Assembly: GCA_016283935.1 (NCBI GenBank)
Contig: JAEENX010000007.1
Span: 13,123-77,122 of the forward strand
Direction of reading: 5' to 3'
DNA: 64,000 nucleotides
Source of the DNA: Bacilli bacterium
Lineage (GTDB): Bacteria > Bacillota_I > Bacilli_A > RF39 > UBA660
Shown here: piece after piece, positions 1 through 64,000 of the stretch
Layout of the letters: each line of letters opens with the position of its first letter
How positions within the stretch are numbered: the stretch's first letter is position 1
Program-made: the position numbers and the translations under genes
Notes under the pieces: generated by a model
What the model saw: the letters and a program-made list of their open reading frames with translations, nothing else
The model's database searches: none
What the model was told of the DNA's origin: nothing

Positions 1-796
1 TAAATTCTGGATTATGTTGTGGGTCCATACCTTCATTTCTGAATGTTCTACCTATTTCATAAACAGATTCCATTCCACCAACTAATAATCTCTTTAAATT
101 TAATTCAAGAGCAATTCTTAGATACATATCTAAGTCTTGTGTATTATGATGTGTAACAAATGGTCTTGCAGAAGCACCAGTTAATAATGTTGTTAAAATT
201 GGAGTTTCAACTTCAACAAATCCTTGATTATCTAAGAAGTTTTGAATACATCTTATAATCTTTGGTCTCATCATAGCTACTCTCATTGAATCTTCATTCA
301 TGATTAAGTCTACATATCTTCTTCTATATCTTTCTTCAATATCAGTTAAACCATGGAATTTTTCAGGAAGTGGTCTTAAAGCCTTAACTAAATGAGTATA
401 TTTTAAACATTTAATAGTTACTTCTCCTGAATTAGTTTTCATAATCTTACCAGTTACTCCAACTATATCTCCAATATCAGCTGTTTTGAATAATGCATAA
501 TCTTCTTCACCAATATCATTAATTGAAATATAGATTTGGATTTTACCAGTCTTATCTTGAATAGTAAAGAATGATGCTTTACCCATCTTTCTAATAAACA
601 TAATTCTACCAGCTACTGTAGCTTGATCATCCATATTTTCAAATGCATCATGTTCTACATCTTTATATTTTTCTTTAATATCAGCTGCAAAATCAGTTCT
701 ATCAAATCTTTGTCCAAATGGATCTTTACCTGATTCAGCTATTTTAGCCATCTTTTCTCTTCTAACTATTTCTTGGTCAGTTAATTTTCTTTCCAT
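1..796 (-). CDS. lysS: Lysyl-tRNA synthetase, class II (5' part; runs off the window start)
   Basis: Minus-strand translation from ATG at 796 gives MERKLTDQEIVRREKMAKIAESGKDPFGQRF..., the LysRS N-terminal pattern; the frame reaching position 1 reads ...GGMESVYEIGRTFRNEGMDPQHNPEF (class II motif 2). Not in the ORF track because it is truncated. Confidence 0.85.
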   Translation of the reverse strand, partial: MERKLTDQEIVRREKMAKIAESGKDPFGQRFDRTDFAADIKEKYKDVEHDAFENMDDQATVAGRIMFIRKMGKASFFTIQDKTGKIQIYISINDIGEEDYALFKTADIGDIVGVTGKIMKTNSGEVTIKCLKYTHLVKALRPLPEKFHGLTDIEERYRRRYVDLIMNEDSMRVAMMRPKIIRCIQNFLDNQGFVEVETPILTTLLTGASARPFVTHHNTQDLDMYLRIALELNLKRLLVGGMESVYEIGRTFRNEGMDPQHNPEF

Positions 797-799
797 ATT

Positions 800-1060
800 T
801 ATTCCTTCTTTCTAAAATAAAAAATGGAAACAATCTGTAGGAACGGGAGTATTCCCGTGGTACCATCCTACTTCATGTTTCCATGCACTTTATGTATTTT
901 AATGCTTACCAGCAACAAGCTCCAATATCTTTTTTCATTAAAATATCTATAAGGCATTCACAGCATATAGCCTCTCTCTACGATAGATTTAGATTAACTA
1001 CTCATATCTTCTCCGCTTTTCATAGTCAATATTATACTAAATAACTTTGTTTAGTCAAGC
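800..1060 (-). promoter_or_regulatory. T-box leader upstream of lysS, with a sigma-A-like promoter
   Basis: Minus-strand RNA contains AAGUAGGAUGGUACCACGGG, matching the T-box consensus AAUUAGGGUGGNACCGCG. The UGGUACC bulge lies between helices GUAGGA/UCCUAC and ACGGGA/UCCCGU, which is the canonical antiterminator geometry. Stem I carries an AGAGA motif. -35 TTGACT (1053-1058) and -10 TATAAT (1031-1036) with a 16-nt spacer. I could not resolve the terminator helix by eye. Confidence 0.6.
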
Positions 1061-1065
1061 AAATA

Positions 1066-2805
1066 TTATTTTATTTTTATAAATGCTGCCTTATGATATT
1101 TTCTAATAATATAATATGCAGCAATATTAAATATTGTTATTACTATAATAGCAGCAGGTATTAATTCTACACCTGTATTAGGATTTTTATCTGCTTTACT
1201 TTCTTTCTTTTCTTCTTTATTAGTTGATTCGTTAGAACCACTATCTTTTTTACCAGGTTCACTTGGTTCTTCTCCTGTATCTTCATGATACCAAGTAACT
1301 TTATCTCCCATTACTATATCATCTAAAGCATATGTACCATATGCTACATATATTTTTCCATTTTCTACTGCATCAGTAAAGAATGGTAATCTAGTATTTT
1401 CTTTGCAGTTATATAAAACATATCTAAAGTATTTAGCTCCATCAGGTATTTTAAATTTAGCATATTCATATCCTGGGAAATTTTGCACTGATGAAGTTAA
1501 AAATTGTTGATTTTCATCAAAGAAATATACACCATGTAAATTTAATAATGATTTTAATGTTCTATTAGGAGCAGACATTGTTAAATAATCTTGATTAGCA
1601 GGTATTTCTATTAATTCTTCATTAACCCATGTACCCCACCAATTAGGTAAATTATTTTCATCAAAAGCTCCATATTTATCTACTCTCTTAAAATAGAACT
1701 TATCCATTGTATTTAAAACTGTATGTCCATTTTTATTATAATATTTAGTTGGATTAACCATAGCATCTATAAGTTCTGTATTTTTACTAGTTGGATTATT
1801 TCTATTAATAATAGAATATTCTGAACCATTATCCCAATAACATGCTATAATTCCATGTTCATAAGCTCTAGCAACAAAGTTACTATTAGCTAATGCTCTA
1901 TGACTTTTTGGTTCGTAGTCAGTAGTATTACCAAACTCAGTGATCATTACTCTTAATCCTTTTTCAGCAGCACTATCGCTTATTTGAGCAAATGCAGCAT
2001 CTAGTTGTTCATCTTCAATATTTGGATACATATGAACACTTAATATTATTTTATGTTCAACTGAATCAGTTGGAACTGTTACAGCATTTATAGCTTCTTT
2101 ACTATTCTTCATTATCAATGGAGAAATAATTAATAATCTATATCTATTATTGCTTCCTGTTTCTCTTACAGTATCAACAAATATTTGATTTAATTCATTT
2201 ACTTGTCCTTCAGCAACTTCACCTAATACCCAAGAATCTAATTTATTATCTATTTCATTATATGCTTCAAATAACAAATGTTCATCATAATCTTTAAATC
2301 TGGTTGCTATTTGATTCCAAAAGCTATGTGCAACTGATTTAACAGCATCAAATTCAGCAGCATCATTTACTCCTGTATATAATACTTTATCATCATGATG
2401 AGTATTAAGAATTACATACATACCTCTACTATATGCATAATCAACTACTTCTTGTACTCTATTCATCCATTCTTCATGAATAATATAATTACCATTATCA
2501 TCTTTATATGTATGACAATACCAAGAAACTGGTATACGTATTACATTAAAACCACTCTTTTGTATTTCATCAATTAAAGTTTGAGTAATCCTAGGATTAC
2601 CCCATCTTGTTTCAGTTTTTAAATTAGCTGTTCCATCCCATGTAATTGTTGAATCTAATTGATTACCTAAATTCCAACCAACATGAGCTTTTTTAAAGAA
2701 ATCATCATCTGTGAAACTTTCTATTGTTGATGCACTTACTCCCAAAGGTATCAACAATAACATAATAAAAATAAACATAAACTTTTTCATATACACTACC
2801 ACCAT
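1066..2805 (-). CDS. Secreted GH5-family glycoside hydrolase with a C-terminal NPNTG cell-wall sorting signal
   Basis: Signal peptide. GH5 motifs are present (LLFEAYNEI acid/base region, MITEFG nucleophile, NTHHD). C-terminus is ...KNPNTG + hydrophobic segment + RKYHK tail. Confidence 0.75.
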   Translation of the reverse strand: MVVVYMKKFMFIFIMLLLIPLGVSASTIESFTDDDFFKKAHVGWNLGNQLDSTITWDGTANLKTETRWGNPRITQTLIDEIQKSGFNVIRIPVSWYCHTYKDDNGNYIIHEEWMNRVQEVVDYAYSRGMYVILNTHHDDKVLYTGVNDAAEFDAVKSVAHSFWNQIATRFKDYDEHLLFEAYNEIDNKLDSWVLGEVAEGQVNELNQIFVDTVRETGSNNRYRLLIISPLIMKNSKEAINAVTVPTDSVEHKIILSVHMYPNIEDEQLDAAFAQISDSAAEKGLRVMITEFGNTTDYEPKSHRALANSNFVARAYEHGIIACYWDNGSEYSIINRNNPTSKNTELIDAMVNPTKYYNKNGHTVLNTMDKFYFKRVDKYGAFDENNLPNWWGTWVNEELIEIPANQDYLTMSAPNRTLKSLLNLHGVYFFDENQQFLTSSVQNFPGYEYAKFKIPDGAKYFRYVLYNCKENTRLPFFTDAVENGKIYVAYGTYALDDIVMGDKVTWYHEDTGEEPSEPGKKDSGSNESTNKEEKKESKADKNPNTGVELIPAAIIVITIFNIAAYYIIRKYHKAAFIKIK

Positions 2806-2848
2806 AATATAATTATACTATATTATTAATTGATTTAAGTATAAAAAA

Positions 2849-2884
2849 AAGACTAATAAGTGTAAACACTATTTAGTCTTTTTT
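2849..2884 (-). terminator. Intrinsic terminator downstream of the HExxH gene
   Basis: Hairpin aagactaataagtgt/acactatttagtctt with one mismatch, followed by a U-run on the minus-strand transcript; it encloses the stop codon. Confidence 0.55.
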
Positions 2885-3756
2885 ACATATTCTTTTATTA
2901 ATTCTATATCTTTAGAATTATTATATGTAACACCCATATTATTTAAGAAATCTTCTACTATTATTTTATTTCTAAACACATCTTCTATTAAAGATAATAT
3001 TTCCATTCTTCTTATCTTATTAGAATTAATATAAATATCATATAAATGTAATGCTTTTAATGATGATGATAAATAACATCTATATCTACACATTTGATCA
3101 TATGTATAACATAATTGTTCATATTTAGATAAGCCTTCTAAGCATGTATAAACATCTTGAAATCTATATTTCATATAATCATTTATAATCTTTTTGCTTA
3201 ATGATTTAGATATAATCATTTCGACAAATATAGATAATACTTCACGATTATAATAATTAGTTAATGAATTAGGATTCTTCTCTATTTGAGTATGCACTAT
3301 CTCATGACCTATATCAGCATATGATAGTTTAGTAATTCTATCTTTAATTAATACATTTTCAAATCCTATTTGACCCTTATATATTCCATCTTTTATTTTA
3401 TCTGGATTAACAATAGAACCTTCCATATTAGGTTCAAATTTAATTAATTTAAATGGATTAACTACACTTACACTTCCATCTTTAGAAATATATAATACAT
3501 TTTGAAGAGGCAAATTATCTTTAAAGAATTTCTTATCATACTTCATAACTGTACTTTTACTATCTTTACTATTATCTTTAAAATCTTTAACATTTTGTTC
3601 TTCCAAATACTTTTTAATATCTTTTAAAGAACTATCTAAAACTATTCTAGATTCAATAGAATCTTCTTTCTTTTTAGAAGTTAATTCCATCAAATGAGTA
3701 AATCTATTCATTAATGTTTTATCCATGATAATCACCATTGATGTATATAATAACAC
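2869..3756 (-). CDS. Hypothetical protein with an HExxH motif (putative zinc metallopeptidase)
   Basis: GHEIVHTQ motif; no other recognisable domain. Confidence 0.35.
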   Translation of the reverse strand: MLLYTSMVIIMDKTLMNRFTHLMELTSKKKEDSIESRIVLDSSLKDIKKYLEEQNVKDFKDNSKDSKSTVMKYDKKFFKDNLPLQNVLYISKDGSVSVVNPFKLIKFEPNMEGSIVNPDKIKDGIYKGQIGFENVLIKDRITKLSYADIGHEIVHTQIEKNPNSLTNYYNREVLSIFVEMIISKSLSKKIINDYMKYRFQDVYTCLEGLSKYEQLCYTYDQMCRYRCYLSSSLKALHLYDIYINSNKIRRMEILSLIEDVFRNKIIVEDFLNNMGVTYNNSKDIELIKEYVKKTK

Positions 3757-3804
3757 ATAAAATAAAAAAACAAGAATAAATATTCTTGTTTTATTTATTA
3801 ATTA

Positions 3805-5193
3805 TCACTTACCAATATGCCATATAGCATGATATGTATCACCTTCACATACTGGTATTTCTGCTACAATCAATGGTGAAACAACATCATAATGCATATC
3901 TGAATTATATGATTTAACATTAGCAAAGTATTGAGCTCTTCGTCTACCTGATTTAGCAACATAAATTCCATCACGGATTTTGCAATTTGAGAATCCATAA
4001 AAATCATAATATTCTTCTTCTGATTTTAAAGTTGCTATTTTATCAATTGCATCAGAACTAGTTACTACAATATCTCCTTCACCACAATCACTTTCTATGT
4101 AATTATCTGGTCTTTCATAATCAACATCATAACCAATTTTATTTCTTAGATCCATAGAAGGTTCTACATAAATATCTTCATATTTTCCAAGTGGTATTAT
4201 AACTTTATCATCATAATAGTAATCATGTTCCATGAAATAATAATGAGGAGGAATATCTTCTTTTCTAATAGTCTTTATTAATTGATTATCTGAATATACT
4301 TTTACATATGAATTATCCCCAAATAATGGTTCATCATTGTTGCGAGATATTCTATAAATAGATAAATATGCATTATAATTAGAAATTCCTTCCTTAACCG
4401 TAAAACTAGCAGAATCATATTCTTGAACACTTATAAAACCACTACATGTTAATTTTTCCGAAGCAACTACTTCATTTGAACCAAGGCATATTTCTTTAAC
4501 ATTTGAATCTTCATCAAATGAACCTCTATCAGTTACCAATTTATATTTACAATTTTCAACAGTAATTGTTGAATTTATTTTAATGTTACACTTACATACA
4601 GCTTTTACTATTGTTGGTATTAATATTACTAATGCAAGTGTTAACATCATTGCTCTAAATGTTTTATTCTTCTTGGAAGAATAAATAACAACAAAAGCGA
4701 CTATTAATAATACTGGTAATATATATAACAAAGATTTAACTCCTGTAGGTGGATTTGAAATCTTTCCTCCAGTTAAATCTAAATCAAACGAATTTGTTTC
4801 ATTAAATTTTCCTAAACCAGGATCATTAATTAAAGAAACACTTAATGTAAGTTCTCTTGTCGAACCAGCTTTAACAATCATATTATCTGTTTCAAATAAA
4901 TATTTAACATTTGTATATTTCTTATTAAACATTGATTCATCTAAAACATAATCACCATCAGTATTATTAACAACAGTGATTTTATATTTAATATAATCAT
5001 CTACTCTTGTAAATGAAATATCTAAATCAATAACAGTTCCATTTGCTTTTGCTGGTGTTATTTCAGCTGATCCTTCAGCTTTTTCAATCATTTCAATTGT
5101 TTGAATTGTTACTCCTTCTGTATTACATGTTTCTGCAAATACATTAATTGGAATTAATAATATACTTAAGAATATAATTAATATTTTTTTCAT
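3805..5193 (-). CDS. Surface protein paralog A: signal peptide, Ig-like N-domain, internal NPPTG sorting signal, second TM, Cys-rich C-domain
   Basis: MKKILIIFLSILLIPINVFA signal. ...ISNPPTG VKSLLYILPVLLIVAFVVIYS SKKNK is a complete tripartite sorting signal at aa 150-185. It is followed by the hydrophobic segment MMLTLALVILIPTIVKA and a ~270-aa Cys-rich domain. Confidence 0.7.
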   Translation of the reverse strand: MKKILIIFLSILLIPINVFAETCNTEGVTIQTIEMIEKAEGSAEITPAKANGTVIDLDISFTRVDDYIKYKITVVNNTDGDYVLDESMFNKKYTNVKYLFETDNMIVKAGSTRELTLSVSLINDPGLGKFNETNSFDLDLTGGKISNPPTGVKSLLYILPVLLIVAFVVIYSSKKNKTFRAMMLTLALVILIPTIVKAVCKCNIKINSTITVENCKYKLVTDRGSFDEDSNVKEICLGSNEVVASEKLTCSGFISVQEYDSASFTVKEGISNYNAYLSIYRISRNNDEPLFGDNSYVKVYSDNQLIKTIRKEDIPPHYYFMEHDYYYDDKVIIPLGKYEDIYVEPSMDLRNKIGYDVDYERPDNYIESDCGEGDIVVTSSDAIDKIATLKSEEEYYDFYGFSNCKIRDGIYVAKSGRRRAQYFANVKSYNSDMHYDVVSPLIVAEIPVCEGDTYHAIWHIGK

Positions 5194-5342
5194 ACAAATT
5201 CACCCACTATCATAATTATATTATAAACTATATATACCAATTATTATTATAATAATTAATACTTATACAATTATTTATGTAAATAAAAACATAAAACTAA
5301 ATGTTTTATGTTTTTTATAAACTAGAAATTTGCAGTAGTATC

Positions 5343-6731
5343 TTAGTTATCAGTTGATCTACCATTATACCAAATTGCTTTATATTTGTTTCCAGTACAA
5401 ACTTGATGAGTACTAGTTGTCGAAGCAAATGCCATGTCGGCTGGATATACTGGATTTAGTTCTTCTTGTTCATCTACATCTACACAATTAGTAAATCCAA
5501 CTAATCCATCTTGATCATTTGAATATATTAAATTACTGATTTTTTCATTGATAACTTCACTTGTTACAACATTAGCTCCACTTGGACAACTTCCTTCATA
5601 ATACACTTCTTCTGGATCAGGTCCATGTTCAACAGTATACTCAACTTTATTTCTTAAATCTTTTGAAAGAGTAACATATGCATCATCATATTCACCAATA
5701 GGTATTAGCATATATCTTTCAATTAAATCCAAATATTTTCCATCTTCTAATGAATAATAATGTGGCATTATATCGTCTTTTGTAACAGTTTTAATTAATT
5801 TAGTTTTATTTTCATCAGAATATACTTTTATATATGAATTATCATTAAAAACTGGTTCTATAGTACCGTGATTTTCATATGATAGTATTAAATATAAGTA
5901 TGTATAATCACTTGGAACACGTGCATCACGACTAGTTCCTCTTCTTGATGGAGATCCTTCAAAATAAAATCTAGGTCCCTTACATGTTAGTTTTTCTGAT
6001 GCAACTATTTCATTTGCACCTACACATATTTCTCTAACATCTGATCCTTCTTCAAAAGATCCAATATCAGTAGTTAATTTATATTTACATCCTTCAACAG
6101 TAACTGTTGAATTAATTTTTAAATTACATTTACAAATAGCTTTTACTACTGTAGGTATTGTTATTACTAATGCTAAAATAACAGCAATTGTTTTAAATGA
6201 TGTTTTCTTTTTAGATATAAATAATACTACCAATGAAATTATTATCAATACAGGTAACATATATAATAACGATTTAACTCCTGTAGGTGGATTAACAATC
6301 TCACCACCTGTTAAATCCAAATCAAATGAGTTAGTTTCATTGAATTTATCAACAGTTGGATTCTTAGTTAAAGATATAACTAATGTTAAATCTCTGGCAG
6401 CTCCTGCTTTTACCATTTTATCATCTGTTTCAAAAGTATATTTAACATTTGTATACTTTTTATTAAACATTGATTCATCTAAAACGTAATCTACATCAGT
6501 ATTATTTTTAATTGTAGTTTTATATTTAATATAATCATCTACTCTTGTAAATGATACATCTAAATCTATAACTGTTCCATTTACTTTTGCAGCACTTAAT
6601 TCGGCAGCTCCAGCAGCTTTTTCAATCATTTCAATTGATTGAACAGTAACTCCTTCTGCATTACATGTTTCCGCAAATACATTGATTGGAATTAAAATTA
6701 TACTTAAAAATAAAATTAAAATTTTTTTCAT
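5343..6731 (-). CDS. Surface protein paralog B: same architecture with internal NPPTG, diverged C-domain
   Basis: About 85% identical to paralog A over the first ~230 aa (IVNPPTGVKSLLYMLPVLIIISLVVLFISKKK...), then divergent. The upstream intergenic sequence is also duplicated. Confidence 0.7.
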   Translation of the reverse strand: MKKILILFLSIILIPINVFAETCNAEGVTVQSIEMIEKAAGAAELSAAKVNGTVIDLDVSFTRVDDYIKYKTTIKNNTDVDYVLDESMFNKKYTNVKYTFETDDKMVKAGAARDLTLVISLTKNPTVDKFNETNSFDLDLTGGEIVNPPTGVKSLLYMLPVLIIISLVVLFISKKKTSFKTIAVILALVITIPTVVKAICKCNLKINSTVTVEGCKYKLTTDIGSFEEGSDVREICVGANEIVASEKLTCKGPRFYFEGSPSRRGTSRDARVPSDYTYLYLILSYENHGTIEPVFNDNSYIKVYSDENKTKLIKTVTKDDIMPHYYSLEDGKYLDLIERYMLIPIGEYDDAYVTLSKDLRNKVEYTVEHGPDPEEVYYEGSCPSGANVVTSEVINEKISNLIYSNDQDGLVGFTNCVDVDEQEELNPVYPADMAFASTTSTHQVCTGNKYKAIWYNGRSTDN

Positions 6732-6850
6732 ACATATTCACCCACTATACACATATTAATTATAAAACAATTTATACATTTATTTTTAATTTATATTTAT
6801 TGCTATACATTTCAATGTAAATAAAAAAGAAGGTTAAAAACCTTCTTTTA

Positions 6851-9382
6851 TTATTTTGTTAATAAAGCTAATTGTTCTTCTTCCTTAGCTAATGTTTCTC
6901 TTTCTTTATTAACTAATGCTTCAGGAGCTTTAGCAACATAGTTTTCATTAGCAAGTAAGTTCTTTCTTCTAGCAATAGAAGCTTTTAAATCATTTATTTG
7001 TTTTTCTTTTAAAGCTTTATCTTCTTCAGTTTCTTCTTTTTCATAGAAGATAGTTGCTTCATAAGAACCTGATTTAACATCATATGATTTAATATCTTCT
7101 GGTTCATTTATCATTACATCTTGTAATTTTAACATCTTAATAATTATTTCATCATTTGTATTAATTATTACTTTAGCATCTTTAGGAATATTATTTTCTG
7201 TTTTAACATTTCTAAATGCTTTAATAAATTCAATCTTTTCTTCTACTACTTTAGTAGTTTCTTTATCAACAAATGATTTATCATACTTAGGATATTCAGA
7301 AATCATAATTGATTCAGCATCTTTAATTGGTAACATTTGATAAATTTCTTCAGTTACAAATGGCATAAATGGATGTAATAATTTTAATATACCAGTTAAT
7401 ACATAACATAATACTGATTTAGTTGTATTTGATTCAGAATTGAATTTAGCAAATTCAATATAATTAGAACAGAAATCATCATATATGAAACTATATGTTT
7501 CAGTTCCAAATAAGTTAAATTCATATTTATCCATATGAGCTATAGAACTCTTAACTATCTTTTCATATTTAGTTAATATCCATTTATCTTCATCAGTTAA
7601 ATTATCGAATGTTAATTCTTTTAATCCTTCAATGTTCATTAAAACAAATCTAGAAGCATTCCAAATCTTATTAATATAATTCCATGTAGATGTTAATTTA
7701 GTTTCATCAAATCTTAAATCTGTACCAAATGCTACATCAGTATTTAAGTAATATCTAAGTGCATCTACACCATACTTATCAATCATATCAAATGGATCAA
7801 CACCATTACCTAAAGACTTAGACATCTTTCTTCCTTCTTTATCTCTTATAAGACCATGAATGATACAATCTTTAAATGGTCTAACACCATTTAATTCTTC
7901 TGATTGGAACATCATTCTTGCTACCCAGAAGAAAATAATATCATATGCTGTTACTAAACAGTCATTTGGATAGAATCTTTCTAAATCTTCAGTTTTATCT
8001 GGCCAACCTAATGTTGAGAATGGCCATAAAGCAGATGAGAACCAAGTATCAAGTACATCTTCATCTTGTTTCCATCCTTCTCCTTCAGGAGCTTCCATTC
8101 CTACATAGATTTCTCCATCTTTATACCAAGCAGGTATTCTATGTCCCCACCATAATTGACGAGAAATACACCAATCATGACAATCAGTCATCCATGATTT
8201 TAATAAGTTTTCAAATCTATCTGGTACAAAGTTTACTTTATTATCTTTTTCAGTTTGAATCTTTAATAATTGTTCAGCTAAACCATCCATCTTAACAAAC
8301 CATTGTTCTTTGATCATTGGTTCAACCATAACACCTGTACGTTCAGAATGTCCTACTTCATGAACTAATGGTTCAATTTCTAATAATAGATCAGCAGCTT
8401 TTAAATCTTCTAATACCGCTTCTCTTGCATCTTCTCTTGTCATACCAACATATTTAGCAGGACAATTTTCATTCATTGTTGCATCATCATTCATGATACA
8501 AATTCTTTCAAGATTATGTCTATTACCTACCTCAAAGTCATTAGGATCATGAGCTGGAGTAATCTTAACTACACCAGTACCTTTTTCCATATCAGCATGT
8601 TCATCAGCAATAATAGGAATACTCTTATTCATAAATGGTAATTCAACAGTCATACCAATATATTTTTTATATCTTTCATCATCTTTATTAACAGCTACTG
8701 CAGTATCACCAAATAATGTTTCAGGTCTTGTAGTAGCAACATCTAAATATTCTTCAGTTCCTGTAATTTTATATTTTAAATGATAGAAAGCACTCTTTTC
8801 TTCTGAATAAATAACTTCTTCATTAGATAAAGCTGTTTTAGCAGCTGGATCCCAGTTAATTATTTTTTCACCACGATAAATTAAACCTTTATTATAGTAA
8901 TCAACAAATACTTTAGTAACTGCTTTATTTAAACCTTCATCTAAAGTAAATCTTTCTTTATTATAATCTACTGAAATACCCATAGCAGCCCATTGATCAC
9001 GAATTGTTCCACCATATTCATGAGTCCAATCCCAACAAGCATCTAAGAATTTTTCTCTACCATATTCATATTTATTGATACCTTGATCTTTTAATCTCTT
9101 AACTACTTTAGCTTCAGTAGCTATAGCAGCATGATCCATTCCTGGTAACCATAAAGTATCAAATCCTTGCATTCTTTTATATCTAATAATTGCATCTTGA
9201 ATTGATACATTATAAGCATGTCCTATATGTAACTTACCAGTTACATTAGGAGGTGGAATAACTATACTATATGGTTGTTTAGTTTTATCTCCTGAATTAA
9301 AATATCCTTTTTCTTTCCAATCATTATATTTATTTTCTTCTACTTTAATATGATCATATTTAGTATCTAACATATTAATCAC
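6851..9382 (-). CDS. valS: Valyl-tRNA synthetase
   Basis: 843 aa. HIGH motif (PNVTGKLHIGHAYN), KMSKS (RKMSKSLGN), C-terminal coiled coil. Confidence 0.95.
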   Translation of the reverse strand: MINMLDTKYDHIKVEENKYNDWKEKGYFNSGDKTKQPYSIVIPPPNVTGKLHIGHAYNVSIQDAIIRYKRMQGFDTLWLPGMDHAAIATEAKVVKRLKDQGINKYEYGREKFLDACWDWTHEYGGTIRDQWAAMGISVDYNKERFTLDEGLNKAVTKVFVDYYNKGLIYRGEKIINWDPAAKTALSNEEVIYSEEKSAFYHLKYKITGTEEYLDVATTRPETLFGDTAVAVNKDDERYKKYIGMTVELPFMNKSIPIIADEHADMEKGTGVVKITPAHDPNDFEVGNRHNLERICIMNDDATMNENCPAKYVGMTREDAREAVLEDLKAADLLLEIEPLVHEVGHSERTGVMVEPMIKEQWFVKMDGLAEQLLKIQTEKDNKVNFVPDRFENLLKSWMTDCHDWCISRQLWWGHRIPAWYKDGEIYVGMEAPEGEGWKQDEDVLDTWFSSALWPFSTLGWPDKTEDLERFYPNDCLVTAYDIIFFWVARMMFQSEELNGVRPFKDCIIHGLIRDKEGRKMSKSLGNGVDPFDMIDKYGVDALRYYLNTDVAFGTDLRFDETKLTSTWNYINKIWNASRFVLMNIEGLKELTFDNLTDEDKWILTKYEKIVKSSIAHMDKYEFNLFGTETYSFIYDDFCSNYIEFAKFNSESNTTKSVLCYVLTGILKLLHPFMPFVTEEIYQMLPIKDAESIMISEYPKYDKSFVDKETTKVVEEKIEFIKAFRNVKTENNIPKDAKVIINTNDEIIIKMLKLQDVMINEPEDIKSYDVKSGSYEATIFYEKEETEEDKALKEKQINDLKASIARRKNLLANENYVAKAPEALVNKERETLAKEEEQLALLTK

Positions 9383-10085
9383 TTATCCTTTCATCTATAT
9401 ACTTATTACAAATATCTTTTATTTGTTTTATTCTTTCATCATCAAATTTATTTAATATTAAATTACATTTATAATTTGCTAAATCTAAATCTTTTAATAT
9501 TTTTAAAGACTCTTTATACTTCATATCAAACATAAATGCTAATGCTCTTAAAACATGATATCCTTGAGAACTCCATGCTTCTGCATTATTCTTTAACATT
9601 CTATGATTTTCAAAACTATCTAATACTTCATCAGGAAGTATTAATTCATTATCTTCAAAGACTCGATCTAAAAATATCATTATATCTAATTTATCAGCAT
9701 CTCGAGTAATATTAACAAACATCTTTGTTCTTTCATCTAAATCATCTGGTAATTTATATTTATTATGTAACTTAGTAGATATTAATATTATTTCATCATT
9801 TATACCTAATTCTTTAAGAATTTCACATCCTTTGTCACCATGATCAAATGATACAGAATCATCAAATGTTTTATATTCTTGCCATTGTTTAAATCTAGAA
9901 ATATCATGGAATAAAGCACACTTGCATGCTAATTCATAATCATCATCATTTAAATTTAAACTTTTAGCAATTCTTTTCGCATACTCAACCACTCGAAGAG
10001 TATGATCATATTTTCTTTGAACACCTGATAAACTACTATCAAAATTTAAATAGTAATTGTTGAATATTTTAAGTGCTTCTTCCAT
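9375..10085 (-). CDS. HD-domain phosphohydrolase, overlapping valS by 8 nt
   Basis: LFHDISRF and HGDKGCE motifs typical of an HD domain; its stop overlaps the valS start, so they form an operon. Confidence 0.65.
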   Translation of the reverse strand: MEEALKIFNNYYLNFDSSLSGVQRKYDHTLRVVEYAKRIAKSLNLNDDDYELACKCALFHDISRFKQWQEYKTFDDSVSFDHGDKGCEILKELGINDEIILISTKLHNKYKLPDDLDERTKMFVNITRDADKLDIMIFLDRVFEDNELILPDEVLDSFENHRMLKNNAEAWSSQGYHVLRALAFMFDMKYKESLKILKDLDLANYKCNLILNKFDDERIKQIKDICNKYIDERISD

Positions 10086-10088
10086 ACA

Positions 10089-10345
10089 TATCTCCTTTCT
10101 AAAAATAAAAAAGATCTAATCATCATAAAGACGATTAGATCGTGGTACCACTTTAATTACTTCTCAAATACGTAACGTGTATTAAACGTTTAATCTTACT
10201 AATATTTCAGATTAACGACTCCCAAGCTACCTTCAATTATCTTTCTTAAGAATGTCTCTCAGTCGGTGAACATTCATTCCTGTTAAGTAGTTTTAATTTA
10301 CTCCTCTTGTTCCATGTCTTTTTCAAAACTAATATGATTATATAT
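10089..10345 (-). promoter_or_regulatory. T-box leader controlling the HD-gene/valS operon
   Basis: Minus-strand RNA contains AAUUAAAGUGGUACCACGAUC, a near-consensus T-box. It overlaps a terminator GAUCUAAUCGUC-UUUAU-GAUGAUUAGAUC plus UUUUUUAUUUUU (10100-10141). An alternative antiterminator AUUAAAG[UGGUACC]ACGAU..AUCGU CUUUAU is possible. Stem I has CUGAGAGAC. Candidate -10 is cATATATAATc at about 10337. Confidence 0.65.
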
Positions 10346-10367
10346 GTTTTATATAAAAAAAGCAAGT

Positions 10368-10396
10368 ATTCCAAATAAAAAGTAGAGTTTTTTACT
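10368..10396 (-). terminator. Intrinsic terminator of nrdDG
   Basis: AGUAGAGU-AAAAA-ACUCUACU followed by UUUUUAUUU on the minus transcript. Confidence 0.6.
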
Positions 10397-10909
10397 CTAC
10401 TTTGTTATTAACTCAATCTCACCTTTTTTTAACGATTTCGGCACATCTATAACTCTTTGATTAGAAGAACCTCTCCATTCTAATCTAAAGTCATGTAATT
10501 CATCTTTATATTGACCATCAACTAAAACATCAATATATTTAAGAACCTCTTCAGCATCTTTTCTCTTTTTTAAAACTTCAAATGTATATCCACTCCAAAC
10601 CCAAAGGTTTTTATCTGGATACATATTCTTAAAAGTTTTAGCTATTTTAGTTGTCCCATCAATATTTTTAGGATGCATTGGTTCACCACCTAAAATTGAT
10701 AAACCTTGAATATATTCTTCATTGCACAACTCCATTAGTCTTTCAATAACTTCTTCTGTTAATTCATCTCCACCTTCAAAATCCCATGTTTCAGAATTAA
10801 AGCAGTTATAACAATGGAATTCACATCCTTGTAAGAATATAGATACTCTCACACCAGGACCATCAGCAATATCCATTTTTCTAATTAAGTTGTATCTCAT
10901 GAAGATCAC
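10397..10909 (-). CDS. nrdG: Anaerobic ribonucleotide reductase activating protein (radical SAM)
   Basis: FLQGCEFHCYNCFN cysteine cluster; 170 aa; immediately downstream of nrdD. Confidence 0.85.
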   Translation of the reverse strand: MIFMRYNLIRKMDIADGPGVRVSIFLQGCEFHCYNCFNSETWDFEGGDELTEEVIERLMELCNEEYIQGLSILGGEPMHPKNIDGTTKIAKTFKNMYPDKNLWVWSGYTFEVLKKRKDAEEVLKYIDVLVDGQYKDELHDFRLEWRGSSNQRVIDVPKSLKKGEIELITK

Positions 10910-10912
10910 ATC

Positions 10913-13171
10913 CTACTTTTTCTTTTTAGTATCCTTACATTCTTTGTCTTTACATTTGCAATCTTTAACATCAACTTTGTTATCTACATGTAATACTCTT
11001 TCTTTAATTTCTTGAGTTCTACCTTTGTTCCAGAAATTAGTTCCAATGTATCCACATGTACGTCTTGCAACATTTAATGTATCATGGTTTCTATTACCAC
11101 AATTTGGACAATACCATTCTAACTTGTCATCTAATAAAATTTCTCCATCATATCCACATTGTTGGCAATAATCACTCTTTGTATTTAATTCTGCATACAT
11201 GATGTTATTGTAAATGAAATCAATAATTTCAAGTACTGCAGGAATATTGTTTTGTAAGTTTGGAGTTTCAATATATGAAATAGCTCCACCTGGTGATAAT
11301 CTTTGGAAATCAGATTCAAGTTTTAACTTAGTAAATGCATCGATTTCTTCGAATACAGGAACATGATATGAATTAGTAATATAATTTCTATCAGTAATTC
11401 CTTTAATTACACCAAATCTTTCTTTTAATCCTTTAGCAAACTTATATGTAGTTGATTCGATTGGAGTACCATATACTGAATAATCAATATTTTCAGCAGC
11501 TTTCCATTCAGCACATTTATCATTTAAGCGTTGCATAACTTTAATACCAAATTCATAACCTTTTCCACCATCAGTATGTGAATGTCCAGTCATATATTTA
11601 ACACATTCATATAAACCAGCATATCCTAATGAGATAGTAGAATATCCATTATGTAATAATTCGTGAATTGATTCACCTTTTTCTAATCTAGCTAATGCAC
11701 CATGTTGCCATAAAATTGGAGCAACGTCAGATAAAGCACTTGCTAATCTTTCATGTCTTACTTGTAATGCTCTATGACATAATTCTAGTCTTTCATCTAA
11801 GATATCCCAGAATAAATCCATATCTTTTTCAGAACTTAAAGCTACATCTGGTAAGTTAATAGTAACAACGCCTTGGTTGAATCTACCATAATATTTAGGT
11901 TTACCAGGAACATAGTTCTTAGCTTTAGCAACATTACCTTTACTAATTGATCTATCAGGTGTTAAGAAAGATCTACATCCCATACATGGATAGCAATCTC
12001 CATCACCATTTTCATTTATCTTTAATTCTTTCATTACTTTTTCTGAGATATAGTCAGGAACCATTCTCTTAGCAGTACATTGAGCAGCTAACTTAGTTAA
12101 GTAATAATATTTACCTTTCTTATTAATGTTATCTTCTTCAAGAACATATAATAATTTAGGGAATGCAGGAGTAATATAAACTCCTTTTTCATTCTTCATA
12201 CCTTCAATTCTTTGTTTTAATACTTCTTCAATGATCATTGCTAATTCTTCTTTGTATTCATCTGTTTCACCTAAATACATGTTAACTGATAAGAATGGAG
12301 CTTGACCATTTGTAGTAGTCATGGAATTAATTTGATATTGGAATGTTTGTACACCATCAGTGATTTCTTTCTTTAAATCTTCTTTAGCATACTTTTCACA
12401 ATCTTCGGCATTAAATCCACGTTTCTTATATTTTTTTAAATAACTTTCATAACTTGATCTAACAAATGGTGCTAAATGAGTTAATGTAATAGTACATCCA
12501 CCATATTGAGAAGAAGATACAGCAGTAATTAATTGAGTAGCAATTGTCATAGCTGTTAAGAATCTATGAGGTTTTTCAATCATTACTCCATTAATATTAG
12601 TTCCATTTTGTAACATATCTTCTAAGTTGATTAAGTCACAATTATGTAATGCATTTTGTGCAAAATAATCTGCATCATGGAAATGAATAATACCAGCATC
12701 ATGAGCTTTAACTACATCTTCTGGTAATAAGAATCTTCTAGTAATATCTGTTGAAGTTATACCAGCAAGGTAATCTCTTTGTACAGTAACAATCTTAGCA
12801 TTCTTATTTGAATTTTCAGTATTCCAATATTCTGATTCTCCATCAATTAATTCCTTAATTGATAAGTCAGTAGTATTAGATCTTCTAACTAATTCTCTTG
12901 TATATCTATAAGTAATATATTCTTTTGCCAATTGATATTTACCTAAAGACATAAGTCTCATTTCAATGATATCTTGAATGTCTTCTACTAACATTCTTTT
13001 CTTTTTCATATTCTCAATATATTTGATAATATTTTTAATTTGTGCAGGAGTAACTTTATCATCATCATCTACTTCTGCGTTTGCCTTTAAAATTGCGTTT
13101 TCAATTTTGGCTGGTTCGTAGTCTACTACTCTACCATCTCTCTTGATTATTTTCATATTTACCTCTCCCAA
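10913..13171 (-). CDS. nrdD: Anaerobic ribonucleoside-triphosphate reductase
   Basis: N-terminal ATP cone (KIIKRDGRVVDY), C-terminal Zn ribbon (CQQCGY...CPNCGN) and glycyl-radical motif RTCGYIG. Confidence 0.95.
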   Translation of the reverse strand: MGEVNMKIIKRDGRVVDYEPAKIENAILKANAEVDDDDKVTPAQIKNIIKYIENMKKKRMLVEDIQDIIEMRLMSLGKYQLAKEYITYRYTRELVRRSNTTDLSIKELIDGESEYWNTENSNKNAKIVTVQRDYLAGITSTDITRRFLLPEDVVKAHDAGIIHFHDADYFAQNALHNCDLINLEDMLQNGTNINGVMIEKPHRFLTAMTIATQLITAVSSSQYGGCTITLTHLAPFVRSSYESYLKKYKKRGFNAEDCEKYAKEDLKKEITDGVQTFQYQINSMTTTNGQAPFLSVNMYLGETDEYKEELAMIIEEVLKQRIEGMKNEKGVYITPAFPKLLYVLEEDNINKKGKYYYLTKLAAQCTAKRMVPDYISEKVMKELKINENGDGDCYPCMGCRSFLTPDRSISKGNVAKAKNYVPGKPKYYGRFNQGVVTINLPDVALSSEKDMDLFWDILDERLELCHRALQVRHERLASALSDVAPILWQHGALARLEKGESIHELLHNGYSTISLGYAGLYECVKYMTGHSHTDGGKGYEFGIKVMQRLNDKCAEWKAAENIDYSVYGTPIESTTYKFAKGLKERFGVIKGITDRNYITNSYHVPVFEEIDAFTKLKLESDFQRLSPGGAISYIETPNLQNNIPAVLEIIDFIYNNIMYAELNTKSDYCQQCGYDGEILLDDKLEWYCPNCGNRNHDTLNVARRTCGYIGTNFWNKGRTQEIKERVLHVDNKVDVKDCKCKDKECKDTKKKK

Positions 13172-13220
13172 TGTTTTATTTTGTTAAGAAAATTATAACA
13201 CCTATGTTTTTTATTAAATG

Positions 13221-13232
13221 TTGCAGTTGCAA
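13221..13232. promoter_or_regulatory. Perfect inverted repeat TTGCA-gt-TGCAA about 50 nt upstream of nrdD (candidate operator)
   Basis: Seen directly in the sequence; it does not match NrdR, Fnr or Rex consensus by eye. Confidence 0.2.
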
Positions 13233-13402
13233 CTTTTAGACATTTTTTAATTATTTTTATATTTAATAAAAAAAAGATAGGATTTACCCATCTTTTTTAT
13301 TGCGTTAAACTGTATTATTTTCGGCTTTTCTAAGATGAGTAATTATAATGTCTATGCCGTGTCAAATATATTTTCTTTTTCTAACAACATTGTAATACAC
13401 CA

Positions 13403-13433
13403 AATAAAAAAAGACAATAATTAAATTGTCTTT
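13403..13433 (-). terminator. Intrinsic terminator after the ABC exporter pair
   Basis: AAAGACAAU..AUUGUCUUU hairpin followed by UUUUUAUUU; a second weaker hairpin lies at 13275-13293. Confidence 0.55.
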
Positions 13434-15415
13434 TCAAATTGTGAATTATATAAATCAGCATAGAAACCATTCTTTTTCATTAACTCTTTATGGTTTCCTG
13501 TTTCAATTATATTACCATCTTTCATTACTAATATGAGATCGGCATTTTTAATAGTTGATAATCTATGAGCAATAATAAATGATGTTCTTCCAACAGTTAA
13601 TTTATCCATTGCTTTTTGAACTAATTCTTCTGTTCTAGTATCAACATTAGAAGTTGCTTCATCTAATATTAAGAATGGTGCATCTTCTAGCATACCTCTT
13701 GCAATAGTAAATAATTGTTTTTGTCCACTTGAAATAGATTCAGAATCTTTAAGTTCATAATCTAATTTATTAGGTAACGCATTTATAAAATGTGATACAC
13801 CTACAGTCTTACAAGCTTCCATGATTTCATCATCAGATAAATCTATTCTATTAAATTTAATATTATCTCTTATAGTACCTTCAAATAGCCATGTATCTTG
13901 TAATACCATACAGAATAATTCATGAATATTTTCTCTAGTTAATTCATTTGTAGATACTCCATCTATAGTTATATTACCTGAGTTAATATTATAGAATTTC
14001 ATTAATAAATTAACCATTGTTGTTTTACCAGCACCAGTTGGTCCAACAATTGCAACCTTTTGTCCAGGTTTAATCTTAGCTGAAAAATCTTTGATAATTG
14101 TTTTATTAGGAACATATCCAAATTTAACATGATCAAATACTATTTCACCTTTTACTTTAGACTTATCTAAATGTTTAGTAACATTTGTTTCGCTTTCCAT
14201 TTCTTCTTCATCTAAGAATTCAAATACTCTTTCAGATGCAGCTGCTGTTGATTGCATAGATGTCATGCTTTGAGCTATTTGAGATAATGGATTAGTAAAT
14301 AATCTAATGTATACCATAAATGCTACTATAGTACCAAATGATGTATGTCCATTAAATACAAGTAATGCTCCTACTATACATACACATACATATCCAAAGT
14401 TTCCAATAAATCCCATAAATGGTCCCATAAGTCCTGATAAGAATTGACTCATCATATTACTCTTATATAAACCTTTATTTAATTCATCAAATTCTTTCTT
14501 AGCAGAATTTATACCATTATAAGTTCTTACAATTGTATGTCCTGAATACATTTCTTCAATATATCCATTTAAATCTCCTAATATTTTTTGTTTTTGTTCA
14601 AAATATTTTTGAGATTTACTTAATATAATAAACATAAATATAAATCCAAATAAACTTGCTAATATAGCTGTTAATGCCATTATCCAATTAGTTACAAACA
14701 TCATTATTATTGAACCAATAAATAATGTTAAGTTAGTAATTAGATTAGCAAGCGATTGATTTAAATTCATATGAATTGTATCAATATCATTAGTTATTCT
14801 AGATAATATGTCTCCTGTTTCATGACTATCAAAGAACTTAAGTGGTAACTTATTTATCTTATAAGATATATTAGTTCTTAATGTTCTAGCAAAGTTATTA
14901 GAAACAGTAGCCATATTATAACCTTCTATATAACTAAATACAGATCCTAATATATATAATATTGCTAATACTATAGCTATATGTTTAATATTATCTATAT
15001 TCATTTTAGGTTTAACTAATTCATATATACTACTTGGTAATTGATCAAATAATTCAATATATGAATTTGAATCTTCTGGATTAACAGTAGATACTAATTT
15101 CATATACTCCGCTTGATCAGCCACAGTTATAGTAGTTCCATTTATAACTATATCTTCTTGTAAATTATTTTCTTTTATTTTATATAATACTTCAGTTAAT
15201 ACTTCTGTATCAGGTTTAATGCCTAATGTTATTTCATCAGTTAATTTAGATAATAACTTAGGAGCAACAATACTAAATATTGCACTTATTGCTGCAAGTA
15301 TTAATGAGAATATAATAATATTTCTCCATGTACTTAAACTTCCAAGTAATCTTTTTATTGAACCAAAGAAATTTTTAGGTTTCTCTTTTACTTGATTTCT
15401 TCCAGGTCTAGGCAT
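13421..15415 (-). CDS. ABC exporter subunit (fused TMD-NBD, ABCB type)
   Basis: Walker A GPTGAGKTT, signature SGGQKQ, Walker B ILDEATS; six TM helices N-terminal. Confidence 0.85.
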   Translation of the reverse strand: MPRPGRNQVKEKPKNFFGSIKRLLGSLSTWRNIIIFSLILAAISAIFSIVAPKLLSKLTDEITLGIKPDTEVLTEVLYKIKENNLQEDIVINGTTITVADQAEYMKLVSTVNPEDSNSYIELFDQLPSSIYELVKPKMNIDNIKHIAIVLAILYILGSVFSYIEGYNMATVSNNFARTLRTNISYKINKLPLKFFDSHETGDILSRITNDIDTIHMNLNQSLANLITNLTLFIGSIIMMFVTNWIMALTAILASLFGFIFMFIILSKSQKYFEQKQKILGDLNGYIEEMYSGHTIVRTYNGINSAKKEFDELNKGLYKSNMMSQFLSGLMGPFMGFIGNFGYVCVCIVGALLVFNGHTSFGTIVAFMVYIRLFTNPLSQIAQSMTSMQSTAAASERVFEFLDEEEMESETNVTKHLDKSKVKGEIVFDHVKFGYVPNKTIIKDFSAKIKPGQKVAIVGPTGAGKTTMVNLLMKFYNINSGNITIDGVSTNELTRENIHELFCMVLQDTWLFEGTIRDNIKFNRIDLSDDEIMEACKTVGVSHFINALPNKLDYELKDSESISSGQKQLFTIARGMLEDAPFLILDEATSNVDTRTEELVQKAMDKLTVGRTSFIIAHRLSTIKNADLILVMKDGNIIETGNHKELMKKNGFYADLYNSQFEKTI

Positions 15416-17168
15416 TTTTTAATTCCTCCTCACTTAATTGTGATAAGGCAATTTCTTTATATACCTTACATTTCTTTAATAATTCTTTATGTGTTCCTAT
15501 TCCAACACATTTACCTTCATCTAATACTATTATCTTATCAGCATTCATGATTGTACCAATTCTTTGAGCTACTATTAAATTAGTAGAATTCTTAGTGTAC
15601 TTCTTAAGTTCATTTCTTAATATAGAATCAGTTTTATAATCTAATGCTGAGAAAGTATCATCAAATATATATATTTCAGGTTTTCTAGCAATTGCTCTTG
15701 CAATAGATAATCTTTGTTTTTGTCCACCTGAAAGATTTGTACCACCTCTTGCAATATGAGCATGATATCCACCTTCCATGTTTTCAACAAACTCTTTTGC
15801 TTGAGCAACTTTAATTGCTTCTTTTACATCATCAATTGCAATCTTCTTTAATGATGATCCATATTTAACATTTTCTTCAACTGTACCAGTAAACATTACT
15901 GCCTTTTGTGGTACATAACCTATCTTATTATTTAATGTTTCAAATTTATAATCTTTAACATTTATACCATCTACTAATATTTCTCCATCAGTAGCATCAT
16001 AAAATCTAGGTATTAAATTAATTAATGTTGATTTACCAGATCCAGTTGAACCGATGAATGCAACTGTTTCACCTTTATTAGCTGTAAATGATATATTTTC
16101 TAAAATATATTCATCTGCATCTGGATATTTAAATGAAACATTCTTAAATTCGATAGTGCCTTGCTCATCAGTAGTACCTTCAAATTTACCTTCTTTAATT
16201 AATATATCTTCATCTAATACTTCATTTATTCTATTAGCACTTATTTGAGATCTAGGTGCCATCATAAATATAAATGCTAACATTAAAAATGACATGATTA
16301 CTTGCATACCATACGAAGTAAATACTACCATATTTGAAAATAATGTAATCTTATTAGCCAATGTTGAATTATATATAAGGTATGCACCTATTATATAAAT
16401 ACCAAATACTAATGAATGCATTACTAAATTCATCATTGGTCCCATAATAGCAAATAATCTTTGATTAAACATTTGAATACCTGTTAATTCTTCATTAACA
16501 TTTTCAAATCTATTAACTTGAAATTCTTCTGCATTAAATGCTCTTATAACTCTAATACCAGTTAAATTTTCTCTAGTAACACCATTCACTTTATCAATTA
16601 ATTTTTGAATAATTTTAAATCTAGGTAATACTATCATCATAAGTGCAATAACTACAGATAGTAGTAATACTACACACCCTGCAGTTAACATAGACCATTC
16701 TATACTTTTACCTACTATCTTACTAATTGCCCATATAGCCATGATTGGTGATCTTAATACCATATGTAATCCCATAGCTATTAATATTTCTATCTGAGAT
16801 ACATCATTAGTTGTTCTAGTAATTAAAGATGCAGTAGAAAATTTCTTTACTTCTGAATCTCCAAAACTTTCAACTTTATTAAATATCTTCTCTCTTAGAT
16901 TTAAACTAAATGAAGAAGATAATCTTGCTGCTGCATATCCTATTATAATTGCACTTATTAAACTACCAAATGCACATAATACCATATGAACTCCTTGAAT
17001 TAATATATCATGAGTAACATTATCTCCTGTTGATTGTATTAGTCTTGTTATCTCAGACATATAATCAGGAATTCTTAATTCTAGGCTAACGTTAACACAA
17101 GTTAATAATACACACATGATTACTATTAACCATTCTTTAAATGTGAAATTTTTAAACAATTTTAACAT
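15408..17168 (-). CDS. ABC exporter subunit (fused TMD-NBD), heterodimer partner
   Basis: GSTGSGKST, LSGGQKQR, IFDDTFSALD; overlaps its partner by 8 nt. Confidence 0.85.
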   Translation of the reverse strand: MLKLFKNFTFKEWLIVIMCVLLTCVNVSLELRIPDYMSEITRLIQSTGDNVTHDILIQGVHMVLCAFGSLISAIIIGYAAARLSSSFSLNLREKIFNKVESFGDSEVKKFSTASLITRTTNDVSQIEILIAMGLHMVLRSPIMAIWAISKIVGKSIEWSMLTAGCVVLLLSVVIALMMIVLPRFKIIQKLIDKVNGVTRENLTGIRVIRAFNAEEFQVNRFENVNEELTGIQMFNQRLFAIMGPMMNLVMHSLVFGIYIIGAYLIYNSTLANKITLFSNMVVFTSYGMQVIMSFLMLAFIFMMAPRSQISANRINEVLDEDILIKEGKFEGTTDEQGTIEFKNVSFKYPDADEYILENISFTANKGETVAFIGSTGSGKSTLINLIPRFYDATDGEILVDGINVKDYKFETLNNKIGYVPQKAVMFTGTVEENVKYGSSLKKIAIDDVKEAIKVAQAKEFVENMEGGYHAHIARGGTNLSGGQKQRLSIARAIARKPEIYIFDDTFSALDYKTDSILRNELKKYTKNSTNLIVAQRIGTIMNADKIIVLDEGKCVGIGTHKELLKKCKVYKEIALSQLSEEELKNA

Positions 17169-17233
17169 TATTATTTTCCTCTCTTATATATTCCAAAACT
17201 CTTCCATGTTTCTAATTATAACATAAAAAAATG

Positions 17234-17256
17234 AGTAAAGTACAATACTTTACTCA
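17234..17256 (-). terminator. Intrinsic terminator after the amidohydrolase gene
   Basis: GAGUAAAGU-loop-ACUUUACUC followed by AUUUUUUUAU. Confidence 0.5.
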
Positions 17257-18539
17257 CCATTTAATCTTCTTAATATACTATTAACTCTATCTCTTATTTC
17301 CATTTCCATAAAAGGTAGATATAACATATTATCTCTATAAACTATATCTCCATTTATTATAGTTTCATAAATATTATTACTATGTACATTATGTACTATA
17401 TCTACAATTAAATCATTAATTGGAAGTGTTGTTGTATGTTCTAAATCTAATACAACTAAATCAGCTTTCTTACCTACTTCAATACTACCAATTTCTTTAT
17501 CTAATCCTAATGCCTTAGCTCCATTTATAGTAGCCATCTTTAATGTTTCATATGATGAATGAACTGTAGGATCTTTATACATTCCTTTTTGTAACAAATC
17601 TACAAAGCTCATATGATAGAACATATTTAATTGATTACATGAACCAACTCCATCAGTTCCTAAACAAACATTTACATATTTTTTATATTTAGTAATATCG
17701 GCTATTCCACATCCTAAATCTAAATTACTAACTGGATTATGAACAATACTTACATCATATTTACTTAGTTTTTGAATTCCATAATCACTTATAAAAGTTC
17801 CATGTGCAAGTATAAGTTTATTTCTTAATAATCCAACACTTTCTAATGCATCAACTGGATCCATATCATAGTTTTTAATTATTCCATCTACTTCATTTTC
17901 ATTTTCACAGAAATGAATATGAATTGGCATATCTAATTTTAAAGCATAATCACTACAACGTTTTAAATATGCTTTACTACAAGTATATAAACTATGTGGT
18001 GCTATACAAAAATTAATAAGAGGATTATCTTTATATTTAACATAAGCATTTCTATAATTAGTAAAGCATTCATCACCTTTACCATTTATATCCATGAAAT
18101 TACTTCCGTATAAACATCTTATTTTAGTATCAGCAAAAGCTTGTAATGTTCCATCATTATTAATATACATTTCATTTGTACAAGTACATCCTGATTTAAT
18201 CATTTCCATACAACTAAATAAAGTTGAATAATAAATATCTTCTTCAGTTAATTTACTTTCTAGTGGCCATATTTTTTTATTTAACCAATCATCTAATGTT
18301 AGGTTATCATTTATACCTTTAAATATTGCCATGCCATGATGTGAATGACAATTAATTAAACCTGGTATAATTATTTTTTTATTAGCATATTCTATTGAAT
18401 CAAATGGACCATCATAGTCTTTTACTAATTCTTTAATAGTGTCATCTTCAATAACTATATCTAGTTTTTCACATATAGGTCTATTTTCAGCCATAGTGAC
18501 AACTGTACCATTTTTAACAACCTTTATCACACTAACCAC
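17250..18539 (-). CDS. Amidohydrolase-family metallo-deaminase (MTA/SAH-deaminase or chlorohydrolase-like)
   Basis: LINCHSHHGM metal-binding His pair, HFCEN, GTDG; 429 aa. Confidence 0.65.
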   Translation of the reverse strand: MVSVIKVVKNGTVVTMAENRPICEKLDIVIEDDTIKELVKDYDGPFDSIEYANKKIIIPGLINCHSHHGMAIFKGINDNLTLDDWLNKKIWPLESKLTEEDIYYSTLFSCMEMIKSGCTCTNEMYINNDGTLQAFADTKIRCLYGSNFMDINGKGDECFTNYRNAYVKYKDNPLINFCIAPHSLYTCSKAYLKRCSDYALKLDMPIHIHFCENENEVDGIIKNYDMDPVDALESVGLLRNKLILAHGTFISDYGIQKLSKYDVSIVHNPVSNLDLGCGIADITKYKKYVNVCLGTDGVGSCNQLNMFYHMSFVDLLQKGMYKDPTVHSSYETLKMATINGAKALGLDKEIGSIEVGKKADLVVLDLEHTTTLPINDLIVDIVHNVHSNNIYETIINGDIVYRDNMLYLPFMEMEIRDRVNSILRRLNGE

Positions 18540-18788
18540 CTTCTATTATATTTATTATATCATTTTTATAAATTATTTAAACAATTATTATAAATAAAAT
18601 TACTAAATATCCATCCAACTTCTTCATCTATTTTATTAATAGTAAATGTTTTATATCCTAGTCTATTGATTGAAGCATCACAATGATAAACAGTGTTCAG
18701 TAAATATATGGGATATATTTAGAATAATATAATACTCTTCTTTAGTTAATTGAAAATAAAAGTCCTCTGGAAATTTATTAAATAAAAA

Positions 18789-18812
18789 AAGAATTACTTT
18801 TTAGTAATTCTT
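18789..18812 (-). terminator. Intrinsic terminator
   Basis: aagaattact-tttt-agtaattctt hairpin with a U-run. Confidence 0.5.
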
Positions 18813-19652
18813 TTATTTATTTCTTCTTCTATTAATTTCTTCTCTTAAGAATTCATATGCATCAAATTCTTTTTCTTTACCAAATACTTCTGATGAACTA
18901 ATGTTAGTATTAAATCTAACATCTTCACCAAATGCATCTTCACCTTTGCCTAATAAGATGGCCATTTTAATTTTTGCATATTTATTATCTACAGCATTTT
19001 TAAACATTTGTCCATTATTACCTTTTTTTAATGAATCTCTAACTAATTCAATTAATTTTTGTTTATCATCTTTTAAGAATACTCCTGGATCTTGTTGTCT
19101 CTTTCCTATTTCTTGATATTCAGGTCTTAAAATTGCTGTATTAATAAATTGACCAATTAATAAGTTTTCAATAGTGGCTCTTATATGTCTATCAGTATCA
19201 AATAGAATTGGATTAAGCGGATCACATTCTTCATATATTTCTACATCTGGAATGCTTTCAACATCTTCTTCTACTTCTTCTACTTTTTTCATTGAACTTC
19301 TAATTAATTCAAATGCAAATAATTCAATTTTAGATAATGTTTCAGGTGCAGTTTCAAGTTGTTGTGTTTTAACACTTGCAAATGTTGCATCAGTATTAAA
19401 ACAATTCATGAACATATCATATGTATTAATTGCTTGTTCTTCTGTTAAGTTTTCTTTAGAAGCTAAGAACTTCTTAAATAGTCCTTTAGTACCATATAAT
19501 AATACTTCTTCTAAAGCATATACCTCTAACATAGATAATGTATGCATATCATTTTCATATGCTTCTTGTATTTGTTCTTTATACTCCATATTAGAATTAT
19601 ATCTAATTATACAATCATTAATCATATTAGATTGTTTGTCATTTAATTTCAT
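18813..19652 (-). CDS. Hypothetical protein (279 aa)
   Basis: ORF only; no motif recognised. Confidence 0.45.
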   Translation of the reverse strand: MKLNDKQSNMINDCIIRYNSNMEYKEQIQEAYENDMHTLSMLEVYALEEVLLYGTKGLFKKFLASKENLTEEQAINTYDMFMNCFNTDATFASVKTQQLETAPETLSKIELFAFELIRSSMKKVEEVEEDVESIPDVEIYEECDPLNPILFDTDRHIRATIENLLIGQFINTAILRPEYQEIGKRQQDPGVFLKDDKQKLIELVRDSLKKGNNGQMFKNAVDNKYAKIKMAILLGKGEDAFGEDVRFNTNISSSEVFGKEKEFDAYEFLREEINRRRNK

Positions 19653-19721
19653 TTTATTTATGCCCCTTTTGAATGACGTATATAATACAATATTTTAGAT
19701 ATTTCGTCAAATTAGAGAGGA

Positions 19722-19748
19722 AATAAAAAAAGAAGATGTTATCTTCTT
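19722..19748 (-). terminator. Intrinsic terminator ending the 21893-to-19753 operon
   Basis: AAGAAGAU-gtt-AUCUUCUU followed by a U-run. Confidence 0.5.
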
Positions 19749-19752
19749 TTCT

Positions 19753-19998
19753 CTACTTTTTATCTTTCTTAATTTTATATATAGCATATACAACTAAACT
19801 ACAACTTAATGGTCCAGCTAATGCTACATAGCTTAAAAAAGAACCTTGACTATGTTTTGTTTCTTCAGTTGCTGCTTCAGTAGTTACTTCTGCAGTTGCA
19901 GTAGTTGTTTTTGTTGTAGTTGTTTTAGCATAAATTGGAATAGTTAACACAACTAAACTAATAATAATAATACTTAATATTTTTTTCATATTATTCAC
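19753..19998 (-). CDS. Small exported Thr-rich protein with a C-terminal membrane anchor (81 aa)
   Basis: Signal peptide, KTTTTKTTTATAEVTTEAATEE linker, C-terminal hydrophobic segment plus KIKKDKK. Confidence 0.4.
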   Translation of the reverse strand: MNNMKKILSIIIISLVVLTIPIYAKTTTTKTTTATAEVTTEAATEETKHSQGSFLSYVALAGPLSCSLVVYAIYKIKKDKK

Positions 19999-20649
19999 CT
20001 AATAATTAAATATCTTACTTAATTCATCCTTTAAATCATCATAGTCAAATATAATTAAACCTACAAATGAAATAATAGATAATACATAAGAAATATTTAC
20101 TAACACATTGAATGTTGTTAATTTAAATATCATTAAACCAAATGGTATTAAAGATACTAACATATTAGTTACTATTACACCTAGATATTTCTTTGTATAC
20201 ATATTTCTAACTATAAGTGCATAAAATACACTTATTATTAATTCAGTTAAACATAATATAGGAATAACAAAGTTAGTTATTACATAGAACTTAGTTAAAC
20301 CAAATAATACTAATAGTAATACTACTAAAAGAAAAGCATATCCAGTTAATAAACTCATTGGATTTCTATGTGATCTTATTATACTTCTTACAAATAAGTA
20401 AAAAGCTACACATCCATATATTACATATTGACTCCAAGTAATCTTACTTGTTAATTGTAAATCTAGATATACATTTATAATTATTGTTACTGCTAATATA
20501 AACATTAATACTCTATTAAATGTAGTATATTTCTTTTTAACTTTAGGATATGTAGTATTTTTATCTTTACCTACTAATATACTTCCACATATAGGACATT
20601 TAACTGAAGGTGTATCAATATTAATATTACAATTATTACATGTCTTCAT
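19999..20649 (-). CDS. Polytopic membrane protein with an N-terminal zinc ribbon
   Basis: CNNCN...CPICGS followed by about five TM helices. Confidence 0.45.
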   Translation of the reverse strand: MKTCNNCNINIDTPSVKCPICGSILVGKDKNTTYPKVKKKYTTFNRVLMFILAVTIIINVYLDLQLTSKITWSQYVIYGCVAFYLFVRSIIRSHRNPMSLLTGYAFLLVVLLLVLFGLTKFYVITNFVIPILCLTELIISVFYALIVRNMYTKKYLGVIVTNMLVSLIPFGLMIFKLTTFNVLVNISYVLSIISFVGLIIFDYDDLKDELSKIFNY

Positions 20650-20651
20650 AT

Positions 20652-21893
20652 CTACACCCCATTTGAAATTATAAAAGCATCTTCATCTAATTCAACTAAA
20701 GATCTTACATAATTCTTAACAATATTATTTCTTCTATATTTATCAGATATACTTATTACTAAATCATTTCCATATGTACAAATAGTAATCTTAAAATTCT
20801 TTTCAGGACTTATCATAGCAGCTACTGTTTCAACATATGGATCTACTTCTTTACTAAAACTAATCTTACCAACATTAGATAAAGATGTTGTACTATTATT
20901 AGCAAATTCAGTTATAGTATTTAAGAATATATCTTTTATAAAGATAGGAATTGCTCTTACAGCAAAATTCTTTTGGAAAGATACCATCTTATTAACTCTT
21001 TTACTAATATTTTCTTTCTTTATCTTTTCAGTCATTTCATCATTTACTATCTTAATGATTTTATCTAAATCATCTACTTCACCAGTAAACTTATAAGATA
21101 AATATGTTAAACCAAAGAAATTTCTAGAAGATTCAGATCTAAAATAACTTCTTAAATCAACAGGTAAATCTATTCTTACATATTTACCTTTATCTAATTG
21201 TTTCATTTCTTTTAATACAGATTGTATTAATACTGCTCCTAAATATGCAGTTATAGTCGAATCATATTCATGAGCTTTATTTAATACTTTCTTACAATTT
21301 AAATGTAATTCTATAAACTTAGCATCTTCATATGGTAATAGTTTATTTTTTAATCTAAAAATCTTACCATCTTTTAATTTATCTTTTTTATATTTTTCAT
21401 AGTATTTATCAAAAGAATCTTCTGAATGTTCTTCTATTGTACTATTACTTAATTTAATATTTTTTACTTTATATTGATATTTAACATAGTTAGCTATTAA
21501 AGTTTTAAACACTTCAATAGTACCTCTTCCATCTGAAACTATATGAGATACTTCAAAGTTAATTCTTTTCTTATAATATGAAACACGATATAAAATATCA
21601 TATTCAGATCTATATACTCTAGCACATACTGCTTTATTCTCTTCTTTTATATCAGGTAAATGATGTTCTTCTTCTAGATAATACCAAAATAAACCTTTTT
21701 TAAGAGTCACATTAAAATTAGGATATAATTCCATTGTATCTTCTAAAGCTACTCTTAAATTAACAACATCAACGTCATCTTTCATAGTAGCAGTGAATCT
21801 AAATACAGTAGGATTTTTTCTATCCTTAGTAGAAGCATAATAAACACCCATATTATCTAATTTATACCATTCAGTATTTTTCATATGTTTCAC
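20652..21893 (-). CDS. Condensation/CoA-dependent acyltransferase-superfamily protein (HxxxDG motif)
   Basis: SHIVSDGRG is the HHxxxDG catalytic motif of condensation, WS/DGAT and alcohol-acetyltransferase-like enzymes; 413 aa. Confidence 0.4.
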   Translation of the reverse strand: MKHMKNTEWYKLDNMGVYYASTKDRKNPTVFRFTATMKDDVDVVNLRVALEDTMELYPNFNVTLKKGLFWYYLEEEHHLPDIKEENKAVCARVYRSEYDILYRVSYYKKRINFEVSHIVSDGRGTIEVFKTLIANYVKYQYKVKNIKLSNSTIEEHSEDSFDKYYEKYKKDKLKDGKIFRLKNKLLPYEDAKFIELHLNCKKVLNKAHEYDSTITAYLGAVLIQSVLKEMKQLDKGKYVRIDLPVDLRSYFRSESSRNFFGLTYLSYKFTGEVDDLDKIIKIVNDEMTEKIKKENISKRVNKMVSFQKNFAVRAIPIFIKDIFLNTITEFANNSTTSLSNVGKISFSKEVDPYVETVAAMISPEKNFKITICTYGNDLVISISDKYRRNNIVKNYVRSLVELDEDAFIISNGV

Positions 21894-21963
21894 CTAAATA
21901 ATATTTTACCATATTTTATAAATTCGTGTTATAATTATGCTGATTTGAGGAGATTTTTATATT

Positions 21964-23271
21964 ATGGGCGATTTAATTAATACGACACAACAAAACATAG
22001 AAGGCATTTTTTATACTACATGCACTATGCCCAAACTCTCCCCTACTTGTGATAAATTTAAAGATATATCAGTTGGCGATGTTATCTTTGCTAAAAGATA
22101 TAGAACAAAAGCAGAAATGCTTAATTATCCACCTGGTCATGAAAAAGGACCTTATATTGTTATAGAAAATAATGGATCATTTTTAAAAGCAGTTAGAGGT
22201 ACACATAATCTTGATGATTTAGATACAAGTAAAACTTGGTTTAAATTCTTTAAAGTATCCAATAGTGACCTAAACAATTTAAAAACTGATACTCTATTTA
22301 CTATTAACCGAGCTGACTATATTGATGAAGAAAGATTTATTGAAAAAAAAGGAACTCTATCTCTTGATGAACTAAAAGTATTATCTAAAAAACTATCTTC
22401 TATTAAAAATAGAGTTAAATTAGCAGAAGGAGTAATTGCTTTATATGAAAACAAATATTACTTTGTTAAAGAAAAAAATGAAGAATATGTATCTTTAATA
22501 GAATTAAAAGAAAATAGTAATATAAATGGAATCGAAGTAAATGGTAAACAATTTGGAATATTACCAAAAGATCTAAAAATAGTATATGATTATAAAAAAG
22601 TCAGACCAATAGATGTTATTCATGATGAACTAATATCAAAAATTAAAGATATGTATAACAAAGTCTTAATTGCTGATTCAAATGAAAAAGCATCACGTGG
22701 ATGTCTAATAAATTATAATTCAGACCTATTCTATGTATATGGTGAAGAAGGACAAAACTTAAAATGTTTTAAAGTAAAAAACGTTCAACATAAAGAACAT
22801 AGAATAACTATATCAGGTGCTCCATATGATGCATACTTAGATGAAACATGTGAAATAAATCAAAAGAGTTTATTCCAAGTTTGTTTACATGCTACAGATG
22901 CTGAAATGGATCAAATAAAAGAAATGAGAAAAGATTATTCTAAGAACCAAAAGAATACTAAACCAGCAAAGAAAAAAGGAATACCTTTTAAAATAATTAA
23001 ACCAGGAGCTATAGTTGTAGAAAAACTACCATTAGCAAAGGAACATTATATAGTATTAAGTAGAACTAATGGTACAGTATGTGTTATAAAAACTGATGAT
23101 GCACTTAAAGGAAAATTCGGTAAAATTATTACCCTAGGTATTCAACAAGTCAACTATATAGGTACATATGATGAATTTGCATATTATAAATTATGTACTG
23201 AAATATTAAAAAGAGATGAAAAAGCAGTATCTGAAGAATATTTATTAGAATTAAAAAACAGGATTTCATAA
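21964..23271 (+). CDS. Hypothetical protein with repeated PemK/MazF-like or SH3-barrel-like segments
   Basis: GDVIFAKRY...GHEKGPYIVIENN and GAIVVEKLPLAKEHYIVLSRTN resemble the GDIv..G.E..G.RP.lVvS pattern; 435 aa. Confidence 0.35.
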   Translation: MGDLINTTQQNIEGIFYTTCTMPKLSPTCDKFKDISVGDVIFAKRYRTKAEMLNYPPGHEKGPYIVIENNGSFLKAVRGTHNLDDLDTSKTWFKFFKVSNSDLNNLKTDTLFTINRADYIDEERFIEKKGTLSLDELKVLSKKLSSIKNRVKLAEGVIALYENKYYFVKEKNEEYVSLIELKENSNINGIEVNGKQFGILPKDLKIVYDYKKVRPIDVIHDELISKIKDMYNKVLIADSNEKASRGCLINYNSDLFYVYGEEGQNLKCFKVKNVQHKEHRITISGAPYDAYLDETCEINQKSLFQVCLHATDAEMDQIKEMRKDYSKNQKNTKPAKKKGIPFKIIKPGAIVVEKLPLAKEHYIVLSRTNGTVCVIKTDDALKGKFGKIITLGIQQVNYIGTYDEFAYYKLCTEILKRDEKAVSEEYLLELKNRIS

Positions 23272-23280
23272 TCCTGTTTT
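23255..23280. terminator. Bidirectional terminator between convergent genes
   Basis: aaaacaggat-ttcata-atcctgtttt hairpin. Confidence 0.55.
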
Positions 23281-23281
23281 A

Positions 23282-23812
23282 TTATTGATTATATAAAACT
23301 CTTATTAATTCTAGTTCGTAAAGTAGTTCGTCTCCAACTCTACCATCTATATCTACTCTTTCACCTTTAATAACATCAATACATTCAAATTTATTTTTTT
23401 CTAATACTCTTGATGCACCAATATTACGATGATCACATGTAGCATATATTGAACCAATACCTTCTGCTTTTAATATTTCAACTAAACCTTCAATAGCTTC
23501 AGTTCCATATCCTTTATTCCAGAAGTCTTTCTTTAAATATATATTAATAGATTTACTTCTACTATCTTCTTGGAAGATTGAGATATAACCTATTACTTCA
23601 TTTGATTTTCTTTCTTTAATAATACATCTTTCATAATCTTCATATCTAAATGTATGCATGATATGTTCAGTAAATGTATCTAAATCCCAAGTAGGATCAA
23701 ATTCTGGCATATATCTACCAACATCGCGATCGCTACCCCAAACATTAAACATGATTGGAATATATTCAGGAATAAATTTTTTTATGTCTAATCTTTTAGT
23801 CTTATATTCCAT
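23282..23812 (-). CDS. GNAT-family N-acetyltransferase
   Basis: FWNKGYGTEA acetyl-CoA motif; 176 aa. Confidence 0.7.
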   Translation of the reverse strand: MEYKTKRLDIKKFIPEYIPIMFNVWGSDRDVGRYMPEFDPTWDLDTFTEHIMHTFRYEDYERCIIKERKSNEVIGYISIFQEDSRSKSINIYLKKDFWNKGYGTEAIEGLVEILKAEGIGSIYATCDHRNIGASRVLEKNKFECIDVIKGERVDIDGRVGDELLYELELIRVLYNQ

Positions 23813-23910
23813 AGATTAACCCTACCTTCTTATTCTTATAGTTATTATATCATGAAAGAAAAAGTTTTAAACATAAAAAAAAGAAATATATTGTAAATAT
23901 ACTTCTTTTT

Positions 23911-24987
23911 TTATTTTAATAAAATACTTTGGAAAATACTTTTTAAAAGTAATCCCATCATCTTTCTTGCCTTTTTATCTAAGCTTGGTAATGAACCAAT
24001 TATTTTAATCATCTTAGGAATCATATTTGCTTTAACTTCACAGAAATCTTTAATTCCAAGTCTATCAAATATATCAAATATTTGATCTACAAATTCTTTT
24101 CTTTCTTCTAATGAATATTGGTCTAACCATTTCTTTAATTCTTTATCTAAATTAATACTATTATAATCTAATTTACCTGCAACTAAACTATCTTCATCAA
24201 CTACCCAATTATTTGCATCATGTGCAAGTAATCCTTTTTTTACTGATTTAACAACTCTATAGTTACCATCATTTCTCATGAATAAACCAACTATAGAATA
24301 CTCAGGAATTATATGTTCAAATCTTTTTCTTACACTTTTATATTGATAAGAATCTAATTCCATTTTTCTTAAACCAGGACCATCAAAAGAATATATTTTA
24401 ATAATTTTCATTTTAGCTAATATATTTGCATACATACCTGCTACTAATGCTAAATTACCACCTTTTGAATGTCCACCTATTATATATTTTCTATTACTAA
24501 AAATTTCTATATGTTTATTAACATAGTCTATTGCTAATTGTTGAGAATTAGTTGGAAACATATATGCTGCTTCACAATCTTCTCTCCATCCACTTACTAG
24601 ATCGTCTGTACCTTCAAACGAAATAAATGTAGTCTTATTATCTATATCAATACATAATGCTGAAAATTGTAAATCATCATGAAATTGGTAATCATAGTTA
24701 TACAATAATAAGTCTTTATATCTTATACTTTTTCTTAAAGTACATATAATATTATATGCAGACTTAAGACCAGTTCCACGATATTTAGCTTTTTCATCAT
24801 TTACATGTCTTTTAAAGAATTTATTAATAGCATAATTCATTGTTACTTTATTCTTATCTTTAGGAATAATACCTCCTAAATCCAAATAAGAAATAATGCC
24901 TAATACTAATGAATCTATTTCATTATAAGGTTTCTCTTCAAAAGACTTAGTTCCATTTTCTTCTACATAATCTAGTAATGTTTTCAT
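23911..24987 (-). CDS. Alpha/beta-hydrolase, lipase-like (DUF2974/Mbeg1-like)
   Basis: GGHSKGGNLA nucleophile elbow. Confidence 0.5.
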   Translation of the reverse strand: MKTLLDYVEENGTKSFEEKPYNEIDSLVLGIISYLDLGGIIPKDKNKVTMNYAINKFFKRHVNDEKAKYRGTGLKSAYNIICTLRKSIRYKDLLLYNYDYQFHDDLQFSALCIDIDNKTTFISFEGTDDLVSGWREDCEAAYMFPTNSQQLAIDYVNKHIEIFSNRKYIIGGHSKGGNLALVAGMYANILAKMKIIKIYSFDGPGLRKMELDSYQYKSVRKRFEHIIPEYSIVGLFMRNDGNYRVVKSVKKGLLAHDANNWVVDEDSLVAGKLDYNSINLDKELKKWLDQYSLEERKEFVDQIFDIFDRLGIKDFCEVKANMIPKMIKIIGSLPSLDKKARKMMGLLLKSIFQSILLK

Positions 24988-24996
24988 ACGTACCTC

Positions 24997-25485
24997 CTAG
25001 AATAAAGCACTGAAACCAAAATAGCTTAATACACCCATAATAATACCAGCAAGTATTACTCCAAGCATAACAGCTATTACACTCTTCTTAAATCCCATAT
25101 CTAAGATTGAAGCAGCTAATGTTCCAGTCCATGCACCTGTTCCAGGAAGTGGAATACCTACAAATAAAAGTAAAGCTACAAATAAACCATTCTTAGCTTT
25201 TGCTTTTAATTTTTCTCCACCTCTTTCACCCTTCTCTAAACAGAAAGTGAAAAATTTTCCTATTACCTTTTTATCTTTACCCCATATTAAAACTTTTCTT
25301 GCAAAGAAATAAATAAAAGGAACAGGTAACATATTTCCTACTATTGCAATTATATAACATAAAACAATATTTAATTCAGTTCCATGTTCAATGAAACCTA
25401 CTGCATATGGTATAGCACCTCTTAATTCAATTAAAGGTACCATTGATATTAAAAATATCATTATATAATGTTTAATTATTTCCAT
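24997..25485 (-). CDS. Small polytopic membrane protein (COG2426 / small multidrug-export-like)
   Basis: LIELRGAIP motif; four TM helices. Confidence 0.35.
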   Translation of the reverse strand: MEIIKHYIMIFLISMVPLIELRGAIPYAVGFIEHGTELNIVLCYIIAIVGNMLPVPFIYFFARKVLIWGKDKKVIGKFFTFCLEKGERGGEKLKAKAKNGLFVALLLFVGIPLPGTGAWTGTLAASILDMGFKKSVIAVMLGVILAGIIMGVLSYFGFSALF

Positions 25486-25535
25486 TTTTATTCACTCATT
25501 TCAAATACGATTATAACATAGTATAAAAAAAGATT

Positions 25536-26165
25536 CTATCTTAAAGAATCTATTTTTTCTTGGTAATTATCACTCATACAAACATAAGAACCTGATATTA
25601 AATAATCACAATCATTTAATAATGGTCTTGTTTCTAAATTAACTCCACCATCAATTCCTATTTCGTAATGATAATTAAATTTACTTCTTAAACCTTTTAG
25701 TACAAAAGCTTTATCCACTGTTTCTTTAATTAACTTTTGTCCACCTAATCCAGGTGTAACTCCCATTATTAAGATTAAATCTAATTCACTTAAATATGGT
25801 AATAAACTATCAGTTTGAGTTTCAGGATTAATTGCTAATCCTACTTTTATATTATTAGAATGAACATATTCAATAAGTTCTTCTATATTTTGTTTAGTCT
25901 CTACATGAAATATAAAACTATGTACATTTAAATGTTTAAATGCATCTATATGAGTTTTAACATCATCAACCATTAGATGTATATCTAATTGTTTTTTACA
26001 GTTTTCAAATAGATTATTTACTTCATATATACTTAGAGAATGATGAGGAATGAATTGCCCATCCATTACATCTACATGTATATAATCAGCATCTGTTTTT
26101 CCAACTTTTTTTATAGTTTCTTTACTATCTAATTTACTTTTTAGAACCGAAACTGTTACTTTCAC
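25536..26165 (-). CDS. rpe: Ribulose-phosphate 3-epimerase
   Basis: DYIHVDVMDGQFIP and GIDGGVN motifs. Confidence 0.85.
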   Translation of the reverse strand: MKVTVSVLKSKLDSKETIKKVGKTDADYIHVDVMDGQFIPHHSLSIYEVNNLFENCKKQLDIHLMVDDVKTHIDAFKHLNVHSFIFHVETKQNIEELIEYVHSNNIKVGLAINPETQTDSLLPYLSELDLILIMGVTPGLGGQKLIKETVDKAFVLKGLRSKFNYHYEIGIDGGVNLETRPLLNDCDYLISGSYVCMSDNYQEKIDSLR

Positions 26166-27033
26166 ACTCCATCACCAACTTTTTATAATTTTCGTAACGG
26201 CTTTCCATTATTTCTCCATTAGCAACTTGTTCTTTGATTCTACATCCTATTTCATTTATATGTTTGCAATCTCTAAACTTACAACCATCATTATCAAATT
26301 CATAAAATGCAAATCTTATGTTATCAACATCATTGATAACATCAAGTGCTGAAAAACCAGGAGTATCTGCCATATAAAAATTCCCTTGTAATTCTTTTAC
26401 TCTTATATCAAATAATTCAACATGTCTTGTTGTATGTTTTCCTCTTCCTAATGCTTCACTTATTTCATTAGTAGCTAAATTTAATCTTTCATCTATTCTA
26501 TTTAATAAGCTACTTTTACCTGCACCAGTTTGACCAGTTAATACAACTGTTGAACCAATAATTTCTTTTTCAATTTTTAATATATCTGTATTAATAAATG
26601 TAGGTATACCTATTTTATTATAGTAATCAATAATATTATTAAATGAAGTTTTTTCATCTTCTGTTAATAAGTCATATTTTGTAAACACTATTATAGGTTT
26701 AATATTATTCATTATTACATTTGTTAACATTTTATCTAACAATAATGATGAATAATCAGGTTTCTTACAACTAGTAACTATAATTGCATAATCAACATTA
26801 GCAATCATAGGTCTATTTAATTCATTACGTCTTTCTTGAATATTAAGAATTATTCCTTCTTGTTCATTAAAGTCTACAATATCACCTACTAAAGGAGTAA
26901 GTCCATCATTTCTGAACTTACCCCTTGCTCGGCAATTGCAAGAAAGTATTCGACCATTATTAACTGCTTCTACTGTATATAAATTACTTATTATTCTTAC
27001 AATTCTTCCTGTCATATTCCTACTCTGCATCAA
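26134..27033 (-). CDS. rsgA: Ribosome small-subunit biogenesis GTPase
   Basis: GQTGAGKSSLLN plus a C-terminal CxxC...C Zn finger; overlaps rpe by 32 nt. Confidence 0.85.
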   Translation of the reverse strand: MMQSRNMTGRIVRIISNLYTVEAVNNGRILSCNCRARGKFRNDGLTPLVGDIVDFNEQEGIILNIQERRNELNRPMIANVDYAIIVTSCKKPDYSSLLLDKMLTNVIMNNIKPIIVFTKYDLLTEDEKTSFNNIIDYYNKIGIPTFINTDILKIEKEIIGSTVVLTGQTGAGKSSLLNRIDERLNLATNEISEALGRGKHTTRHVELFDIRVKELQGNFYMADTPGFSALDVINDVDNIRFAFYEFDNDGCKFRDCKHINEIGCRIKEQVANGEIMESRYENYKKLVMECESNSFGSKK

Positions 27034-28828
27034 TTTGTTCTGCTGATTGATTACTATCTAATGGTGTATCAGCAATCTTTAATTTAACTGTTTGACCACT
27101 TATAACTGTTTCACCAGCTTTAACATTTTGTTCATAGATTGTTCCTGCTGGATATTGACTAGTTTCAATATATTCAGTTTCTAGTTTAACACCATATTTA
27201 TCGCACCATTCTTTGATCTTAGTTAAACTCATTTCACCTTTAGTGAAATCAGGATAATTAGTATCAAGAGATGGAATATAAAGTGTTAAAGTATCACCTT
27301 TCTTTAACTTAGTTCCAGCTGCTGGTTCAGTTCTCATAATTGTATCAGCATCTATTTTTCCTGTTTCATCTTCTTCTTTAGTAACTATTACATATAAATC
27401 ATATGTCTTTTCTAAATAAGATTTATAATCTCTGTAGTTTTGTCCGATTAAGCTTTCTTCAACTACATATGCATTTTCACCTACTGAAATATATAAAGTG
27501 ATTTCTGCGCCTTTTTTTCTAGTTCTTCCAGCTTCTGGATTTGTCTTAACAACATTACCAACATCTACTGTATCTGATGATATTTCTTTAGTTTCATCAG
27601 CAATTACAAATCCAGCATCTTGTAATGTTTGTTCAGCTTTTCCAACTGTCATTCCTGAAACATCAGGAACAATTACATCTTTAACAGTAAAAATCTTTGG
27701 AAGTAAGAAAACTAATGTAGTAATTGTTAAAACTAATAAAGTAAATATTATTCCTAAGATTAATAGAACTTTATTTTCATGTTTTCTATCATCTTCTTCA
27801 ATCTTCTTAGATTTAACATCAGCTTCTCTTTTTGCTTCTTTTGAATTTATATCTTCAATGATATTTTCAGTAACACCATCTGCAGCTTTCTTCTTATCTT
27901 CTTTAACTGCTTGATCAGCCATTTTCTTTAATTCTCTTTCTGATTTAGAAGTATCATTTTCTATTTCAGGATATTTGAATTTAATTAATGGTTCTTTAAC
28001 TCTTTCATCAGATAAAGCAGTTTTTAAATCATCATGTAATTCTCTAGCATCTGAATATCTATTCTTAGTATTCTTAGCAGTTGCTTTATAAATAATATTT
28101 TCAATTGATTGTGGAATACTAGGAATTTTATCCTTAACACTTGGGAATGGTTCTTTAATTTGTTTTAATGCAATTTCAACAGCATTGTCACCTCTGAATG
28201 GTAATTCACCTGTTAATAATTCATACATTAAAATACCCATTGAATAAACATCACTTTGAATAGTAGCGCCTTTACCACTTGCTTGTTCAGGTGGTAAATA
28301 ATGAACTGAACCCATAACTGAATTTGTTTGAGTTAATTGAGTTGAGTTTAATGCCATTGCTATACCAAAGTCTGTAATCTTTATTAAACCATTTTCAAGT
28401 ATCATAATGTTTTGAGGTTTAATATCTCTATGAATAATATAATTATCATGAGCAACACTCATACCATCAGTTACTTGTAACATAATATCTACAACTTCAG
28501 TAAGTGTAAGTTTTCCTCTTTGTTTTAATAATTGTTTTAAATGTTTACCTTTAATATATTCCATTACGATATAGTAAGATCCATTATCTTCACCAACATC
28601 ATATACTTCAATGATATTTGGATGAGATAAACTTGAAGCAGACAATGCTTCTCTTTGGAATCTTCTAACGAAAGTATCATCAGTAGCTAAATCTCCACGT
28701 AATACTTTAACAGCTACATCTCTATCTAAGATAGTATCGTAAGCTAAATAAACATTTGCCATACCACCTTCACCAATTGTTTTGATTATTTGGTATCTAT
28801 CACTTATTTTTTGCCCCTTCATTATCAT
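27020..28828 (-). CDS. prkC: PASTA-domain Ser/Thr protein kinase
   Basis: Kinase subdomains (GEGGMANVY, HRDIKPQN, DFG), a TM segment, and three PASTA repeats. Confidence 0.9.
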   Translation of the reverse strand: MIMKGQKISDRYQIIKTIGEGGMANVYLAYDTILDRDVAVKVLRGDLATDDTFVRRFQREALSASSLSHPNIIEVYDVGEDNGSYYIVMEYIKGKHLKQLLKQRGKLTLTEVVDIMLQVTDGMSVAHDNYIIHRDIKPQNIMILENGLIKITDFGIAMALNSTQLTQTNSVMGSVHYLPPEQASGKGATIQSDVYSMGILMYELLTGELPFRGDNAVEIALKQIKEPFPSVKDKIPSIPQSIENIIYKATAKNTKNRYSDARELHDDLKTALSDERVKEPLIKFKYPEIENDTSKSERELKKMADQAVKEDKKKAADGVTENIIEDINSKEAKREADVKSKKIEEDDRKHENKVLLILGIIFTLLVLTITTLVFLLPKIFTVKDVIVPDVSGMTVGKAEQTLQDAGFVIADETKEISSDTVDVGNVVKTNPEAGRTRKKGAEITLYISVGENAYVVEESLIGQNYRDYKSYLEKTYDLYVIVTKEEDETGKIDADTIMRTEPAAGTKLKKGDTLTLYIPSLDTNYPDFTKGEMSLTKIKEWCDKYGVKLETEYIETSQYPAGTIYEQNVKAGETVISGQTVKLKIADTPLDSNQSAEQIDAE

Positions 28829-29574
28829 TTAGATGCACCTCTTTTATCTAAGATTGCAATGGATATATTATCTAATCCACCACGAACATTACATTTTCTT
28901 ACTAGTTTAATTAATTTATCTTCTAAACCAATGTCTTCTTCGTTTAATACTTTTTCAATTTGTTCTTGAGTTAACATATTTGTTAAACCATCTGAACAAA
29001 GCATTATAGCATCAATAGTATCAATGTCTTCTACTTCGAACATATCTAGTTCACATTTATCAGAAGATCCTAATGCTTTCATAAGAACATTTTTCTTTGG
29101 ATGATTAACTGCTTCTTCAGCACTTAGATCTCCAGTTTCAACTAAGAAGTTAACTAATGTATGATCATGAGTGATTTTCTTTAATTTGCCTTCTTTAAAT
29201 ACAAATCCAGATGAATCACCAATATTAACAAATAATAAGAATTCCTTTGTTAAAAGAGCCATAACACAAGTTGTTCCTAATCCCATAGCTTCAGGATTTT
29301 CAATTGAGTATTTTATAATGTTTGAATTTACTTCTTTAACATTTTCTCTTAACCAATTAATTGCATCTTGTTTAGTTCCAATTGATGATAGTGCTTGGAA
29401 TCTCTTTCCGATTTGAGTAACTACCATTGAACTTGCAACTTCACCAGCTCTATGTCCACCCATTCCATCAGCAACAATCATTAAATGTTCTGAACTTTGA
29501 TTTTTAACAATTGTAACTGAATCTTCATTGTGACTTCTTACTTTACCTTCATTTGTAATATAAAATGATTTCAT
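28825..29574 (-). CDS. stp: PP2C-family Ser/Thr phosphatase
   Basis: DGMGGH and SDG motifs; overlaps prkC by 4 nt. Confidence 0.85.
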   Translation of the reverse strand: MKSFYITNEGKVRSHNEDSVTIVKNQSSEHLMIVADGMGGHRAGEVASSMVVTQIGKRFQALSSIGTKQDAINWLRENVKEVNSNIIKYSIENPEAMGLGTTCVMALLTKEFLLFVNIGDSSGFVFKEGKLKKITHDHTLVNFLVETGDLSAEEAVNHPKKNVLMKALGSSDKCELDMFEVEDIDTIDAIMLCSDGLTNMLTQEQIEKVLNEEDIGLEDKLIKLVRKCNVRGGLDNISIAILDKRGASK

Positions 29575-30603
29575 TTAGTTCACCTCTTTTGCTCTTAGTT
29601 GTCCGCATGCAGCATCTATTTCAGATCCAAATCTACGTCTAACTGTAACATTAATACCATGCTTTTTTAAAACATCATAGAAATTCATAACTCTTTCGTT
29701 ATTACTTTTCTTATACTCTATATGTGAAGTTTCATTATAAGGAATTAAATTAACATATACATTTAATCCTCTTAATAATTCACTTAACTCTATAGCACAT
29801 TCAGTTGTATCATTAACTTTATCTAGTAAAAGATATTCAATTGTAACTCTTCTATTAGTTTTGTCTATATATCTTTTAATAGCATCAATTACTTGTTCAA
29901 TTGGATATGCTTTATTAACTTTCATTAATTTGCTTCTTAGTTCATTATTTGGTGCATGTAAACTAATAGCTAAATTAGTTTGTATATTTTCATCTCCATA
30001 TTTATCAATCATTGGTACTAAACCACTTGTTGATACAGTAATATGTCTTGCACCTATTTTTATACCTCTATCATCATTTATAATTCTAATAAAATTCATT
30101 ACATTATTATAATTATCAAAAGGTTCTCCAATACCCATGACTACAACACTTGATACTCTTGTATCACTTTCGTCATCAATCATAAGTATTTGTCTAACAA
30201 TCTCTGATGCTTCCAAATCTCTAACTTTTTTTAATCTACCTGATTCACAAAATGAGCATCCCATATTGCATCCAACTTGGCTAGATACACAAACTGAATT
30301 ACCATAATCATGTTTCATTAAAACAGCTTCTATAGTATTTCCATCTGCTAATTCAAATAAATATTTATTAGTATCTTTACTTTCTTGTTTAGTTCTTAAA
30401 GTAAGCATTGATATATCAAAGTGTTCTTTTAACTTTTCTTGTAATTCTTTACTGATATTACTCATTTGAGAAAAATCATAAACTCTTTTTTCATAAATCC
30501 ATCTGAATACTTGATCAGCTTTGAATTTTTTTTCACCAATACTTAGAAAGTAATCAACTAAGTCATCATATTTTAAATTGAAAATACTTTCCATGATATC
30601 CAC
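29575..30603 (-). CDS. rlmN: 23S rRNA/tRNA m2A methyltransferase (radical SAM)
   Basis: CNMGCSFC cysteine cluster; 342 aa. Confidence 0.9.
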   Translation of the reverse strand: MDIMESIFNLKYDDLVDYFLSIGEKKFKADQVFRWIYEKRVYDFSQMSNISKELQEKLKEHFDISMLTLRTKQESKDTNKYLFELADGNTIEAVLMKHDYGNSVCVSSQVGCNMGCSFCESGRLKKVRDLEASEIVRQILMIDDESDTRVSSVVVMGIGEPFDNYNNVMNFIRIINDDRGIKIGARHITVSTSGLVPMIDKYGDENIQTNLAISLHAPNNELRSKLMKVNKAYPIEQVIDAIKRYIDKTNRRVTIEYLLLDKVNDTTECAIELSELLRGLNVYVNLIPYNETSHIEYKKSNNERVMNFYDVLKKHGINVTVRRRFGSEIDAACGQLRAKEVN

Positions 30604-30650
30604 CCTACTAACATTATATCAAAATAACAAAAAAAAGAATAGTAAAAATA

Positions 30651-31814
30651 CTACTCTTCTATTGTTTTTTCGGTCAATTCTACTTCTTTTTGAGAGCTTG
30701 TCTTTTCTTCAATAAAGTCAACAACTAACTCATAAATTATAGTGAAGCATGGTACTGCTATTAGTAATCCAACAATTTTGAATAAACCACCAAATACTAG
30801 TATTGCAAATAATACCCAGAATGATGGTAAACCTGTTGCTTTACTTTGAATTCTTGGAGTAACTAAGTTAGCATCAATTTGTTGTAATACAACCATAAAT
30901 ATTACAAATATTACAGCTTTAACTGGATCAACTAATAATATTAACAATGCGCTTGGGATTGATCCAAGATATGGACCAAAGTATGGAATCAAATCAGTTA
31001 CTGCAATTATAAATGCAATTAGTAATGGATATGGATATCCAAATATAATTGTAAATATTAAAGTACATACAAATACAAAGCAGAATGAATCAGCTAATTT
31101 ACCAATCATGAAATTGATAAATATGTCATTAATATGTTTAAGTTTCTTAATAAATTTATCAACCTTTTTATCATTAAATAATGCATATAATAGTTTCTTT
31201 GATCCTTTAGAAACTTTCTTTGTATTAGATAAAATATAAACAGCAAATACTAATCCAATAATGAAATTGAATATTGCTTTTAAGAATCCTAATATTCCAT
31301 TCCCTAATCCATTTAACATTCCTGTTACATTTGGTAAAACATTATCATTTAATAGTTTTAATAAATATTCAGTCATCTTAGCATAATCAACATCAGGATT
31401 ATTAATCCATCTACTCATAAATTCAACAGCTTGATCTAAATATTTAGGTGCATTTGTAATTAAGCTTAAAATACTTTGAAGTAATTGAGGAATTAAATAT
31501 CCTATTATTGCTCCTAATAAAGCAACAAATGCAACTAATGTAAGACCAATACTTAAATCTCTTCTTACATTTTCTTTTTTAACTTTTTTAAATATATTTC
31601 TTTCTACAATACCTACAATCGGATTTAATATGTAAGCCATTACTAAACCAATTATAAGAGGTGTAAAAATACTTAGGAATTCTCCTAATACAGTAAAAAT
31701 ATTACCTAAATTATAAAATAAGAATACAGCAATAACACAAGCAATAAGAACTAAGAATGCTGTAACACCTATTTTAACGTTTTTTTCGCCTAACCATTTA
31801 AACATATTAATCAC
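30651..31814 (-). CDS. AI-2E family transporter (PerM/YhhT-like)
   Basis: Eight-TM topology and size typical of the AI-2E family. Confidence 0.55.
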   Translation of the reverse strand: MINMFKWLGEKNVKIGVTAFLVLIACVIAVFLFYNLGNIFTVLGEFLSIFTPLIIGLVMAYILNPIVGIVERNIFKKVKKENVRRDLSIGLTLVAFVALLGAIIGYLIPQLLQSILSLITNAPKYLDQAVEFMSRWINNPDVDYAKMTEYLLKLLNDNVLPNVTGMLNGLGNGILGFLKAIFNFIIGLVFAVYILSNTKKVSKGSKKLLYALFNDKKVDKFIKKLKHINDIFINFMIGKLADSFCFVFVCTLIFTIIFGYPYPLLIAFIIAVTDLIPYFGPYLGSIPSALLILLVDPVKAVIFVIFMVVLQQIDANLVTPRIQSKATGLPSFWVLFAILVFGGLFKIVGLLIAVPCFTIIYELVVDFIEEKTSSQKEVELTEKTIEE

Positions 31815-31859
31815 CTTCTATTATCTAAATTATATTATAATTCAATATATTTTTAAACA

Positions 31860-32216
31860 TTATTTGTAACATCTTAACACATTATAAACAATGTATAAAA
31901 CATGAGGTATTATTAATAATAAATTAAAATACACCATACTAAATACATAAGGCATCATCATTTGATAATAAACACTATAAATGAATATAGATAAACAAGT
32001 TAATATATAAATTGTTGTTATTGTCAAATCTATTTTTTCAATTATAAATCTTTTTCTAAAAAATAATATATCTGCGACTACATAAAATATAAATACTAAA
32101 GCAAATATTAAGTCATTATACTTATCTATAGTTTCATATACATATAAAAAATTAAAAAATAATAAAAAACCACATATTATATTTATTAAATAGATGAAAT
32201 TATAAGTCTTTCTCAT
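31860..32216 (-). CDS. Small hydrophobic membrane protein (118 aa)
   Basis: ORF with four predicted TM helices. Confidence 0.3.
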   Translation of the reverse strand: MRKTYNFIYLINIICGFLLFFNFLYVYETIDKYNDLIFALVFIFYVVADILFFRKRFIIEKIDLTITTIYILTCLSIFIYSVYYQMMMPYVFSMVYFNLLLIIPHVLYIVYNVLRCYK

Positions 32217-32779
32217 TATTTCACCTCATCCATTATTCTACTTAATACTTCTAATTCTAACATTTTAGTTGAATAAGAACCTAATTCATCAACTTTATCC
32301 ACTTCTTTTTTATGAATAAAAGGATCACTTATTCCTATTTGATATGAACCAATATATCTATTTTTTATTTCATAAGGAAATACTAATGATTCTAATACTT
32401 TATTATATATTTCATTATTATCAATGTTACAATTAGTAGCTACGTTAGAATAGAAATATAAGAATGATTCTCCATCATCATCACTTCTATTATTATCATA
32501 TCCATAGTAACTTCCATAATATTCTTGTAATGTTATTCCTTTTCTAGGAATAGTATAAATGATTCTATTTGCCATTTCTACAACACTATTTTTACAACTA
32601 TCATCTTTTATTTTTTCAGCATCTTTTTTTAAGTTCTTTATTTTTTGAGAATATTGTTCATCAAATTCTTTAACATTAATTACTCTATTCATTCTTATAT
32701 TAATAGAGATAATATGAACAATAAAGAACACTAATACACTAATAAAAAAACCTAAGAATACATATGGATATTTTTTCAT
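32216..32779 (-). CDS. Hypothetical membrane-anchored protein (187 aa)
   Basis: N-terminal TM; translationally coupled to ffh (10-nt gap). Confidence 0.35.
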   Translation of the reverse strand: MKKYPYVFLGFFISVLVFFIVHIISINIRMNRVINVKEFDEQYSQKIKNLKKDAEKIKDDSCKNSVVEMANRIIYTIPRKGITLQEYYGSYYGYDNNRSDDDGESFLYFYSNVATNCNIDNNEIYNKVLESLVFPYEIKNRYIGSYQIGISDPFIHKKEVDKVDELGSYSTKMLELEVLSRIMDEVK

Positions 32780-32788
32780 ATAATCCCC

Positions 32789-34096
32789 CTAGAATGGCAT
32801 CTTCATATTACCATTACTCATTTGTTTCATCATTTTTTTCATAGATTCAAATTGATTTAATAATCTATTTACTTCTTCAACTGATCTACCTGAACCCTTA
32901 GCTATTCTTTGTTTTCTAGTCATCTTTAATACTTCAGGATGTTTTCTTTCATATGGTGTCATTGATAAAACAATTGCTTCAATGTGAGCCATATCTTTTG
33001 GATTAATTGAAATATCATTTAATCCCATTTTTCTAGCACCAGGAATCATCTTTAATAAATTTTCAAGAGGTCCAAGCTTTTTAATTTGTCTCATATTTTC
33101 AAGAAAATCTTCTAAGTTATAATCTCCTTTTCTCATCTTACGAGCCATATCTTTAGCATCTTCTTCAGATACAATATTTTCTACTTTTTCAGCTATAGAA
33201 AGAATATCACCCATATCTAAGATACGTTCAGCCATTCTTTCTGGATAGAATTCAGATAATCCATCAAGTTTTTCTGAATCACCTACAAATTTAATAGGAA
33301 CATTAGTTAAATGTCTTACAGATAATGCAACACCACCTTTAGTGTTACCATCCATCTTAGTTAATATTGCACCAGTTAAATTTAATTTATTATTGAAACC
33401 ATTTATAACATTAATTGCATCTTGACCCATCATAGCATCTATTACAAGTAATACTTCAGCAGGTTTAAATTCAGCTTGTATTTGAACTAACTCATCCATA
33501 AGTGTTTCATCAATTTGTAATCTACCTGCAGTATCTATGATGATGTAATTATTATGATTTTCCTTAGCAAATGCTAAAGCATTTCTAATAATCTCATTAG
33601 GATTTTTCTTTCCTTCTTCATATACATCAACATTTAAACTTTTACCAAGTTCTTTTAATTGATCAATAGCAGCTGGTCTATAAATATCACATGCTACTAG
33701 TAATGGATTCTTTTTATATTTCTTTCTTACTAAATTAGCAATTTTACCAGATGTAGTTGTTTTACCTGAACCTTGAAGACCAACCATCATAATAATTGTT
33801 GGAGCTGGTTCAGTTACAAGTGGAACATAATCTCCACCTAATAAAGTAACTAATTCATCTTTAACTAACTTAATAAATACTTCTTCAGGTTTTAATGATT
33901 TTGATACATCTAAACCTAAAGCTTTTTCTTTAACATTTTTAGTAAATTCTTTAACTACTTCATAGTTAACGTCTGCTTCAAGTAAAGCCATACGTATTTC
34001 ACGCATAGCATCGCTTATATTTTCTTCAGTAATTCTACCCATACCTTTAATATTTTTAATGGCATTAGATAGTCTATCTCCCATGTATTCAAACAT
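32789..34096 (-). CDS. ffh: Signal recognition particle protein
   Basis: GLQGSGKTTT, DTAGR, and a C-terminal M-domain rich in Met. Confidence 0.95.
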   Translation of the reverse strand: MFEYMGDRLSNAIKNIKGMGRITEENISDAMREIRMALLEADVNYEVVKEFTKNVKEKALGLDVSKSLKPEEVFIKLVKDELVTLLGGDYVPLVTEPAPTIIMMVGLQGSGKTTTSGKIANLVRKKYKKNPLLVACDIYRPAAIDQLKELGKSLNVDVYEEGKKNPNEIIRNALAFAKENHNNYIIIDTAGRLQIDETLMDELVQIQAEFKPAEVLLVIDAMMGQDAINVINGFNNKLNLTGAILTKMDGNTKGGVALSVRHLTNVPIKFVGDSEKLDGLSEFYPERMAERILDMGDILSIAEKVENIVSEEDAKDMARKMRKGDYNLEDFLENMRQIKKLGPLENLLKMIPGARKMGLNDISINPKDMAHIEAIVLSMTPYERKHPEVLKMTRKQRIAKGSGRSVEEVNRLLNQFESMKKMMKQMSNGNMKMPF

Positions 34097-34107
34097 TTAA
34101 AACCCTC

Positions 34108-34884
34108 CTAATCAAACATGACTACATATGAATAATGATTTTGTGAGTTTCTAATAACTCCAATTCCAATATATTCATAATCTTCGTCATATATTCCTGG
34201 ATTTGCAGCCATTATCTTATCACTTGCATATGAAGCACTCTTACGTTCACTTCCACAATAAGCTGCACCATCAAATTTAATGTCACCAAAATTACATTTA
34301 CATGCTGATGGATTTGCACTGCAACATCCATCATTATTAATTGAATCTTCAAGCGATTGAACAGCTTGTTGAGCTGCTGTTTCAGCACGACTTCTTAATT
34401 CAGCTGCCATTTTAAATTTTTTACCTCTTTTTGAATTAATATAATTAAACATTTCCCATTCTAAATCAGATTGAGAACCACTTACTCCAGTTCCTCCAGA
34501 TGTAACAATTGTATAATTCTTTGAAGGTTGAGTAATAACAGTACTTCCTGTAGTTGGTGCAACTGTTTGTACAGTTGTTTTTATTTTTGTAGTTTTTACT
34601 GTTGTAGTTGTAGTATCTCCAGGTTTAACAGAAGTAGTTGTTGTTTCTTCTGTCGATGGTTCAGTTGTAGTTGTTTCAGTTGTTTCTTCTTCACCATCTG
34701 GATCATACAATACTTCTTCAGTCGTAGTACCAGCTTTTCTTCCACCTCTGATACCATCATCTCCATCTTTAGCAAATCTATTATTATAAATAGACATTAC
34801 TAATATAACTCCTACTATAAGAATAGCTATACTAATAAGAACTATTAACTTCTTTAAATTATTAATTTTTTTATTACCGTTCAT
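34108..34884 (-). CDS. Type-II anchored Thr-rich protein with a Cys-rich C-terminal (possible CAP/SCP-like) domain
   Basis: N-terminal TM, a TTETTTTEPSTEETTTT linker, and HYSYVVMF resembling the CAP HYTQVVW motif. Confidence 0.3.
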   Translation of the reverse strand: MNGNKKINNLKKLIVLISIAILIVGVILVMSIYNNRFAKDGDDGIRGGRKAGTTTEEVLYDPDGEEETTETTTTEPSTEETTTTSVKPGDTTTTTVKTTKIKTTVQTVAPTTGSTVITQPSKNYTIVTSGGTGVSGSQSDLEWEMFNYINSKRGKKFKMAAELRSRAETAAQQAVQSLEDSINNDGCCSANPSACKCNFGDIKFDGAAYCGSERKSASYASDKIMAANPGIYDEDYEYIGIGVIRNSQNHYSYVVMFD

Positions 34885-34959
34885 GATATTTCACCACCTA
34901 TAATTATATCAAATATATACCTATTTTAATATAAAAAAAGCAGATTATCATCTAATAAC

Positions 34960-37821
34960 CTACTTAATTTTAATATCTTTAACATTTATTTGATATTTAT
35001 CATATCTTCTTTCAACAATACCGGTTATTTCAACTAAATTAGATACTTCTATATTATCTAATAATTTTATTTTATCATCCCATATAACAAAATCTAATTC
35101 AGACGTTTCATCACTTGCAGTTATAAATGCCATATCTTTATCATTCTTAGTTTTTATCTTATTTATTCTATCAATTATAACTACAGGTTTAACTGTTTTA
35201 TTGAAATAGTTTTTAACATCTATTAATTTCATACAATCATATTTATTAGATGGATGTGCAGAAACAAAATAACCATATAATTCTTTTTCAGCATTCATTA
35301 ATTCAATATCACTGAATTCTTCTAAATTATTAACTTCAGGAGTACTTACTAAACTATCATCAAGTCCTCTTATTAATTCAGCATATTTCATTGTTGCATC
35401 TAAGTTATTAATAAGTGTTTTTCTAGTTAAACCTAAACTATCAAATACACCAGCCATTATTAAAGTTTCTAATAATCTTCTATTAATAGACTTATTTGTA
35501 ATTCTTTTAATAAAATCATAATAATCTTTAAATTCTTTATTATCTCTTATATTAACTATATCTTGAGCAACAACCATTCCTATTCCTTTTATACAAGTAA
35601 AAGGAAGTCTAATAGCACCATCTTCAAATTTATAAATATCATATGATTTATTAATATCTGGTTTTAATACTTTAATACCATTTCTCTTTGCTTCATTTAA
35701 ATATTCTTTATTTTTTATATCAGCACCTATATTATTATTTAATAAATTAATATAGAAATGTTCTTTATAATGTACTTTTAAATATGCCATTTGATATGCA
35801 AATAATGCATATGCTACAGCATGTGATTTATTAAAACCATATCCAGAGAACGGAATAATAAGTTCAAATACTTTATCAATAGTCTTTTCATCATATCCAT
35901 TTTTTAAAGCATTTGTTTTAAATCTCATTCTTTCTTTTTCAATGACATCTGTCTTCTTTTTACTTATAGCTTTTCTTACTACATCAGCTTCACCTAATGT
36001 ATATCCACCCATTTTCTTTAATATTTCAATTACTTGTTCTTGGTAAACAAGAATTCCATATGTTTCTTGTAAAATTGGTTTTAAATCATCATGTAAGTAT
36101 GTAATAGACGCTCCATTATTTTTACGATCAATGTAAGTATCAATCATTTGAGCTGGTCCTGGTCTAAACATAGCAATACTAATTATTAAATCATTAAATG
36201 AACTTGGTTTAGAATTTCTTAAGAAATTTTTCATACCACTTGATTCAAATTGGAATATACCTGAAGTATCTCCGCTTGAAAATAATTTATATACTTCTTT
36301 ATCTTCTAAATTAATCTTATTAATATCTATACTTTCATCTGATGCTTTAATATCTTTTAATAATGATAAATTTTTAAGTGAAAGAATATCCATTTTTAAT
36401 AAACCTAATTCTTCTATTTCGTCTTTATCAAATCCTACCAATAATTCACTTCCATTTGATACAATTGGAACCAAATTAGATAATTTTTCAGATGATATAA
36501 CAACACCAGCCGCATGAACAGTTAAATGATGTTTAATACCTTCTAAGTAATATGCTTCATCGTATACTTTCTTTAACTTGTAATTATGTTTTAACATATC
36601 TTTAACATTATCTTTATCTAAGTTATCTCTTAAAGATAATTTACTATCAACATTTCTTAATAATACAGTTATTAAGTTATCATCTAAGTTGTTAATCTTA
36701 GCTACCGTTCTTAATACTTCTTTAGCAGTCATGGTACCATATGCAATTATATTAGCAACATAATCTTTACCATATTTATCTTTAATATATTGAACTACTT
36801 CTTCTCTTCTTTCATCTTCAAAGTCAATATCAATATCTGGCATAGATACTCTTTCAGGATTTAAGAATCTTTCAAATAATAAATTATATTTTAAAGGATC
36901 AATAGAAGTTATTCCTAATGAATATGCAACTAAAGAACCAACCGCAGATCCTCTTCCTACACCTACATATATTTTATTTTGATATGCATATTTAACATAG
37001 TCATATACAATTAAGAAATAATCAACAAATCCCATTTTAGAAATAATATCTAATTCATAATTTAATCTATCACTATAATCTTTTGTAACTTTACCATTTA
37101 ATCTTTTGTTTAATCCTTTAGATGCTAAATCATATAAGAATTCTTTAGAATCTTCTTTATAAACAGGAATATATCTTTTAGATGTATCAAAAGAAATATT
37201 AATCTTATCAACTAAGAAAGATGTATCATATGTTTCTTTTGTTAATACATTAGATTCATAATTAACAAATTCTATTTCACCTAATTTTTTATTATCTTTT
37301 ATTAATGTTAAATAATTAATATATTTAGATGATTCTTTTGACAAAGCTAATATAGGATTAATAAATATATTCTTTTTAGTAATATTATTTACTAAATGTT
37401 CTTCCATTTCATTTTTATAACTCATATATACTTCATCATATATAGAAGTCGTATCATTATATATTTCTCTTGATTCATATGGAACAACTGCTATTATTTT
37501 TTCATTATATTTTTTTAAATCATTTACTTTAATAATATTATCAATACTATCATGTAATAAATTAAATAATACTTTTAATCCTTCATTATTAATTGGATAT
37601 AAATAAATATGTTTATCCTCTACTAAAAAATCTAATCCTACAATACCTTTTATATTATTTTTTTTACATTCATTTAAGAACACATGACTACTATTTAAAT
37701 TGTCATCTAAGATACCAAGGGAATCAAAATGATTATCCACTGCAAACTTCATTAAGTCTTTAATTTTAATTAGACTACTTAATATACTATAATCAGTTTT
37801 TATACCAAGTGGTGTATACAT
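34960..37821 (-). CDS. dnaE: DNA polymerase III alpha subunit
   Basis: N-terminal PHP domain and polymerase core motifs; 953 aa. Confidence 0.9.
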   Translation of the reverse strand: MYTPLGIKTDYSILSSLIKIKDLMKFAVDNHFDSLGILDDNLNSSHVFLNECKKNNIKGIVGLDFLVEDKHIYLYPINNEGLKVLFNLLHDSIDNIIKVNDLKKYNEKIIAVVPYESREIYNDTTSIYDEVYMSYKNEMEEHLVNNITKKNIFINPILALSKESSKYINYLTLIKDNKKLGEIEFVNYESNVLTKETYDTSFLVDKINISFDTSKRYIPVYKEDSKEFLYDLASKGLNKRLNGKVTKDYSDRLNYELDIISKMGFVDYFLIVYDYVKYAYQNKIYVGVGRGSAVGSLVAYSLGITSIDPLKYNLLFERFLNPERVSMPDIDIDFEDERREEVVQYIKDKYGKDYVANIIAYGTMTAKEVLRTVAKINNLDDNLITVLLRNVDSKLSLRDNLDKDNVKDMLKHNYKLKKVYDEAYYLEGIKHHLTVHAAGVVISSEKLSNLVPIVSNGSELLVGFDKDEIEELGLLKMDILSLKNLSLLKDIKASDESIDINKINLEDKEVYKLFSSGDTSGIFQFESSGMKNFLRNSKPSSFNDLIISIAMFRPGPAQMIDTYIDRKNNGASITYLHDDLKPILQETYGILVYQEQVIEILKKMGGYTLGEADVVRKAISKKKTDVIEKERMRFKTNALKNGYDEKTIDKVFELIIPFSGYGFNKSHAVAYALFAYQMAYLKVHYKEHFYINLLNNNIGADIKNKEYLNEAKRNGIKVLKPDINKSYDIYKFEDGAIRLPFTCIKGIGMVVAQDIVNIRDNKEFKDYYDFIKRITNKSINRRLLETLIMAGVFDSLGLTRKTLINNLDATMKYAELIRGLDDSLVSTPEVNNLEEFSDIELMNAEKELYGYFVSAHPSNKYDCMKLIDVKNYFNKTVKPVVIIDRINKIKTKNDKDMAFITASDETSELDFVIWDDKIKLLDNIEVSNLVEITGIVERRYDKYQINVKDIKIK

Positions 37822-37865
37822 GAATCATCCCTCCTTTTATACACCTATTATATAACAATATTTCA

Positions 37866-37894
37866 TTGACAATCAATAAAGATGATTATACAAT
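37866..37894 (+). promoter_or_regulatory. Sigma-A promoter for the plus-strand gene pair
   Basis: TTGACA (37866-37871), 17-nt spacer, TACAAT (37889-37894). Confidence 0.45.
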
Positions 37895-37921
37895 AATTCT
37901 TAATTTGAAAGGGTGTTGTTC

Positions 37922-38743
37922 ATGGAGACAGTAGAATTATTAGCACAAAAAAAATTAAAAGATTTGATAACAAAAACAAAAGAAGAACAAATCAGTCAAA
38001 GCAATAATGAACAATTGCCTGAACTTTATAAATCATGCCCTATTTCAATGTTAAGTCAATACTTACAAACATTGAGAGAAGAATTTTATGATATAGATCA
38101 AATTGCTAATCTATTAGACGATATTAGATATTATGAAAAAACTAATCCAATTGTTGAAAGATTACATGTGAATATTGAAACAAGTATGCATAATAAAGCA
38201 TTATATGGAATAAAAAAGAAATCACATATATTTAAAAGTATGATGAAAGATTATTACATCATTCATGATATAGAATGTGATTTAATATCTAACTTTTTAA
38301 CACTTATTCAAAATCATATAGATGCTGCTAAAAAAACTGAAAATATTACATATTTAGGAATATTAGGAACTATAAAAGAAAATATTTATTTTAAATATAA
38401 TTCAAATATAGAAACATTCACTATGGAAATACCAATAAGTGATGATGAACTACACACAAAAAAACGTGATTATTTAGAAAATATGATTATAAGATGTATA
38501 TGGGAATTAATAAAATATTCAAATGAAGATTTAGAAGATGAAAAAAATTATGCCAAAGCAAATGCATTAGCATTATACTTACAATCTGCTCTATCTTTAG
38601 TTCCATTTAAAGATCATTATAAAAAATTAGCTGACCAATTCACAATGGATACAACAGTAAGAGGAATTGTTAATACAGCATTTATTCAAGAACAAGCATT
38701 AAAAAAACAATTAGTAAAGGATGATGAAAATGAATGTAATTGA
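37922..38743 (+). CDS. Hypothetical protein; ATG at 37922 preferred over the GTG at 37913 used in the ORF track
   Basis: RBS GAAAGGGTG lies 8 nt upstream of ATG 37922. Confidence 0.45.
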   Translation: METVELLAQKKLKDLITKTKEEQISQSNNEQLPELYKSCPISMLSQYLQTLREEFYDIDQIANLLDDIRYYEKTNPIVERLHVNIETSMHNKALYGIKKKSHIFKSMMKDYYIIHDIECDLISNFLTLIQNHIDAAKKTENITYLGILGTIKENIYFKYNSNIETFTMEIPISDDELHTKKRDYLENMIIRCIWELIKYSNEDLEDEKNYAKANALALYLQSALSLVPFKDHYKKLADQFTMDTTVRGIVNTAFIQEQALKKQLVKDDENECN

Positions 38744-39860
38744 AAAGTTTGATGAAATAAGTAAATTTTCTAATTCTGCTGCTATTTTGTATGATAAACT
38801 TGCTGAGCTTGAATATAATGGATTAGTCGGATCTAAGGAATACTTTGAATGTATTGATTTAATTAAATGTGTTAGAAAATATGAAGACAAAAGATTTGAT
38901 ACTATCGTATTCGACACATCATTCATGCAAAAGTATTTAGAAGATTTAGTTGTAGAAAATAATTTATGTGATACAGATATGCTATATACATTTATAACTC
39001 CTAAAGATGACAATATGGGAATGATTAGATTAATATCAAGAGTATCTCATTTAATGGCAAAAAGAAACGAAACAACTGTTATTGAAGAAATAGATCCAAA
39101 TGAACTAATTCAATTCAAAGATGGATTACAAGATTCATTTGGTAATACGGTTGAACAAGTAGTCGACTATGATGACGAAGAAGAAGACTACGACGACGAA
39201 GAAGAAGACTACGACGACGAAGAAGAAGATTATGATGATGAATTAGATGACGACGATGATGATTTATATGAAGACATTGAAGATGATGCTAAAAAGTCAT
39301 TACTTAAATTCGAAAAAAAGAATAATAAAATAGCTCTATTAAGACATGAAATACTTTCTCATACATATCTTTCCTATTTAGTTGATTTTATAAAAAATGC
39401 TAAATCAAATGAGTTAAAGAAAGCATTATTAAAAGTAAAATATAGAACTATTTGTTATAATGATGCATTAGAAGAATTCTTCTTAGATAGAGCACCAGAA
39501 TTCCTAATGCCAAAATTATTTCAAAAACAAATTGAAAATGATATAAACAAAATGAAAAAAAGATATAGAGATGTTTATTTGAGAAATATACAAATCGATA
39601 TGGAAGCAACTTTAAATTTATTAGATGAAATAAAAACTGATGGCTTACCATTAGAATATGGAGGCCTTCAAGCTATAATTGAATGCCTATATTTAAAGGC
39701 ATGTAATTCAGTAAATCCAAGCTATATACTTGAAGGTGAAATAGAAGTTTTAAAGCAAAATGCAATAAAAATTTCAAAGACAGACTATGCAAAAGAAAAA
39801 ATAATAGATTCATTCAAATTAAAGAAAGAGTTAACCATTACAAAAAATGTTGACTTATAA
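38721..39860 (+). CDS. Hypothetical protein with an acidic DYDDEEE tandem repeat
   Basis: ORF; overlaps the upstream gene by 23 nt. Confidence 0.45.
   Translation: MMKMNVIEKFDEISKFSNSAAILYDKLAELEYNGLVGSKEYFECIDLIKCVRKYEDKRFDTIVFDTSFMQKYLEDLVVENNLCDTDMLYTFITPKDDNMGMIRLISRVSHLMAKRNETTVIEEIDPNELIQFKDGLQDSFGNTVEQVVDYDDEEEDYDDEEEDYDDEEEDYDDELDDDDDDLYEDIEDDAKKSLLKFEKKNNKIALLRHEILSHTYLSYLVDFIKNAKSNELKKALLKVKYRTICYNDALEEFFLDRAPEFLMPKLFQKQIENDINKMKKRYRDVYLRNIQIDMEATLNLLDEIKTDGLPLEYGGLQAIIECLYLKACNSVNPSYILEGEIEVLKQNAIKISKTDYAKEKIIDSFKLKKELTITKNVDL
39165..39262 (+). repeat. 21-nt tandem repeat (gac tac gac gac gaa gaa gaa), about 3.5 copies, encoding (DYDDEEE)n
   Basis: Direct inspection of the sequence. 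Confidence 0.6.
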
Positions 39861-39878
39861 TATTTAAACTGATATAAT
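39850..39878 (+). promoter_or_regulatory. Sigma-A promoter of rpmB
   Basis: TTGACT (39850-39855), 17-nt spacer, TATAAT (39873-39878); RBS GGAAGGAG before the ATG. Confidence 0.55.
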
Positions 39879-39910
39879 CTTAAAGAACTCGTGAAGGAAG
39901 GAGAACTATT

Positions 39911-40078
39911 ATGGCAAAGAAATTAACTAGTAGAAAACCTTTATTTGGTAACTTAAGAAGTCATTCTTGTAGAGCTACTAAAACAAGACAAAACTTAAAT
40001 TTACAAACTAAGACTGTTGATGGAGTTAAAGTTACTTTAACAAACCGTGAATGGAAAACAATGAAAAAAGCTGCTTAA
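39911..40078 (+). CDS. rpmB: 50S ribosomal protein L28 (55 aa; below the ORF-track length cutoff)
   Basis: Translation is MAKKLTSRKPLFGNLRSHSCRATKTRQNLNLQTKTVDGVKVTLTNREWKTMKKAA; the GN.RSH...T.R...NLQ pattern is typical of bL28. Confidence 0.8.
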   Translation: MAKKLTSRKPLFGNLRSHSCRATKTRQNLNLQTKTVDGVKVTLTNREWKTMKKAA

Positions 40079-40108
40079 TATAAGCAGTTTTATAATGCTT
40101 AAATTTAA

Positions 40109-40134
40109 AAGGTAGTACTAAATAGTACTACCTT
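40109..40134. terminator. Bidirectional terminator (perfect 12-bp stem)
   Basis: aaggtagtacta-aa-tagtactacctt flanked by T/A runs; it encloses the stop of the convergent 414-aa gene. Confidence 0.65.
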
Positions 40135-41362
40135 CTTTATTTATACAATCATTAAATCCTGAAAATGAACATACTATCCTTGCATTTGCACTTGATAAGT
40201 TGAATGCAGATTCAGTATATGCTCTTATAGTTGTTGATTCAGGACTAAATTCACCATATTTTGTCATATTATATCCAGATATCATAAATACATTATTTGT
40301 AAGATAAATATAATATTCTTTTTCTTCTTTAGTGTTATCAATTAATACAAACCCTCTAATATTAGTTGGATTATTAATATCAGTTGTAACATCATATATG
40401 TATACTTTCTTTTCTGATCCTTTAAAATCAGACTTTACTAACTCTATTACCTTCTTTGCATCTGTATCAAATTCTTTTTTACCACCTGAAGTATTATAAG
40501 TCAGATCATTAAAACTTAAACAATTTTTCTTTCCTCTCATTTGGCATACAGAATGATTATTTAAAGAAGATACAAATCCAGGATCAATATCTAATATAGC
40601 ATTCTTTGATATTGAACCAACATAATTAAAATCTTTTAACATATATTTTTCTGAATATACATAGTAATAGTATTCTATATTACTTAAATCTTCAGCATTT
40701 ATAAGAATATAACCTTTTATACCATTATCTACTTTTAAATCATCTAAAGAAAGAATATAAATACCACTTACACCTATTCCATTTAATTCAGCAATCTTTA
40801 ATTGTAATTCTGAATCTACATTAGATACTTCTCTAATAAATATATCTTTTTCAGTTAAATTAGATTTTATATTTAAAATACCTTTTAATTCAATCGGATT
40901 ACCTTGGCTTTGAGAATTAAATGTAACTTTCAAATAAATAGATGAATTTGGATCAATAGCTAAATTATATGCTAAAGCTTGATCACCTTTTACTTTTTGA
41001 TTATCAACAACAGTATAGTATTTTCCACCCTTTTCATTTGAAGCTTCTATTTTATAATACAATTCTTCATTAGAGACAGAAGAATCATATAATTCTAATG
41101 CATAAGATATTATACTATTATTATAATTTACCACCTTAATATTTTTTTCTAATGTATTATTATAAGATATTTTTTCATCAATCATATTACCAGATGAATA
41201 AGTTACCTTTAAATATTTACCATCTATTTCTATATCTTTAGCAACATCTAATATTTTACTTATTGGTTCAATAGTAACACTATCTTTCATATAAATAAAA
41301 CTAAGTACTAAAACAATTAATATTATACATGCTAATACTATTTTACCAATTTTACCTTTCAT
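40118..41362 (-). CDS. Membrane-anchored extracellular protein (414 aa)
   Basis: N-terminal TM followed by a beta-rich region. Confidence 0.4.
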   Translation of the reverse strand: MKGKIGKIVLACIILIVLVLSFIYMKDSVTIEPISKILDVAKDIEIDGKYLKVTYSSGNMIDEKISYNNTLEKNIKVVNYNNSIISYALELYDSSVSNEELYYKIEASNEKGGKYYTVVDNQKVKGDQALAYNLAIDPNSSIYLKVTFNSQSQGNPIELKGILNIKSNLTEKDIFIREVSNVDSELQLKIAELNGIGVSGIYILSLDDLKVDNGIKGYILINAEDLSNIEYYYYVYSEKYMLKDFNYVGSISKNAILDIDPGFVSSLNNHSVCQMRGKKNCLSFNDLTYNTSGGKKEFDTDAKKVIELVKSDFKGSEKKVYIYDVTTDINNPTNIRGFVLIDNTKEEKEYYIYLTNNVFMISGYNMTKYGEFSPESTTIRAYTESAFNLSSANARIVCSFSGFNDCINKEGSTI

Positions 41363-41403
41363 CTAGCTTCACCTAATATAATTATATACTAAATACCTAT
41401 ATT

Positions 41404-42954
41404 TTAACAAGAATCTTTACTTTTATCTTTTACTTTTAAAATAATAAGAATAATAGATAATACCACAAGTGAAATCCATAAAAAGATTTTTATAATACTT
41501 TTTAAAGTATCTTTTTTATCTTCTTTCTTCTCTTCCTTTTCAATAGTTGAATTTAATGGTTCTACTTCTAATACTTCTTCATCTTCATATGTATTATATG
41601 TTGGAGAAGAATTATTAGATTTTACTTTTAATGAAGTTGTTTTAGTAACTTTAGAAGTAGATTCTTTTGTAGTTATATTAGAAGTAGCTAACATAGTTGT
41701 TACCACTTCATTTTCTACTTTAGAAGATTTTGTACTACTAGTTGTTGTAGTTTTCTTTAACTTTGTTGTAATAGTCTTTGTTGTACTTAATACTTTTGTA
41801 GTTGTTGATTTACTACTAGTCTTTGTTTCTTTTTGTTTAGTAGTTGTTATATTACTTGTTGATGTTGAAGTTGTTGTTTTATTATTCTTAGTTATATTAA
41901 CTTTAACATCTTTTTCAACAATAAAATCATTGTTAAATATAAAATCTACTATATAAGTACCATTCTTAGAATAATCAATATTAGAAACTATAGTAAAGTT
42001 TTCAACAGTACTATAAGTTACTAAATCTTTTAAATCGAAATTACTGGTTGTTATTTGTTTATCAGATATCTTTACTTTATCTCTAATGTGATAATCACGT
42101 AATTCTTTATAATCATCAATATCAATATATTCTTTTATATTATCTACTTCTTCTATTCTTTTATATATTCCAGTAGAAACTTTAGGTTTACTATAACAAT
42201 GATAATAAGTAACATAATCTTTTTCATAACTATTAGCATATTCAGTTCCAACCAAATAACCAACTATAGGAATAATTTCATTTATATATTCCCTATCTTT
42301 AAAATCAATTACATCTGCTAATACTTTTCTTTTTAATACTTCATTATTTTTGTAATAAAAAGTAATAATACCATTTAATTTATCATCAGCTACAGTCTTT
42401 ATCATAAAATCTTTTATAGGAATAGGATCAAACATAAATGTATAAGTTTGATATTGTACAAAATCTTCTTTTGTCTTTTTATTTTCATCAACAACATTAC
42501 TTGTATCACTTGTAACACTTACTTGTTTAGAATTATTAAATATTCTTAATTCAGTAATAGTATTAGGTGCCATATTATAAAATGTTATTTTATTAATATA
42601 TCCATCTTGAGATTCTAAAGATTGATACCATTTTTTACTTCTATCTGATCTAGACCCAACTGTATATGTTGCATATGGTTCATCTTCATACTTGAACTGA
42701 CAACTACTTTCAGGAACAAATCCATCATCATGTTCTATTTCTACTTGAGTATTATAAACTTTATACTCTTCTACTTTTAATAGATCATTTAATTCAAACA
42801 CTTCTGTAGTACCAATTTTATAATCCCTATAATCAGAATAATAAGTACTAATAGCATGCACATTAACAAATGGTATTATTGTTAATACTAATAACCATAA
42901 TCTTTTCATTTTTTTACCTCCTTCTACTTTATATATACACGGTGCACATGCCAT
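41404..42954 (-). CDS. Secreted Thr/Ser-rich surface protein with a C-terminal TM anchor
   Basis: Signal peptide, TTTSTSTSNITTTKQKETKTSSKSTTTK linker, C-terminal TM. Confidence 0.45.
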   Translation of the reverse strand: MACAPCIYKVEGGKKMKRLWLLVLTIIPFVNVHAISTYYSDYRDYKIGTTEVFELNDLLKVEEYKVYNTQVEIEHDDGFVPESSCQFKYEDEPYATYTVGSRSDRSKKWYQSLESQDGYINKITFYNMAPNTITELRIFNNSKQVSVTSDTSNVVDENKKTKEDFVQYQTYTFMFDPIPIKDFMIKTVADDKLNGIITFYYKNNEVLKRKVLADVIDFKDREYINEIIPIVGYLVGTEYANSYEKDYVTYYHCYSKPKVSTGIYKRIEEVDNIKEYIDIDDYKELRDYHIRDKVKISDKQITTSNFDLKDLVTYSTVENFTIVSNIDYSKNGTYIVDFIFNNDFIVEKDVKVNITKNNKTTTSTSTSNITTTKQKETKTSSKSTTTKVLSTTKTITTKLKKTTTTSSTKSSKVENEVVTTMLATSNITTKESTSKVTKTTSLKVKSNNSSPTYNTYEDEEVLEVEPLNSTIEKEEKKEDKKDTLKSIIKIFLWISLVVLSIILIILKVKDKSKDSC

Positions 42955-43110
42955 TTTACTTGAAATTTATCAAAATTTTTAAAATAAATTTTATTTTCAT
43001 ATGTATACCTATACCCAAAATAAGTTGAATAAAATATCAATTTGTAGTATATTATTAATACCTGAGAGCTTTATATATACTTATTTTTTTATTTAGAAAA
43101 GGAGATATTT

Positions 43111-44781
43111 ATGAAAGACAACAATACATTTACGTCTGTTTTTGCCTTAGGCGGCTTAGGTGAAGTTGGTAAAAACATGTACGTAATAGAACACAAAGAT
43201 GAAATAATTATTATTGATGCCGGTGTCATGTTCCCTGAAGATGATTTACTTGGTATTGACTACGTTATACAAGATGTAACATATTTAAAACAAAATGAAG
43301 ATAAAATTAAAGCTTTAGTTATAACACATGGACATGAAGATCATATAGGTGGTATTACATTCTTATTACAAAGTGTTAAAGTACCAGTTATATATGCTCC
43401 TCAAATAGCACATGATTTAATTCAAAAGAAATTAGTTGAAAAGAATATGCCAACTGATTTATTACAAGTATATAATAAAGATACAGTATTAAAATTTAAG
43501 AATTTTGAAATAGAATTTATTACAACTACTCACTCTATCCCAGATAGTTTTGCAATTGTAGTTAGAACACCAAATGGTGTTATTGTTCATACAGGAGACT
43601 TTAAATTTGACTTAACTCCAATTGGACCAATGGCTGATATTCATAAGATGGCAAGATTAGGAGATGAAGGTGTTAAGTTACTTTTAGGTGAAAGTACTAA
43701 CTCTTTAACTCCAGGTTTCTCTGCATCTGAATCAGTAGTTGATGAAGCTTTAGGAGATGTATTCGTTAAAGAGCAAACTTCTCGTATTATTCTTGCAACA
43801 TTTGCATCTAATATTTATAGAATTAAACATATAGTTGAAACATGTCGTGAAAATAATAGAAAGATCATTACATTTGGTAGATCAATGGAAAATGCTAAAG
43901 ATATAGCATTAAAAAATGGTCTTATTAAAGATGCTACTATTTTTATAGAACCATCTGAAGCTAAGAATTTAAAGAAAAACGAAATTTGTATTTTATGTAC
44001 TGGATCTCAAGGAGAACCACTTGCAGCATTATCAAGAATTGCAGCTGGTACTCATAAACAAGTTAAACTAATGCCAGATGATGTAATTATATTCTCATCT
44101 AACCCTATTCCTGGTAATCGTGCATCAGTTAACCATGTTATTAATAAATTATATTTACAAGGTGTTAAAGTTTATACAAATGAAAATAATGAATCTCTAC
44201 ATACTTCAGGACACGCTAAAGCCGGTGAACTTGAATGGATGTTAAGATTAATTAAACCAGAATACTTCATGCCTATTCATGGTGAATACAGAATGTTAAA
44301 ACAACATACTGAATTAGCTCAAGAATGTGGTATGCCAAAAGATCACACTTTCGTATGTGAAAATGGTGATGTAATCATCATGGACAATGAAGGATGTCAT
44401 CGTGGTAAAAGAGTTCAAGCTGCTACTGTATATGTAGATGGATCTAGAATTGGTGAAATTGGTAATATAGTTTTAAAAGATAGACAATTAATGAGTAAAG
44501 ATGGTGTTTTAATTACTATCTTAAACATTGATAAAAGAAGACATGAATTAATGATTAAACCAAACATTACTACAAGAGGATTCGTTCTTGTTAATGAAAA
44601 TGCTGAATTAATCAAAACTATTGAAGATAAAACTGCTGAAATAGTAACTAATTCATTAAAAAATAGATATAATATAACAGATTTAAAAAATCAATTAATA
44701 TTAGAATTAAATATGTTTATATCTGAAAAAACTGGTAGAAGACCTATGATCTTACCAGTTATCATGGAAATAGAAAAATAA
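43111..44781 (+). CDS. rnj: Ribonuclease J
   Basis: Metallo-beta-lactamase motif HGHEDHIGG and beta-CASP domain; 556 aa. Confidence 0.9.
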   Translation: MKDNNTFTSVFALGGLGEVGKNMYVIEHKDEIIIIDAGVMFPEDDLLGIDYVIQDVTYLKQNEDKIKALVITHGHEDHIGGITFLLQSVKVPVIYAPQIAHDLIQKKLVEKNMPTDLLQVYNKDTVLKFKNFEIEFITTTHSIPDSFAIVVRTPNGVIVHTGDFKFDLTPIGPMADIHKMARLGDEGVKLLLGESTNSLTPGFSASESVVDEALGDVFVKEQTSRIILATFASNIYRIKHIVETCRENNRKIITFGRSMENAKDIALKNGLIKDATIFIEPSEAKNLKKNEICILCTGSQGEPLAALSRIAAGTHKQVKLMPDDVIIFSSNPIPGNRASVNHVINKLYLQGVKVYTNENNESLHTSGHAKAGELEWMLRLIKPEYFMPIHGEYRMLKQHTELAQECGMPKDHTFVCENGDVIIMDNEGCHRGKRVQAATVYVDGSRIGEIGNIVLKDRQLMSKDGVLITILNIDKRRHELMIKPNITTRGFVLVNENAELIKTIEDKTAEIVTNSLKNRYNITDLKNQLILELNMFISEKTGRRPMILPVIMEIEK

Positions 44782-44783
44782 TA

Positions 44784-44806
44784 AAAGGAACTTATTAAAG
44801 TTCCTT
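44784..44806. terminator. Bidirectional terminator between rnj and the flavodoxin gene
   Basis: aaaggaact-tattaa-agttccttt followed by tttttatttt. Confidence 0.6.
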
Positions 44807-45241
44807 TTTTATTTTATCTAATTCTTTTGGATTCTTTGATGGTTCTTGTAAATCAATTATTTTTACATTTTTAAATAACGATTGTACTTTTTTAGTTGCT
44901 TCAGAAGATGTTCCTGACCCACTCCAAAAGATAAATGTAACTTTCTTATTAGATAAATCTATTTTATCTAATACAGTATTTATAGGACTAGATAATCTAG
45001 CATTCCATATAGGAGAACCAATTATTACTTCATCATATTCATCAATATTAGAATCAAAATTAACTAACTTAGATTTATAATCAATGATCGTATAAAATCC
45101 ACCTGTCATAATTTTAAAGAAAAATGATTTAGGCAAATCTTTCTTAGGTATTACTTTTCTAATATCAGCTTTATCTTTTAAATATTCGGCTACTGTATCA
45201 CCATTACCTGTATTACTATAATATATAAATATCTTTTTCAT
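44795..45241 (-). CDS. Flavodoxin-like protein
   Basis: MKKIFIYYSNTGNGDT FMN-binding loop; 148 aa. Confidence 0.5.
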   Translation of the reverse strand: MKKIFIYYSNTGNGDTVAEYLKDKADIRKVIPKKDLPKSFFFKIMTGGFYTIIDYKSKLVNFDSNIDEYDEVIIGSPIWNARLSSPINTVLDKIDLSNKKVTFIFWSGSGTSSEATKKVQSLFKNVKIIDLQEPSKNPKELDKIKKEL

Positions 45242-45249
45242 ATCTTACC

Positions 45250-46095
45250 TCACTTAAAATATAATACTCTTTTTCCCAATTGATTATATTTATCAATTAA
45301 ATTATCCTTATCTGAATATCGTATCATTCCAGTATATGGATCAGAAAATACTGCATATTTTTTATCAGTTGCAATTAATACCATTGCATGTTCATATGTT
45401 TGCCAATATATATCTTGGTCTGTTCCACATTCTTTTCCTAATAAAATATTTTCTGTATTATGTAAATTAATAGTTGCCCAAATAATAACTGGAGTTCCTG
45501 AATTAACTATCTTTTCTACTTCTTTAAAATCTAAACCTGTTTTGGATATTGCTCCTTTTTTATAATTATCAGCAACCTTTTTAATTGGATCATTATAAAC
45601 TCCTCTTGAATCTTCTAAGATTCTAGGATTTCCTATAAATACTTTTTCAGGATTATTAAAACACTCTTCTCCATTAGAATCTATTTCTTTAACTGGTTTA
45701 ATATCTAATTTATCTATTAAATCGTCCGGATTAGTATTTATACCATAATAATTTAATAATATATGTAATGCTATTATTTCACATCCAGTTGGATATAAAG
45801 GATTTTGATTATATGTTGGAAAGTTAATATTTTTTTCATATATACTTGGTCTAGTTGTAGTTGTTGTCGCTGTTGTTGTCTTTTTCTTAGTTGTTGTAAT
45901 CTTTGTTGTTTGTTTAACTGTAGTAGTTTCTTCAACAGTTGTAGTAATAACACTAGTGTTTGTTTCAACATATTCTGTAGTTGGTTCTGTTGTTTTATTA
46001 TCTTTTTGTTCAATATAATCATTTGTTACTACTACACATCCTGTAAGTAAAATAGCACATGTTAATATAACTACTATCTTTTTCATATAACTCAC
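45250..46095 (-). CDS. Lipoprotein with a C39-like (papain-fold) putative cysteine-peptidase domain
   Basis: Lipobox LLTGC, Thr-rich linker, YPTGCEIIALHILLNYYGI (Cys) and YEHAMVLI (His), as in the Peptidase_C39-like family. Confidence 0.45.
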   Translation of the reverse strand: MSYMKKIVVILTCAILLTGCVVVTNDYIEQKDNKTTEPTTEYVETNTSVITTTVEETTTVKQTTKITTTKKKTTTATTTTTRPSIYEKNINFPTYNQNPLYPTGCEIIALHILLNYYGINTNPDDLIDKLDIKPVKEIDSNGEECFNNPEKVFIGNPRILEDSRGVYNDPIKKVADNYKKGAISKTGLDFKEVEKIVNSGTPVIIWATINLHNTENILLGKECGTDQDIYWQTYEHAMVLIATDKKYAVFSDPYTGMIRYSDKDNLIDKYNQLGKRVLYFK

Positions 46096-46138
46096 CTATT
46101 TCAATTATAACACTTAAAAAAGGAGATATTTATCTCCT

Positions 46139-47716
46139 TTACAATAATGTTTCTTTAGGTAGTAAAGTATGATCTTTTATAAAATATGTTTTCTTACATA
46201 TAGTTGTAAAAATTGGTCTATGAGAAACAATTATAAATGCTTGTTTCTTAAAATACTTTTTAATCATATTTGCTACTAGTTTTTCCGATTCAATATTCAT
46301 TCCATTTGATGGATCATCTAATAAGTATAATGTTTTATTTGAAACAATACATCTTATTATATTTATTTTACCTATAATATCATCATTTATTATTACATAC
46401 TTTTCATCTATATAAGTATCTAATCCTTTAGCTAATGAATTATACCAATCCATTAAACCTATTTCTTTAATTAGACTTATTAAATCTTCATCAGTATAAA
46501 TATTACCTAAACATAGATTATCTCTTAAACTTATTTTTAATGTTTTAACTTCCTTAGAAATATACATATGCTCTGGATATCTTATATCTACCGTACCATC
46601 ATAGAAAATATTACCAGATTCAAATTTATATATACCAGCTAATACATTTAATAATGTACTCTTACCTTCTCCTGATTTACCAATGATACCACATGCATCA
46701 CCTTTTACTAATTCAAATTCAGGTATCTTTATAGTTTTATTTGTATCTAAATATCTATATACACCATCTTTAATATTAATCTTTTTCCAATCAGAAAAAT
46801 AAGATAATTCTTCTCTTTCTTTAAAATAAGAATCTAATTCTTTTAAATTATTTACAGTAGTAATAATATTACTAATTGTTGGATTAACCATATATAATAA
46901 TTTCTTTAATTTTAACATTACGACTATTATAGAAATCATTAATCCAAATGCTGTCATAATATTACTTACAATTAATAATGTTGCAACTATTAATACAAAT
47001 AAATAACCAACTAATATATTTGAGAATGTTAAATCGTTATATAAAACTGCTCCATTATCTTTTAAAATAACAATATCATTTTCTTTATTATCATTTAATT
47101 TTTTATAACAAAAATCAAATATATTTAATTTTCTAATAGTTTCTATTTTTAATATATAATCTTTAAATAAATCATTATAATTAGTATTATTTAATTTTTC
47201 ATGATAAGCAGGATTATTATATCTACTTACTAATAAAGCAACTAAACAAATAAAAGATAAGATACCTAATATAAAACTTACTTTATTAATAAAATGAAAT
47301 AATATAATAGTACCAATTATACATGGAATAATATATTCTATAATATCTGATATTATTTTAGTTATGTTATAAGATACTTCTAAAGATTTATTTGCAAATG
47401 CTTCCTTATCTAAATTTTCTATATTAGATGATTTAATTATTTTAGTTTTTTCAAATATATTTAATTCTATATTATGTTTAATATTATGATATGCATCATT
47501 TACAACCTTTTTATATAAGAATTTAAATCCTGTTCTAATAACATATATTATAGCTAAAACTAATAATAAACTTATAAGTTTTCCTTTAGTTAAATCTGTC
47601 TTAATAAAAAAACTAGTTACAATTGCAAATAAGAACCAATTGAAATAAATAGCAGCTCGATATATAGCTGTTTCTATTACCAACGATGTATTGATATTCT
47701 TAAAAATTTCTTTCAT
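46139..47716 (-). CDS. Fused TMD-NBD ABC-type exporter with degenerate ATPase motifs
   Basis: Walker A GIIGKSGEGKST is intact. The signature is replaced by INDDIIGKINIIR, and Walker B reads LYLLDDPSNG with no catalytic Glu. Confidence 0.55.
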   Translation of the reverse strand: MKEIFKNINTSLVIETAIYRAAIYFNWFLFAIVTSFFIKTDLTKGKLISLLLVLAIIYVIRTGFKFLYKKVVNDAYHNIKHNIELNIFEKTKIIKSSNIENLDKEAFANKSLEVSYNITKIISDIIEYIIPCIIGTIILFHFINKVSFILGILSFICLVALLVSRYNNPAYHEKLNNTNYNDLFKDYILKIETIRKLNIFDFCYKKLNDNKENDIVILKDNGAVLYNDLTFSNILVGYLFVLIVATLLIVSNIMTAFGLMISIIVVMLKLKKLLYMVNPTISNIITTVNNLKELDSYFKEREELSYFSDWKKINIKDGVYRYLDTNKTIKIPEFELVKGDACGIIGKSGEGKSTLLNVLAGIYKFESGNIFYDGTVDIRYPEHMYISKEVKTLKISLRDNLCLGNIYTDEDLISLIKEIGLMDWYNSLAKGLDTYIDEKYVIINDDIIGKINIIRCIVSNKTLYLLDDPSNGMNIESEKLVANMIKKYFKKQAFIIVSHRPIFTTICKKTYFIKDHTLLPKETLL

Positions 47717-47763
47717 ACATATAACTCCTATACTGTAATAATATTATACAATATTATATTTTT

Positions 47764-48660
47764 TTAATCTATACTTATATCCTTACAGATACATTCTTTA
47801 TAATCTCTTATTTTATATAAACTATCTATTCTTTCACCTATTATAGTAGTTGAATAAATATACATAGCAGCTGCTTTTAAATGAGCTAAACTAATTACTT
47901 TGTCATCTATATCTTTTCCTATTATTACTTTAAGAAATTCAGCTATATATAAATCTAATGAACCACGCATATTTTCTTTATATATTCTTCCTTCTATTTC
48001 TTTTTCTTCTATAGTATCTAAATAGATAATATCAAAGTCTTTTACTGTTTTAAAAGATATTAAAACACTGGCATTTATACTGGTTTTAAAATCAAATAAA
48101 TCAATTTTATATTTGTCTTTAATAAAAGCATTAACTTTATTACCCAAGCATAATAATAAACATCTATCTTTTAATAATTCTATTAATTCATTTAAACTAA
48201 ATCTTTTAATATAATTAATATCATTTAAATATAATACTATTTTATTATTAGTATTATTAATAATATCTAGATCTAATTCTTCTAAAGAATCTATTACGAA
48301 TATATCATCATCAGATGTTTTAGATATTACATCTTTATATGAAACATATGCATCTGAATAACCACGCATACGATCACAGTAAGGACAAACTCTAGTACTT
48401 CTTTTATCTAAATAAAAAATAGTTTGAGTAGATTCATTAATTCTTTTAATATCTCCAATATCTACATTTTTATTATTTAAAGATAGTAATGCAATTTCAC
48501 CTTGTTTATCATTACCTACTACACCTATAAATTTAGTTTTAAATGTATCTGCAACATTATAAAGAATATTAGAATTACTCTTTCCACCAGATATATATTC
48601 TAATAAATTATTTTTAAAATAATAGTTTGTATATAAATCACCATATGCAATTAATTTCAT
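47764..48660 (-). CDS. Hypothetical protein with a weak ribokinase/pfkB-like N-terminus and a CPYC zinc-ribbon insert
   Basis: LIAYGDL...GGKSNSNILYN pattern; the C-terminal pfkB motif is absent. Confidence 0.3.
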   Translation of the reverse strand: MKLIAYGDLYTNYYFKNNLLEYISGGKSNSNILYNVADTFKTKFIGVVGNDKQGEIALLSLNNKNVDIGDIKRINESTQTIFYLDKRSTRVCPYCDRMRGYSDAYVSYKDVISKTSDDDIFVIDSLEELDLDIINNTNNKIVLYLNDINYIKRFSLNELIELLKDRCLLLCLGNKVNAFIKDKYKIDLFDFKTSINASVLISFKTVKDFDIIYLDTIEEKEIEGRIYKENMRGSLDLYIAEFLKVIIGKDIDDKVISLAHLKAAAMYIYSTTIIGERIDSLYKIRDYKECICKDISID

Positions 48661-48704
48661 ATCTCATCACACATATATTATAGCATAAAAAAACTAGGTA
48701 TAAC

Positions 48705-50039
48705 CTAGTTTATTTGGAACATTTTAGTATATCTACCTTCACCTGAATATACATCAGTCATATCTTCAATATATTCATAATTAGTATATAATTTAGAACC
48801 CCTTTGTTTATAACTATATTTAACTGTTCTAACACCATATAGTAATGATTCTGCAATATATAAATATTCATCATCTTTACCAACAAGTAATGCTGTATGA
48901 CCATTTCTAGCTATTACATCGCCTATTTTATATTTATCTGAATTAGCATATTCATATGTTAAATCATGTCTTGGTCCTAAATCAGACATATCTCTAACAT
49001 CTTCTACTATTCCAGCACCAATGTCTCCTACATCAGTTCCACCATTCATAAGTGCCCATGTTACAAATCCTGAACAATCTAATCCATTAGGTTTTTTAGC
49101 TCCAACAGCCCAACCATCTGTATCATCATAATTTGTTAAAGGACATCCCCAAGTAGCTTTCTTTTCTTTAACATAGTCATCATTTATATTTTTATATCTT
49201 GATTCATTTAAATATAATCCTAAATGATGATATCTTCCTTCACCATCTACTTTTCTTTGACCTTCATAATAAGTATCCAATCTTCCATGTTCATAGAAAT
49301 AAGTTACTTTATATGGGAAAGATAAAGTTAAGAATCTAGCTGCAGCAATAGCACCACCTCTAGTACCACGTCCAGCATAATCTACTCTTTCTTTTAATAA
49401 TTCATCTAAATAATCATTTTGTTCTTCAGTATAAACATTACATGTTAATTTTTGTTTTCCTAAATCAAAGACTGGTTTAACAATCATATCAGTAACAGTA
49501 AATTTAGCTGTTTTAGTAATACCATTTGAAGTTTTTGCAGTAATTACTGCATCTCCTTCACTTACTCCATATACTATTCCATTTTCATCAACTGTTACTA
49601 TGCTATCATCACTTGATGAATAATTGATCTTTTTATCAGGTTCACCTATAAAATCAATTGTAGTATCTAACTCAAACTTCTCACCTATAGCAATATGAAA
49701 TGATTCTAAGTTTAAATCCATACTAATGATTTCATTAGCATCTACATTAAAATTGATTTCATCTTCCCTATTAAAGCTTTTAACTTTTAAAGTATAATCT
49801 CCATTTTCCAAATCAAATTTACAACTATTAGAACTAACTCCATTTACAGTACATTCAATTGGAAAAATATTTGGAACATTAACATTTATTGTAACATTTT
49901 TTGTTTTATTATCATTTACACCTACTGCATAAGTAATACTTTTTATACTAATAGGCAAGTTTAAATATCTATAAGTCACATAACATGTACATATAATTGT
50001 TATTATTAATAAAAATATAACTATAACCCTTTTTTTCAT
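48705..50039 (-). CDS. Big_2-domain NlpC/P60 cell-wall hydrolase (start placed at the second Met)
   Basis: Big_2 (IVTVDENGIVYGVSEGDAVITAKT), NlpC/P60 Cys (LDCSGFVTW) and His (GDVIARNGHTALLVG). The ATG at 50039 follows a hairpin; the track start at 50084 lies inside that hairpin. Confidence 0.65.
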   Translation of the reverse strand: MKKRVIVIFLLIITIICTCYVTYRYLNLPISIKSITYAVGVNDNKTKNVTINVNVPNIFPIECTVNGVSSNSCKFDLENGDYTLKVKSFNREDEINFNVDANEIISMDLNLESFHIAIGEKFELDTTIDFIGEPDKKINYSSSDDSIVTVDENGIVYGVSEGDAVITAKTSNGITKTAKFTVTDMIVKPVFDLGKQKLTCNVYTEEQNDYLDELLKERVDYAGRGTRGGAIAAARFLTLSFPYKVTYFYEHGRLDTYYEGQRKVDGEGRYHHLGLYLNESRYKNINDDYVKEKKATWGCPLTNYDDTDGWAVGAKKPNGLDCSGFVTWALMNGGTDVGDIGAGIVEDVRDMSDLGPRHDLTYEYANSDKYKIGDVIARNGHTALLVGKDDEYLYIAESLLYGVRTVKYSYKQRGSKLYTNYEYIEDMTDVYSGEGRYTKMFQIN

Positions 50040-50087
50040 ATAAATCACTACCAATAATTTAGCACATATAAATAGTTTATACAATAT

Positions 50088-50115
50088 AAAAAGAACTATA
50101 AAAATAGTTCTTTTT
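50088..50115 (-). terminator. Hairpin (attenuator-like) between the large SipW-cognate gene and the NlpC/P60 gene
   Basis: aaaaagaactat-aaaa-atagttcttttt. Confidence 0.4.
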
Positions 50116-51670
50116 AATCAAAACTTTCAGATACTTTTTTGACTGTGATATTAGTGAATATTTCATCTAAAGAAACCTCATTAGAATCGAAATCTAATAC
50201 TAATACACCATCATCTCTTGAATCAAATGTTTCACCTACAGCAATCGTATATGAATTAGGTGAATAATACTTATTTTCACTATTAGCTTTAATACTTGTA
50301 GTAGTTATTACACCTGTCATCCTATTTGGTAAATAACTTGCTTGAGCATCAATAGTTACTTTTGGATTTAATGTTAATTCAATAGTCCATTCATTAATAT
50401 CTTCATCAGTAGTATTTTCAATAGTAAATCCAAATCTATAATGTCTAGCCCATCCATTTATTTGTTTAACACTATATGAAACAGTTGGTTCAACTAAATC
50501 ACTTGGATCTACAGGTTCGTCTGGTTCATCAGGTTCATCAGGTTCATCTGGCTCTTCTGGTTCAGCTACTGGATCTCCTTGAGGAGCATAGTTAGTTGAA
50601 TCTGTTTCAATACCAATTGGTCCATTGTAAGTTACAAGAATTGGATCTTCTTGAGTACCACTTCCACCAGCATACATTACGTCTTCTTTTAAATACATTG
50701 TAGGTCTTACGCCATAAGCATAACTAGCTGCAAGCGCATATATATCACCTTGATACATAGTTACAACAGTATCAGCATAACTTGTAGAATATGCAGGACT
50801 AATAGTCCATTCACCATATTGAGTAGCTAACCATGAATTTTTATAACAATCATTACCCATAGCTAATTCATAACACGCATCATCGTCAACAGAATATCCA
50901 AAATCACTTGGATATGGTAAACCAACATAAGTTAATATTGAGGATGGTCTTGAACTATTATCATTACATCTATTATTAAACCAACTTGATCTACATCCTT
51001 TAGGTGATGCATTACCATTTTCAGATTGCATCAAGAATGCAGGAGTCATATAGCTTGGATTATTATCTATTGAATATGGATTAGTACTTCCTAAATTCCA
51101 ATATACTTTTTCAACCATACTAGCAGCTGTAACTGATAATCCTTTATAATCACATTGTTTAGAAGACATTCTACTACCAGTAATACATGTATAATGATTA
51201 TATTCATTATATGATTTATAGTAAAAATTCTTATACAAATAATTATATACTTGAGAAGTTGTAAAATCATTTGTACCATTTCCATTATTATAGTAATAAT
51301 TACTATTCCAAGCTAATCCTTCAACATAATCAGCTCTTGTAATCTTAGTTAATCTTTTTGTTGAATCTTGAGTAGCAACATCAAATGTACCAATTATTCT
51401 CCATAACTCTCCATTATATAAAATATAATTGTTAGGATTTGTTCCTACATATCTAGAAGCATTTCCAACACTTTTAACATCTAATTTTTTAGCTACTTGT
51501 GAGTCAACATACTCAGTTAAACTATTCTTTTTAAATGCTTTAATAACTGCTCCACCAGTTATCATTAATTCAGTATTAAAGGCAGCATAAGAAAAAGTCA
51601 CAACGGATATTGTGACAAAAAACGCGAACATAAAAATTGTATTTCTTATATGTCTGTTCAAAACATTCAC
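50114..51670 (-). CDS. Large secreted protein with a SipW-cognate/TasA-type signal and a (PDE)n repeat
   Basis: N-terminus ...TISVVTFSYAAFNTELMITGGAVIKA compared with the TasA ...TWAAFNDIKSK..ASGTLDL pattern; Y/N/S-rich with Cys pairs; EPEEPDEPDEPDEPDEP repeat. Confidence 0.5.
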   Translation of the reverse strand: MNVLNRHIRNTIFMFAFFVTISVVTFSYAAFNTELMITGGAVIKAFKKNSLTEYVDSQVAKKLDVKSVGNASRYVGTNPNNYILYNGELWRIIGTFDVATQDSTKRLTKITRADYVEGLAWNSNYYYNNGNGTNDFTTSQVYNYLYKNFYYKSYNEYNHYTCITGSRMSSKQCDYKGLSVTAASMVEKVYWNLGSTNPYSIDNNPSYMTPAFLMQSENGNASPKGCRSSWFNNRCNDNSSRPSSILTYVGLPYPSDFGYSVDDDACYELAMGNDCYKNSWLATQYGEWTISPAYSTSYADTVVTMYQGDIYALAASYAYGVRPTMYLKEDVMYAGGSGTQEDPILVTYNGPIGIETDSTNYAPQGDPVAEPEEPDEPDEPDEPDEPVDPSDLVEPTVSYSVKQINGWARHYRFGFTIENTTDEDINEWTIELTLNPKVTIDAQASYLPNRMTGVITTTSIKANSENKYYSPNSYTIAVGETFDSRDDGVLVLDFDSNEVSLDEIFTNITVKKVSESFD

Positions 51671-51673
51671 TTC

Positions 51674-52834
51674 CTATGCATGTCCATTTTGATCTACATA
51701 CCATCTTGTTATTCTATATTTATATAATGTATCTCCTTCAATTATAACAAAGAAACATTTTTGTCCAGGCATTACATTGTAATATAGAATTGGAGATCCT
51801 TCGTTAATAGAAGCATCAACTAATTGTTCAAATGTTTCAGGATATATGATATTAGTATATTTAGATTCATCTATATCTAATTTACCTCTAACTATTACTC
51901 TATCATAATCTTTTAATATTTTACTAACTAGAGATGTATATAAATCTTTAGTTTTAAATCTCTTATATTCTTTTATAAATCTTAAGAATAAATAGATTAC
52001 AACTTCAATTAATATAACAAATATAATAAACATTGGAATGCTTTTAATAGTAAACTTTTTAGTACTTATTAAGAAATCTTGTTTATTAATATTGTTTGAG
52101 TTTTTCTTTATTGAAGTAGTTGCATCTGTTAAAGGAATTTCAATTTCTTGAAGAATATCTCTTTCATATTTCTTATCCATTCCTTCTTTAGTACCTGTTA
52201 CATGAAGATTCATATAAACATATACTTTAGCAGTAGCAGCTATTCTTAAATCTTGTTTAAAATTATTTGCTTTATCTTTATATTTTTGGAAATCTATCGC
52301 TACAGATTCATTTATATTTATACTAGAACCTGTAAGTTTTTGTTTATCTTTAGCTAATTCTACTACATTATCTTCATCATTAGTTAAAGGAGTTTTTTCA
52401 TCAGTATAATCTAATACTACATATTTAGAAGCTATAGTATAACTATATTCTAAATCTAAAGTATCTGGTGAATGGAATTCATAACTAAATGTAGGATTAA
52501 CAGTTTCAATTAAACTAGATGGATAATTCATTCCTGAATTAAGAATAGTATCACTATAGTTTTCATTTTCTTTAATCTTTACTTTATAAGTTACGTTAGC
52601 CATTTCATTATATGATAAACCATCTACTATAGTATTAAATGAAATAGATCTCATAAATAGTGAAACAGTGATTAAAAGGACTACTATCAAAGGTAAAACT
52701 ACACATACAAAGAAACCTGTTGTTGAGTAAGCAGGTTTACCTTTTTTTGTAACTGTATATGAATTGTTTCTACTTTGATATTTCATCTCTTTAGTCATAT
52801 CAGCTATTTCTCCTTCACTAAGTCTCTTAGCCAA
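51674..52834 (-). CDS. Bitopic/2-TM protein with an internal SipW-cognate-like motif; overlaps the peptidase gene by 31 nt
   Basis: A 45-aa cytoplasmic N-tail, a TM, then LFMRSISFNTIVDGLS; a second TM near aa 265; a C-terminal cytoplasmic domain of about 95 aa. Confidence 0.45.
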   Translation of the reverse strand: MAKRLSEGEIADMTKEMKYQSRNNSYTVTKKGKPAYSTTGFFVCVVLPLIVVLLITVSLFMRSISFNTIVDGLSYNEMANVTYKVKIKENENYSDTILNSGMNYPSSLIETVNPTFSYEFHSPDTLDLEYSYTIASKYVVLDYTDEKTPLTNDEDNVVELAKDKQKLTGSSININESVAIDFQKYKDKANNFKQDLRIAATAKVYVYMNLHVTGTKEGMDKKYERDILQEIEIPLTDATTSIKKNSNNINKQDFLISTKKFTIKSIPMFIIFVILIEVVIYLFLRFIKEYKRFKTKDLYTSLVSKILKDYDRVIVRGKLDIDESKYTNIIYPETFEQLVDASINEGSPILYYNVMPGQKCFFVIIEGDTLYKYRITRWYVDQNGHA

Positions 52835-53964
52835 ATAGAAGGTAACCCTAAATATGAAAATTTAAAATCAGTTTTACCCACTATTTCATTCTTAGTAACA
52901 AGCCAATCATCGACAGCTTGTCCATCTCTATCACCTTTTGTGATAAATGATTTTTCTCCGTTATTTTCAATAACTTCGATAATTCTATGAGTATAGTATT
53001 TACCAGATATATTAAATACAATAACATCTCCATTATTTAATTCATTATATCTTGTACTATAACTCTTATCTACAACAATTAAATCTCCGATTTTAATTGT
53101 AGGATCCATAGATCCAGATCCAACAACACAAACCCAAAATCTAAATATATTACTATTTAAACATACCATTGCAATTACTATAATAAATAATATTACACCA
53201 GTAATTTTTGTAACAATATGTTTATTTCTAATATCTTCTTTATTCTTTTTATTCTTCTTAAATATATCTGGAACACCAATATGCAATAATAACATTATTA
53301 TGATAGGAATTAACATATCAACTACTGTTTCAACATACTTTGAAAAACTTGGTATAATTGGTATTACATATCCATATAAATTAAATATACAACTATATAT
53401 TAAAGCAGTCTTTAATCCATGTTTATATGAAATAACAGTTAATCCTATATTCATAAATAAACATTGCATGAATGTTGTAGTAAACAATTTTAAAAATGGT
53501 TCCAAACTTCTTATATCTACGAAGCTATTTCTTGTAGCAAAATCTACAAATGTAAATAATAGTATATTTGCTACCAATATAAATCTATTACATCCACTTC
53601 TTTGATTAATAGTAAATCTACAAAACTCTTCCAATACTATTATTACTAATACTGGAACAACATTTTTAACTATATCAAAGAATTTCAAACTATATGGATT
53701 ATTATAAAATCCTGTAATTAAACCCAAAGAATATTTTAATACTAGAAAGGCAATTGAATAAAATAAACATAATTTCATTGATTGCTTTCCTGTAAATAAA
53801 TTATCTCTTGGAATACTACATGCTATTGCAAGTGAAGTAAGTAATACCATTAAAAATATGATAATACCAAATTCACCTAAAAACTCATGCATTATTGAAT
53901 TAAATAAAAGAATAATTAATGATAATATTTGAATAAAGAATATTTTTCTTTCACCACTTCTCAT
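52804..53964 (-). CDS. 8-TM polytopic domain fused to an ER/archaeal-type (S26B, SipW/Sec11-like) signal peptidase I
   Basis: C-terminal domain has box B VVGSGSMDPTIKIGDLIVV, box C GDVIVFN, box D YTHRII and box E FITKGDRDGQAVDD. It is preceded by eight predicted TM helices with polar intramembrane residues (LEEFCRF, NQRSGCNRF, LLLHIGVPD). Confidence 0.8.
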   Translation of the reverse strand: MRSGERKIFFIQILSLIILLFNSIMHEFLGEFGIIIFLMVLLTSLAIACSIPRDNLFTGKQSMKLCLFYSIAFLVLKYSLGLITGFYNNPYSLKFFDIVKNVVPVLVIIVLEEFCRFTINQRSGCNRFILVANILLFTFVDFATRNSFVDIRSLEPFLKLFTTTFMQCLFMNIGLTVISYKHGLKTALIYSCIFNLYGYVIPIIPSFSKYVETVVDMLIPIIIMLLLHIGVPDIFKKNKKNKEDIRNKHIVTKITGVILFIIVIAMVCLNSNIFRFWVCVVGSGSMDPTIKIGDLIVVDKSYSTRYNELNNGDVIVFNISGKYYTHRIIEVIENNGEKSFITKGDRDGQAVDDWLVTKNEIVGKTDFKFSYLGLPSIWLRDLVKEK

Positions 53965-53987
53965 ATAATCACCCTTTTAATAAAAAT

Positions 53988-54011
53988 AGGTATAACTACA
54001 GAGTTATACCT
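53988..54011 (-). terminator. Intrinsic terminator between the small TasA-like gene and the peptidase gene
   Basis: AGGUAUAACU-cugu-AGUUAUACCU (10-bp stem) followed by AUUUUUAUU. Confidence 0.6.
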
Positions 54012-54031
54012 AATTTCTTTATATAATTAAA

Positions 54032-54652
54032 TTAAGCTTGTCCGTATACTAAAACTGTATCAGAAATTGCTACTGTAACATCTCCAGCTGGTAAATCGTT
54101 AGGATCATTAGTTTCTCTGTATTTAACAGTGATTTTTAATGTCTTAGATCCTGGAGTGTTTAATGATAGTTTAGGTAATACTTCATCAACTAAAATGTCA
54201 GATCCGTCAACATAAGTAGTTGTAACTGTAACTGCGTTTTCCATTTTTTCTTCATCAGCAGCAGCTGCAGTAGGATCAGTTAAGTTACTAGTATATCCAG
54301 TTACTTTTGCTAAAGTAGCACTAGATAATTTAGCATCATAAGTACCCCAGTTTTCAACAGGTACTGTAAATGTAACTTCATCACCAGGAGTTTTTAAAGC
54401 AACATTGAATCCAGTGATAACTGTTTTAGTATCATCTAGTTTTGGTCCACTACCAAAGATTGCAGCAGTTCCAGTTGTTTCAACTTCTCCTATTTCTCCA
54501 AAGTGTACATCCCATTTAGATGCTTCAATTTTTGCTCCAGATGAGATAACTAAAGTTTGTGAAAAAGATGCCCAAACGATAGATACAAATCCGAATACAG
54601 CAGCGATTGCAACGATTGCAACCATTAATGAATTAAATTTTTCTTGTTTCAT
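54032..54652 (-). CDS. Small secreted TasA/camelysin-like protein with a SipW-cognate signal (candidate major fibre subunit)
   Basis: ...AVFGFVSIVWASFSQTLVISSGAKIEA N-terminus; beta-rich 206 aa. GC is about 35% by hand count over two 100-nt stretches. It has its own promoter and terminator. Confidence 0.55.
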   Translation of the reverse strand: MKQEKFNSLMVAIVAIAAVFGFVSIVWASFSQTLVISSGAKIEASKWDVHFGEIGEVETTGTAAIFGSGPKLDDTKTVITGFNVALKTPGDEVTFTVPVENWGTYDAKLSSATLAKVTGYTSNLTDPTAAAADEEKMENAVTVTTTYVDGSDILVDEVLPKLSLNTPGSKTLKITVKYRETNDPNDLPAGDVTVAISDTVLVYGQA

Positions 54653-54705
54653 TTCTTTTCTCCTCTTTCTTTTTTTACAATAGACTTCCCTCTATCTTTA
54701 AATAA

Positions 54706-54714
54706 ATTATACCA
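54706..54714 (-). promoter_or_regulatory. Extended -10 (TGgTATAAT) promoter for the TasA-like gene
   Basis: Minus-strand aaatgGTATAATtt about 45 nt upstream of the ATG; the -35 is weak. Confidence 0.35.
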
Positions 54715-54785
54715 TTTAGTATTTAAACGTAAAATATAAATGTCAAAAAAAATATGTCACTTTACACAAATTATTAACATAAAAA

Positions 54786-54808
54786 AAGAATGTATTAATT
54801 ACATTCTT
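54786..54808 (-). terminator. Intrinsic terminator of the four-gene hypothetical operon
   Basis: aagaatgtaat-t-aattacattctt hairpin. Confidence 0.5.
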
Positions 54809-55245
54809 ACTAAATGTCTTTTACAAGCCTTTTTTGATAGGTTAACAGTAACTTCATTACCATTTACATATGGTAATAATTCTTCTATTTTAGCTACATC
54901 TAATTGAAAACCTTTTCTATCTAATGCAACTGTAAAATCTCTGTATGATACTATTTTTCTAAAAGTATTATAAACTATTTCTCCATTTTCACCTTCAAAT
55001 GGATTTTCTATTTCTACTTCTAATAAATCAGGACATACTAATAATTCATCAGTTACACTATCTTTAAATAAATAAAATCTAACATATTTCATGTTTTCTA
55101 TAATAGATTCTTCAGTTGCTCCATATTGATATGGTATTTGTGCATGAGTCATCATATTTAGAACAATATTAGCATCTATTCTATTATTAGATATTTGTTC
55201 AATTGAATGAGCTTCTCTAATTACTTCATCATCAATATATGACAT
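54799..55245 (-). CDS. Hypothetical protein (148 aa)
   Basis: ORF in an operon. Confidence 0.4.
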   Translation of the reverse strand: MSYIDDEVIREAHSIEQISNNRIDANIVLNMMTHAQIPYQYGATEESIIENMKYVRFYLFKDSVTDELLVCPDLLEVEIENPFEGENGEIVYNTFRKIVSYRDFTVALDRKGFQLDVAKIEELLPYVNGNEVTVNLSKKACKRHLVRM

Positions 55246-55291
55246 ATAAATCCCCCTTTTGTTGTTTGATATAATATCAAATTAAAAGGAA

Positions 55292-55588
55292 CTATTCAAT
55301 AGTTCCTTCTATTATATCTGATATTTTTTCATCAAAATCACACAAAGATTCTTGAATAGATGAACTTAAAGCCATCAAAGCTGTAATATATTCATCATCA
55401 TTATAATCATTTTTCATTATATTCATTAATTCATCATTAAATAATAAATGACTTTCTAATCCAATAGTTCTACACATTGTATTAGTTAAAGAAGCAATAC
55501 TAGTTAATTGTTTGAATAATAATTTTTGTTTTTCATCAAGAGTCTTATTCTTGACTTTTTCAATATATCTATCAAATTCACCTTGCAT
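55292..55588 (-). CDS. Hypothetical protein (98 aa)
   Basis: ORF in an operon. Confidence 0.35.
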   Translation of the reverse strand: MQGEFDRYIEKVKNKTLDEKQKLLFKQLTSIASLTNTMCRTIGLESHLLFNDELMNIMKNDYNDDEYITALMALSSSIQESLCDFDEKISDIIEGTIE

Positions 55589-55591
55589 AAA

Positions 55592-56476
55592 TTAACCTAC
55601 CTTCTTACTTCTTTGAATATTTGAATCATATCCATTTAATATTATTAATTTAGGTAATTTACTCCAATTATTAAATACTCTTACTTGAACTTTCTTAAGT
55701 CTATTTGAATTATAGAAATCTTTAACTTCATCATCATCTATTTTCTTAGCTCTAGATGTAGCTTTACTTCTAGTAAATAATGGTTCTTCTTTTAATATAG
55801 TACGAGTTACATATATTAAATTTTCTGTTAATAAGTCAGGATTTTTAATATCCTGTCTCAATTTACTATCTTCTCTACTCTTATTAATAATAATAGCACT
55901 TGCAAACCATTCTTGTAATTTACCACTTGTTTTTACTATGCGATCATATTGGTCTTTAGTTAGATATTCACTTCTTAATTTAAGTTCATGATAATCTCTT
56001 TCATTTTTATCTTCTAAAGCACGATATATTTGTAAAACTTCTTTATCATTCATATATATAGTTGCATATGCAATTAACATAGGAATTTCTCTATTATCTA
56101 AATCATCAAATCTTATAACATTGTTAGTTAATATTTCATGTTTAACTGTTTCATTTATCTTACTCTTAATCTTAGCAGTATTAACTACTGTATCAATTTC
56201 ATAAGGTATAGCATCTTTTATATCGAATAAACTCTTATATTCATATGGCATCTTTCTTTCAATAGATACACATATATCTCTTTGTTCTTCTTTAGAAATA
56301 TTTCTATAATAATTAAAGAATATATTATATGCGCTTTCATATAGTTTAATTGGATTAGCTAAATTAATATTAGCTATCAATCTTCTTGCATCTTTATATT
56401 CATCATTATTAGATTCCATATCATATGTTAATAATCTTCTATAAACTAAGTTATGAACATTTATTGCTAAATTCAT
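55592..56476 (-). CDS. Hypothetical protein (294 aa)
   Basis: ORF; 4 nt from the next gene. Confidence 0.4.
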   Translation of the reverse strand: MNLAINVHNLVYRRLLTYDMESNNDEYKDARRLIANINLANPIKLYESAYNIFFNYYRNISKEEQRDICVSIERKMPYEYKSLFDIKDAIPYEIDTVVNTAKIKSKINETVKHEILTNNVIRFDDLDNREIPMLIAYATIYMNDKEVLQIYRALEDKNERDYHELKLRSEYLTKDQYDRIVKTSGKLQEWFASAIIINKSREDSKLRQDIKNPDLLTENLIYVTRTILKEEPLFTRSKATSRAKKIDDDEVKDFYNSNRLKKVQVRVFNNWSKLPKLIILNGYDSNIQRSKKVG

Positions 56477-56590
56477 AAGTGTTTCAACATCAATATATTT
56501 ATTTTCTTCAACACTTTTTATAATACAAGATGTTTCAATTATGTTTTCAATAGTATCAAGATTATAATAAGCAGATGTATAACTTCTTAA

Positions 56591-57553
56591 TTAAGGGAAT
56601 AAATCTCTTAATTCTTGTCTATCTTCATATGGAATTGAATGTTCTTCATTTATAATTCTATATTTTCTATTTATATAATCTTCTATACCATTTATAACTT
56701 CTTCTTTAGTTCTAGAAGATTTCTTTTCTTCTGATAAATATGTTCTAGATAAAATATCATCCATGATATCATTTACAGATTTTAAACTTTCTTCTATAGG
56801 TTCTTCCTTAGGAATAACAGGTATAATATCATCTGTATTAATAACAGGAAGTGTTCTAGTATCTAAAAGTTTATCCATTTCTTCTTCAGTTGGTAATACT
56901 AAAGTTTCTGTATTTTCTTTAATATCATAGTCTAATCCAGGAACTTCTATATCTTGAGTTTTTTCAACAATTGGTTCTTGAACCTTAGGCTCAACAACCT
57001 TTGTTTCAACAACTTTTGGTTCTTCTTTTTTCTTTTCTGCTTTTTTAACTTCTACTTTAACTTTAACCTTAACTTGTTTAGGTTCTTCTTTCTTAACTTC
57101 TACCTTCTTATTTCTATTAGCAGCATTTACTTTACTAATTTGTTCTTCTATAGTTAAGAAATCTTTTAAACATCTTTCAGCAGTCTTAACTTTATCAGAG
57201 CCATCTCTTTTAATATAACTAATATATGTATCTCTAAATTTCTTATCTTTAGATATATTAACGGCATTAACGAGTTTACTCTTTTCAACAATGTTTAATA
57301 CTTGTTTATTTTCTATATCACTTAACATAGCTAACATAATATAAGCTAAATCAGCTTTCTTTTTATGTGTATTAGCTAGTTTTAATTTTAAATAAAATTT
57401 CTTTAATCTATCTTGTTGTTTAGGTTTATCTTTATAATCAATGATACCTAAAACTACTTCAAAAATTGATAAACAAGCATTACTATTTGAGTTTAAAATG
57501 TCGATATCATTCATATAAAGTTCTCCTTCCCGATTATATTTAAATTTTACCAA
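56591..57553 (-). CDS. Hypothetical protein with a Lys/Glu/Val-rich KVEVKK repeat
   Basis: KKVEVKKEEPKQVKVKVKVEVKKAEKKKEEPKVVETKVVEPKVQEP low-complexity repeat. Confidence 0.4.
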   Translation of the reverse strand: MVKFKYNREGELYMNDIDILNSNSNACLSIFEVVLGIIDYKDKPKQQDRLKKFYLKLKLANTHKKKADLAYIMLAMLSDIENKQVLNIVEKSKLVNAVNISKDKKFRDTYISYIKRDGSDKVKTAERCLKDFLTIEEQISKVNAANRNKKVEVKKEEPKQVKVKVKVEVKKAEKKKEEPKVVETKVVEPKVQEPIVEKTQDIEVPGLDYDIKENTETLVLPTEEEMDKLLDTRTLPVINTDDIIPVIPKEEPIEESLKSVNDIMDDILSRTYLSEEKKSSRTKEEVINGIEDYINRKYRIINEEHSIPYEDRQELRDLFP

Positions 57554-57612
57554 AAATCGAGATTCTATTCAATAGAATTGCATAAAAAAATAAGTTATAA
57601 ATATAACTTATT

Positions 57613-58575
57613 TTAATCCATATTTGCTTGTAAAGCTGTAATAGCTACTACACCAACAATGTCATCAACTGAACATCCTCTAGAAAGATCATTTATAGGT
57701 TTAGATAATCCTTGTACTAAAGGTCCATATGCATTTGCTCCACCAATTCTTTGAGTAATTTTATAAGCAATATTACCTGCATCTAAGTCAGGGAATACAA
57801 ATGTATTTGCATGTCCTGCAACAGTTGATCCTGGTGCTTTAGATGAAGCAACTTCAGGTACTATTGCAGCATCAAATTGCATTTCGCCATCAATATTTCT
57901 ATTTGGAGCAGCTTCTTTAGCTAATCTTGTAGCTTCTATTACTTTAGCTGAATCATCACATTTACTTGAACCATATGTTGAATGACTTAACATAGCTACA
58001 TATGGTGTTCCGCCTATTAAGTTTTCATATGTATCTGCTGATGTTACAGCTATATTAGCAAGTAAGTTTGCATCTGGCATTTGATTTAATCCACAGTCTG
58101 CATAAAGAATAACACCATTATTACCTAATTCAGTATTCTTTGTTTCCATTATAAAGAAAGCTGAAGCTTTACTCTCTTTAGATTTCGGTTTGATAATTTG
58201 AAATGAATATTTAAAAGTATCCGCAGATGTATGACATGCACCAGTTACTACTCCATCTGCATATCCTTTATAAACTAACATAGCTGCAAATGATCTACTA
58301 TTTTCTAACATTGTTTTTCTTGCTTCTTCTAATGTTAATCCTTTTTCTTTTCTCATTTCATAAAAATCATTTATAAATTCTTCTGTATGTTCATATGTAG
58401 CTGGATTAATTGTAGTTACTCCTTCTACATCTATATCTCCAATTAAAATAATATCTGCAAATTTAGATGCTTTCTTAGCAGCTTCTACTACTCTTTCATC
58501 TTCACTTTCAGGTAATACTATTTTCTTTCTTGAACTTGTTTTTAATTTATCTAATACATTATCTATATAAGTCAT
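57613..58575 (-). CDS. pta: Phosphate acetyltransferase
   Basis: 320-aa short-form Pta; SRG and DxG motifs. Confidence 0.85.
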   Translation of the reverse strand: MTYIDNVLDKLKTSSRKKIVLPESEDERVVEAAKKASKFADIILIGDIDVEGVTTINPATYEHTEEFINDFYEMRKEKGLTLEEARKTMLENSRSFAAMLVYKGYADGVVTGACHTSADTFKYSFQIIKPKSKESKASAFFIMETKNTELGNNGVILYADCGLNQMPDANLLANIAVTSADTYENLIGGTPYVAMLSHSTYGSSKCDDSAKVIEATRLAKEAAPNRNIDGEMQFDAAIVPEVASSKAPGSTVAGHANTFVFPDLDAGNIAYKITQRIGGANAYGPLVQGLSKPINDLSRGCSVDDIVGVVAITALQANMD

Positions 58576-58629
58576 ATTATATCCTCCTAATTAATTATAA
58601 CATAAAAAAAGAAGATTAATAATCTTCTT

Positions 58630-59280
58630 TTAATCTCTTGATTTTCCAAATATTCTTAAAATATCTATGAATAAATTAATAAAATCAATATATAATTGGA
58701 AAGCTCCATATACAGCAGCTTTTTCTTCACCAAATACATCATATAAATTATCAATGATTTTCATATCATATAATATGAATCCCATGAATAACATGATACT
58801 AGCTATACTTAATCCAAATGCTAATGATGAAGATTGTAAGAATACATTTACTATTGAAACAATTATTATTCCTAATAAAGTAAAGAATAAATATATTCCC
58901 ATTTTTCTAAAGTCTACTTTAGATACTTTTCCAATAAAAGCAAATAATAAGAATATTGCTGATGTTATTAAGAATACATAAATAATACTAGATACTTTAT
59001 ATGCTATAAATATTACTGAAAAATTTAATCCAGATAATATACAATAAACAATATAAAGAATTGTACATGCTGTAGGACTTAATTTATGTAAGCATATTCC
59101 CATTACAAATGCTATTATCAACTCTGCAAAAATAGACATAGTTGAGAATCCTCTAAGTACTGCATTATCTAAATGAAAACTTACATAATAACCTACAACG
59201 AATGTTATTAATAATCCTATTCCTAGCCAAGAAAACACTTTAGAATATAAACTATTTTTGTTTAAATCCATATATATCAC
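58630..59280 (-). CDS. Bax-inhibitor-1/YccA-family membrane protein
   Basis: Seven-TM protein of 216 aa with a charged C-terminus. Confidence 0.5.
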   Translation of the reverse strand: MIYMDLNKNSLYSKVFSWLGIGLLITFVVGYYVSFHLDNAVLRGFSTMSIFAELIIAFVMGICLHKLSPTACTILYIVYCILSGLNFSVIFIAYKVSSIIYVFLITSAIFLLFAFIGKVSKVDFRKMGIYLFFTLLGIIIVSIVNVFLQSSSLAFGLSIASIMLFMGFILYDMKIIDNLYDVFGEEKAAVYGAFQLYIDFINLFIDILRIFGKSRD

Positions 59281-60570
<1,290 letters not shown>

Positions 60571-60616
60571 TCATATCATCTTCTTTCATATTCTTATTAT
60601 ATCATTAAAAAAAGAA

Positions 60617-60641
60617 AAGAAGATGAAATATTCATCTTCTT
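60617..60641 (-). terminator. Intrinsic terminator after the C11 peptidase gene
   Basis: AAGAAGAUGAA-uau-UUCAUCUUCUU followed by UUCUUUUUUU. Confidence 0.55.
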
Positions 60642-60648
60642 TACTATA

Positions 60649-63300
60649 TTAATTTAATGGAATTAAATCAGATGTAATTCTGTTTCCTTGATAATCAAAG
60701 GCATTCATTACAGCTACATATTTAACATCATCTTCAATTTCATTCATAAAGAAATGATAATTTGGATATTTATATGGAACTAATTCATGTCCTATATAAG
60801 TTGGATGTGATTTCCAATCTAATGTATAATGTCCACCTTCATCTGTAATTATATATCTGAAATTCCAGAATTGAACTGTTCTCCAATCTTCTATTTGCCA
60901 TTTTATCTTATTCTTAGATATATCTTCATTTGTTTCTTGTTTTGGAACAATACCATCAACATCTACTTGTCCATCTTTAACATATACTTGAAGATATCCT
61001 AATTCAGAACGATAATTTTTAAATCCATCATCCCAATTTTCCATTCTGGCGGATAAATTATATAAAGTTCCACGGTTAGTAAGTTTTCCTTGGAAAGCCA
61101 TTGCAAATGCAATATCACTTTCTCCATCTTCAGCTTCACCATCATCTTCTGAATCAAAGCATACTATTTTTCTATCATAGAATCCACCTAATTTATTACC
61201 TCTTAATACTACGTTATCTCCTCTAAATACAGGAGTATAATAACCTTCACCCATATCTCTAAATACTAAGTAGAATCCTCTAGCATAATTTTGAGCTTGT
61301 TCATCAGTTAATTCCATAGTAATAACTCTTTCATCCTTATCAAATTCAGATTTCAAAGTACCAGGACTAGATTCAGTATATGATTTAGTAATTGGAGCTC
61401 CATTATATAAATTATAATAATTACTTAAGAAATCATTATAATCTTTAAAATCAGCAAAGAATATTGGATATAATTTAGAAAGTATTAAATCTGTAGTTTC
61501 TTTATCAATATGTAATGGGTAATAAATAGATAATCCAGTTGAATTTTTTAAATTAGAATTACTATATACTACTGCATCAGTAATTGTACTAGATAAATCA
61601 TTAAATCCTAACTTATCACTAAACATTTTTAAATCAATTAAATCGTATCCATTATCTCCAAATTCAAGAGTATCTAATCTACTCTTAGAAAGATTACTAA
61701 ATTGGCTATTTATATCAACTGATTTAAATCTCTCATTTAACTTACTAACAACATTATCTACTTTGGATAAATCTACTAATGATAATGTATAAATAAATTG
61801 TGTTCCTAATTTTTGACTATATTCAGCATTTGAATCAGCAAACGAATTTATAATTTGTTTTCCTAAAGAAATAGAATCAAGTCTAGAAGCATTTTCAAAT
61901 CCCTTATCATATGTCCATCCAAGATTATACTCAGATTCTTCACTTGCAATATAATAACTAGCATATTCATCTAATAAGTTTGCCATTTCGATTGAACCCA
62001 TTAAACATGCATCAAAACCTATAAATTCAAATTTTCTATTTTTATTAAATTTAGTAGCAGCAAGTGCAGTTGCAATTTCATTTGCATATAATCTATCATT
62101 ATTAACTTCATCTACACCGTATCCAATGATTGGTCCACCACCATGATCCCATAAAATCAAATCATAGTATTCTGAATCTGTTATACCATCAACAGTATTA
62201 ATAAATGAGGCTAAAATATTTGGATCACCCATATTTAAGTTACCATTCATTCCAATTTTAGTATATCCACCATCTTTAACATGAAGAATATCTCCATTAT
62301 TAAGACCATCAATACCCCATTGTTTTGATCCACCTAATAATACATAAAAATCTGTAGCATCATCTTTTACTTGAGCCATTTCATAAATGTCTCTAGATGC
62401 AGCATATCCATTTGATTCCAAATCAGTACCTACTAAATATACTAATACTGATCTAGTTATTTTTTTCTTTTCTTCAACAGTTGGTGCTTGTGTTGTAATA
62501 ACTCTTGTTGTAGTTGTTGTAGTTGTTGGTACATATGAAGTTCTTGTTGTTACTCCATGTGTTGTATATACACCACTACTAGTAGTTGTGGTTGTTGTTG
62601 TAGTTGTTGTACTAGTATTCTTTGTTGTAGATTGTTGTGTTGTTTGTTGTGTTGTTTGTTGTGTAGTACTTGGTTTTACAGTTGTTTGGTATGTCGATTG
62701 TGTTGTTGATTGTGTTGTCTTTACTGTTGTTTTTTCAGTAGTGTTTGCCTTAGTTGTTGTTACATATGTAGATCTTGTAGTTGTTGTCGGTGTTGTTACA
62801 GGTCTAGTTGTTTGTGAAACAGTTGTTGATGTAACTTTAGATGTACTTGTAGTTCTAGGTGCTGTAGTTGCAGTAGTATTTGTTATAACTACATCATTAT
62901 CATCAATATAATATGGTACTGCATCATAATTAAATTGATATTCACCTGTATAAATTGATGAATTATTTATTAATTCTCTATTCTTTCTAGTATTTATTAC
63001 TAATGCAATTGTTAATACTATAATAATTGAAATTAATACAACAAACCCTATAATTACAAATAATTTACTATTACTCTTTTTAGGTTCTACAGGAGGTTGT
63101 ACTGGAGCTACTGGTTGAACCGGTTGTTGTACCGGAGTAACACTTTGAGCTATTCCTGCATTTACTGGTTGTTGCATAACACTATTAACTTCTTGTGCAG
63201 TTGGTTGAACTTGAACAAGTGAATTATTCTTTGCTCCACATGTTGGGCAAAATGCAGCATTAACATCATATTGATTATTACAATTTTCACAATTTTTCAT
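60649..63300 (-). CDS. Type-II membrane-anchored clostripain-like (C11) cysteine peptidase with an N-terminal zinc ribbon, Pro/Gln-rich and Thr-rich linkers
   Basis: CENCNN...CPTCG, a TM, a poly-Thr linker, then WDHGGGP (His) and FDACLMGS (Cys) as in peptidase C11. Confidence 0.6.
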   Translation of the reverse strand: MKNCENCNNQYDVNAAFCPTCGAKNNSLVQVQPTAQEVNSVMQQPVNAGIAQSVTPVQQPVQPVAPVQPPVEPKKSNSKLFVIIGFVVLISIIIVLTIALVINTRKNRELINNSSIYTGEYQFNYDAVPYYIDDNDVVITNTTATTAPRTTSTSKVTSTTVSQTTRPVTTPTTTTRSTYVTTTKANTTEKTTVKTTQSTTQSTYQTTVKPSTTQQTTQQTTQQSTTKNTSTTTTTTTTTTSSGVYTTHGVTTRTSYVPTTTTTTTRVITTQAPTVEEKKKITRSVLVYLVGTDLESNGYAASRDIYEMAQVKDDATDFYVLLGGSKQWGIDGLNNGDILHVKDGGYTKIGMNGNLNMGDPNILASFINTVDGITDSEYYDLILWDHGGGPIIGYGVDEVNNDRLYANEIATALAATKFNKNRKFEFIGFDACLMGSIEMANLLDEYASYYIASEESEYNLGWTYDKGFENASRLDSISLGKQIINSFADSNAEYSQKLGTQFIYTLSLVDLSKVDNVVSKLNERFKSVDINSQFSNLSKSRLDTLEFGDNGYDLIDLKMFSDKLGFNDLSSTITDAVVYSNSNLKNSTGLSIYYPLHIDKETTDLILSKLYPIFFADFKDYNDFLSNYYNLYNGAPITKSYTESSPGTLKSEFDKDERVITMELTDEQAQNYARGFYLVFRDMGEGYYTPVFRGDNVVLRGNKLGGFYDRKIVCFDSEDDGEAEDGESDIAFAMAFQGKLTNRGTLYNLSARMENWDDGFKNYRSELGYLQVYVKDGQVDVDGIVPKQETNEDISKNKIKWQIEDWRTVQFWNFRYIITDEGGHYTLDWKSHPTYIGHELVPYKYPNYHFFMNEIEDDVKYVAVMNAFDYQGNRITSDLIPLN

Positions 63301-63359
63301 ATATACACACCCTTTATTATCAATTTAATTATACAAAAAAAGATATAAAGAATAAATCT

Positions 63360-64000
63360 TTATATCTCTTTATTAATAATATCTATTATTTCTTGTTGTA
63401 AATTTACGTCATCTATACAATTCACTATTTTGTTAATATTAGCATTTAATATTAATCTAATACTTTCATCTTTAGATAAGCCTCTAGACATTAAATAGAA
63501 TAACTTTTCTTCATCTATTTTACCTGTTGATACACCATGAGCTCCATCTACACTTTCTTCATGACATAACATCATTGGTAAACTCTTAGATTTAGCTTCA
63601 TCTGATAATAATATACAATTTTCATTCTCATGACCAATTGAATCAGATGATCCTTCTTTAAAATCTAGTGTTCCTTTAAATGATTTCTTGGATTTATCAT
63701 TTAATAATCCTTCAACAACTAATTCAGAATTAGTATTAGGTTTATTTAAATTTATTAAATAATTCATATCTATAATATCTTCATTTATACCTAAATATAA
63801 ATTGTTTAAATTATATGTACTATTACTACTATTTAAATCAGTTAATAAATTAGATAATTTAACTTTACCACCTATATCTATAAAATTAGTAGTCATATTA
63901 CTATCTACTAAAGTATTAGTAAATTCAATTATATTATATGCTTCCTTATCTAATAAATTAATAACATTTAATTTAATATTACTATTATTTAAACTAGTAT
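63360..64000 (-). CDS. sufD: SufB/SufD-family Fe-S assembly protein (C-terminal part; the ORF continues past the window end)
   Basis: C-terminal LLSDEAKSKSLPMM..CHEESVDGAHGVSTGKIDEEKLFYLMSRG matches the SufBD C-terminal domain. The frame upstream of the listed Met stays open to position 64000. Confidence 0.55.
   Translation of the reverse strand, partial: TSLNNSNIKLNVINLLDKEAYNIIEFTNTLVDSNMTTNFIDIGGKVKLSNLLTDLNSSNSTYNLNNLYLGINEDIIDMNYLINLNKPNTNSELVVEGLLNDKSKKSFKGTLDFKEGSSDSIGHENENCILLSDEAKSKSLPMMLCHEESVDGAHGVSTGKIDEEKLFYLMSRGLSKDESIRLILNANINKIVNCIDDVNLQQEIIDIINKEI

Follow-up and report, generated by a model that had tools for sequence, protein, structure and literature searches.

Tandem predicted surface proteins from a Bacilli bacterium with a sortase sorting signal and a putative second signal peptide in mid-protein

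How would a protein be processed if a complete sortase sorting signal stood in its middle? The question is raised by two tandem genes in the window, the 64-kb stretch of DNA analyzed here, in which all features given with coordinates below lie on the minus strand. Copy A (3805..5193) and copy B (5343..6731) each encode 462 amino acids followed by a stop codon, and the two products are 55% identical overall. In copy A, a signal peptide (residues 1-20; 5134..5193), which ends LLIPINVFA|ETC with the family pattern I-P-x-x-V-x-A at the cleavage site, precedes an Ig-like N-domain (residues 21-146, including Cys23; 4756..5133) modeled by AlphaFold as a beta-sandwich with pLDDT values of 93-98. The N-domain is followed by NPPTG (residues 147-151; 4741..4755), judging by its conservation in the family a predicted class B site, at which sortase would cleave the T150-G151 bond; the first hydrophobic segment (residues 152-173; 4675..4740), which aligns with the C-terminal signal of a nearby GH5 enzyme; a basic, predicted cytoplasmic loop, KKNKTFR (residues 174-180; 4654..4674); and a second, signal-peptide-like hydrophobic segment (residues 181-198; 4600..4653) ending VILIPTIVKA|VCKC, with the -1/-3/-6 pattern of the family. 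The remaining part, here called the passenger, opens with a strand, VCKCNIKINSTITVEN (residues 199-214, including Cys200; 4552..4599), distinguished by pLDDT of ~95 and by cysteine co-variation, and continues through residues 215-462 (3808..4551), which match no known family. Copy B has NPPTG at the same residues, 147-151 (6279..6293), a hairpin (6138..6278) consisting of segment 1 (6213-6278), KKKTSFK (6192-6212) and segment 2 ending VKA|ICKC (6138-6191), and a passenger of residues 199-462 (5346..6137). A Sec signal peptide that fits the family consensus, MKKILIIFLSILLIPINVFA|ETC, is present in both copies. This layout was outlined in a preliminary description of the locus and is confirmed, with a first helix of 22 residues and a C-domain of 264; the label "Cys-rich" given to that domain was generous, there being about 8 Cys per 264 residues.

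Neither copy gave a match to Pfam or NCBIfam models, be it in the Ig-like N-domain, in the passenger, or to G5 or M26, and neither matched PF03382 or TIGR02167. Because Foldseek searches of both domains against the PDB returned just generic Ig-like or MSP-like matches, with E of ~1e-3 or weaker, no fold was assigned to either domain. Lipoprotein processing at Cys23 or Cys200 was considered and rejected on reading the sequences, in which neither cysteine occupies the lipobox +1 position.

Frameshifting, mis-assembly or the chance fusion of two genes in the recent past could produce a protein of this kind. Such an artefact is scarcely credible here: intact ORFs, identical or orthologous, are found in four independent assemblies (ERZ28653461, ERZ28018973, GCA_016295045.1 and GCA_016648615.1), and the fused module is common to more than 2000 cluster representatives. 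Copy A recurs in independent assemblies as an identical ORF, and the four assemblies have a common gene order, namely, ValRS, copy B, copy A, an ORF of 273-295 aa, GH5 and LysRS. A sequencing artefact had already been argued against, in part from a duplicated upstream region; the conclusion stands, but what the two upstream regions have in common is the ribosome-binding region and a short T-rich block only.

A regular-expression search of all ORFs in the window for a sortase motif followed by a hydrophobic tail matched both copies and the GH5 enzyme, the sole further match being LPGTG within a multi-pass membrane protein. The GH5 enzyme, which had been reported to end in NPNTG and is seen to do so by both regular expression and alignment, served as the comparator: its genuine C-terminal sorting signal (1069..1185) consists of NPNTG, a hydrophobic stretch and an RKYHK tail. 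Positions 148-186 of the family profile align with this signal. The GH5 enzyme ends right after the basic tail, and in both copies 282 more residues follow it, placing the sorting signal away from the extreme C-terminus. In form and length, the internal segment agrees with the GH5 signal, which bears out the claim that it constitutes a complete sorting signal. Among 184 aligned family members, the N, P and T of the motif are conserved in 178, 183 and 182, respectively, and the hydrophobic stretch that directly follows spans 19-23 residues and leads into a loop that has a net charge of +3 to +5 in most members. In a regular-expression survey, position 5 was G in 120 of 179 motifs, the commonest forms being NPNTG and NPKTG; in roughly one third of the family, G is replaced by S, K or N. 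This variation is compatible with class B motifs such as NPQTN but is no proof of a class B signal. The similarity to class B substrates, represented here by GH5, extends to the signal peptide, NPxT[GN], ~20 hydrophobic residues and the basic tail; unlike in the canonical substrates, the signal is not at the C-terminus. Moreover, the NCBIfam LPXTG_anchor model matches 6 of 108 members, and the model of IsdC, a canonical class B sortase substrate with NPQTN or NPKTG, matches 3 of 108; these matches are probably due to the internal signal.

Both genes are members of a large family from uncultured low-GC bacteria, the N-terminal cassette of which has no Pfam or NCBIfam model. With family size counted in sequence clusters at 50% identity, the profile of the N-terminal module retrieved 2021 cluster representatives at E<=1e-3, of which 796 pass a threshold of E<=1e-30; a word-indexed homologue search with the same profile gained little. 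All of the best 150 of the 2021 matches carry the whole module in a single ORF, ahead of variable passengers (150/150), and the survey of homologs for internal sorting signals that had been suggested earlier found NPxT to be kept across the family of more than 2000 clusters. None of 115 ORFs from 77 loci stops after the basic tail. Thus, a stand-alone N-half was discarded as the ancestral form, and the two halves were never seen as separate genes, the case that, according to the preliminary description, would have spoken against an internal signal. The number of residues after the sorting signal varies from 41 to 777 across the family. The passenger types found, DUF285/PARCEL repeats, BspA-type LRR and Cna_B, are of the adhesin kind, which argues that the passenger lies outside the cell; DUF285/PARCEL or BspA-type repeats form the passenger in 19 of 108 members. 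Searches for sortase substrates usually target C-terminal signals, and for this reason the family would have been missed.

The second hydrophobic segment looks like a cleavable signal peptide. Across the 184 aligned members, Ala occupies position -1 relative to the predicted cut in 180 and Pro occupies position -6 in 168, with V, I, A or T at -3. The resulting ending, I-P-x-x-V-x-A, is the same c-region as that of the proteins' own N-terminal signal peptide, and in copy A the features of a signal peptidase I substrate follow one another in the expected form: charged KKNKTFR, 12 hydrophobic residues, then PTIVKA. The hydrophobic core ahead of the Pro is just ~12 residues long. The basic loop has two roles, providing the sorting signal with its charged tail and the second signal peptide with its n-region. 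The N, P and T of the motif and the -1 Ala remain nearly invariant down to ~25% identity, as the helices themselves drift. The preliminary description had the C-domain anchored by a hairpin of two transmembrane helices; given the resemblance of segment 2 to a cleavable signal peptide, excision of the hairpin is more likely than its use as an anchor.

If both sites were cut, the residues directly behind the predicted signal-peptidase cuts could hold the two extracellular parts together. In the AlphaFold model of the N-module alone, strand 201-213 is predicted with pLDDT of ~95. Of the 184 sequences, 169 have both Cys23 and Cys200, 10 have neither and 5 have just one of them (Fisher p 1e-12, computed without phylogeny correction and hence inflated by shared ancestry), and MI-APC ranks the two cysteines first among all pairs between segments. 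Contact between the two cysteines and docking of the strand on the N-domain are inferred from pLDDT and co-variation alone; the passenger probably stays attached through this first beta-strand and the Cys23-Cys200 pair. Extracellular disulfides are not a given in anaerobic gut bacteria, which counts against such a clamp.

Taken together, these features suggest a mechanism that we place a little on the probable side of even, in which sortase couples the N-domain to the cell wall and the passenger is cut loose by signal peptidase, the hairpin being discarded and the passenger remaining clamped to the N-domain. Sec export would begin at signal peptide 1; the helix of the sorting signal would halt transfer, keeping the basic loop in the cytoplasm, and hydrophobic segment 2 would restart export, so that the N-domain and the passenger would both end up outside. 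Signal peptidase I would cut at two places, behind residue 20 (the end of VFA) and behind residue 198 (the end of VKA), and a class B sortase would cut between T150 and G151 and join the 130-residue N-domain to peptidoglycan, a 48-residue hairpin (G151-A198) remaining in the membrane. The passenger (V199 to the end) would be retained by docking of its first beta-strand on the N-domain sandwich and by pairing of Cys200 with Cys23, and would be shown on the wall via its N-terminal end, with its C-terminus free.

An uncut protein would have a consistent topology as well, with the signal peptide, a helix running out-to-in, the basic loop and a helix running in-to-out. In this case, the hairpin would anchor a one-piece protein with both domains outside, NPxTG would be structural or a relic, and the AxA-like end would go unused, which would fit both the variability of motif position 5 and a window without a visible sortase. 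We regard this reading as unlikely in view of the near-invariance of N, P, T and the -1 Ala against drifting helices, the c-region of helix 2, which is that of a true signal peptide behind a short hydrophobic core, and the match of the motif region to the genuine C-terminal signal of the neighboring GH5 enzyme. The proposal made in the preliminary description, that sortase anchors the N-domain and helix 2 stays uncut, leaving the C-domain on the hairpin or on an N-terminal signal anchor, draws on the same evidence for the sortase signal as the clamped-passenger mechanism. It accounts neither for positions -1 (near-invariant Ala), -3 (small or aliphatic) and -6 (Pro), all identical to those of signal peptide 1, nor for a co-varying cysteine pair located right after both predicted cut sites, and we find it improbable to a similar degree.

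Papers on the streptococcal IgA1 protease mention attachment to the cell and then release, and both cuts could likewise be followed by a passenger that is secreted or loosely bound, with a separate function for the wall-bound N-domain. It is hard to explain, though, why independent products would stay fused in 115 of 115 ORFs, and the placement of the first passenger strand next to the N-domain at pLDDT of ~95, together with co-variation of the cysteines, makes release more doubtful still. Finally, sortase might join Thr150 not to the wall but to an amino group of the passenger, either that of the new N-terminus which signal peptidase would create at residue 199 or that of Lys201. This would amount to sortase-driven protein splicing, with the membrane hairpin cut out and the two halves reconnected extracellularly. 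By prediction, the ends to be joined are neighbors at the membrane surface, beside the co-varying cysteine pair; even so, we consider splicing a long shot. Lys201 is found in 139 of 184 members and, not being invariant, was rejected as a pilin-like nucleophile.

The favored mechanism, that of a wall-linked N-domain with a clamped passenger, calls for a class B sortase and a peptidoglycan wall. A PASTA kinase is encoded in the window, an argument for peptidoglycan in this organism. A srtB-like gene, which had been proposed as something to look for, is not found among the genes of the 64-kb window but does occur near family members in related loci, in two of which at most 10 kb separate a class B sortase gene from a family member. 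In locus L003, a gene at 19535-20590, 8 kb from a family member, matches the class B sortase model TIGR03064 at 7e-42 and Staphylococcus aureus SrtB at 5e-20 by tblastn; the gene after it ends in PVPKTG followed by a hydrophobic stretch and RKK. The orthologue of this sortase starts at position 21269 of L001, the closest relative of the window, and a second SrtB, with TLSTC, is encoded 2.5 kb from a member in L056. The association between sortase and the family is thus weak, comprising two to three independent loci; by synteny with L001 and L003, the source organism would be expected to carry the sortase too, in the roughly 6 kb that adjoin the window on its left.

Sorting signals are not C-terminal by definition, as had been assumed: the streptococcal IgA1 protease and ZmpB-D share the present layout, with LPXTG as the motif. 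These M26 proteases (IgA1 protease/ZmpA, ZmpB, ZmpC and ZmpD) have an atypical N-terminal LPXTG region with the same order as here, that is, signal peptide, sortase motif, two hydrophobic segments, a second signal-peptidase site and passenger (PMC3518915), and the second cut is reported to lie 56 residues downstream of the motif (PMC9637739), compared with 48 here. A literature search for internal sorting signals or internal LPXTG found none, and the layout was previously known only from the streptococcal IgA1 proteases/Zmp. The Zmp proteins use LPXTG, sortase A and a YSIRK-type signal peptide, as opposed to NPxTG and class B sortase neighbors in the present family, in which the signal peptide (MKKIL...) is without YSIRK and the motif is not LPXTG. 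In Zmp proteins, what comes before the motif is just a short stretch, in contrast to the folded Ig-like domain here. Zmp has G5 and M26 domains, both missing from the proteins of the window; the present family is far larger, its passengers are variable and, unlike in Zmp, its two halves may be kept in contact by a docking strand along with the co-varying cysteines.

The N-terminal anchor of the streptococcal IgA1 protease is therefore not a one-off; it appears to represent a general design, one that has come about with another class of sortase as well. In our reading, the Zmp model contains a puzzle: once the motif has been cut, the passenger ought to come off, but it remains on the cell. In the present family, a beta-strand donated to the wall-linked domain, together with a disulfide, could hold it, and we suggest this as a possible answer. 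In Clostridioides difficile, the S-layer precursor SlpA likewise gives rise to two extracellular chains that are associated on the surface. The cut in SlpA is made by a secreted protease, with neither a sortase motif nor an excised membrane hairpin, and the parallel is an analogy only. The BspA-like/DUF285/PARCEL surface proteins of Mollicutes and Firmicutes contribute repeats that serve as the passenger in some members; the DUF285/PARCEL models lack the N-terminal cassette, and the two passengers of the window are unrelated to them. If the mechanism is correct, nature would offer in this cassette an N-terminal tag for display on the wall with a free C-terminus, useful in engineering, and the cassette would also mark arrays of variable adhesins among uncultured low-GC Bacilli.

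A constant 5' cassette, variable 3' ends and arrays of tandem paralogues suit rapid shuffling of surface specificities. The adjoining 295-aa HExxH ORF was considered as a dedicated partner and dropped, since it is kept in close relatives only and is absent beside distant arrays. Between copies A and B, the N-domains are 75% identical, below the ~85% given earlier, and the reported divergence of the C-domains applies to residues 251 to the end (32% identity) but not to residues 199-250 (75%). For the diversifying selection that had been proposed for the C-domain, dN/dS gives a weak hint, based on small counts: the ratio is 2.2 for the C-domain of copy A and 0.42 for that of copy B, compared with 0.18-0.25 for the N-module.

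The two tandem genes for 462-aa surface proteins, copy A (3805-5193, minus strand) and copy B (5343-6731, minus strand), are present in the window with the layout claimed in the preliminary description. Each product starts with a signal peptide (MKKIL to INVFA, then ETC) and continues with a beta-rich, Ig-like N-domain (residues 21-146), NPPTG (147-151), a first hydrophobic segment of 22 residues (152-173), a basic loop (174-180; KKNKTFR or KKKTSFK), a second hydrophobic segment (181-198) with IPTIVKA or IPTVVKA at its end, and a remainder of 264 residues opening with VCKC or ICKC. The two copies are 55% identical overall; the N-domains are 75% identical, not about 85% as had been claimed, and the reported divergence of the C-domains holds for residues 251-end only (32% identity), with conservation extending to about residue 250. 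When all ORFs of the window were scanned, the combination of motif and hydrophobic tail was found only in copies A and B and in the neighboring GH5 enzyme (1066-2805), which ends with NPNTG, a hydrophobic stretch and RKYHK; the sole further match was LPGTG within a multi-pass membrane protein. The arrangement is not an artefact, given that independent assemblies hold identical or orthologous intact ORFs in a common gene order (ValRS, copy B, copy A, an ORF of 273-295 aa, GH5, LysRS). The original observation is confirmed, and its interpretation is partly supported.

A homologue search yielded 40 relatives, and those whose similarity is confined to the first 45% of the protein retain the complete N-terminal module with differing C-terminal domains, often DUF285/BspA-like repeats. 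A module-only profile (alignment A3) run against 1.84 billion cluster representatives produced 2021 matches at E<=1e-3, including 796 at E<=1e-30; the entire module was covered in all of the best 150 of the 2021, in proteins of 209-983 aa in total. The module is not covered by any Pfam or NCBIfam model. Among the 184 sequences analysed for residue statistics, NPxT is nearly invariant (N in 178, P in 183 and T in 182), and a separate regex survey of 179 motifs, most commonly NPNTG, NPKTG and NPPTG, found G at position 5 in 120, the others having mostly S, K or N. In these sequences, the first hydrophobic segment spans 19-23 residues and the basic loop 3-8 residues with a net charge mostly of +3 to +5; measured from the residue that follows Thr, the second segment ends at a distance of 45-48 residues. 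In 77 loci, 115 ORFs contain the module, and in none of them does the reading frame stop behind the basic tail; separate genes for the two halves were thus not found. That this layout is real and conserved is close to certain. Tandem arrays of paralogues are common, with up to five or six members; an array of at least six tandem members of DUF285 type in locus L005 (1-19000) borders a mobile element, with genes for an integrase, a Mob/Pre relaxase and a DnaB-like helicase alongside. In one 423-aa protein (P0037), the N-domain passes directly into DUF285 repeats, the NPxTG and hairpin being absent; this natural variant, either a deletion or a pseudogene-like form, would be useful as a control.

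The internal signal closely resembles a genuine sorting signal. In the alignment of the family profile with GH5, profile positions 148-186 match residues 542-581 of the enzyme, counted in its 583-residue stop-to-stop frame (1069-2817); these residues are a true C-terminal sorting signal, and GH5 stops immediately past its basic tail. The NCBIfam LPXTG_anchor and IsdC models match 6 and 3 of 108 family members, respectively, presumably at the internal signal. No sortase was found within the 64-kb window. In L003, the single match among species-representative genomes, a 351-aa protein with His and LVTC Cys motifs is encoded 8 kb downstream of a family member and matches Staphylococcus aureus SrtB (tblastn, 5e-20) and the class B sortase model TIGR03064 (7e-42; 143 bits, below the cut-off of 153.75). 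At the syntenic place in L001, which is the closest relative of the window, there opens a 370-aa gene whose product shares its N-terminus (MKKKKRRLSNG...) with the L003 protein, and therefore the window organism's own copy is expected approximately 5.6 kb beyond the left end of the window. A canonical SrtB with TLSTC is also encoded in L056, an unrelated locus, where the family member lies 2.5 kb upstream of it. The window also encodes a PASTA-domain kinase, which argues that the organism has peptidoglycan. The predicted sortase cut is likely to occur. The L003 sortase carries an N-terminal extension of about 130 aa with an acidic stretch; directly after its gene come two tandem genes whose products are small, acidic and secreted (19535-21446 for all three genes), the first of these products ending with PVPKTG, a hydrophobic stretch and RKK.

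After NPxT, no part of the module is more conserved than the end of the second hydrophobic segment, with Ala at -1 in 180 of 184 sequences, Pro at -6 in 168 of 184, and V, I, A or T at -3. The consensus I-P-x-x-V-x-A recurs where the N-terminal signal peptide of the same proteins is predicted to be cleaved. Ahead of the Pro, the hydrophobic core is only about 12 residues long and is preceded by the basic loop; judged by its sequence, the segment is built like a signal peptidase I substrate, with n-, h- and c-regions, and we consider the predicted cut probable. The C-terminal domains recognised in relatives are of extracellular adhesin types (DUF285/PARCEL, BspA-type LRR, Cna_B and DUF6273), which fits export of this variable passenger. 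In one member of alignment A4, intein N-terminal splicing and RtcB-related intein models match the passenger region, which may represent a Hint-type domain in a surface protein.

The two halves may remain associated. Cys23 and Cys200 lie three and two residues past the first and second predicted cut sites, respectively, and co-vary: both are present in 169 of 184 sequences and both absent in 10, with 5 discordant (Fisher p 1e-12, not corrected for phylogeny), and by MI-APC the pair ranks 15 overall and 1 among half-to-half pairs. In an AlphaFold model of residues 1-230 alone, based on 108 sequences, the N-domain (pLDDT 93-98) is the main available beta partner of strand 201-213 (pLDDT about 95), the alternative being two short strands at 219-226, which points to a strand/N-domain contact. 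The full-length model has a mean pLDDT of 72.7, with residues 290-410 of the C-domain confident; no significant structural neighbor was found for this region. Whether a clamp holds the halves together appears evenly balanced. In the proposed mechanism, the first signal peptide would start Sec export, the sorting-signal helix would halt transfer, and the second segment would resume it; signal peptidase would cleave after residues 20 and 198, and a class B sortase would cut T150/G151 and join the N-domain to the wall, leaving a 48-residue hairpin in the membrane and the passenger kept on the N-domain by strand docking and a Cys23-Cys200 bond. Of this scheme, the conserved anatomy, the sortases close by and the co-variation are observed; each cleavage, the attachment to the wall and the clamp are inferred.

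Sorting signals are not C-terminal in every case, as the streptococcal Zmp (IgA1 protease/ZmpA-D) precedent shows, with an LPXTG motif in the N-terminal region. A role as a second signal peptide has been proposed for the second Zmp segment (PMC3518915), and cleavage is reported 56 residues past the motif on its downstream side (PMC9637739). The present family has the same logic but differs from Zmp in its NPxTG motif class and class B sortase neighbors, the folded Ig-like domain upstream of the motif, the Cys pair and putative docking strand, the missing G5 and M26 domains, its much larger size and its variable passengers.

With regard to the suggestion of diversifying selection, crude Nei-Gojobori dN/dS estimates against the L001 orthologues are 2.18 (few changes) for residues 251-end of copy A and 0.42 for those of copy B; in the N-domain with signal peptide (residues 1-146), the estimates are 0.25 and 0.18, respectively. 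Between copy A (3805-5193) and L001 11515-12915, synonymous divergence is very uneven (0.24 in codons 1-146 and 0.03-0.04 in the rest), which points to recombination or gene conversion inside the N-domain. Diversifying selection may therefore have acted but is not established.

Several other genes in the window, all on the minus strand, deserve mention. The 295-aa ORF between copy A and GH5 (2869-3756) has a metalloprotease-like HEIVH (HExxH) motif, lacks a signal peptide and is not matched by any Pfam or NCBIfam model; its position is kept by an ORF of 273 aa in L001 and one of 295 aa in L003, but it was not found beside distant family arrays. Two adjacent ORFs of 414 and 516 aa (40118-42954) have no family match, the latter having a signal peptide, a C-terminal hydrophobic anchor and a KDKSKD tail, with no sortase motif. 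An 883-aa protein (60649-63300) combines an N-terminal zinc ribbon with a clostripain-family (Peptidase_C11) domain. The product of 52804-53964 joins a signal peptidase I domain of the SipW/archaeal type (TIGR02228, 3.9e-21) to a membrane region of roughly 250 aa; its neighbors (54032-54652 and 50114-51670) have long TasA-like N-terminal signal sequences, and a Big_2 plus NlpC/P60 protein is encoded nearby (48705-50084). Together, 48705-54652 may constitute a dedicated secretion or fibre cluster.

Follow-up and report, generated by a model that had tools for sequence, protein, structure and literature searches.

A probable AbpX-type fibre cassette with a fused signal peptidase in an uncultured gut Bacilli lineage

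Four adjacent genes, here called A to D, of an uncultured gut bacterium of the Bacilli with low GC content probably form a cassette for an extracellular protein fibre of the AbpX type, within the TasA superfamily. All five same-strand (minus) open reading frames that an earlier note had described are present at their coordinates in the ORF list of the window, that is, the whole 64-kb stretch of DNA analysed. The central proposal of that note, that the locus serves a surface or extracellular fibre and has its own SipW-type peptidase with matching cognate signals, is upheld by the homology of the A family to AbpX, by conserved gene order in about 27 loci, and by a shared sequence motif. The organisation is not that of a rearranged tapA-sipW-tasA operon: the locus is a conserved cassette of the kind outlined in a January 2026 preprint on AbpX (bioRxiv 10.64898/2026.01.04.697558). 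The features of the locus are the following.

54706..54733, minus strand: promoter-like site for gene A, with TTTACG, a 16-nt spacer and a TG-extended TATAAT (consensus scan; function proposed)
54032..54652, minus strand: gene A, 206 aa, putative major fibre subunit, AbpX family of the TasA superfamily (profile match, AF2, Foldseek)
53987..54012, minus strand: terminator-like hairpin between A and B, 11 bp, with a TTTTTATT tail
53245..53964, minus strand: gene B, N-terminal domain, residues 1-240, eight TM helices, CPBP/CAAX-protease-like fold (AF2 model)
52804..53244, minus strand: gene B, C-terminal part, residues 241-386, with a TM helix, signal peptidase I domain and short C-terminal helix
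51674..52798, minus strand: gene C, 374 aa from its probable start, DUF5305 family, putative peptidase accessory subunit (BLASTP; PF17231 in the family)
50114..51670, minus strand: gene D, 518 aa, putative tip or nucleator protein (motif; central-domain homology)
50090..50113, minus strand: weak hairpin between D and E, 10 bp with 2 G-C pairs, and a T-run (read directly from the sequence)
48705..50039, minus strand: gene E, about 444 aa from its probable ATG, anchored in the membrane, with a Big_2 domain and probably an NlpC/P60 cysteine peptidase domain
48691..48711, minus strand: terminator-like hairpin with a T-run after E

The protein encoded by gene A has a signal peptide (residues 1-28, predicted cleavage VWA/SFSQTL, where the slash marks the cut), followed by a predicted N-terminal donor strand and then a beta-sandwich. 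A profile of 36 diverse A-like proteins matches AbpX (PDB 9sj2_C, E=2.7e-8) across nearly the whole mature domain, and also matches 9rhp_A (E=5.3e-7). A Bacilli-only profile aligns to AbpX by hhalign with a probability of 83% (E=8.6e-6, 94 columns), and hmmsearch with that profile or with one of close homologues returned no AbpX match. These profile comparisons indicate homology between the A family and AbpX, a fibre subunit of solved structure, with a likeness to AbpX itself that is remote in sequence. The cut is placed at A28/S29 because the T-L of the motif described below aligns to mature AbpX residues 5-6. In the AF2 monomer model of A (pLDDT 82.7), residues 1-32 are disordered; the best Foldseek PDB match of the model is the TasA fibre 8aur_A (E=1.9e-3, TM 0.34), and the Tafi pilin 9p0a_C is among the matches listed. 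Mature A is acidic, with a pI of 4.34 and 14% Asp plus Glu, against an AbpX-type criterion of pI about 4 and about 15%. Residues 1-22 of the signal are invariant across 19 homologues, whose mature parts are only about 50% identical, and the codons of this invariant peptide show synonymous changes.

AbpX fibres are described from Pyrodictium abyssi, with homologues in archaea, Bacillota and Chloroflexota (bioRxiv 10.64898/2026.01.04.697558; PDB 9sj2, 9rhp), and their loci encode a ten-TM signal peptidase I, a DUF5305 protein, minor subunits and tip proteins (bioRxiv 10.64898/2026.01.04.697558). The present locus shares with them a small acidic subunit (about 200 aa) whose mature form begins with an amphipathic donor strand, aromatic at position 2, an adjoining TIGR02228-type signal peptidase I of about ten TM helices, an adjoining DUF5305 protein, and an additional tip or minor protein bearing the same strand. 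In about 27 loci, which belong to Bacilli, Clostridia and, in two cases, Archaeoglobaceae-like archaea, one or more A-like genes are followed by B and then by C, and related loci carry tandem paralogous A-like genes. Unlike the bacterial AbpX loci of the preprint, this one has no SLH or LPXTG anchors, sortase, c-di-GMP or two-component regulators, and its host belongs to an uncultured gut Bacilli lineage absent from RefSeq. No ORF of at least 80 aa in the window carries a sortase signature (TLxTC) or a genuine C-terminal LPXTG signal. The absence of sortase from the locus, as the earlier note had it, is thereby confirmed, and sortase-assembled Gram-positive pili were rejected as an identity on the same scan; an anchor for the fibre (SLH, LPXTG or sortase) was not found in the window.

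Gene B encodes the fused peptidase. Its C-terminal S26 domain, of SipW/archaeal type, scores 75.5 bits against TIGR02228 (cut-off 51.85), and the catalytic residues of an archaeal/ER-type signal peptidase I (S285, H326, D345, D352) are all invariant. B thus belongs to the same ER/archaeal subfamily as SipW, with a different architecture, and is not a SipW equivalog, scoring 64.7 bits where NF046067 requires 190. The AF2 model shows eight plus one TM helices and a short C-terminal helix (about ten TM helices in AbpX-type peptidases). The eight-helix N-terminal domain has a CPBP fold in this model only, and the B family conserves E113-x-x-R116, F137-x-x-x-D141 and N172 as putative counterparts of CPBP motifs, which read EEFCR116, F137TFVD141 and N172 in B itself. 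The catalytic set EExxxR, FxxxH and HxxxD/N is incomplete in the family, which has no conserved His; PF02517 matches none of 20 N-terminal domains at E<=1, and a profile of the domain found no CPBP chain in the PDB. The model and the motif remnants suggest a CPBP-like, catalytically degenerate domain.

Directly downstream of B, in every related locus, lies the gene for C, whose two TM segments (residues 41-59 and 266-284) agree with the earlier description of a 2-TM protein; the first precedes an extracellular domain and the second a cytoplasmic one. BLASTP aligns C to a PF17231-annotated neighbour in locus L001 (7e-60, 34% identical); PF17231 matches 21 of 26 members of the C family, orthologues at 68% identity carry the PF17231 annotation, and window C itself has no match at E<0.1. 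The previously reported 31-nt overlap of B and C is a product of choosing the longest ORF, which begins at 52834: relatives start at the residue matching M13, so that the true start is probably ATG 52798, 5-6 nt past the stop of B. At its N-terminus C has the signal-anchor helix typical of its place in DUF5305, and the substrate motif is missing from the family consensus. C had been taken for an extra, C-terminally anchored cognate protein; it is better described as a putative DUF5305 peptidase accessory protein than as a third substrate.

Gene E was proposed to be a wall hydrolase and a component of the locus. Its Big_2 domain is confirmed (E=1e-7), whereas NLPC_P60 (PF00877) reaches 20.9 bits (E=3.6e-4), under the Pfam gathering cut-off of 23; NlpC/P60 sequence matches in the PDB are weak (best E=0.18), and DCSGF and GHTALL motifs are readable in the sequence. 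The protein has a single N-terminal TM segment and probably starts at ATG 50039 (M16) rather than TTG 50084. We consider it unlikely that all five genes form one unit, in which E would be integral, opening peptidoglycan for the fibre, and C would be a third, C-terminally anchored peptidase substrate. In its favour, E lies on the same strand, separated from D by only a weak hairpin and followed by a good terminator; E stays beside D at 76-78% identity in three close relatives (L005, L045 and L046); and in Staphylococcus aureus the degenerate CPBP protein SpdC partners SagB, a wall hydrolase that, like E, has a single TM segment (PDB 6u0o; bioRxiv 10.1101/2020.05.21.109470). However, E-like genes are missing from more than 20 more distant loci, while in the closest clade synteny extends just as well to the flanking housekeeping genes, and the linkage of E to the cassette says little there. 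A and D, at 50-57%, are less conserved there than E, the NlpC/P60 score of E stays under the cut-off, and C lacks the motif and belongs to a family read in the literature as a peptidase accessory that keeps both TM helices. Beyond the closest clade, co-conservation holds for A, B and C and not for E, which makes it uncertain whether E belongs to the system. E is a clade-specific neighbour that sets this locus apart from AbpX loci, and may or may not help the fibre to cross the wall.

The motif [YW]-A-[AS]-F-[ST]-x-x-L-x-I-x-G is common to A (VWA/SFSQTLVISSGA) and D (SYA/AFNTELMITGGA), the only two ORFs of at least 60 aa in the window to carry it. Nearly every A-like and D-like protein of the related loci has it after the h-region of the signal. 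The predicted mature N-termini, S-F-S-Q-T-L-V-I-S in A and A-F-N-T-E-L-M-I-T in D, have an aromatic residue at position 2. Position 4 is Q32 in A and T in D, not acidic, and across homologues it is Q, T or S in most Bacilli and E in the archaeal proteins of locus L003; in AbpX, an acidic residue here is tied to Ca-mediated strand complementation (bioRxiv 10.64898/2026.01.04.697558). D has the cognate signal and donor-strand motif without the subunit beta-sandwich. Its conserved central domain (about residues 70-343, weakly DUF6273-like) is followed by a Pro/Glu/Asp linker and a C-terminal CBM2-like domain with weak CBM_2 similarity, an arrangement unlike that in AbpX loci. A 483-aa protein of locus L001, A-like in its N-terminal part, matches this central domain at 31% identity in its C-terminal part. 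The domain also occurs behind a type IV pilin N_methyl signal (P0146) and behind Peptidase_M73 (TasA) regions (P0147 and P0148). Because D has the same post-signal motif as A, yet only a donor strand and display domains, it looks from its sequence like a tip or nucleator.

An improbable alternative makes A a monomer that is secreted or associated with the wall (an adhesin, matrix protein or camelysin-like factor) and needs a dedicated signal peptidase, and D an independent secreted glycan-binding protein. Weak structural matches that include many non-filament Ig-like domains, the missing acidic residue at position 4, and the lack of a recognisable anchoring or assembly factor would fit such a protein. 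The homology of the A family to AbpX, whose fibril structure is solved, argues against it, as do the placement of an amphipathic strand motif exactly at the predicted mature N-terminus of both proteins, the recurrence of the D central domain behind pilin- and TasA-type N-termini, and the tandem A-like paralogues, expected for major and minor subunits.

Three proteins had been credited with a SipW-cognate signal, and a shared motif after the h-region stands for A and D and fails for C, leaving two. By TIGR04088 none of the three passes: A, C and D do not score even at E<=10, whereas a TasA control scores 38 bits and a syntenic archaeal protein (L030:6397-6924) 24.6 bits against a cut-off of 19. 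This failure would suit ordinary Sec substrates beside a housekeeping signal peptidase, with the motif arising by chance, but that reading is scarcely credible and is effectively refuted by synteny, given a motif found in about 60 proteins of about 30 loci, each time next to the fused peptidase, a signal peptide more conserved than the mature protein, and the archaeal member that does pass.

The promoter expected for the small gene A is matched by a promoter-like site with a TG-extended -10, with a second TTGACA box just upstream at 54746; this site and the 5' UTR are near-invariant in four relatives. Terminator-like hairpins lie after A and after E, as anticipated, and the one anticipated between D and E is present but weaker, falling under the G-C criterion of the terminator scan. 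The A-B hairpin is conserved in L005, L045 and L046, and roughly half of related loci have unrelated hairpins with a T-run at the same position. The gap between this hairpin and B leaves no room for a promoter, and the hairpin is probably a leaky terminator or attenuator. Subunit excess through termination after A, as earlier suggested, is plausible, with the hairpin conserved in the close clade; the read-through it needs is one we infer.

Three known systems bear comparison. With tapA-sipW-tasA of Bacillus subtilis the locus shares a predicted donor-strand fibre subunit with a WA/AF-type cleavage region, a dedicated ER/archaeal-type signal peptidase, and an accessory protein whose N-terminal strand could nucleate the fibre, as that of TapA reportedly can for TasA. 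It differs in gene order, in the eight extra TM helices of the peptidase (the CPBP-like domain), in having a DUF5305 protein and in lacking a TapA homologue. The Bacillus TasA/SipW system was rejected as an identity: A matches neither TIGR04088, PF12389 (Peptidase_M73/TasA) nor NF046066, B falls short of NF046067, and hhalign of the A family with TasA is confined to the signal region (probability 13%). Haloarchaeal Tat-fimbriae (Tafi) have TafA/E subunits, the peptidase TafD and the DUF5305 protein TafG (PMC11821415, PMC12337348), and TafD is experimentally proven to be required for subunit processing (PMC11821415). Here too a predicted donor-strand fibre is accompanied by a dedicated signal peptidase, a DUF5305 partner and tip proteins encoded alongside, as anchor proteins also are in Tafi; Tafi subunits use Tat signals, whereas no Tat motif occurs here, and TafD has four TM helices and a C-terminal Ig-like domain in place of the N-terminal CPBP-like domain of B. 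In S. aureus, the signal peptidase SpsB is bound by a degenerate CAAX-like protein, SpbR, which regulates it (PMC12260438). The likeness, structural only, is of a degenerate CPBP-fold membrane domain paired with a type I signal peptidase, and the FxxxD remnant of motif 2 in B resembles FIYLD of SpbR; unlike SpbR-SpsB, both modules here are on one polypeptide, and the peptidase is of ER/archaeal (Ser-His) rather than bacterial P type (Ser-Lys).

From these observations we infer a working scheme. An unusually conserved signal peptide would direct A, the major subunit, and D, the tip or nucleator, to export through Sec. B, the dedicated peptidase, would cut after [YW]-A of the motif, at VWA/SFSQTL in A and SYA/AFNTEL in D, exposing an amphipathic N-terminal strand. 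By donor-strand complementation, that strand would fill the open beta-sandwich of the subunit next in line, and a polymer would form that needs no chaperone. Having the strand and no acceptor sandwich, D could only cap or nucleate one fibre end, where it would display its central and CBM2-like domains. A leaky terminator past A would supply subunit in excess of B, C and D. In B, an ER/archaeal-type Ser-His-Asp signal peptidase and a degenerate CPBP-fold domain would work in one chain, the latter most likely binding or gating the cognate signal peptide or scaffolding a complex with C. A gene set of this type, encoding an extracellular protein fibre related to TasA, was described recently, and the locus is a copy, from a gut bacterium, of that real and precedented system. 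A CPBP-like fold of the peptidase membrane domain is mentioned neither in the AbpX preprint nor in the literature searched, and the fusion of the peptidase to a CAAX-protease-like membrane domain appears to be a previously undescribed detail of that system.

Five consecutive minus-strand open reading frames, designated A through E, occupy the locus in a window whose G+C content is 26%.

Features of the locus, in order of transcription
5' of A, minus strand: promoter-like site with a TG-extended -10
54032-54652, minus strand: A, ORF of 206 aa, small putative AbpX-family subunit
54012-53987, minus strand: hairpin of 11 bp plus T-run, between A and B
52804-53964, minus strand: B, ORF of 386 aa, fused signal peptidase
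51674-52834, minus strand: C, longest ORF, 386 aa, DUF5305 protein
50114-51670, minus strand: D, ORF of 518 aa, large protein with A-type signal and strand
50113-50090, minus strand: weaker hairpin, between D and E
48705-50084, minus strand: E, longest ORF, 459 aa, Big_2 protein with possible NlpC/P60 domain
48711-48691, minus strand: terminator-like hairpin, 3' of E

This physical layout, including the absence of any sortase signature or LPXTG signal within the window, matches the sequence and is essentially as the earlier note described it. Its 31-nt overlap between B and C disappears, since orthologues of C start at the residue matching M13; orthologues of E start at M16, and to judge from these orthologues the longest-ORF starts of both C and E are probably over-extended. 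The hairpin between A and B is kept in the closest clade of related loci (L005, L045 and L046), and unrelated hairpins with T-runs are found at the equivalent position in about half of the loci retrieved. The gap between the hairpin and the start codon of B is only about 22 nt, so that expression of B through D would proceed by read-through or from promoters inside A, and the arrangement may be considered compatible with over-production of a major subunit. The promoter region of A and its roughly 50-nt 5' UTR (window 54653-54760, minus strand) are almost invariant in four relatives, while the coding sequence diverges. The 5' UTR contains a small, weak hairpin, AUAGA-GGGAAG-UCUAU (-4.7 kcal/mol, z=-1.9); an Rfam search found no known RNA in the cassette locus.

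The fused peptidase family is large. A word-indexed search returned about 87 clusters of full-length B homologues, and in a set of 1.84 billion representatives a profile of the B membrane domain found 1,403 clusters (50% identity, E<=1e-10); nearly all have a length of 365-400 aa and are therefore fused to the peptidase. The searches, which included a profile scan of contigs based on an alignment of 12 closer sequences, gave about 27 loci from MAGs of gut Bacilli, Erysipelotrichaceae and Clostridia, plus two contigs from Archaeoglobaceae-like archaea. In every locus, bacterial or archaeal, one to three A-like genes are followed by B and a DUF5305 gene, and often an extra A-like gene or a large D-like protein lies 3' of the DUF5305 gene. 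Identities within the closest clade show the fibre proteins to be the quickest-evolving genes at this locus.

Identity to the window proteins within the closest clade (L005, L045, L046)
A: about 50%
D: 53-57%
B: 66-69%
C: 68%
E: 76-78%
Next gene downstream of E: 85-87%

The locus had been read as SipW-dependent, with three proteins, A, C and D, carrying the cognate signal. A shared motif, [YWC]-A-[AST]-[FYWL]-[STN]-x-x-[LM]-x-[IV]-x-G, does occur directly after the hydrophobic core in nearly all A-like and D-like proteins, and of the window's ORFs of 60 aa or more, A and D are the sole carriers. The claim fails for C, whose N-terminus is TM helix 1 of a DUF5305-type protein; the motif is absent both from it and from the DUF5305-family consensus. 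Model TIGR04088, the check proposed for the SipW-cognate signal, gave no score on A, C or D, even for isolated N-termini at E<=10, while the control, Bacillus subtilis TasA, scored 38 bits; models for TasA and camelysin likewise had no matches on the three proteins. TIGR04088 does give 24.6 bits, against a cut-off of 19, for a small archaeal protein whose gene lies directly upstream of a B homologue; the class is therefore related to the SipW-cognate signal, with its Bacilli versions falling outside the model. In 19 homologues no change is seen in residues 1-22 of A, against an identity of only about 50% in their mature parts, and signal codons past the first eight show synonymous changes, which argues that selection acts on the signal peptide as protein. 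Such invariance is unusual for a Sec signal and would fit recognition by a dedicated peptidase. A fast-diverging subunit behind an invariant signal makes a clean case for substrate selection by such an enzyme.

A itself has no Pfam or NCBIfam match. A profile of 36 diverse A-like proteins matches PDB 9sj2_C, "AbpX" (E=2.7e-8, profile positions 35-189 against chain residues 5-153), and also 9rhp_A. Neither a Bacilli-only profile, by hmmsearch, nor a close-homologue profile found anything among PDB sequences; by hhalign, the Bacilli-only profile aligns with AbpX over 94 core columns at a probability of 83%. AbpX is therefore reached only by the diverse profile and by hhalign, and the close-range link is not strong. 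Against TasA, hhalign aligns the signal region of the A family alone. AF2 models A as a beta-sandwich whose N-terminus is disordered (pLDDT 82.7), and mature A is acidic (pI 4.34). By these comparisons A is a predicted AbpX-family subunit. The T-L of the motif aligns to mature AbpX residues 5-6, which predicts cleavage between VWA and SFSQTL in A and between SYA and AFNTEL in D. Mature position 4 is then not acidic, being Q in A and T in D; the AbpX preprint ties an acidic position 4 to calcium-dependent complementation (bioRxiv 10.64898/2026.01.04.697558).

D has the cognate signal and strand without the A-like sandwich; it has no Pfam or NCBIfam match, and Pfam and PDB searches were uninformative. 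Its central domain (residues ~70-343) has a homologue at locus L001, where a 483-aa protein joins an A-like N-terminal half to a C-terminal half of this type, and appears elsewhere behind a type IV pilin N_methyl signal (P0146) and behind Peptidase_M73 (TasA-type) regions (P0147, P0148). These varied N-terminal contexts suggest a cargo module that several kinds of filament display. In D a Pro/Glu/Asp linker follows, then a weak CBM2-like domain. A donor strand without an acceptor groove could occupy only one end of a donor-strand polymer, and by this reasoning D may be a tip or nucleator, functionally analogous to TapA.

For C, the role of a putative peptidase accessory fits better than that of a third substrate. 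It has no Pfam match of its own, and Pfam and PDB searches with its family were uninformative, but it is 34% identical (E=7e-60) to a PF17231/DUF5305 neighbour of a B homologue, 21 of 26 members of its family match DUF5305, and its 68%-identical orthologues are annotated as such. Two TM segments flank an external domain, and a cytoplasmic tail comes after the second. The membership of E, proposed as the wall hydrolase of the cassette, is doubtful. E has a clear Big_2 domain and an NlpC/P60 match below threshold, and is found in the closest clade only; since the neighbouring housekeeping genes, eno and pta among them, keep their synteny there as well, the linkage of E means little. A general link between cassette and wall hydrolase was rejected, as the genes that follow the cassette in other loci do not resemble hydrolases; what several of these loci have in common is another family of secreted proteins. 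A conserved secreted protein of about 230-565 aa, without annotation and missing from the window, is encoded downstream of the DUF5305 gene in many related cassettes, namely L007, L012-L017, L021 and L022 (e.g. L013:10994-12280), with the N-terminus ...SVYAATT..DVIYDNSSSGGSS.NVQGSIDELY. Locus L015, from rabbit-gut Bacilli, has five tandem extra paralogues (L015:6827-10094) with a TasA-like N-terminus, TYAWLTVT...NVIKTGTLEL, matched by the A-family profile and not by TIGR04088. In the window, directly 3' of E (45250-48660, minus strand), are genes for three proteins: one of 298 aa with weak PfkB similarity, an ABC exporter of 525 aa, and a lipoprotein rich in Thr with a Peptidase_C39_2 domain. 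They look like a separate export/processing module. The first of the three also shows synteny with the cassette in its close relatives.

The C-terminal third of B is a signal peptidase I of the ER/archaeal type (TIGR02228, 75.5 bits against a cut-off of 51.85), and B is not a SipW equivalog (NF046067, 64.7 bits against 190). Across 37 homologues S285, H326, D345 and D352 do not vary, and their spacing mirrors that of the catalytic residues of yeast Sec11. In the AF2 model the membrane domain has the fold of CPBP/type II CAAX proteases. The family keeps E113-x-x-R116, F137-x-x-x-D141 and N172, with no conserved His, and at sequence level the domain matches neither PF02517 nor any solved CPBP protein; on these motif remnants and the model, it looks degenerate and is probably non-catalytic. 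In the literature searched, this fold seems not to have been described: CPBP, CAAX and Rce1 are absent from the text of the AbpX preprint, though "ten transmembrane helices" are stated, and a full-text search for signal peptidase, CPBP and TasA together found nothing. SpbR of Staphylococcus aureus, a degenerate CAAX-like protein with FIYLD as motif 2, is a binding partner and regulator of the signal peptidase SpsB (PMC12260438), and by analogy B may be a fused form of such a partnership. A much more speculative proposal, which we consider improbable, would make B a self-contained platform whose CPBP domain reads the invariant signal peptide, passes subunits to the Ser-His site and docks the single-TM wall hydrolase E, the docking being argued by analogy to SpdC-SagB, with the wall cut at the fibre exit. 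If true, B would unite in one chain what SpbR and SpsB do as partners, and the locus would encode a sortase-free, chaperone-free pilus machine of gut Bacilli coupling secretion, processing and wall opening.

Among fused-peptidase homologues, P0237 (474 aa) ends in a type I dockerin. P0185 (812 aa), considered as a peptidase-DUF5305 fusion, carries calcineurin-like phosphoesterase and 5'-nucleotidase domains joined to the membrane domain and is probably unrelated or chimeric. About 2 kb downstream of the archaeal cassette L003 lies a separate gene for an Rce1-like (PF02517) protein (L003:11503-12201, minus strand), a striking neighbour in view of the CPBP-like fold in the membrane domain of the peptidase.

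Elsewhere in the window, a gene for a protein of 620-635 aa (55592-57553, minus strand), intact in L005, L045 and L046 and without a family match, is split by one in-frame stop (LFPELRSY in L005, LFP-stop-LRSY in the window) into ORFs 56591-57553 and 55592-56476; a nonsense mutation, an error of sequencing or a pseudogene might each account for it. A T-box leader (10124-10323, minus strand; Rfam RF00230, 98.1 bits) lies upstream of ORFs of 236 aa (9375-10085) and 843 aa (6851-9382). Two tandem, near-identical 462-aa paralogues with signal peptides (3805-5193 and 5343-6731, minus strand) both begin MKKILI.FLSI.LIPINVFAETCN...

AbpX loci occur in archaea, Bacillota and Chloroflexota and encode a ten-TM TIGR02228 peptidase, AbpX-like minor subunits, tip proteins, and a DUF5305 accessory with an extracellular beta-sandwich, two TM helices plus an alpha/beta domain in the cytoplasm; bacterial examples often add SLH/LPXTG anchors, sortases and signalling genes (bioRxiv 10.64898/2026.01.04.697558). 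In the Tafi system the peptidase TafD is experimentally required for subunit processing, and TafG is a DUF5305 protein (PMC11821415, PMC12337348). The window locus shares the core of the AbpX cassette but lacks the anchors, the regulators and the acidic +4 residue, has a tip protein of a different nature, and has E as an extra neighbour. It is likely an AbpX-type fibre cassette; the CPBP fold is the one observation added here. The earlier observation is thus confirmed in part and its interpretation supported in part: the locus is real and conserved, with two predicted cognate substrates rather than three, C a putative accessory and E doubtful.

TasA-superfamily fibres are now seen as a cross-domain way to build biofilm matrices, and bacterial AbpX-type cassettes, including those of uncultured low-GC Bacilli common in animal guts, have so far been without experimental study. 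The predicted CPBP fold of the eight extra helices connects two recent, separate results, the ten-TM peptidase of AbpX loci and the control that a degenerate CAAX-like protein exerts over a signal peptidase of S. aureus, and the combined findings suggest a testable general rule: CPBP-fold proteins partner signal peptidases.

Follow-up and report, generated by a model that had tools for sequence, protein, structure and literature searches.

What are the eight additional transmembrane (TM) helices that precede, in one reading frame, the catalytic part of a signal peptidase encoded in the window (the whole 64,000-nucleotide stretch of DNA analysed here)? We propose, at a probability of roughly 0.6, that this is a signal peptidase dedicated to an AbpX-type fibre system, and that the extra helices form a degenerate CAAX-protease-like (CPBP) module acting as an intramembrane scaffold.

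Architecture of the fused peptidase

The earlier note had described a fusion between an eight-TM domain and a signal peptidase, and this proved to be real. The open reading frame begins with an ATG, is preceded by the Shine-Dalgarno sequence AAGGGTGA, and contains no internal stops by reading-frame check (Table 1). An AlphaFold2 (AF2) model based on a 69-sequence alignment (mean pLDDT 86) consists of eight N-terminal helices, a linker, an anchor helix at residues 245-270, and a beta-rich catalytic domain, and the same arrangement recurs in more than 200 full-length homologues. The full-length model reaches a pTM of 0.65 versus 0.87 for the N-domain alone, so the arrangement of the domains relative to one another is uncertain; a mean-field DCA of helices contacting TM9 (204 sequences, Meff 184) was dominated by gap and alignment artefacts. 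Loop counts of Lys and Arg, for this protein as well as averaged over 204 homologues, support a predicted N-in topology with the catalytic domain outside, and the linker carries a family mean of 3.4 such residues. With only 12 residues, the C-terminal helix (374-385) has neither the length nor the hydrophobicity for a membrane crossing, and across the family the tail is polar with a median of 11 residues. This gives nine TM helices plus a short amphipathic helix.

Table 1 Features of the fused peptidase and its gene cluster, in window coordinates
Feature	Position	Strand	Details
Best promoter-like site upstream of the subunit gene	54706..54733	-	TTTACG-16-TATAAT, extended TG; consensus match only
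AbpX-like (TasA-superfamily) fibre subunit	54032..54652	-	206 aa; predicted cleavage between ...IVWA and SFSQTLVISSG
11-bp hairpin then T-run, gap between subunit and peptidase genes	53987..54012	-	Terminator/attenuator-like; pattern match only
Whole peptidase gene: CPBP-fold module, linker, anchor helix, Sec11-type signal peptidase I	52804..53964	-	386 aa
N-terminal 8-TM module, CPBP/Rce1/Abi fold	53257..53964	-	aa 1-236; degenerate catalytic motifs
E113-F-C-R116 in TM4	53617..53628	-	E113 and R116 each 204/204; putative site of CPBP motif 1
F137-x-x-x-D141 in TM5	53542..53556	-	D141 site acidic in 184/204; putative site of CPBP motif 2
N172 in TM6	53449..53451	-	Conserved in 191/204
P202-I-I-P205, outer-face loop between TM7 and TM8	53350..53361	-	P202 200/204, P205 202/204
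Basic disordered cytoplasmic linker VPDIFKKNKKNKED	53233..53274	-	aa 231-244; pLDDT <50 at 234-242
TM9, the peptidase's own N-in/C-out anchor helix	53155..53232	-	aa 245-270; AF2 model and topology
Extracytoplasmic Sec11/archaeal-type catalytic domain	52807..53154	-	S285, H326, D345, D352 invariant
Catalytic-residue codons	S285 53110-53112; H326 52987-52989; D345 52930-52932; D352 52909-52911	-	
DUF5305-family protein, putative signal-peptidase accessory subunit	51674..52798	-	~374 aa
518-aa secreted protein, probable minor or tip component	50114..51670	-	Cognate signal, ...FSYA before and AFNTELMITGG after the cut
Terminator-like hairpin directly after the 459-aa Big_2/NlpC-P60 gene	48691..48711	-	Probable operon end

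A Sec11-type catalytic domain

The C-terminal domain can be assigned by its sequence features to signal peptidase I of the ER/archaeal type (MEROPS S26B), as the earlier note had held: it scores 75.5 bits against TIGR02228 (sigpep_I_arch; curated cutoff 51.85) over aa 254-375, and among solved structures its best sequence matches are human SEC11C and SEC11A (E=2.5e-9). The Ser nucleophile lies in an SGSM box, the general base is His rather than Lys, and conserved Asp residues occupy the GD box; the four catalytic residues are invariant in 69 sequences and align with the SGSMEP, HRV, and TKGD boxes of SEC11A/C. The motifs quoted earlier were all located—GSGSMDP at aa 282-288, GDVIVF at 312-317, YTHRII at 324-329, and ITKGDRDGQAVDD at 341-353—and the anchor helix sequence ITGVILFIIVIAMVCL is present at aa 254-269. 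By homology, then, the domain is predicted to be catalytically complete and to face outward.

Two better-known enzymes invite comparison. SipW, from the Bacillus tapA-sipW-tasA operon, is likewise a Sec11/archaeal-type Ser-His peptidase, and the TasA-superfamily subunits it serves present an aromatic residue at P2', but it has no 8-TM module, and its partner is TapA rather than DUF5305. Against the SipW equivalog NF046067 the window protein scores 64.7 bits, below the cutoff of 190, and it is therefore not a SipW orthologue. The eukaryotic signal peptidase complex (SEC11 with SPC22/23, SPC25, and SPC12; PDB 7P2P/7P2Q), whose SEC11A/C subunits are closest to the catalytic domain, may offer a functional analogy in the idea of extra TM helices around the anchor of the catalytic subunit, although those of the window enzyme form a CPBP-fold domain in cis that is unrelated to SPC12 or SPC25. 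It is DUF5305 that has been likened to an accessory subunit, in the AbpX preprint discussed below.

An AbpX-type fibre cluster

All genes of the cluster lie on the minus strand, in the order promoter-like site, 206-aa gene, hairpin with T-run, peptidase, DUF5305 gene, 518-aa gene, 459-aa Big_2/NlpC-P60 gene, and terminator-like hairpin; promoter-like sites were not enriched over shuffles. A profile of the 206-aa protein and its homologues matches solved AbpX (PDB 9sj2, E=2e-11) in an alignment that begins at the mature N-terminus, WSETL, and the protein also matches paralogues in the Clostridia-like locus L001 (E=7e-25), where the 518-aa protein has a 483-aa counterpart (E=6e-23). The DUF5305 gene likely starts at the ATG at 52798, 5 nt past the peptidase stop, with its Shine-Dalgarno sequence GAAGGAG inside the peptidase gene. 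Its product has two TM segments (~aa 41-63 and 265-288 of the listed ORF); a direct search found no Pfam match at E<=0.1, and comparison with a PF17231-annotated protein of L001 gave E=5e-58. The earlier note had counted three neighbours with cognate-style signals, but a motif scan of the whole window found the motif in only two proteins, those of 206 and 518 aa.

The survey of the fusion and its neighbourhood that the earlier note had called for covered eight other loci: Clostridia-like L001, L007, and L009, archaeal L003, L006, and L008, and L010 and L011 from isolates. AbpX-like small proteins, the fused peptidase, and DUF5305 were found in all eight, with DUF5305 immediately downstream of the peptidase in seven, and the 8-TM module was limited to AbpX-type cassettes in every sampled locus. 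All putative substrates share a signal end with ...[Y/W/L]-[A/G] before the cut and x-[F/W]-[S/T]-x-[S/T]-[L/M/V]-x-[I/V] after it, and the sequence past the predicted cut lines up with the N-terminus of mature AbpX as solved. According to PMC10269814, it is an aromatic P2' residue that makes housekeeping LepB-type enzymes cleave TasA poorly and leaves its processing to SipW. DUF5305 also accompanies TafD, a differently built peptidase, in haloarchaeal Tafi loci, where tafD deletion blocks TafA processing.

A preprint of January 2026 on AbpX of Pyrodictium abyssi (bioRxiv 10.64898/2026.01.04.697558) reports that AbpX polymerises by donor-strand complementation, describes an AbpX-dedicated SPase I with ten TM helices in bacteria and archaea, and proposes DUF5305 as an SPase accessory subunit. 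The cluster described there is the same as ours—AbpX-like subunits, a multi-TM TIGR02228 SPase I, DUF5305, and tip or minor components—and in the window, too, an AbpX homologue adjoins a peptidase of about ten TM helices with DUF5305 co-encoded. The Natronincola peptidivorans enzyme belongs to the same N-domain family as the window protein. The preprint counts ten helices, against nine plus a short amphipathic C-terminal helix here. CAAX, CPBP, Rce1, and SpdC are absent from its main text, which leaves the fold of the extra helices unnamed, and no account of a fusion between a CPBP module and a signal peptidase turned up in the papers searched. The unusual architecture and the type of locus had thus already been noted; the present analysis adds a fold for those helices and a comparison with SpbR-SpsB, drawn below.

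A CPBP fold with degenerate motifs

The N-domain adopts the eight-TM, Rce1-like fold of CPBP proteins, a likeness that the sequence comparisons do not share. Pfam and NCBIfam gave no match to the N-domain of this protein alone, and 26 family N-domains had none either, Pfam PF02517 included, even at E<=10. The hhalign probability was below 1% when the N-domain profile was compared with one bona fide CPBP sequence and again when the 204-sequence profile was set against a 13-sequence CPBP profile, the latter a weak negative given how narrow that profile is (Neff 3.4). Searched against PDB sequences, the N-domain profile returned only a chance match to NDH subunit 2 (E=0.037), and a search for a PDB sequence relative of the CPBP protein of L003 found none. 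With no link at the sequence level, common ancestry with CPBP proteins could be argued from the fold only; membership in PF02517 is unsupported by sequence, and the relationship is at the fold level only.

The histidines of motifs 2 and 3 are essential in Rce1. Relative to Rce1/CPBP proteins (Abi, PF02517; PDB 4CAD), the window N-domain has ExxR at the putative site of EExxxR, with the position of the first Glu (112) variable; Asp or Glu at position 141, where the motif 2 FxxxH would have His; and no His at motif 3 either. Conservation was counted over 204 family members, and besides the residues of Table 1 it extends to Y190 (175/204). From helix order and spacing only, we infer that E113, D141, and N172 would be equivalent to the catalytic positions of Rce1. 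Among the buried polar strings highlighted in the earlier note, only E113 and R116 of LEEFCRF (111-117) are conserved: NQRSGCNRF and KHG fall in turns on the cytoplasmic side, and LLLHIGVPD has a His that varies across the family. A search of the N-domain columns for a catalytic His or Cys found maxima of 13% and 10%, respectively, whereas exosortases carry a conserved Cys-Arg-His set. No NCBIfam exosortase matched at E<=0.1, and the suggestion of an exosortase- or archaeosortase-like domain was rejected.

On the outer face, the P202-P205 loop is modelled as a short strand paired with residues 86-88 of the TM3-TM4 loop. By analogy with the loop of SpbR that contacts SpsB, the catalytic domain may sit on a platform for which these conserved outer-face loops (G81/G85; P202-x-x-P205-[N/D]) are candidates.

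A proposed scaffold for the peptidase

The nearest parallel is the SpbR-SpsB pair of Staphylococcus aureus (PMC12260438), in which, as in the window protein, a degenerate CAAX-protease-like 8-TM protein is partnered with a type I signal peptidase. SpbR retains E...R and FxxxD and has lost the histidines (motifs HELYMR, FIYLD, and QIVAI), as has the N-domain, and a validated AlphaFold2 model places its contact with SpsB at the TM anchor of the peptidase and an outer loop (PMC12260438). The two systems also differ: SpbR and SpsB are separate proteins and SpbR inhibits cleavage of general substrates (PMC12260438), whereas the window protein is one polypeptide in a dedicated fibre operon; and SpsB is a bacterial Ser-Lys enzyme (LepB-type, S26A), whereas the window peptidase is of the Sec11 type. 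Another case is the peptidoglycan release complex SpdC/LyrA-SagB (PDB 6U0O), at 10% sequence identity, where the partner is a glucosaminidase held in trans and SpdC carries a long cytoplasmic tail in place of a fused enzyme.

On the strength of these analogies, the N-terminal module would most likely act as SpdC does for SagB and especially as SpbR does for SpsB, that is, as an intramembrane scaffold that holds and orients the anchor helix and the catalytic domain. The outward Sec11-like domain (Ser285/His326/Asp345/Asp352) would cut the Sec signals of the AbpX-like subunit and of the 518-aa protein after ...[Y/W]-A, freeing an N-terminus of the form x-[F/W]-[S/T]-x-[S/T]-L-x-I, which matches the mature N-terminus of solved AbpX. 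The module may also present a lateral groove to the signal peptide, to the two TM helices of the DUF5305 protein, or to both, and binding in this groove would restrict and tune cleavage to the cognate fibre subunits. Both this docking role and the choice of bound helices are reasoned from the SpbR and SpdC systems, and two other readings of the N-domain, each less likely than a scaffold, deserve to be weighed against them.

The first is that the N-domain only anchors or stabilises the enzyme by its bulk, binds no partner in particular, and is conserved for insertion or folding of the enzyme, with the degenerate motifs as possible structural relics. We consider this unlikely. Ordinary Sec11/SipW enzymes need only one or two helices, whereas here the helix arrangement and particular polar and Pro positions stay constant across Bacteria and Archaea at ~20% identity; the closest structural relatives all act by binding the TM helices of partners; and in every sampled locus the module is confined to AbpX-type cassettes.

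The second, which we regard as very unlikely, is that the N-domain itself cleaves peptide bonds within the membrane as a non-canonical CPBP protease built on E113, D/E141, and N172, for example one that clears the cleaved signal peptide, as a signal-peptide peptidase would, or trims the substrate elsewhere. The fold is compatible with such an activity; E113 and R116 are invariant, position 141 is acidic in 90% and N172 kept in 94% of homologues that diverge to ~20% identity and span two domains of life, and all of these residues lie within the membrane. Active bacterial CPBP proteases exist, such as MroQ, and carry the motifs EExxxR, FxxxH, and HxxxD/N (PMC12260438). Yet both motif histidines, the marks of competent CAAX proteases, are absent family-wide; what remains, E/R and FxxxD, is what the non-catalytic SpbR keeps, and mutations of its H/E/R motif residues had no phenotype (PMC12260438); and profile similarity to PF02517 is lacking. 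The earlier note's speculation on a CPBP-like second activity thus holds at the level of the fold and fails for the activity: judged by its sequence, the N-domain is probably not an active protease. One elaboration, to our minds just as improbable, would have the module capture the signal peptide in a cavity corresponding to the prenylated-peptide cavity of Rce1 and degrade it after the cut through a histidine-free E113, D/E141, and N172 centre. Still, a buried Glu-Arg pair, an acidic residue, and an Asn kept from archaea to Firmicutes are more than a passive scaffold would obviously need.

If the scaffold reading is right, its interest extends beyond this operon. CAAX-protease-like (CPBP/Abi) proteins are very common in bacteria, most of them with no assigned function, and the few non-catalytic ones studied are scaffolds for single-pass envelope enzymes, the S. 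aureus signal peptidase among them. A natural fusion found from Clostridia and Bacilli to archaea would be 'Rosetta-stone' evidence that the partnership between CPBP-like proteins and signal peptidases is ancient and general, and the unexplained extra helices of the peptidase responsible for maturing AbpX-type biofilm-matrix fibres thereby gain a fold and a role that can be tested. Were the signal-peptide-degrading reading true instead, one polypeptide would combine a signal peptidase with a signal-peptide peptidase, and the CPBP superfamily would gain a new catalytic variant.

Spread of the family and integrity of the fusion

The fusion is not rare: an N-domain-only profile searched against 1.84 billion representatives finds 1,717 proteins (1,350 at E<=1e-10), and nearly all of the best 150 matches are ~365-391 aa long. 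A whole-protein search returned 87 clusters of 365-405 aa with full-length coverage down to ~23% identity, and the more than 200 full-length homologues (360-410 aa) come from independent assemblies and reach down to ~20% identity. Standalone or differently fused N-domains were sought among the N-domain profile matches, and none was convincing. A few relatives of ~235-270 aa end near the linker, one of them (P0162) right before the SGSM box; these look like contig-end truncations, and an 812-aa match (P0147) appears chimeric. There is accordingly next to no chance that the long frame is an artefact, as the earlier note had cautioned, in which a missed stop or frameshift merges two genes, one for a membrane protein and the other sipW-like: the short relatives might hint at it, but the frame is uninterrupted and the full-length homologues, isolate genomes included, exclude it.

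A further search with the N-domain profile returned fusions only, among them those of two isolates, Natronincola peptidivorans and Lacrimispora indolis, whose enzymes are annotated by their sources simply as signal peptidase I; with these cultured hosts, the scaffold hypothesis is directly testable. The host genome of the window is low-GC (26%), uncultured, and Bacilli-like. A genome scan with a narrow alignment found one close relative, at 74% identity, in an 'uncultured Bacillales' MAG, the nearest genome match.

Putative expression signals within the operon

Within the 67-nt gap that separates the peptidase gene from the gene for the AbpX-like subunit lies an 11-bp hairpin followed by TTTTTATT (53987-54012). 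Judged by its sequence, this arrangement resembles a partial terminator or attenuator. Attenuation at this hairpin could leave more subunit mRNA than enzyme mRNA. At the other end of the peptidase gene, the mechanically listed start of the DUF5305-like ORF is a TTG at 52834, giving a 31-nt overlap with the peptidase gene (window 52786-52834). An alternative ATG at 52798, provided with a GAAGGAG Shine-Dalgarno sequence and located 5 nt past the peptidase stop, is the more likely start; its use would imply translational coupling.

Downstream operon genes

The 518-aa protein (50114-51670, minus strand) carries an acidic PEEPDEPDEPDEPDEPVDP linker at aa ~369-397, followed by a beta-rich C-terminal region, with weak, sub-threshold matches to CBM_2 and Big_3; we consider it a putative minor or tip component. 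The membrane-anchored Big_2 + NlpC/P60-like protein lacks the cognate signal shared by the predicted peptidase substrates, and the closest relative (locus L005, 9905-11284) has conserved its gene at the equivalent place. The protein could be a partner of the fibre system in cell-wall remodelling.

Comparison loci and related proteins

In two cultured isolates, Natronincola peptidivorans (L010) and Lacrimispora indolis (L011), the homologous cassette adjoins a histidine kinase (HisKA_3) and GerE-type response regulators; no two-component system is adjacent to the operon in the window. About 2 kb downstream of the archaeal cassette, the opposite strand carries a CPBP (PF02517) gene that is canonical and complete in its motifs (L003, 11503-12201; L004, 10510-11208), and thus an intact CPBP protease and the degenerate fused module are encoded close to each other in one genome. 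One 812-aa protein of the representative library (P0147) combines the N-domain and the first peptidase boxes, continuing into metallophosphoesterase/5'-nucleotidase-like sequence—probably a chimera arising from assembly or gene calling and not a new architecture.

Other features in the window

Coordinates of additional features in the window
Feature	Position	Strand	Remarks
11-bp hairpin, then TTTTTATT	53987-54012	minus	inside subunit-peptidase gap
Big_2 + NlpC/P60-like protein, membrane-anchored	48705-50084	minus	final gene ahead of terminator-like site
T-box leader (RF00230)	10124-10323	minus	98 bits, exceeds gathering score
Two tandem paralogous secreted proteins, 462 aa each	3805-5193; 5343-6731	minus	near-identical N-termini
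320-aa ORF	56591-57553	minus	long K/E/V/P low-complexity repeat (…KVEVKKEEPKQVKVKVKVEVKKAEKKKEEPKVVETKVVEPKVQEP…)
883-aa ORF	60649-63300	minus	begins with zinc-ribbon-like CENC…CPTC motif

The 320-aa ORF had no family match. The T-box leader precedes a 236-aa ORF and an 843-aa ORF, and the tandem paralogues begin MKKILI[IL]FLSI[IL]LIPINVFAETCN....

Follow-up and report, generated by a model that had tools for sequence, protein, structure and literature searches.

In the abpX loci of bacteria and archaea the gene for the fibre subunit is accompanied by genes for a type I signal peptidase with ten helices, for an accessory protein of the DUF5305 kind and for tip or minor subunits (bioRxiv 10.64898/2026.01.04.697558). 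Loci of this kind are known in Bacillota, Chloroflexota and archaea, and the ten-helix AbpX-type peptidase has been contrasted with the usual two-helix type; the TasA locus of Bacillus includes SipW and TapA (bioRxiv 10.64898/2026.01.04.697558). AbpX itself is from Pyrodictium abyssi (PDB 9SJ2, 9RHP). An acidic residue at position 4 of the donor strand is strongly conserved, and calcium coordination is frequent, though not universal, among the homologues (bioRxiv 10.64898/2026.01.04.697558). The corresponding system in Bacillus subtilis, TasA/TapA/SipW (PDB 8AUR, 5OF1; PMC9674648, PMC10151520), is likewise built on a secreted beta-sandwich with an N-terminal donor strand.

The window, by which is meant the whole 64,000-nucleotide stretch of DNA that was analysed, contains on its minus strand a gene for a 206-residue protein which a sequence-only reading had put forward as a secreted candidate major fibre subunit. 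This central idea is upheld by homology with AbpX, by a promoter and a terminator of the gene's own and by an adjoining gene for a SipW-type peptidase. It is likely that the protein is the main subunit of an extracellular fibre that assembles by donor-strand complementation, and that within the TasA superfamily its nearest kin are in the AbpX branch. The features of the gene are as follows.

54706–54746, minus strand: predicted promoter region (consensus scan; its blocks are invariant or nearly so in the related loci L001, L002 and L003)
54746–54741, minus strand: TTGACA block, identical to the consensus (consensus scan)
54733–54728, minus strand: TTTACG block, at 16-nt spacing from TATAAT
54714–54713, minus strand: TG of the extended –10 element (TGgTATAAT)
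54711–54706, minus strand: –10 element TATAAT
54660–54666, minus strand: ribosome-binding site AGAGGAG, 7 nt before the ATG (read from the sequence; a purine-rich block is kept in relatives)
54032–54652, minus strand: coding sequence of the putative fibre subunit precursor, 206 aa (ATG-start open reading frame; homologues; AbpX homology)
54569–54652, minus strand: signal peptide, residues 1–28 (MKQEKFNSLMVAIVAIAAVFGFVSIVWA; hydrophobic segment, predicted cut after V-W-A28)
54512–54568, minus strand: predicted N-terminal donor strand, residues 29–47 (SFSQTLVISSGAKIEASKW; from the AbpX alignment, coil in the monomer model)
54035–54511, minus strand: predicted beta-sandwich core, residues 48–206, with the PGDEVTFTVPVENWGTYDA motif (AlphaFold2, Foldseek)
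53987–54012, minus strand: intrinsic-terminator hairpin in the gap between the subunit and peptidase genes (11-bp stem, 4-nt loop, T-run)

No Pfam or NCBIfam family, the TasA/camelysin models included, matched the subunit. A word-indexed search of 5.8 billion proteins gave 20 close relatives, all from metagenomes or metagenome-assembled genomes (MAGs). An exhaustive HMMER search with the profile of this clade then returned 3838 cluster representatives at E <= 1e-3 and 1167 at E <= 1e-10. The best 150 matches were mostly proteins of about 200 residues matched over their full length, some being longer with C-terminal extensions, and a few giant DUF11-repeat proteins were matched at the PGD motif only. 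None of ten sampled relatives matched a curated family above threshold in the subunit-like region, and no homologue was found in the plasmid and phage collections.

The close-clade profile alone gave nothing meaningful in a search of PDB sequences. When the profile of A4, an alignment of 92 diverse relatives, was used, the best match was AbpX (9sj2_C), with positions 31–186 of the profile aligned to residues 4–153 of the chain, nearly the full length, at a direct profile-to-sequence E of only 0.0056, and the link to AbpX rests on profile comparisons. In hhalign, A4 was aligned with the AbpX sequence at 93% probability (E 2.7e-7), and with an AbpX family alignment of five sequences (AbpX and four relatives) at 96.5% (E 7.5e-10) over 154 columns, the cleavage sites and the donor strands being in register. 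A sequence search seeded with AbpX returned five close AbpX relatives only, AbpX included, and did not reach the subunit family. Judged by these profiles, the TasA-superfamily core of the subunit is homologous to that of a member whose structure has been solved.

The resemblance to AbpX is closest at the N-terminus. VWA|SFSQTLVIS lies in register with TYA|QWSETLSLS, the cut in both falling after an aromatic residue and alanine, and the predicted donor strand aligns residue for residue with Q1–V19 of AbpX. F30 is thus paired with W2 of the ‘clamp’, L34 with L6 and I36 with L8, and in both proteins mature position 2 is hydrophobic or aromatic while positions 6 and 8 are Leu/Ile. Cleavage after A28, at the site aligned with the AbpX cleavage site, is predicted. 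Alternating hydrophobic residues run along the strand (F30, L34, I36, A40 and I42). Among 92 diverse relatives there is almost no variation in the alanine at –1, the aromatic character of –2, L34 or I36, the last two each being at least 95% conserved, and A28, L34 and I36 are among the best-conserved positions of the entire family. Residue 30 is Phe in all 20 close relatives; in the wide family it is Leu in 43, Phe in 33, Met in 8 and Tyr in 7. The mean pairwise identity within the close clade falls from 93% in the signal peptide to 71% in the next 19 residues and 55% in the core. The mature subunit also has a low pI (4.34) and a high content of Asp and Glu (14.0%), the AbpX-clade criterion being about 4 and about 15%.

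There are differences as well. The calcium ligand E4 of AbpX is replaced by Q32, a position that is acidic in only 1 of 20 close and 4 of 92 wide relatives, and Lys stands at AbpX D18. With Gln in place of E4, and with acidic residues rare at this position across the family, the subunits probably assemble without a calcium clamp like that of AbpX. The Cys pair found in AbpX and most relatives is absent from the subunit, and the mature chain is of 178 residues, compared with 163 for AbpX. The host is a mesophilic-looking anaerobe of 26% GC and not a thermophile. The locus probably represents an AbpX-related branch of the TasA superfamily that is without the AbpX calcium clamp and occurs in an uncultured AT-rich anaerobe; the kind of system is already known.

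AlphaFold2 gave models with a mean pLDDT of 82.6 for the full-length protein and 88 for the mature chain, blocks of ten residues in the core mostly having values of 84–95. Both models are beta-sandwiches consisting of nearly all strands and one helix, in agreement with the beta-rich protein expected from the sequence-only reading. In the mature model the first 20 or so residues (29–48) are a coil with a pLDDT of 57–67 that lies outside the monomer fold. The N-terminal extension in the AbpX monomer model is also a low-confidence coil (AbpX paper), so that a disordered mature N-terminal extension following a strongly conserved signal peptide is common to both proteins.

When the mature model was compared with the PDB by Foldseek, the top match was the TasA fibre (8aur_A, probability 0.99). 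This was followed by FimG with its donor strand, CfaB and the Tafi pilus, whose TM-score of 0.45 was the highest among the top fold matches. All the matches are weak, with E-values above 1e-3 and TM-scores of 0.38–0.45. The full-length model gave only noise, TasA being absent from the top 50, and trimming to the mature chain was needed. The TasA-like fold that had been anticipated is thus supported by the best PDB match and by the free N-terminal strand, with the reservation that the match to TasA is weak (E 3.1e-3, TM 0.38).

Some of these matches belong to two systems that merit comparison. One is Tafi (Tat-fimbriae; PDB 9P0A; PMC12337348, PMC11821415), a bundling pilus of the donor-strand type from haloarchaea whose locus also includes a DUF5305 gene; Tafi subunits use the Tat pathway, whereas the present subunit lacks a twin-arginine motif. 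Chaperone-usher pilins (FimG, PapH, CfaB), several of which are among the fold matches, have an incomplete Ig-like fold that is completed by a neighbour's strand. The present system differs from them in its Gram-positive lineage, in the absence of both a periplasmic chaperone and an usher, and in having no sequence relationship to them.

Four genes follow that of the subunit on the same strand.

52804–53964, minus strand: dedicated signal peptidase I, 386 aa (about nine transmembrane helices, then an ER/archaeal (SipW/SEC11) catalytic domain)
51674–52798, minus strand: DUF5305-type accessory protein (the open reading frame call reaches 52834; homologues start at M13)
50114–51670, minus strand: 518-aa protein, candidate tip/cap or TapA-like nucleator (same signal, cleavage site and donor-strand motif)
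48705–50084, minus strand: 459-aa membrane-anchored protein (Big_2 domain; sub-threshold NlpC/P60 match)

The peptidase gene starts 68 nt 3' of the subunit stop codon, past the hairpin. Its product matched TIGR02228 with 75.5 bits (cut-off 51.85) and also Peptidase_S26, and its best PDB match was SEC11C (1.3e-8). Residues S285, H326, D345 and D352 are invariant, and hydropathy shows about nine helices before the catalytic domain. A CPBP/Rce1-type protease was considered for this membrane domain and rejected: the motif is EExxR and not EExxxR, and the candidate His is not conserved.

The DUF5305-type protein has a short cytoplasmic N-terminus, two transmembrane segments (about residues 34–70 and 260–290), an extracellular domain of about 190 residues and a cytoplasmic C-terminal domain of about 95 residues. 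The protein from the window is itself under the Pfam threshold; homologues at 30–68% identity carry PF17231 (DUF5305), some of the PF17231-matching proteins being 60–68% identical to it.

The N-terminus of the 518-aa protein, FSYA|AFNTELMITGGAVIKA, repeats the signal, cleavage site and strand of the subunit, and is followed by a large unrelated body. hhalign aligned the two proteins over 36 columns (E 1.4e-4, probability 52%), a local hmmsearch match was also obtained, and only these two of the 144 open reading frames in the window contain the signal/strand motif. We infer a role as tip, cap or nucleator. A search of PDB sequences with the 518-aa protein gave no match. A connection between its body and the C-terminal domains of longer family members (P0047) was discarded when BLASTP proved not significant, and 462-aa paralogues as acceptor or anchor modules were likewise unsupported (hhalign probability 3.9%).

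A polytopic type I signal peptidase (TIGR02228), a DUF5305 protein and a tip-like protein thus adjoin the subunit gene, as in the abpX loci. The locus is syntenic in two close relatives, one a 528-kb contig and the other a MAG labelled ‘uncultured Bacillales bacterium’. A more distant locus, L004, has a cluster of the same type, in which the peptidase and DUF5305 genes are joined by two paralogues of the subunit gene and by a gene for a 719-aa protein with an N-terminal subunit-like domain. It is uncertain whether the 459-aa protein is a member of the system: it is syntenic in the close relatives and has no counterpart in L004. No LPXTG/SLH anchor, sortase, histidine kinase or c-di-GMP gene adjoins the operon.

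Among the close relatives divergence is greatest in the subunit (54% identity), the 518-aa protein (45–56%) and a 148-aa neighbour (44–47%), while enolase is 97–98% identical. The fast divergence of the subunit and the 518-aa protein is as expected for exposed surface proteins.

Three other explanations were considered, each of them less likely than an AbpX-like fibre subunit. The best of these is that the protein, a beta-sandwich of the CARDB/DUF11 type either secreted or attached to the wall, does not polymerise and might serve as a monomeric coat, adhesin or binding module which the neighbouring peptidase simply processes. Individual family members do match DUF11 (best 1.8e-5), CBM_35 and CARDB weakly, TasA not being among these matches; UniRef labels AbpX itself a ‘CARDB domain-containing protein’; and the weak fold matches include many non-fibre beta-sandwiches. 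Nevertheless this explanation is improbable. There was no match to DUF11 or CARDB above the Pfam gathering score, and the sub-threshold matches span only the PGD...N.G motif, whereas the match to AbpX spans the end of the signal, the donor strand and the core. An N-terminal strand that is better conserved than the core and lies outside the monomer fold also argues against a monomer, and a simple monomer would hardly account for a locus that encodes its own peptidase, a DUF5305 protein and another protein bearing this strand.

The sequence-only reading had described the protein as TasA/camelysin-like with a SipW-cognate-type signal. Taken literally, this would place it in the TasA/camelysin family (Peptidase_M73) as a true orthologue, of the kind found in the tapA-sipW-tasA operon of Bacillus. 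By eye, the aromatic residue at –2, Ala at –1 and Phe at +2 resemble those of TasA (VWA|SF and TWA|AF), the PGD...EN.G motif is common to both, one distant relative has a sub-threshold Peptidase_M73 match (E 0.0025) and the TasA fibre is the top fold match. Like the TasA operon, the locus also includes a gene for a dedicated ER-type signal peptidase and encodes another substrate, with an N-terminus of the same kind, that might act as a cap or nucleator; the W-A|x-F pattern is shared as well. However, neither Peptidase_M73 (PF12389) nor NF046066 matched the subunit or 19 close relatives even at E <= 10, while TasA, as a control, scored 513.8 bits on NF046066. The SipW-cognate signal model TIGR04088, which has 34 positions, did not match the N-terminal 60 residues of the subunit or of the 518-aa protein; the TasA control gave 38 bits against a cut-off of 19, and AbpX also fails this model. 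Comparison with TasA by hhalign covered only the 19–22 columns of the PGD...N.G motif, with probabilities of 2.3% (A2) and 24.5% (A4), so that a value of 24% over 22 columns stands against that given above for AbpX over 154. The gene order differs too, and the Bacillus system lacks the approximately nine additional peptidase helices and the DUF5305 partner. Orthology with TasA is therefore very unlikely. What stands of the earlier description is a relationship within the TasA superfamily, by way of AbpX, and a cleavage region that resembles that of TasA.

The conservation of the signal peptide raises a third explanation. Residues 1–22 are invariant in the close clade, in proteins that are only about 50% identical overall. 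The DNA of the related loci shows synonymous differences within this region, and selection therefore acts on the signal peptide itself. Part of the invariance may be a matter of ascertainment, because a word-indexed search favours shared exact words; the next relative from the exhaustive search (P0022) has an N-terminus that is very similar but not identical. Such invariance is unusual for a cleaved signal and recalls type IV pilins, and the hydrophobic N-terminus might then be retained, as a membrane anchor or a pilin-like polymerisation helix, in a tethered surface protein or novel pilin. This is also very unlikely, as MKQEKFNSLMVAIVAI contains no class III (G/FTLIE-type) signal (Gly at –1 after a short basic leader, then Phe/Met and a hydrophobic helix with Glu at +5, cut by prepilin peptidase), a canonical small-x-small V-W-A aligned with the AbpX cleavage site follows the hydrophobic region, the AbpX signal peptide is equally strongly conserved and yet mature AbpX begins after it, and the adjacent gene encodes a type I signal peptidase rather than a prepilin peptidase.

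The proposal of an AbpX-like fibre subunit also fits a gene with its own promoter and terminator, both of which had been noticed in the sequence-only reading. Promoter-like matches are not enriched in this AT-rich window (74 found, 86 expected). The TTGACA, TTTACG and TG-TATAAT blocks, including the extended –10 element of the earlier account, are nevertheless kept in three related loci despite divergence of the subunit to 54% protein identity. A scan of the window for terminators found 8, with 1.0 expected in shuffled sequences. The 66-nt spacer that holds the hairpin has a minimum free energy of –15.3 kcal/mol (z = –2.75), and the hairpin, whose stem is of 11 bp rather than the 10 bp first described, is kept in two relatives, L001 and L003. 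An Rfam search of the flanks gave nothing significant.

The base composition of the subunit gene is unusual. Its GC content is 34.6%, close to the 35–37% of an earlier hand count, while that of the window overall is 26.2% and the mean for 52 open reading frames is 26.1% (sd 3.4); the gene ranks first of the 52 (z = 2.55). The enrichment was seen equally in a sliding window, where a peak of 0.35 is confined to the subunit gene and the flanks on both sides have values of 0.22–0.25. It had been taken as consistent with the codon bias of a very highly expressed structural gene. The GC contents of the three codon positions are 48% (GC1), 43% (GC2) and 12.6% (GC3), however, and as GC3 is ordinary for the window the excess is due mostly to amino-acid composition (Thr, Val, Ala, Gly and Asp) and not to general synonymous choice.

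There is a separate synonymous bias, which is real and smaller than the composition effect. In the codons for Phe, Tyr, Asn and Ile the ratio of C to T endings is 16:15 in the subunit gene and 112:866 in thirteen neighbouring genes (Fisher p = 1.1e-7), and ATA accounts for 1 of 11 Ile codons as against 209 of 439 in the neighbours. The subunit orthologues of two related genomes also avoid ATA; their preference for C-ending codons is weaker (p = 0.022 in L003, not significant in L001). In a CAI-like index with enolase and Pta as the reference, the subunit gene ranked 35th of 52. Codon counts showed no preference for C-ending codons in either reference gene, and the index was discarded as a measure because both are without selected bias. 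High expression of the subunit gene is plausible from the codon pattern, the case being a soft one because enolase, Pta and the L001 orthologue are without the C-ending preference.

The way in which we infer cleavage, polymerisation, expression and the roles of the partner proteins to fit together is as follows. The precursor would be exported via Sec by means of its N-terminal signal peptide. The downstream peptidase, probably with the two-helix DUF5305 protein, would then cut after V-W-A28 and release the amphipathic strand S29-F-S-Q-T-L-V-I-S, which is predicted to be disordered in the monomer. The freed strand would fill the groove left open in the beta-sandwich of the neighbouring subunit, and a fibre would grow as this step was repeated head to tail. 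The 518-aa protein could donate a strand and presumably could not accept one: as it is without a core of the subunit type it would be a donor only, and would thus sit at one end of the fibre as tip, adhesin or nucleator. The subunit's own promoter, together with the hairpin before the machinery genes, would be expected to give a large stoichiometric excess of subunit.

A more tentative suggestion, which we think has some chance of being correct but would not favour, is that the signal peptide is an address tag, and that the peptidase and the DUF5305 protein form a membrane platform that couples cleavage to calcium-free polymerisation, a Gram-positive ‘usher’. It is prompted by the near-invariance of the signal peptide and by polar residues, EExxR among them, that are conserved in the nine additional helices of the peptidase. 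If this is true, the platform would hold the precursor while coupling its cleavage to donor-strand polymerisation. Such a platform would feed a large unannotated family of gut and rumen subunits, some members of which carry fused enzyme or adhesin cargo.

These results propose a function for a large family of secreted proteins of about 200 residues that is without a Pfam or NCBIfam model. They would extend the recently described AbpX-type system beyond thermophiles, to uncultured anaerobes whose DNA is very rich in AT and which encode a GH5 cellulase as well. The missing calcium-clamp residue would mark a variant of the system, and the combination of a fast-diverging subunit with a frozen signal peptide offers a marker for locating such loci. 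Fibres of this type are likely to serve in aggregation, biofilm formation or attachment to substrates.

The AbpX family has the same conservation pattern as the window family. The five aligned sequences (P0169-P0173) are AbpX, the Pyrodictium abyssi fibril protein, and four relatives. They hardly vary in the signal peptide's hydrophobic part or in the donor strand (LVALLPLLALT..GLTYAQWSETL), and the divergence lies in the n-region and the core.

Residues 1-275 of the signal peptidase, the nine-helix extension that precedes its catalytic domain, contain a set of polar residues that do not vary, not even in an orthologue with 39% identity: E112-E113-x-x-R116, F137-T138-x-V140-D141, K159, N172, K181, Y210 and E212. 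Their retention suggests a role for the extension beyond anchoring. The E112-E113-x-x-R116 motif does not have the canonical CPBP/Rce1 form, EExxxR.

Two features lie upstream of the subunit gene:

54799..55245 (-), 148-aa protein, cytoplasmic-looking, directly upstream of the subunit gene
55592..57553 (-), split ORF with an in-frame stop codon at about 56591..56593

The 148-aa protein gave no match in the family search and has diverged fast, sharing only 44-47% identity with its orthologues, against 97-98% for enolase. Its gene appears by eye to have its own AT-rich hairpin and T-run, which the terminator scan did not pick up. The split ORF is divided in the window by a single TAA into ORFs of 320 and 294 aa, whereas its counterparts in the syntenic related loci L001 and L003 are one unbroken ORF of 632-661 aa. 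The TAA could be a nonsense mutation, giving a pseudogene, or an assembly error. No Pfam match was found for the encoded protein.

A tandem pair of genes lies near a cellulase gene, and two further genes are listed with them:

1066..2805 (-), GH5 cellulase
3805..5193 (-), 462-aa paralogue, one of the tandem pair
5343..6731 (-), 462-aa paralogue, one of the tandem pair
10913..13171 (-), anaerobic ribonucleotide reductase (NrdD)
60649..63300 (-), clostripain-family peptidase

Neither paralogue has a Pfam match, nor does the single 295-aa ORF between the pair and the GH5 gene. Both paralogues carry a Sec signal peptide; next come a beta-sandwich-like module, about 120 aa long, and an internal sortase-like NPPTG motif with a hydrophobic stretch and a KKK tail. 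A second hydrophobic stretch then ends in VVKA|ICKCNLKINSTVTVEG, and C-terminal to it is a domain of about 260 aa that is rich in Cys. The VVKA|ICKCNLKINSTVTVEG ending bears a loose likeness to the fibre donor-strand motif. E-values from local hmmsearch were 4e-6 and 9e-6, but the hhalign probability was only 3.9%.

The presence of the GH5 cellulase, NrdD and the clostripain-family peptidase in the window points to anaerobic life of the host on plant fibre. The related contigs came from ENA metagenome assemblies.

In the wider subunit family, some members consist of a subunit-like N-terminal module fused to further domains. P0047 and P0053 extend about 200 aa beyond this module, with no family match for the extensions, and in P0063 it is joined to a GDSL lipase/esterase. 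In such fused relatives the fibre module may be used for cargo display.
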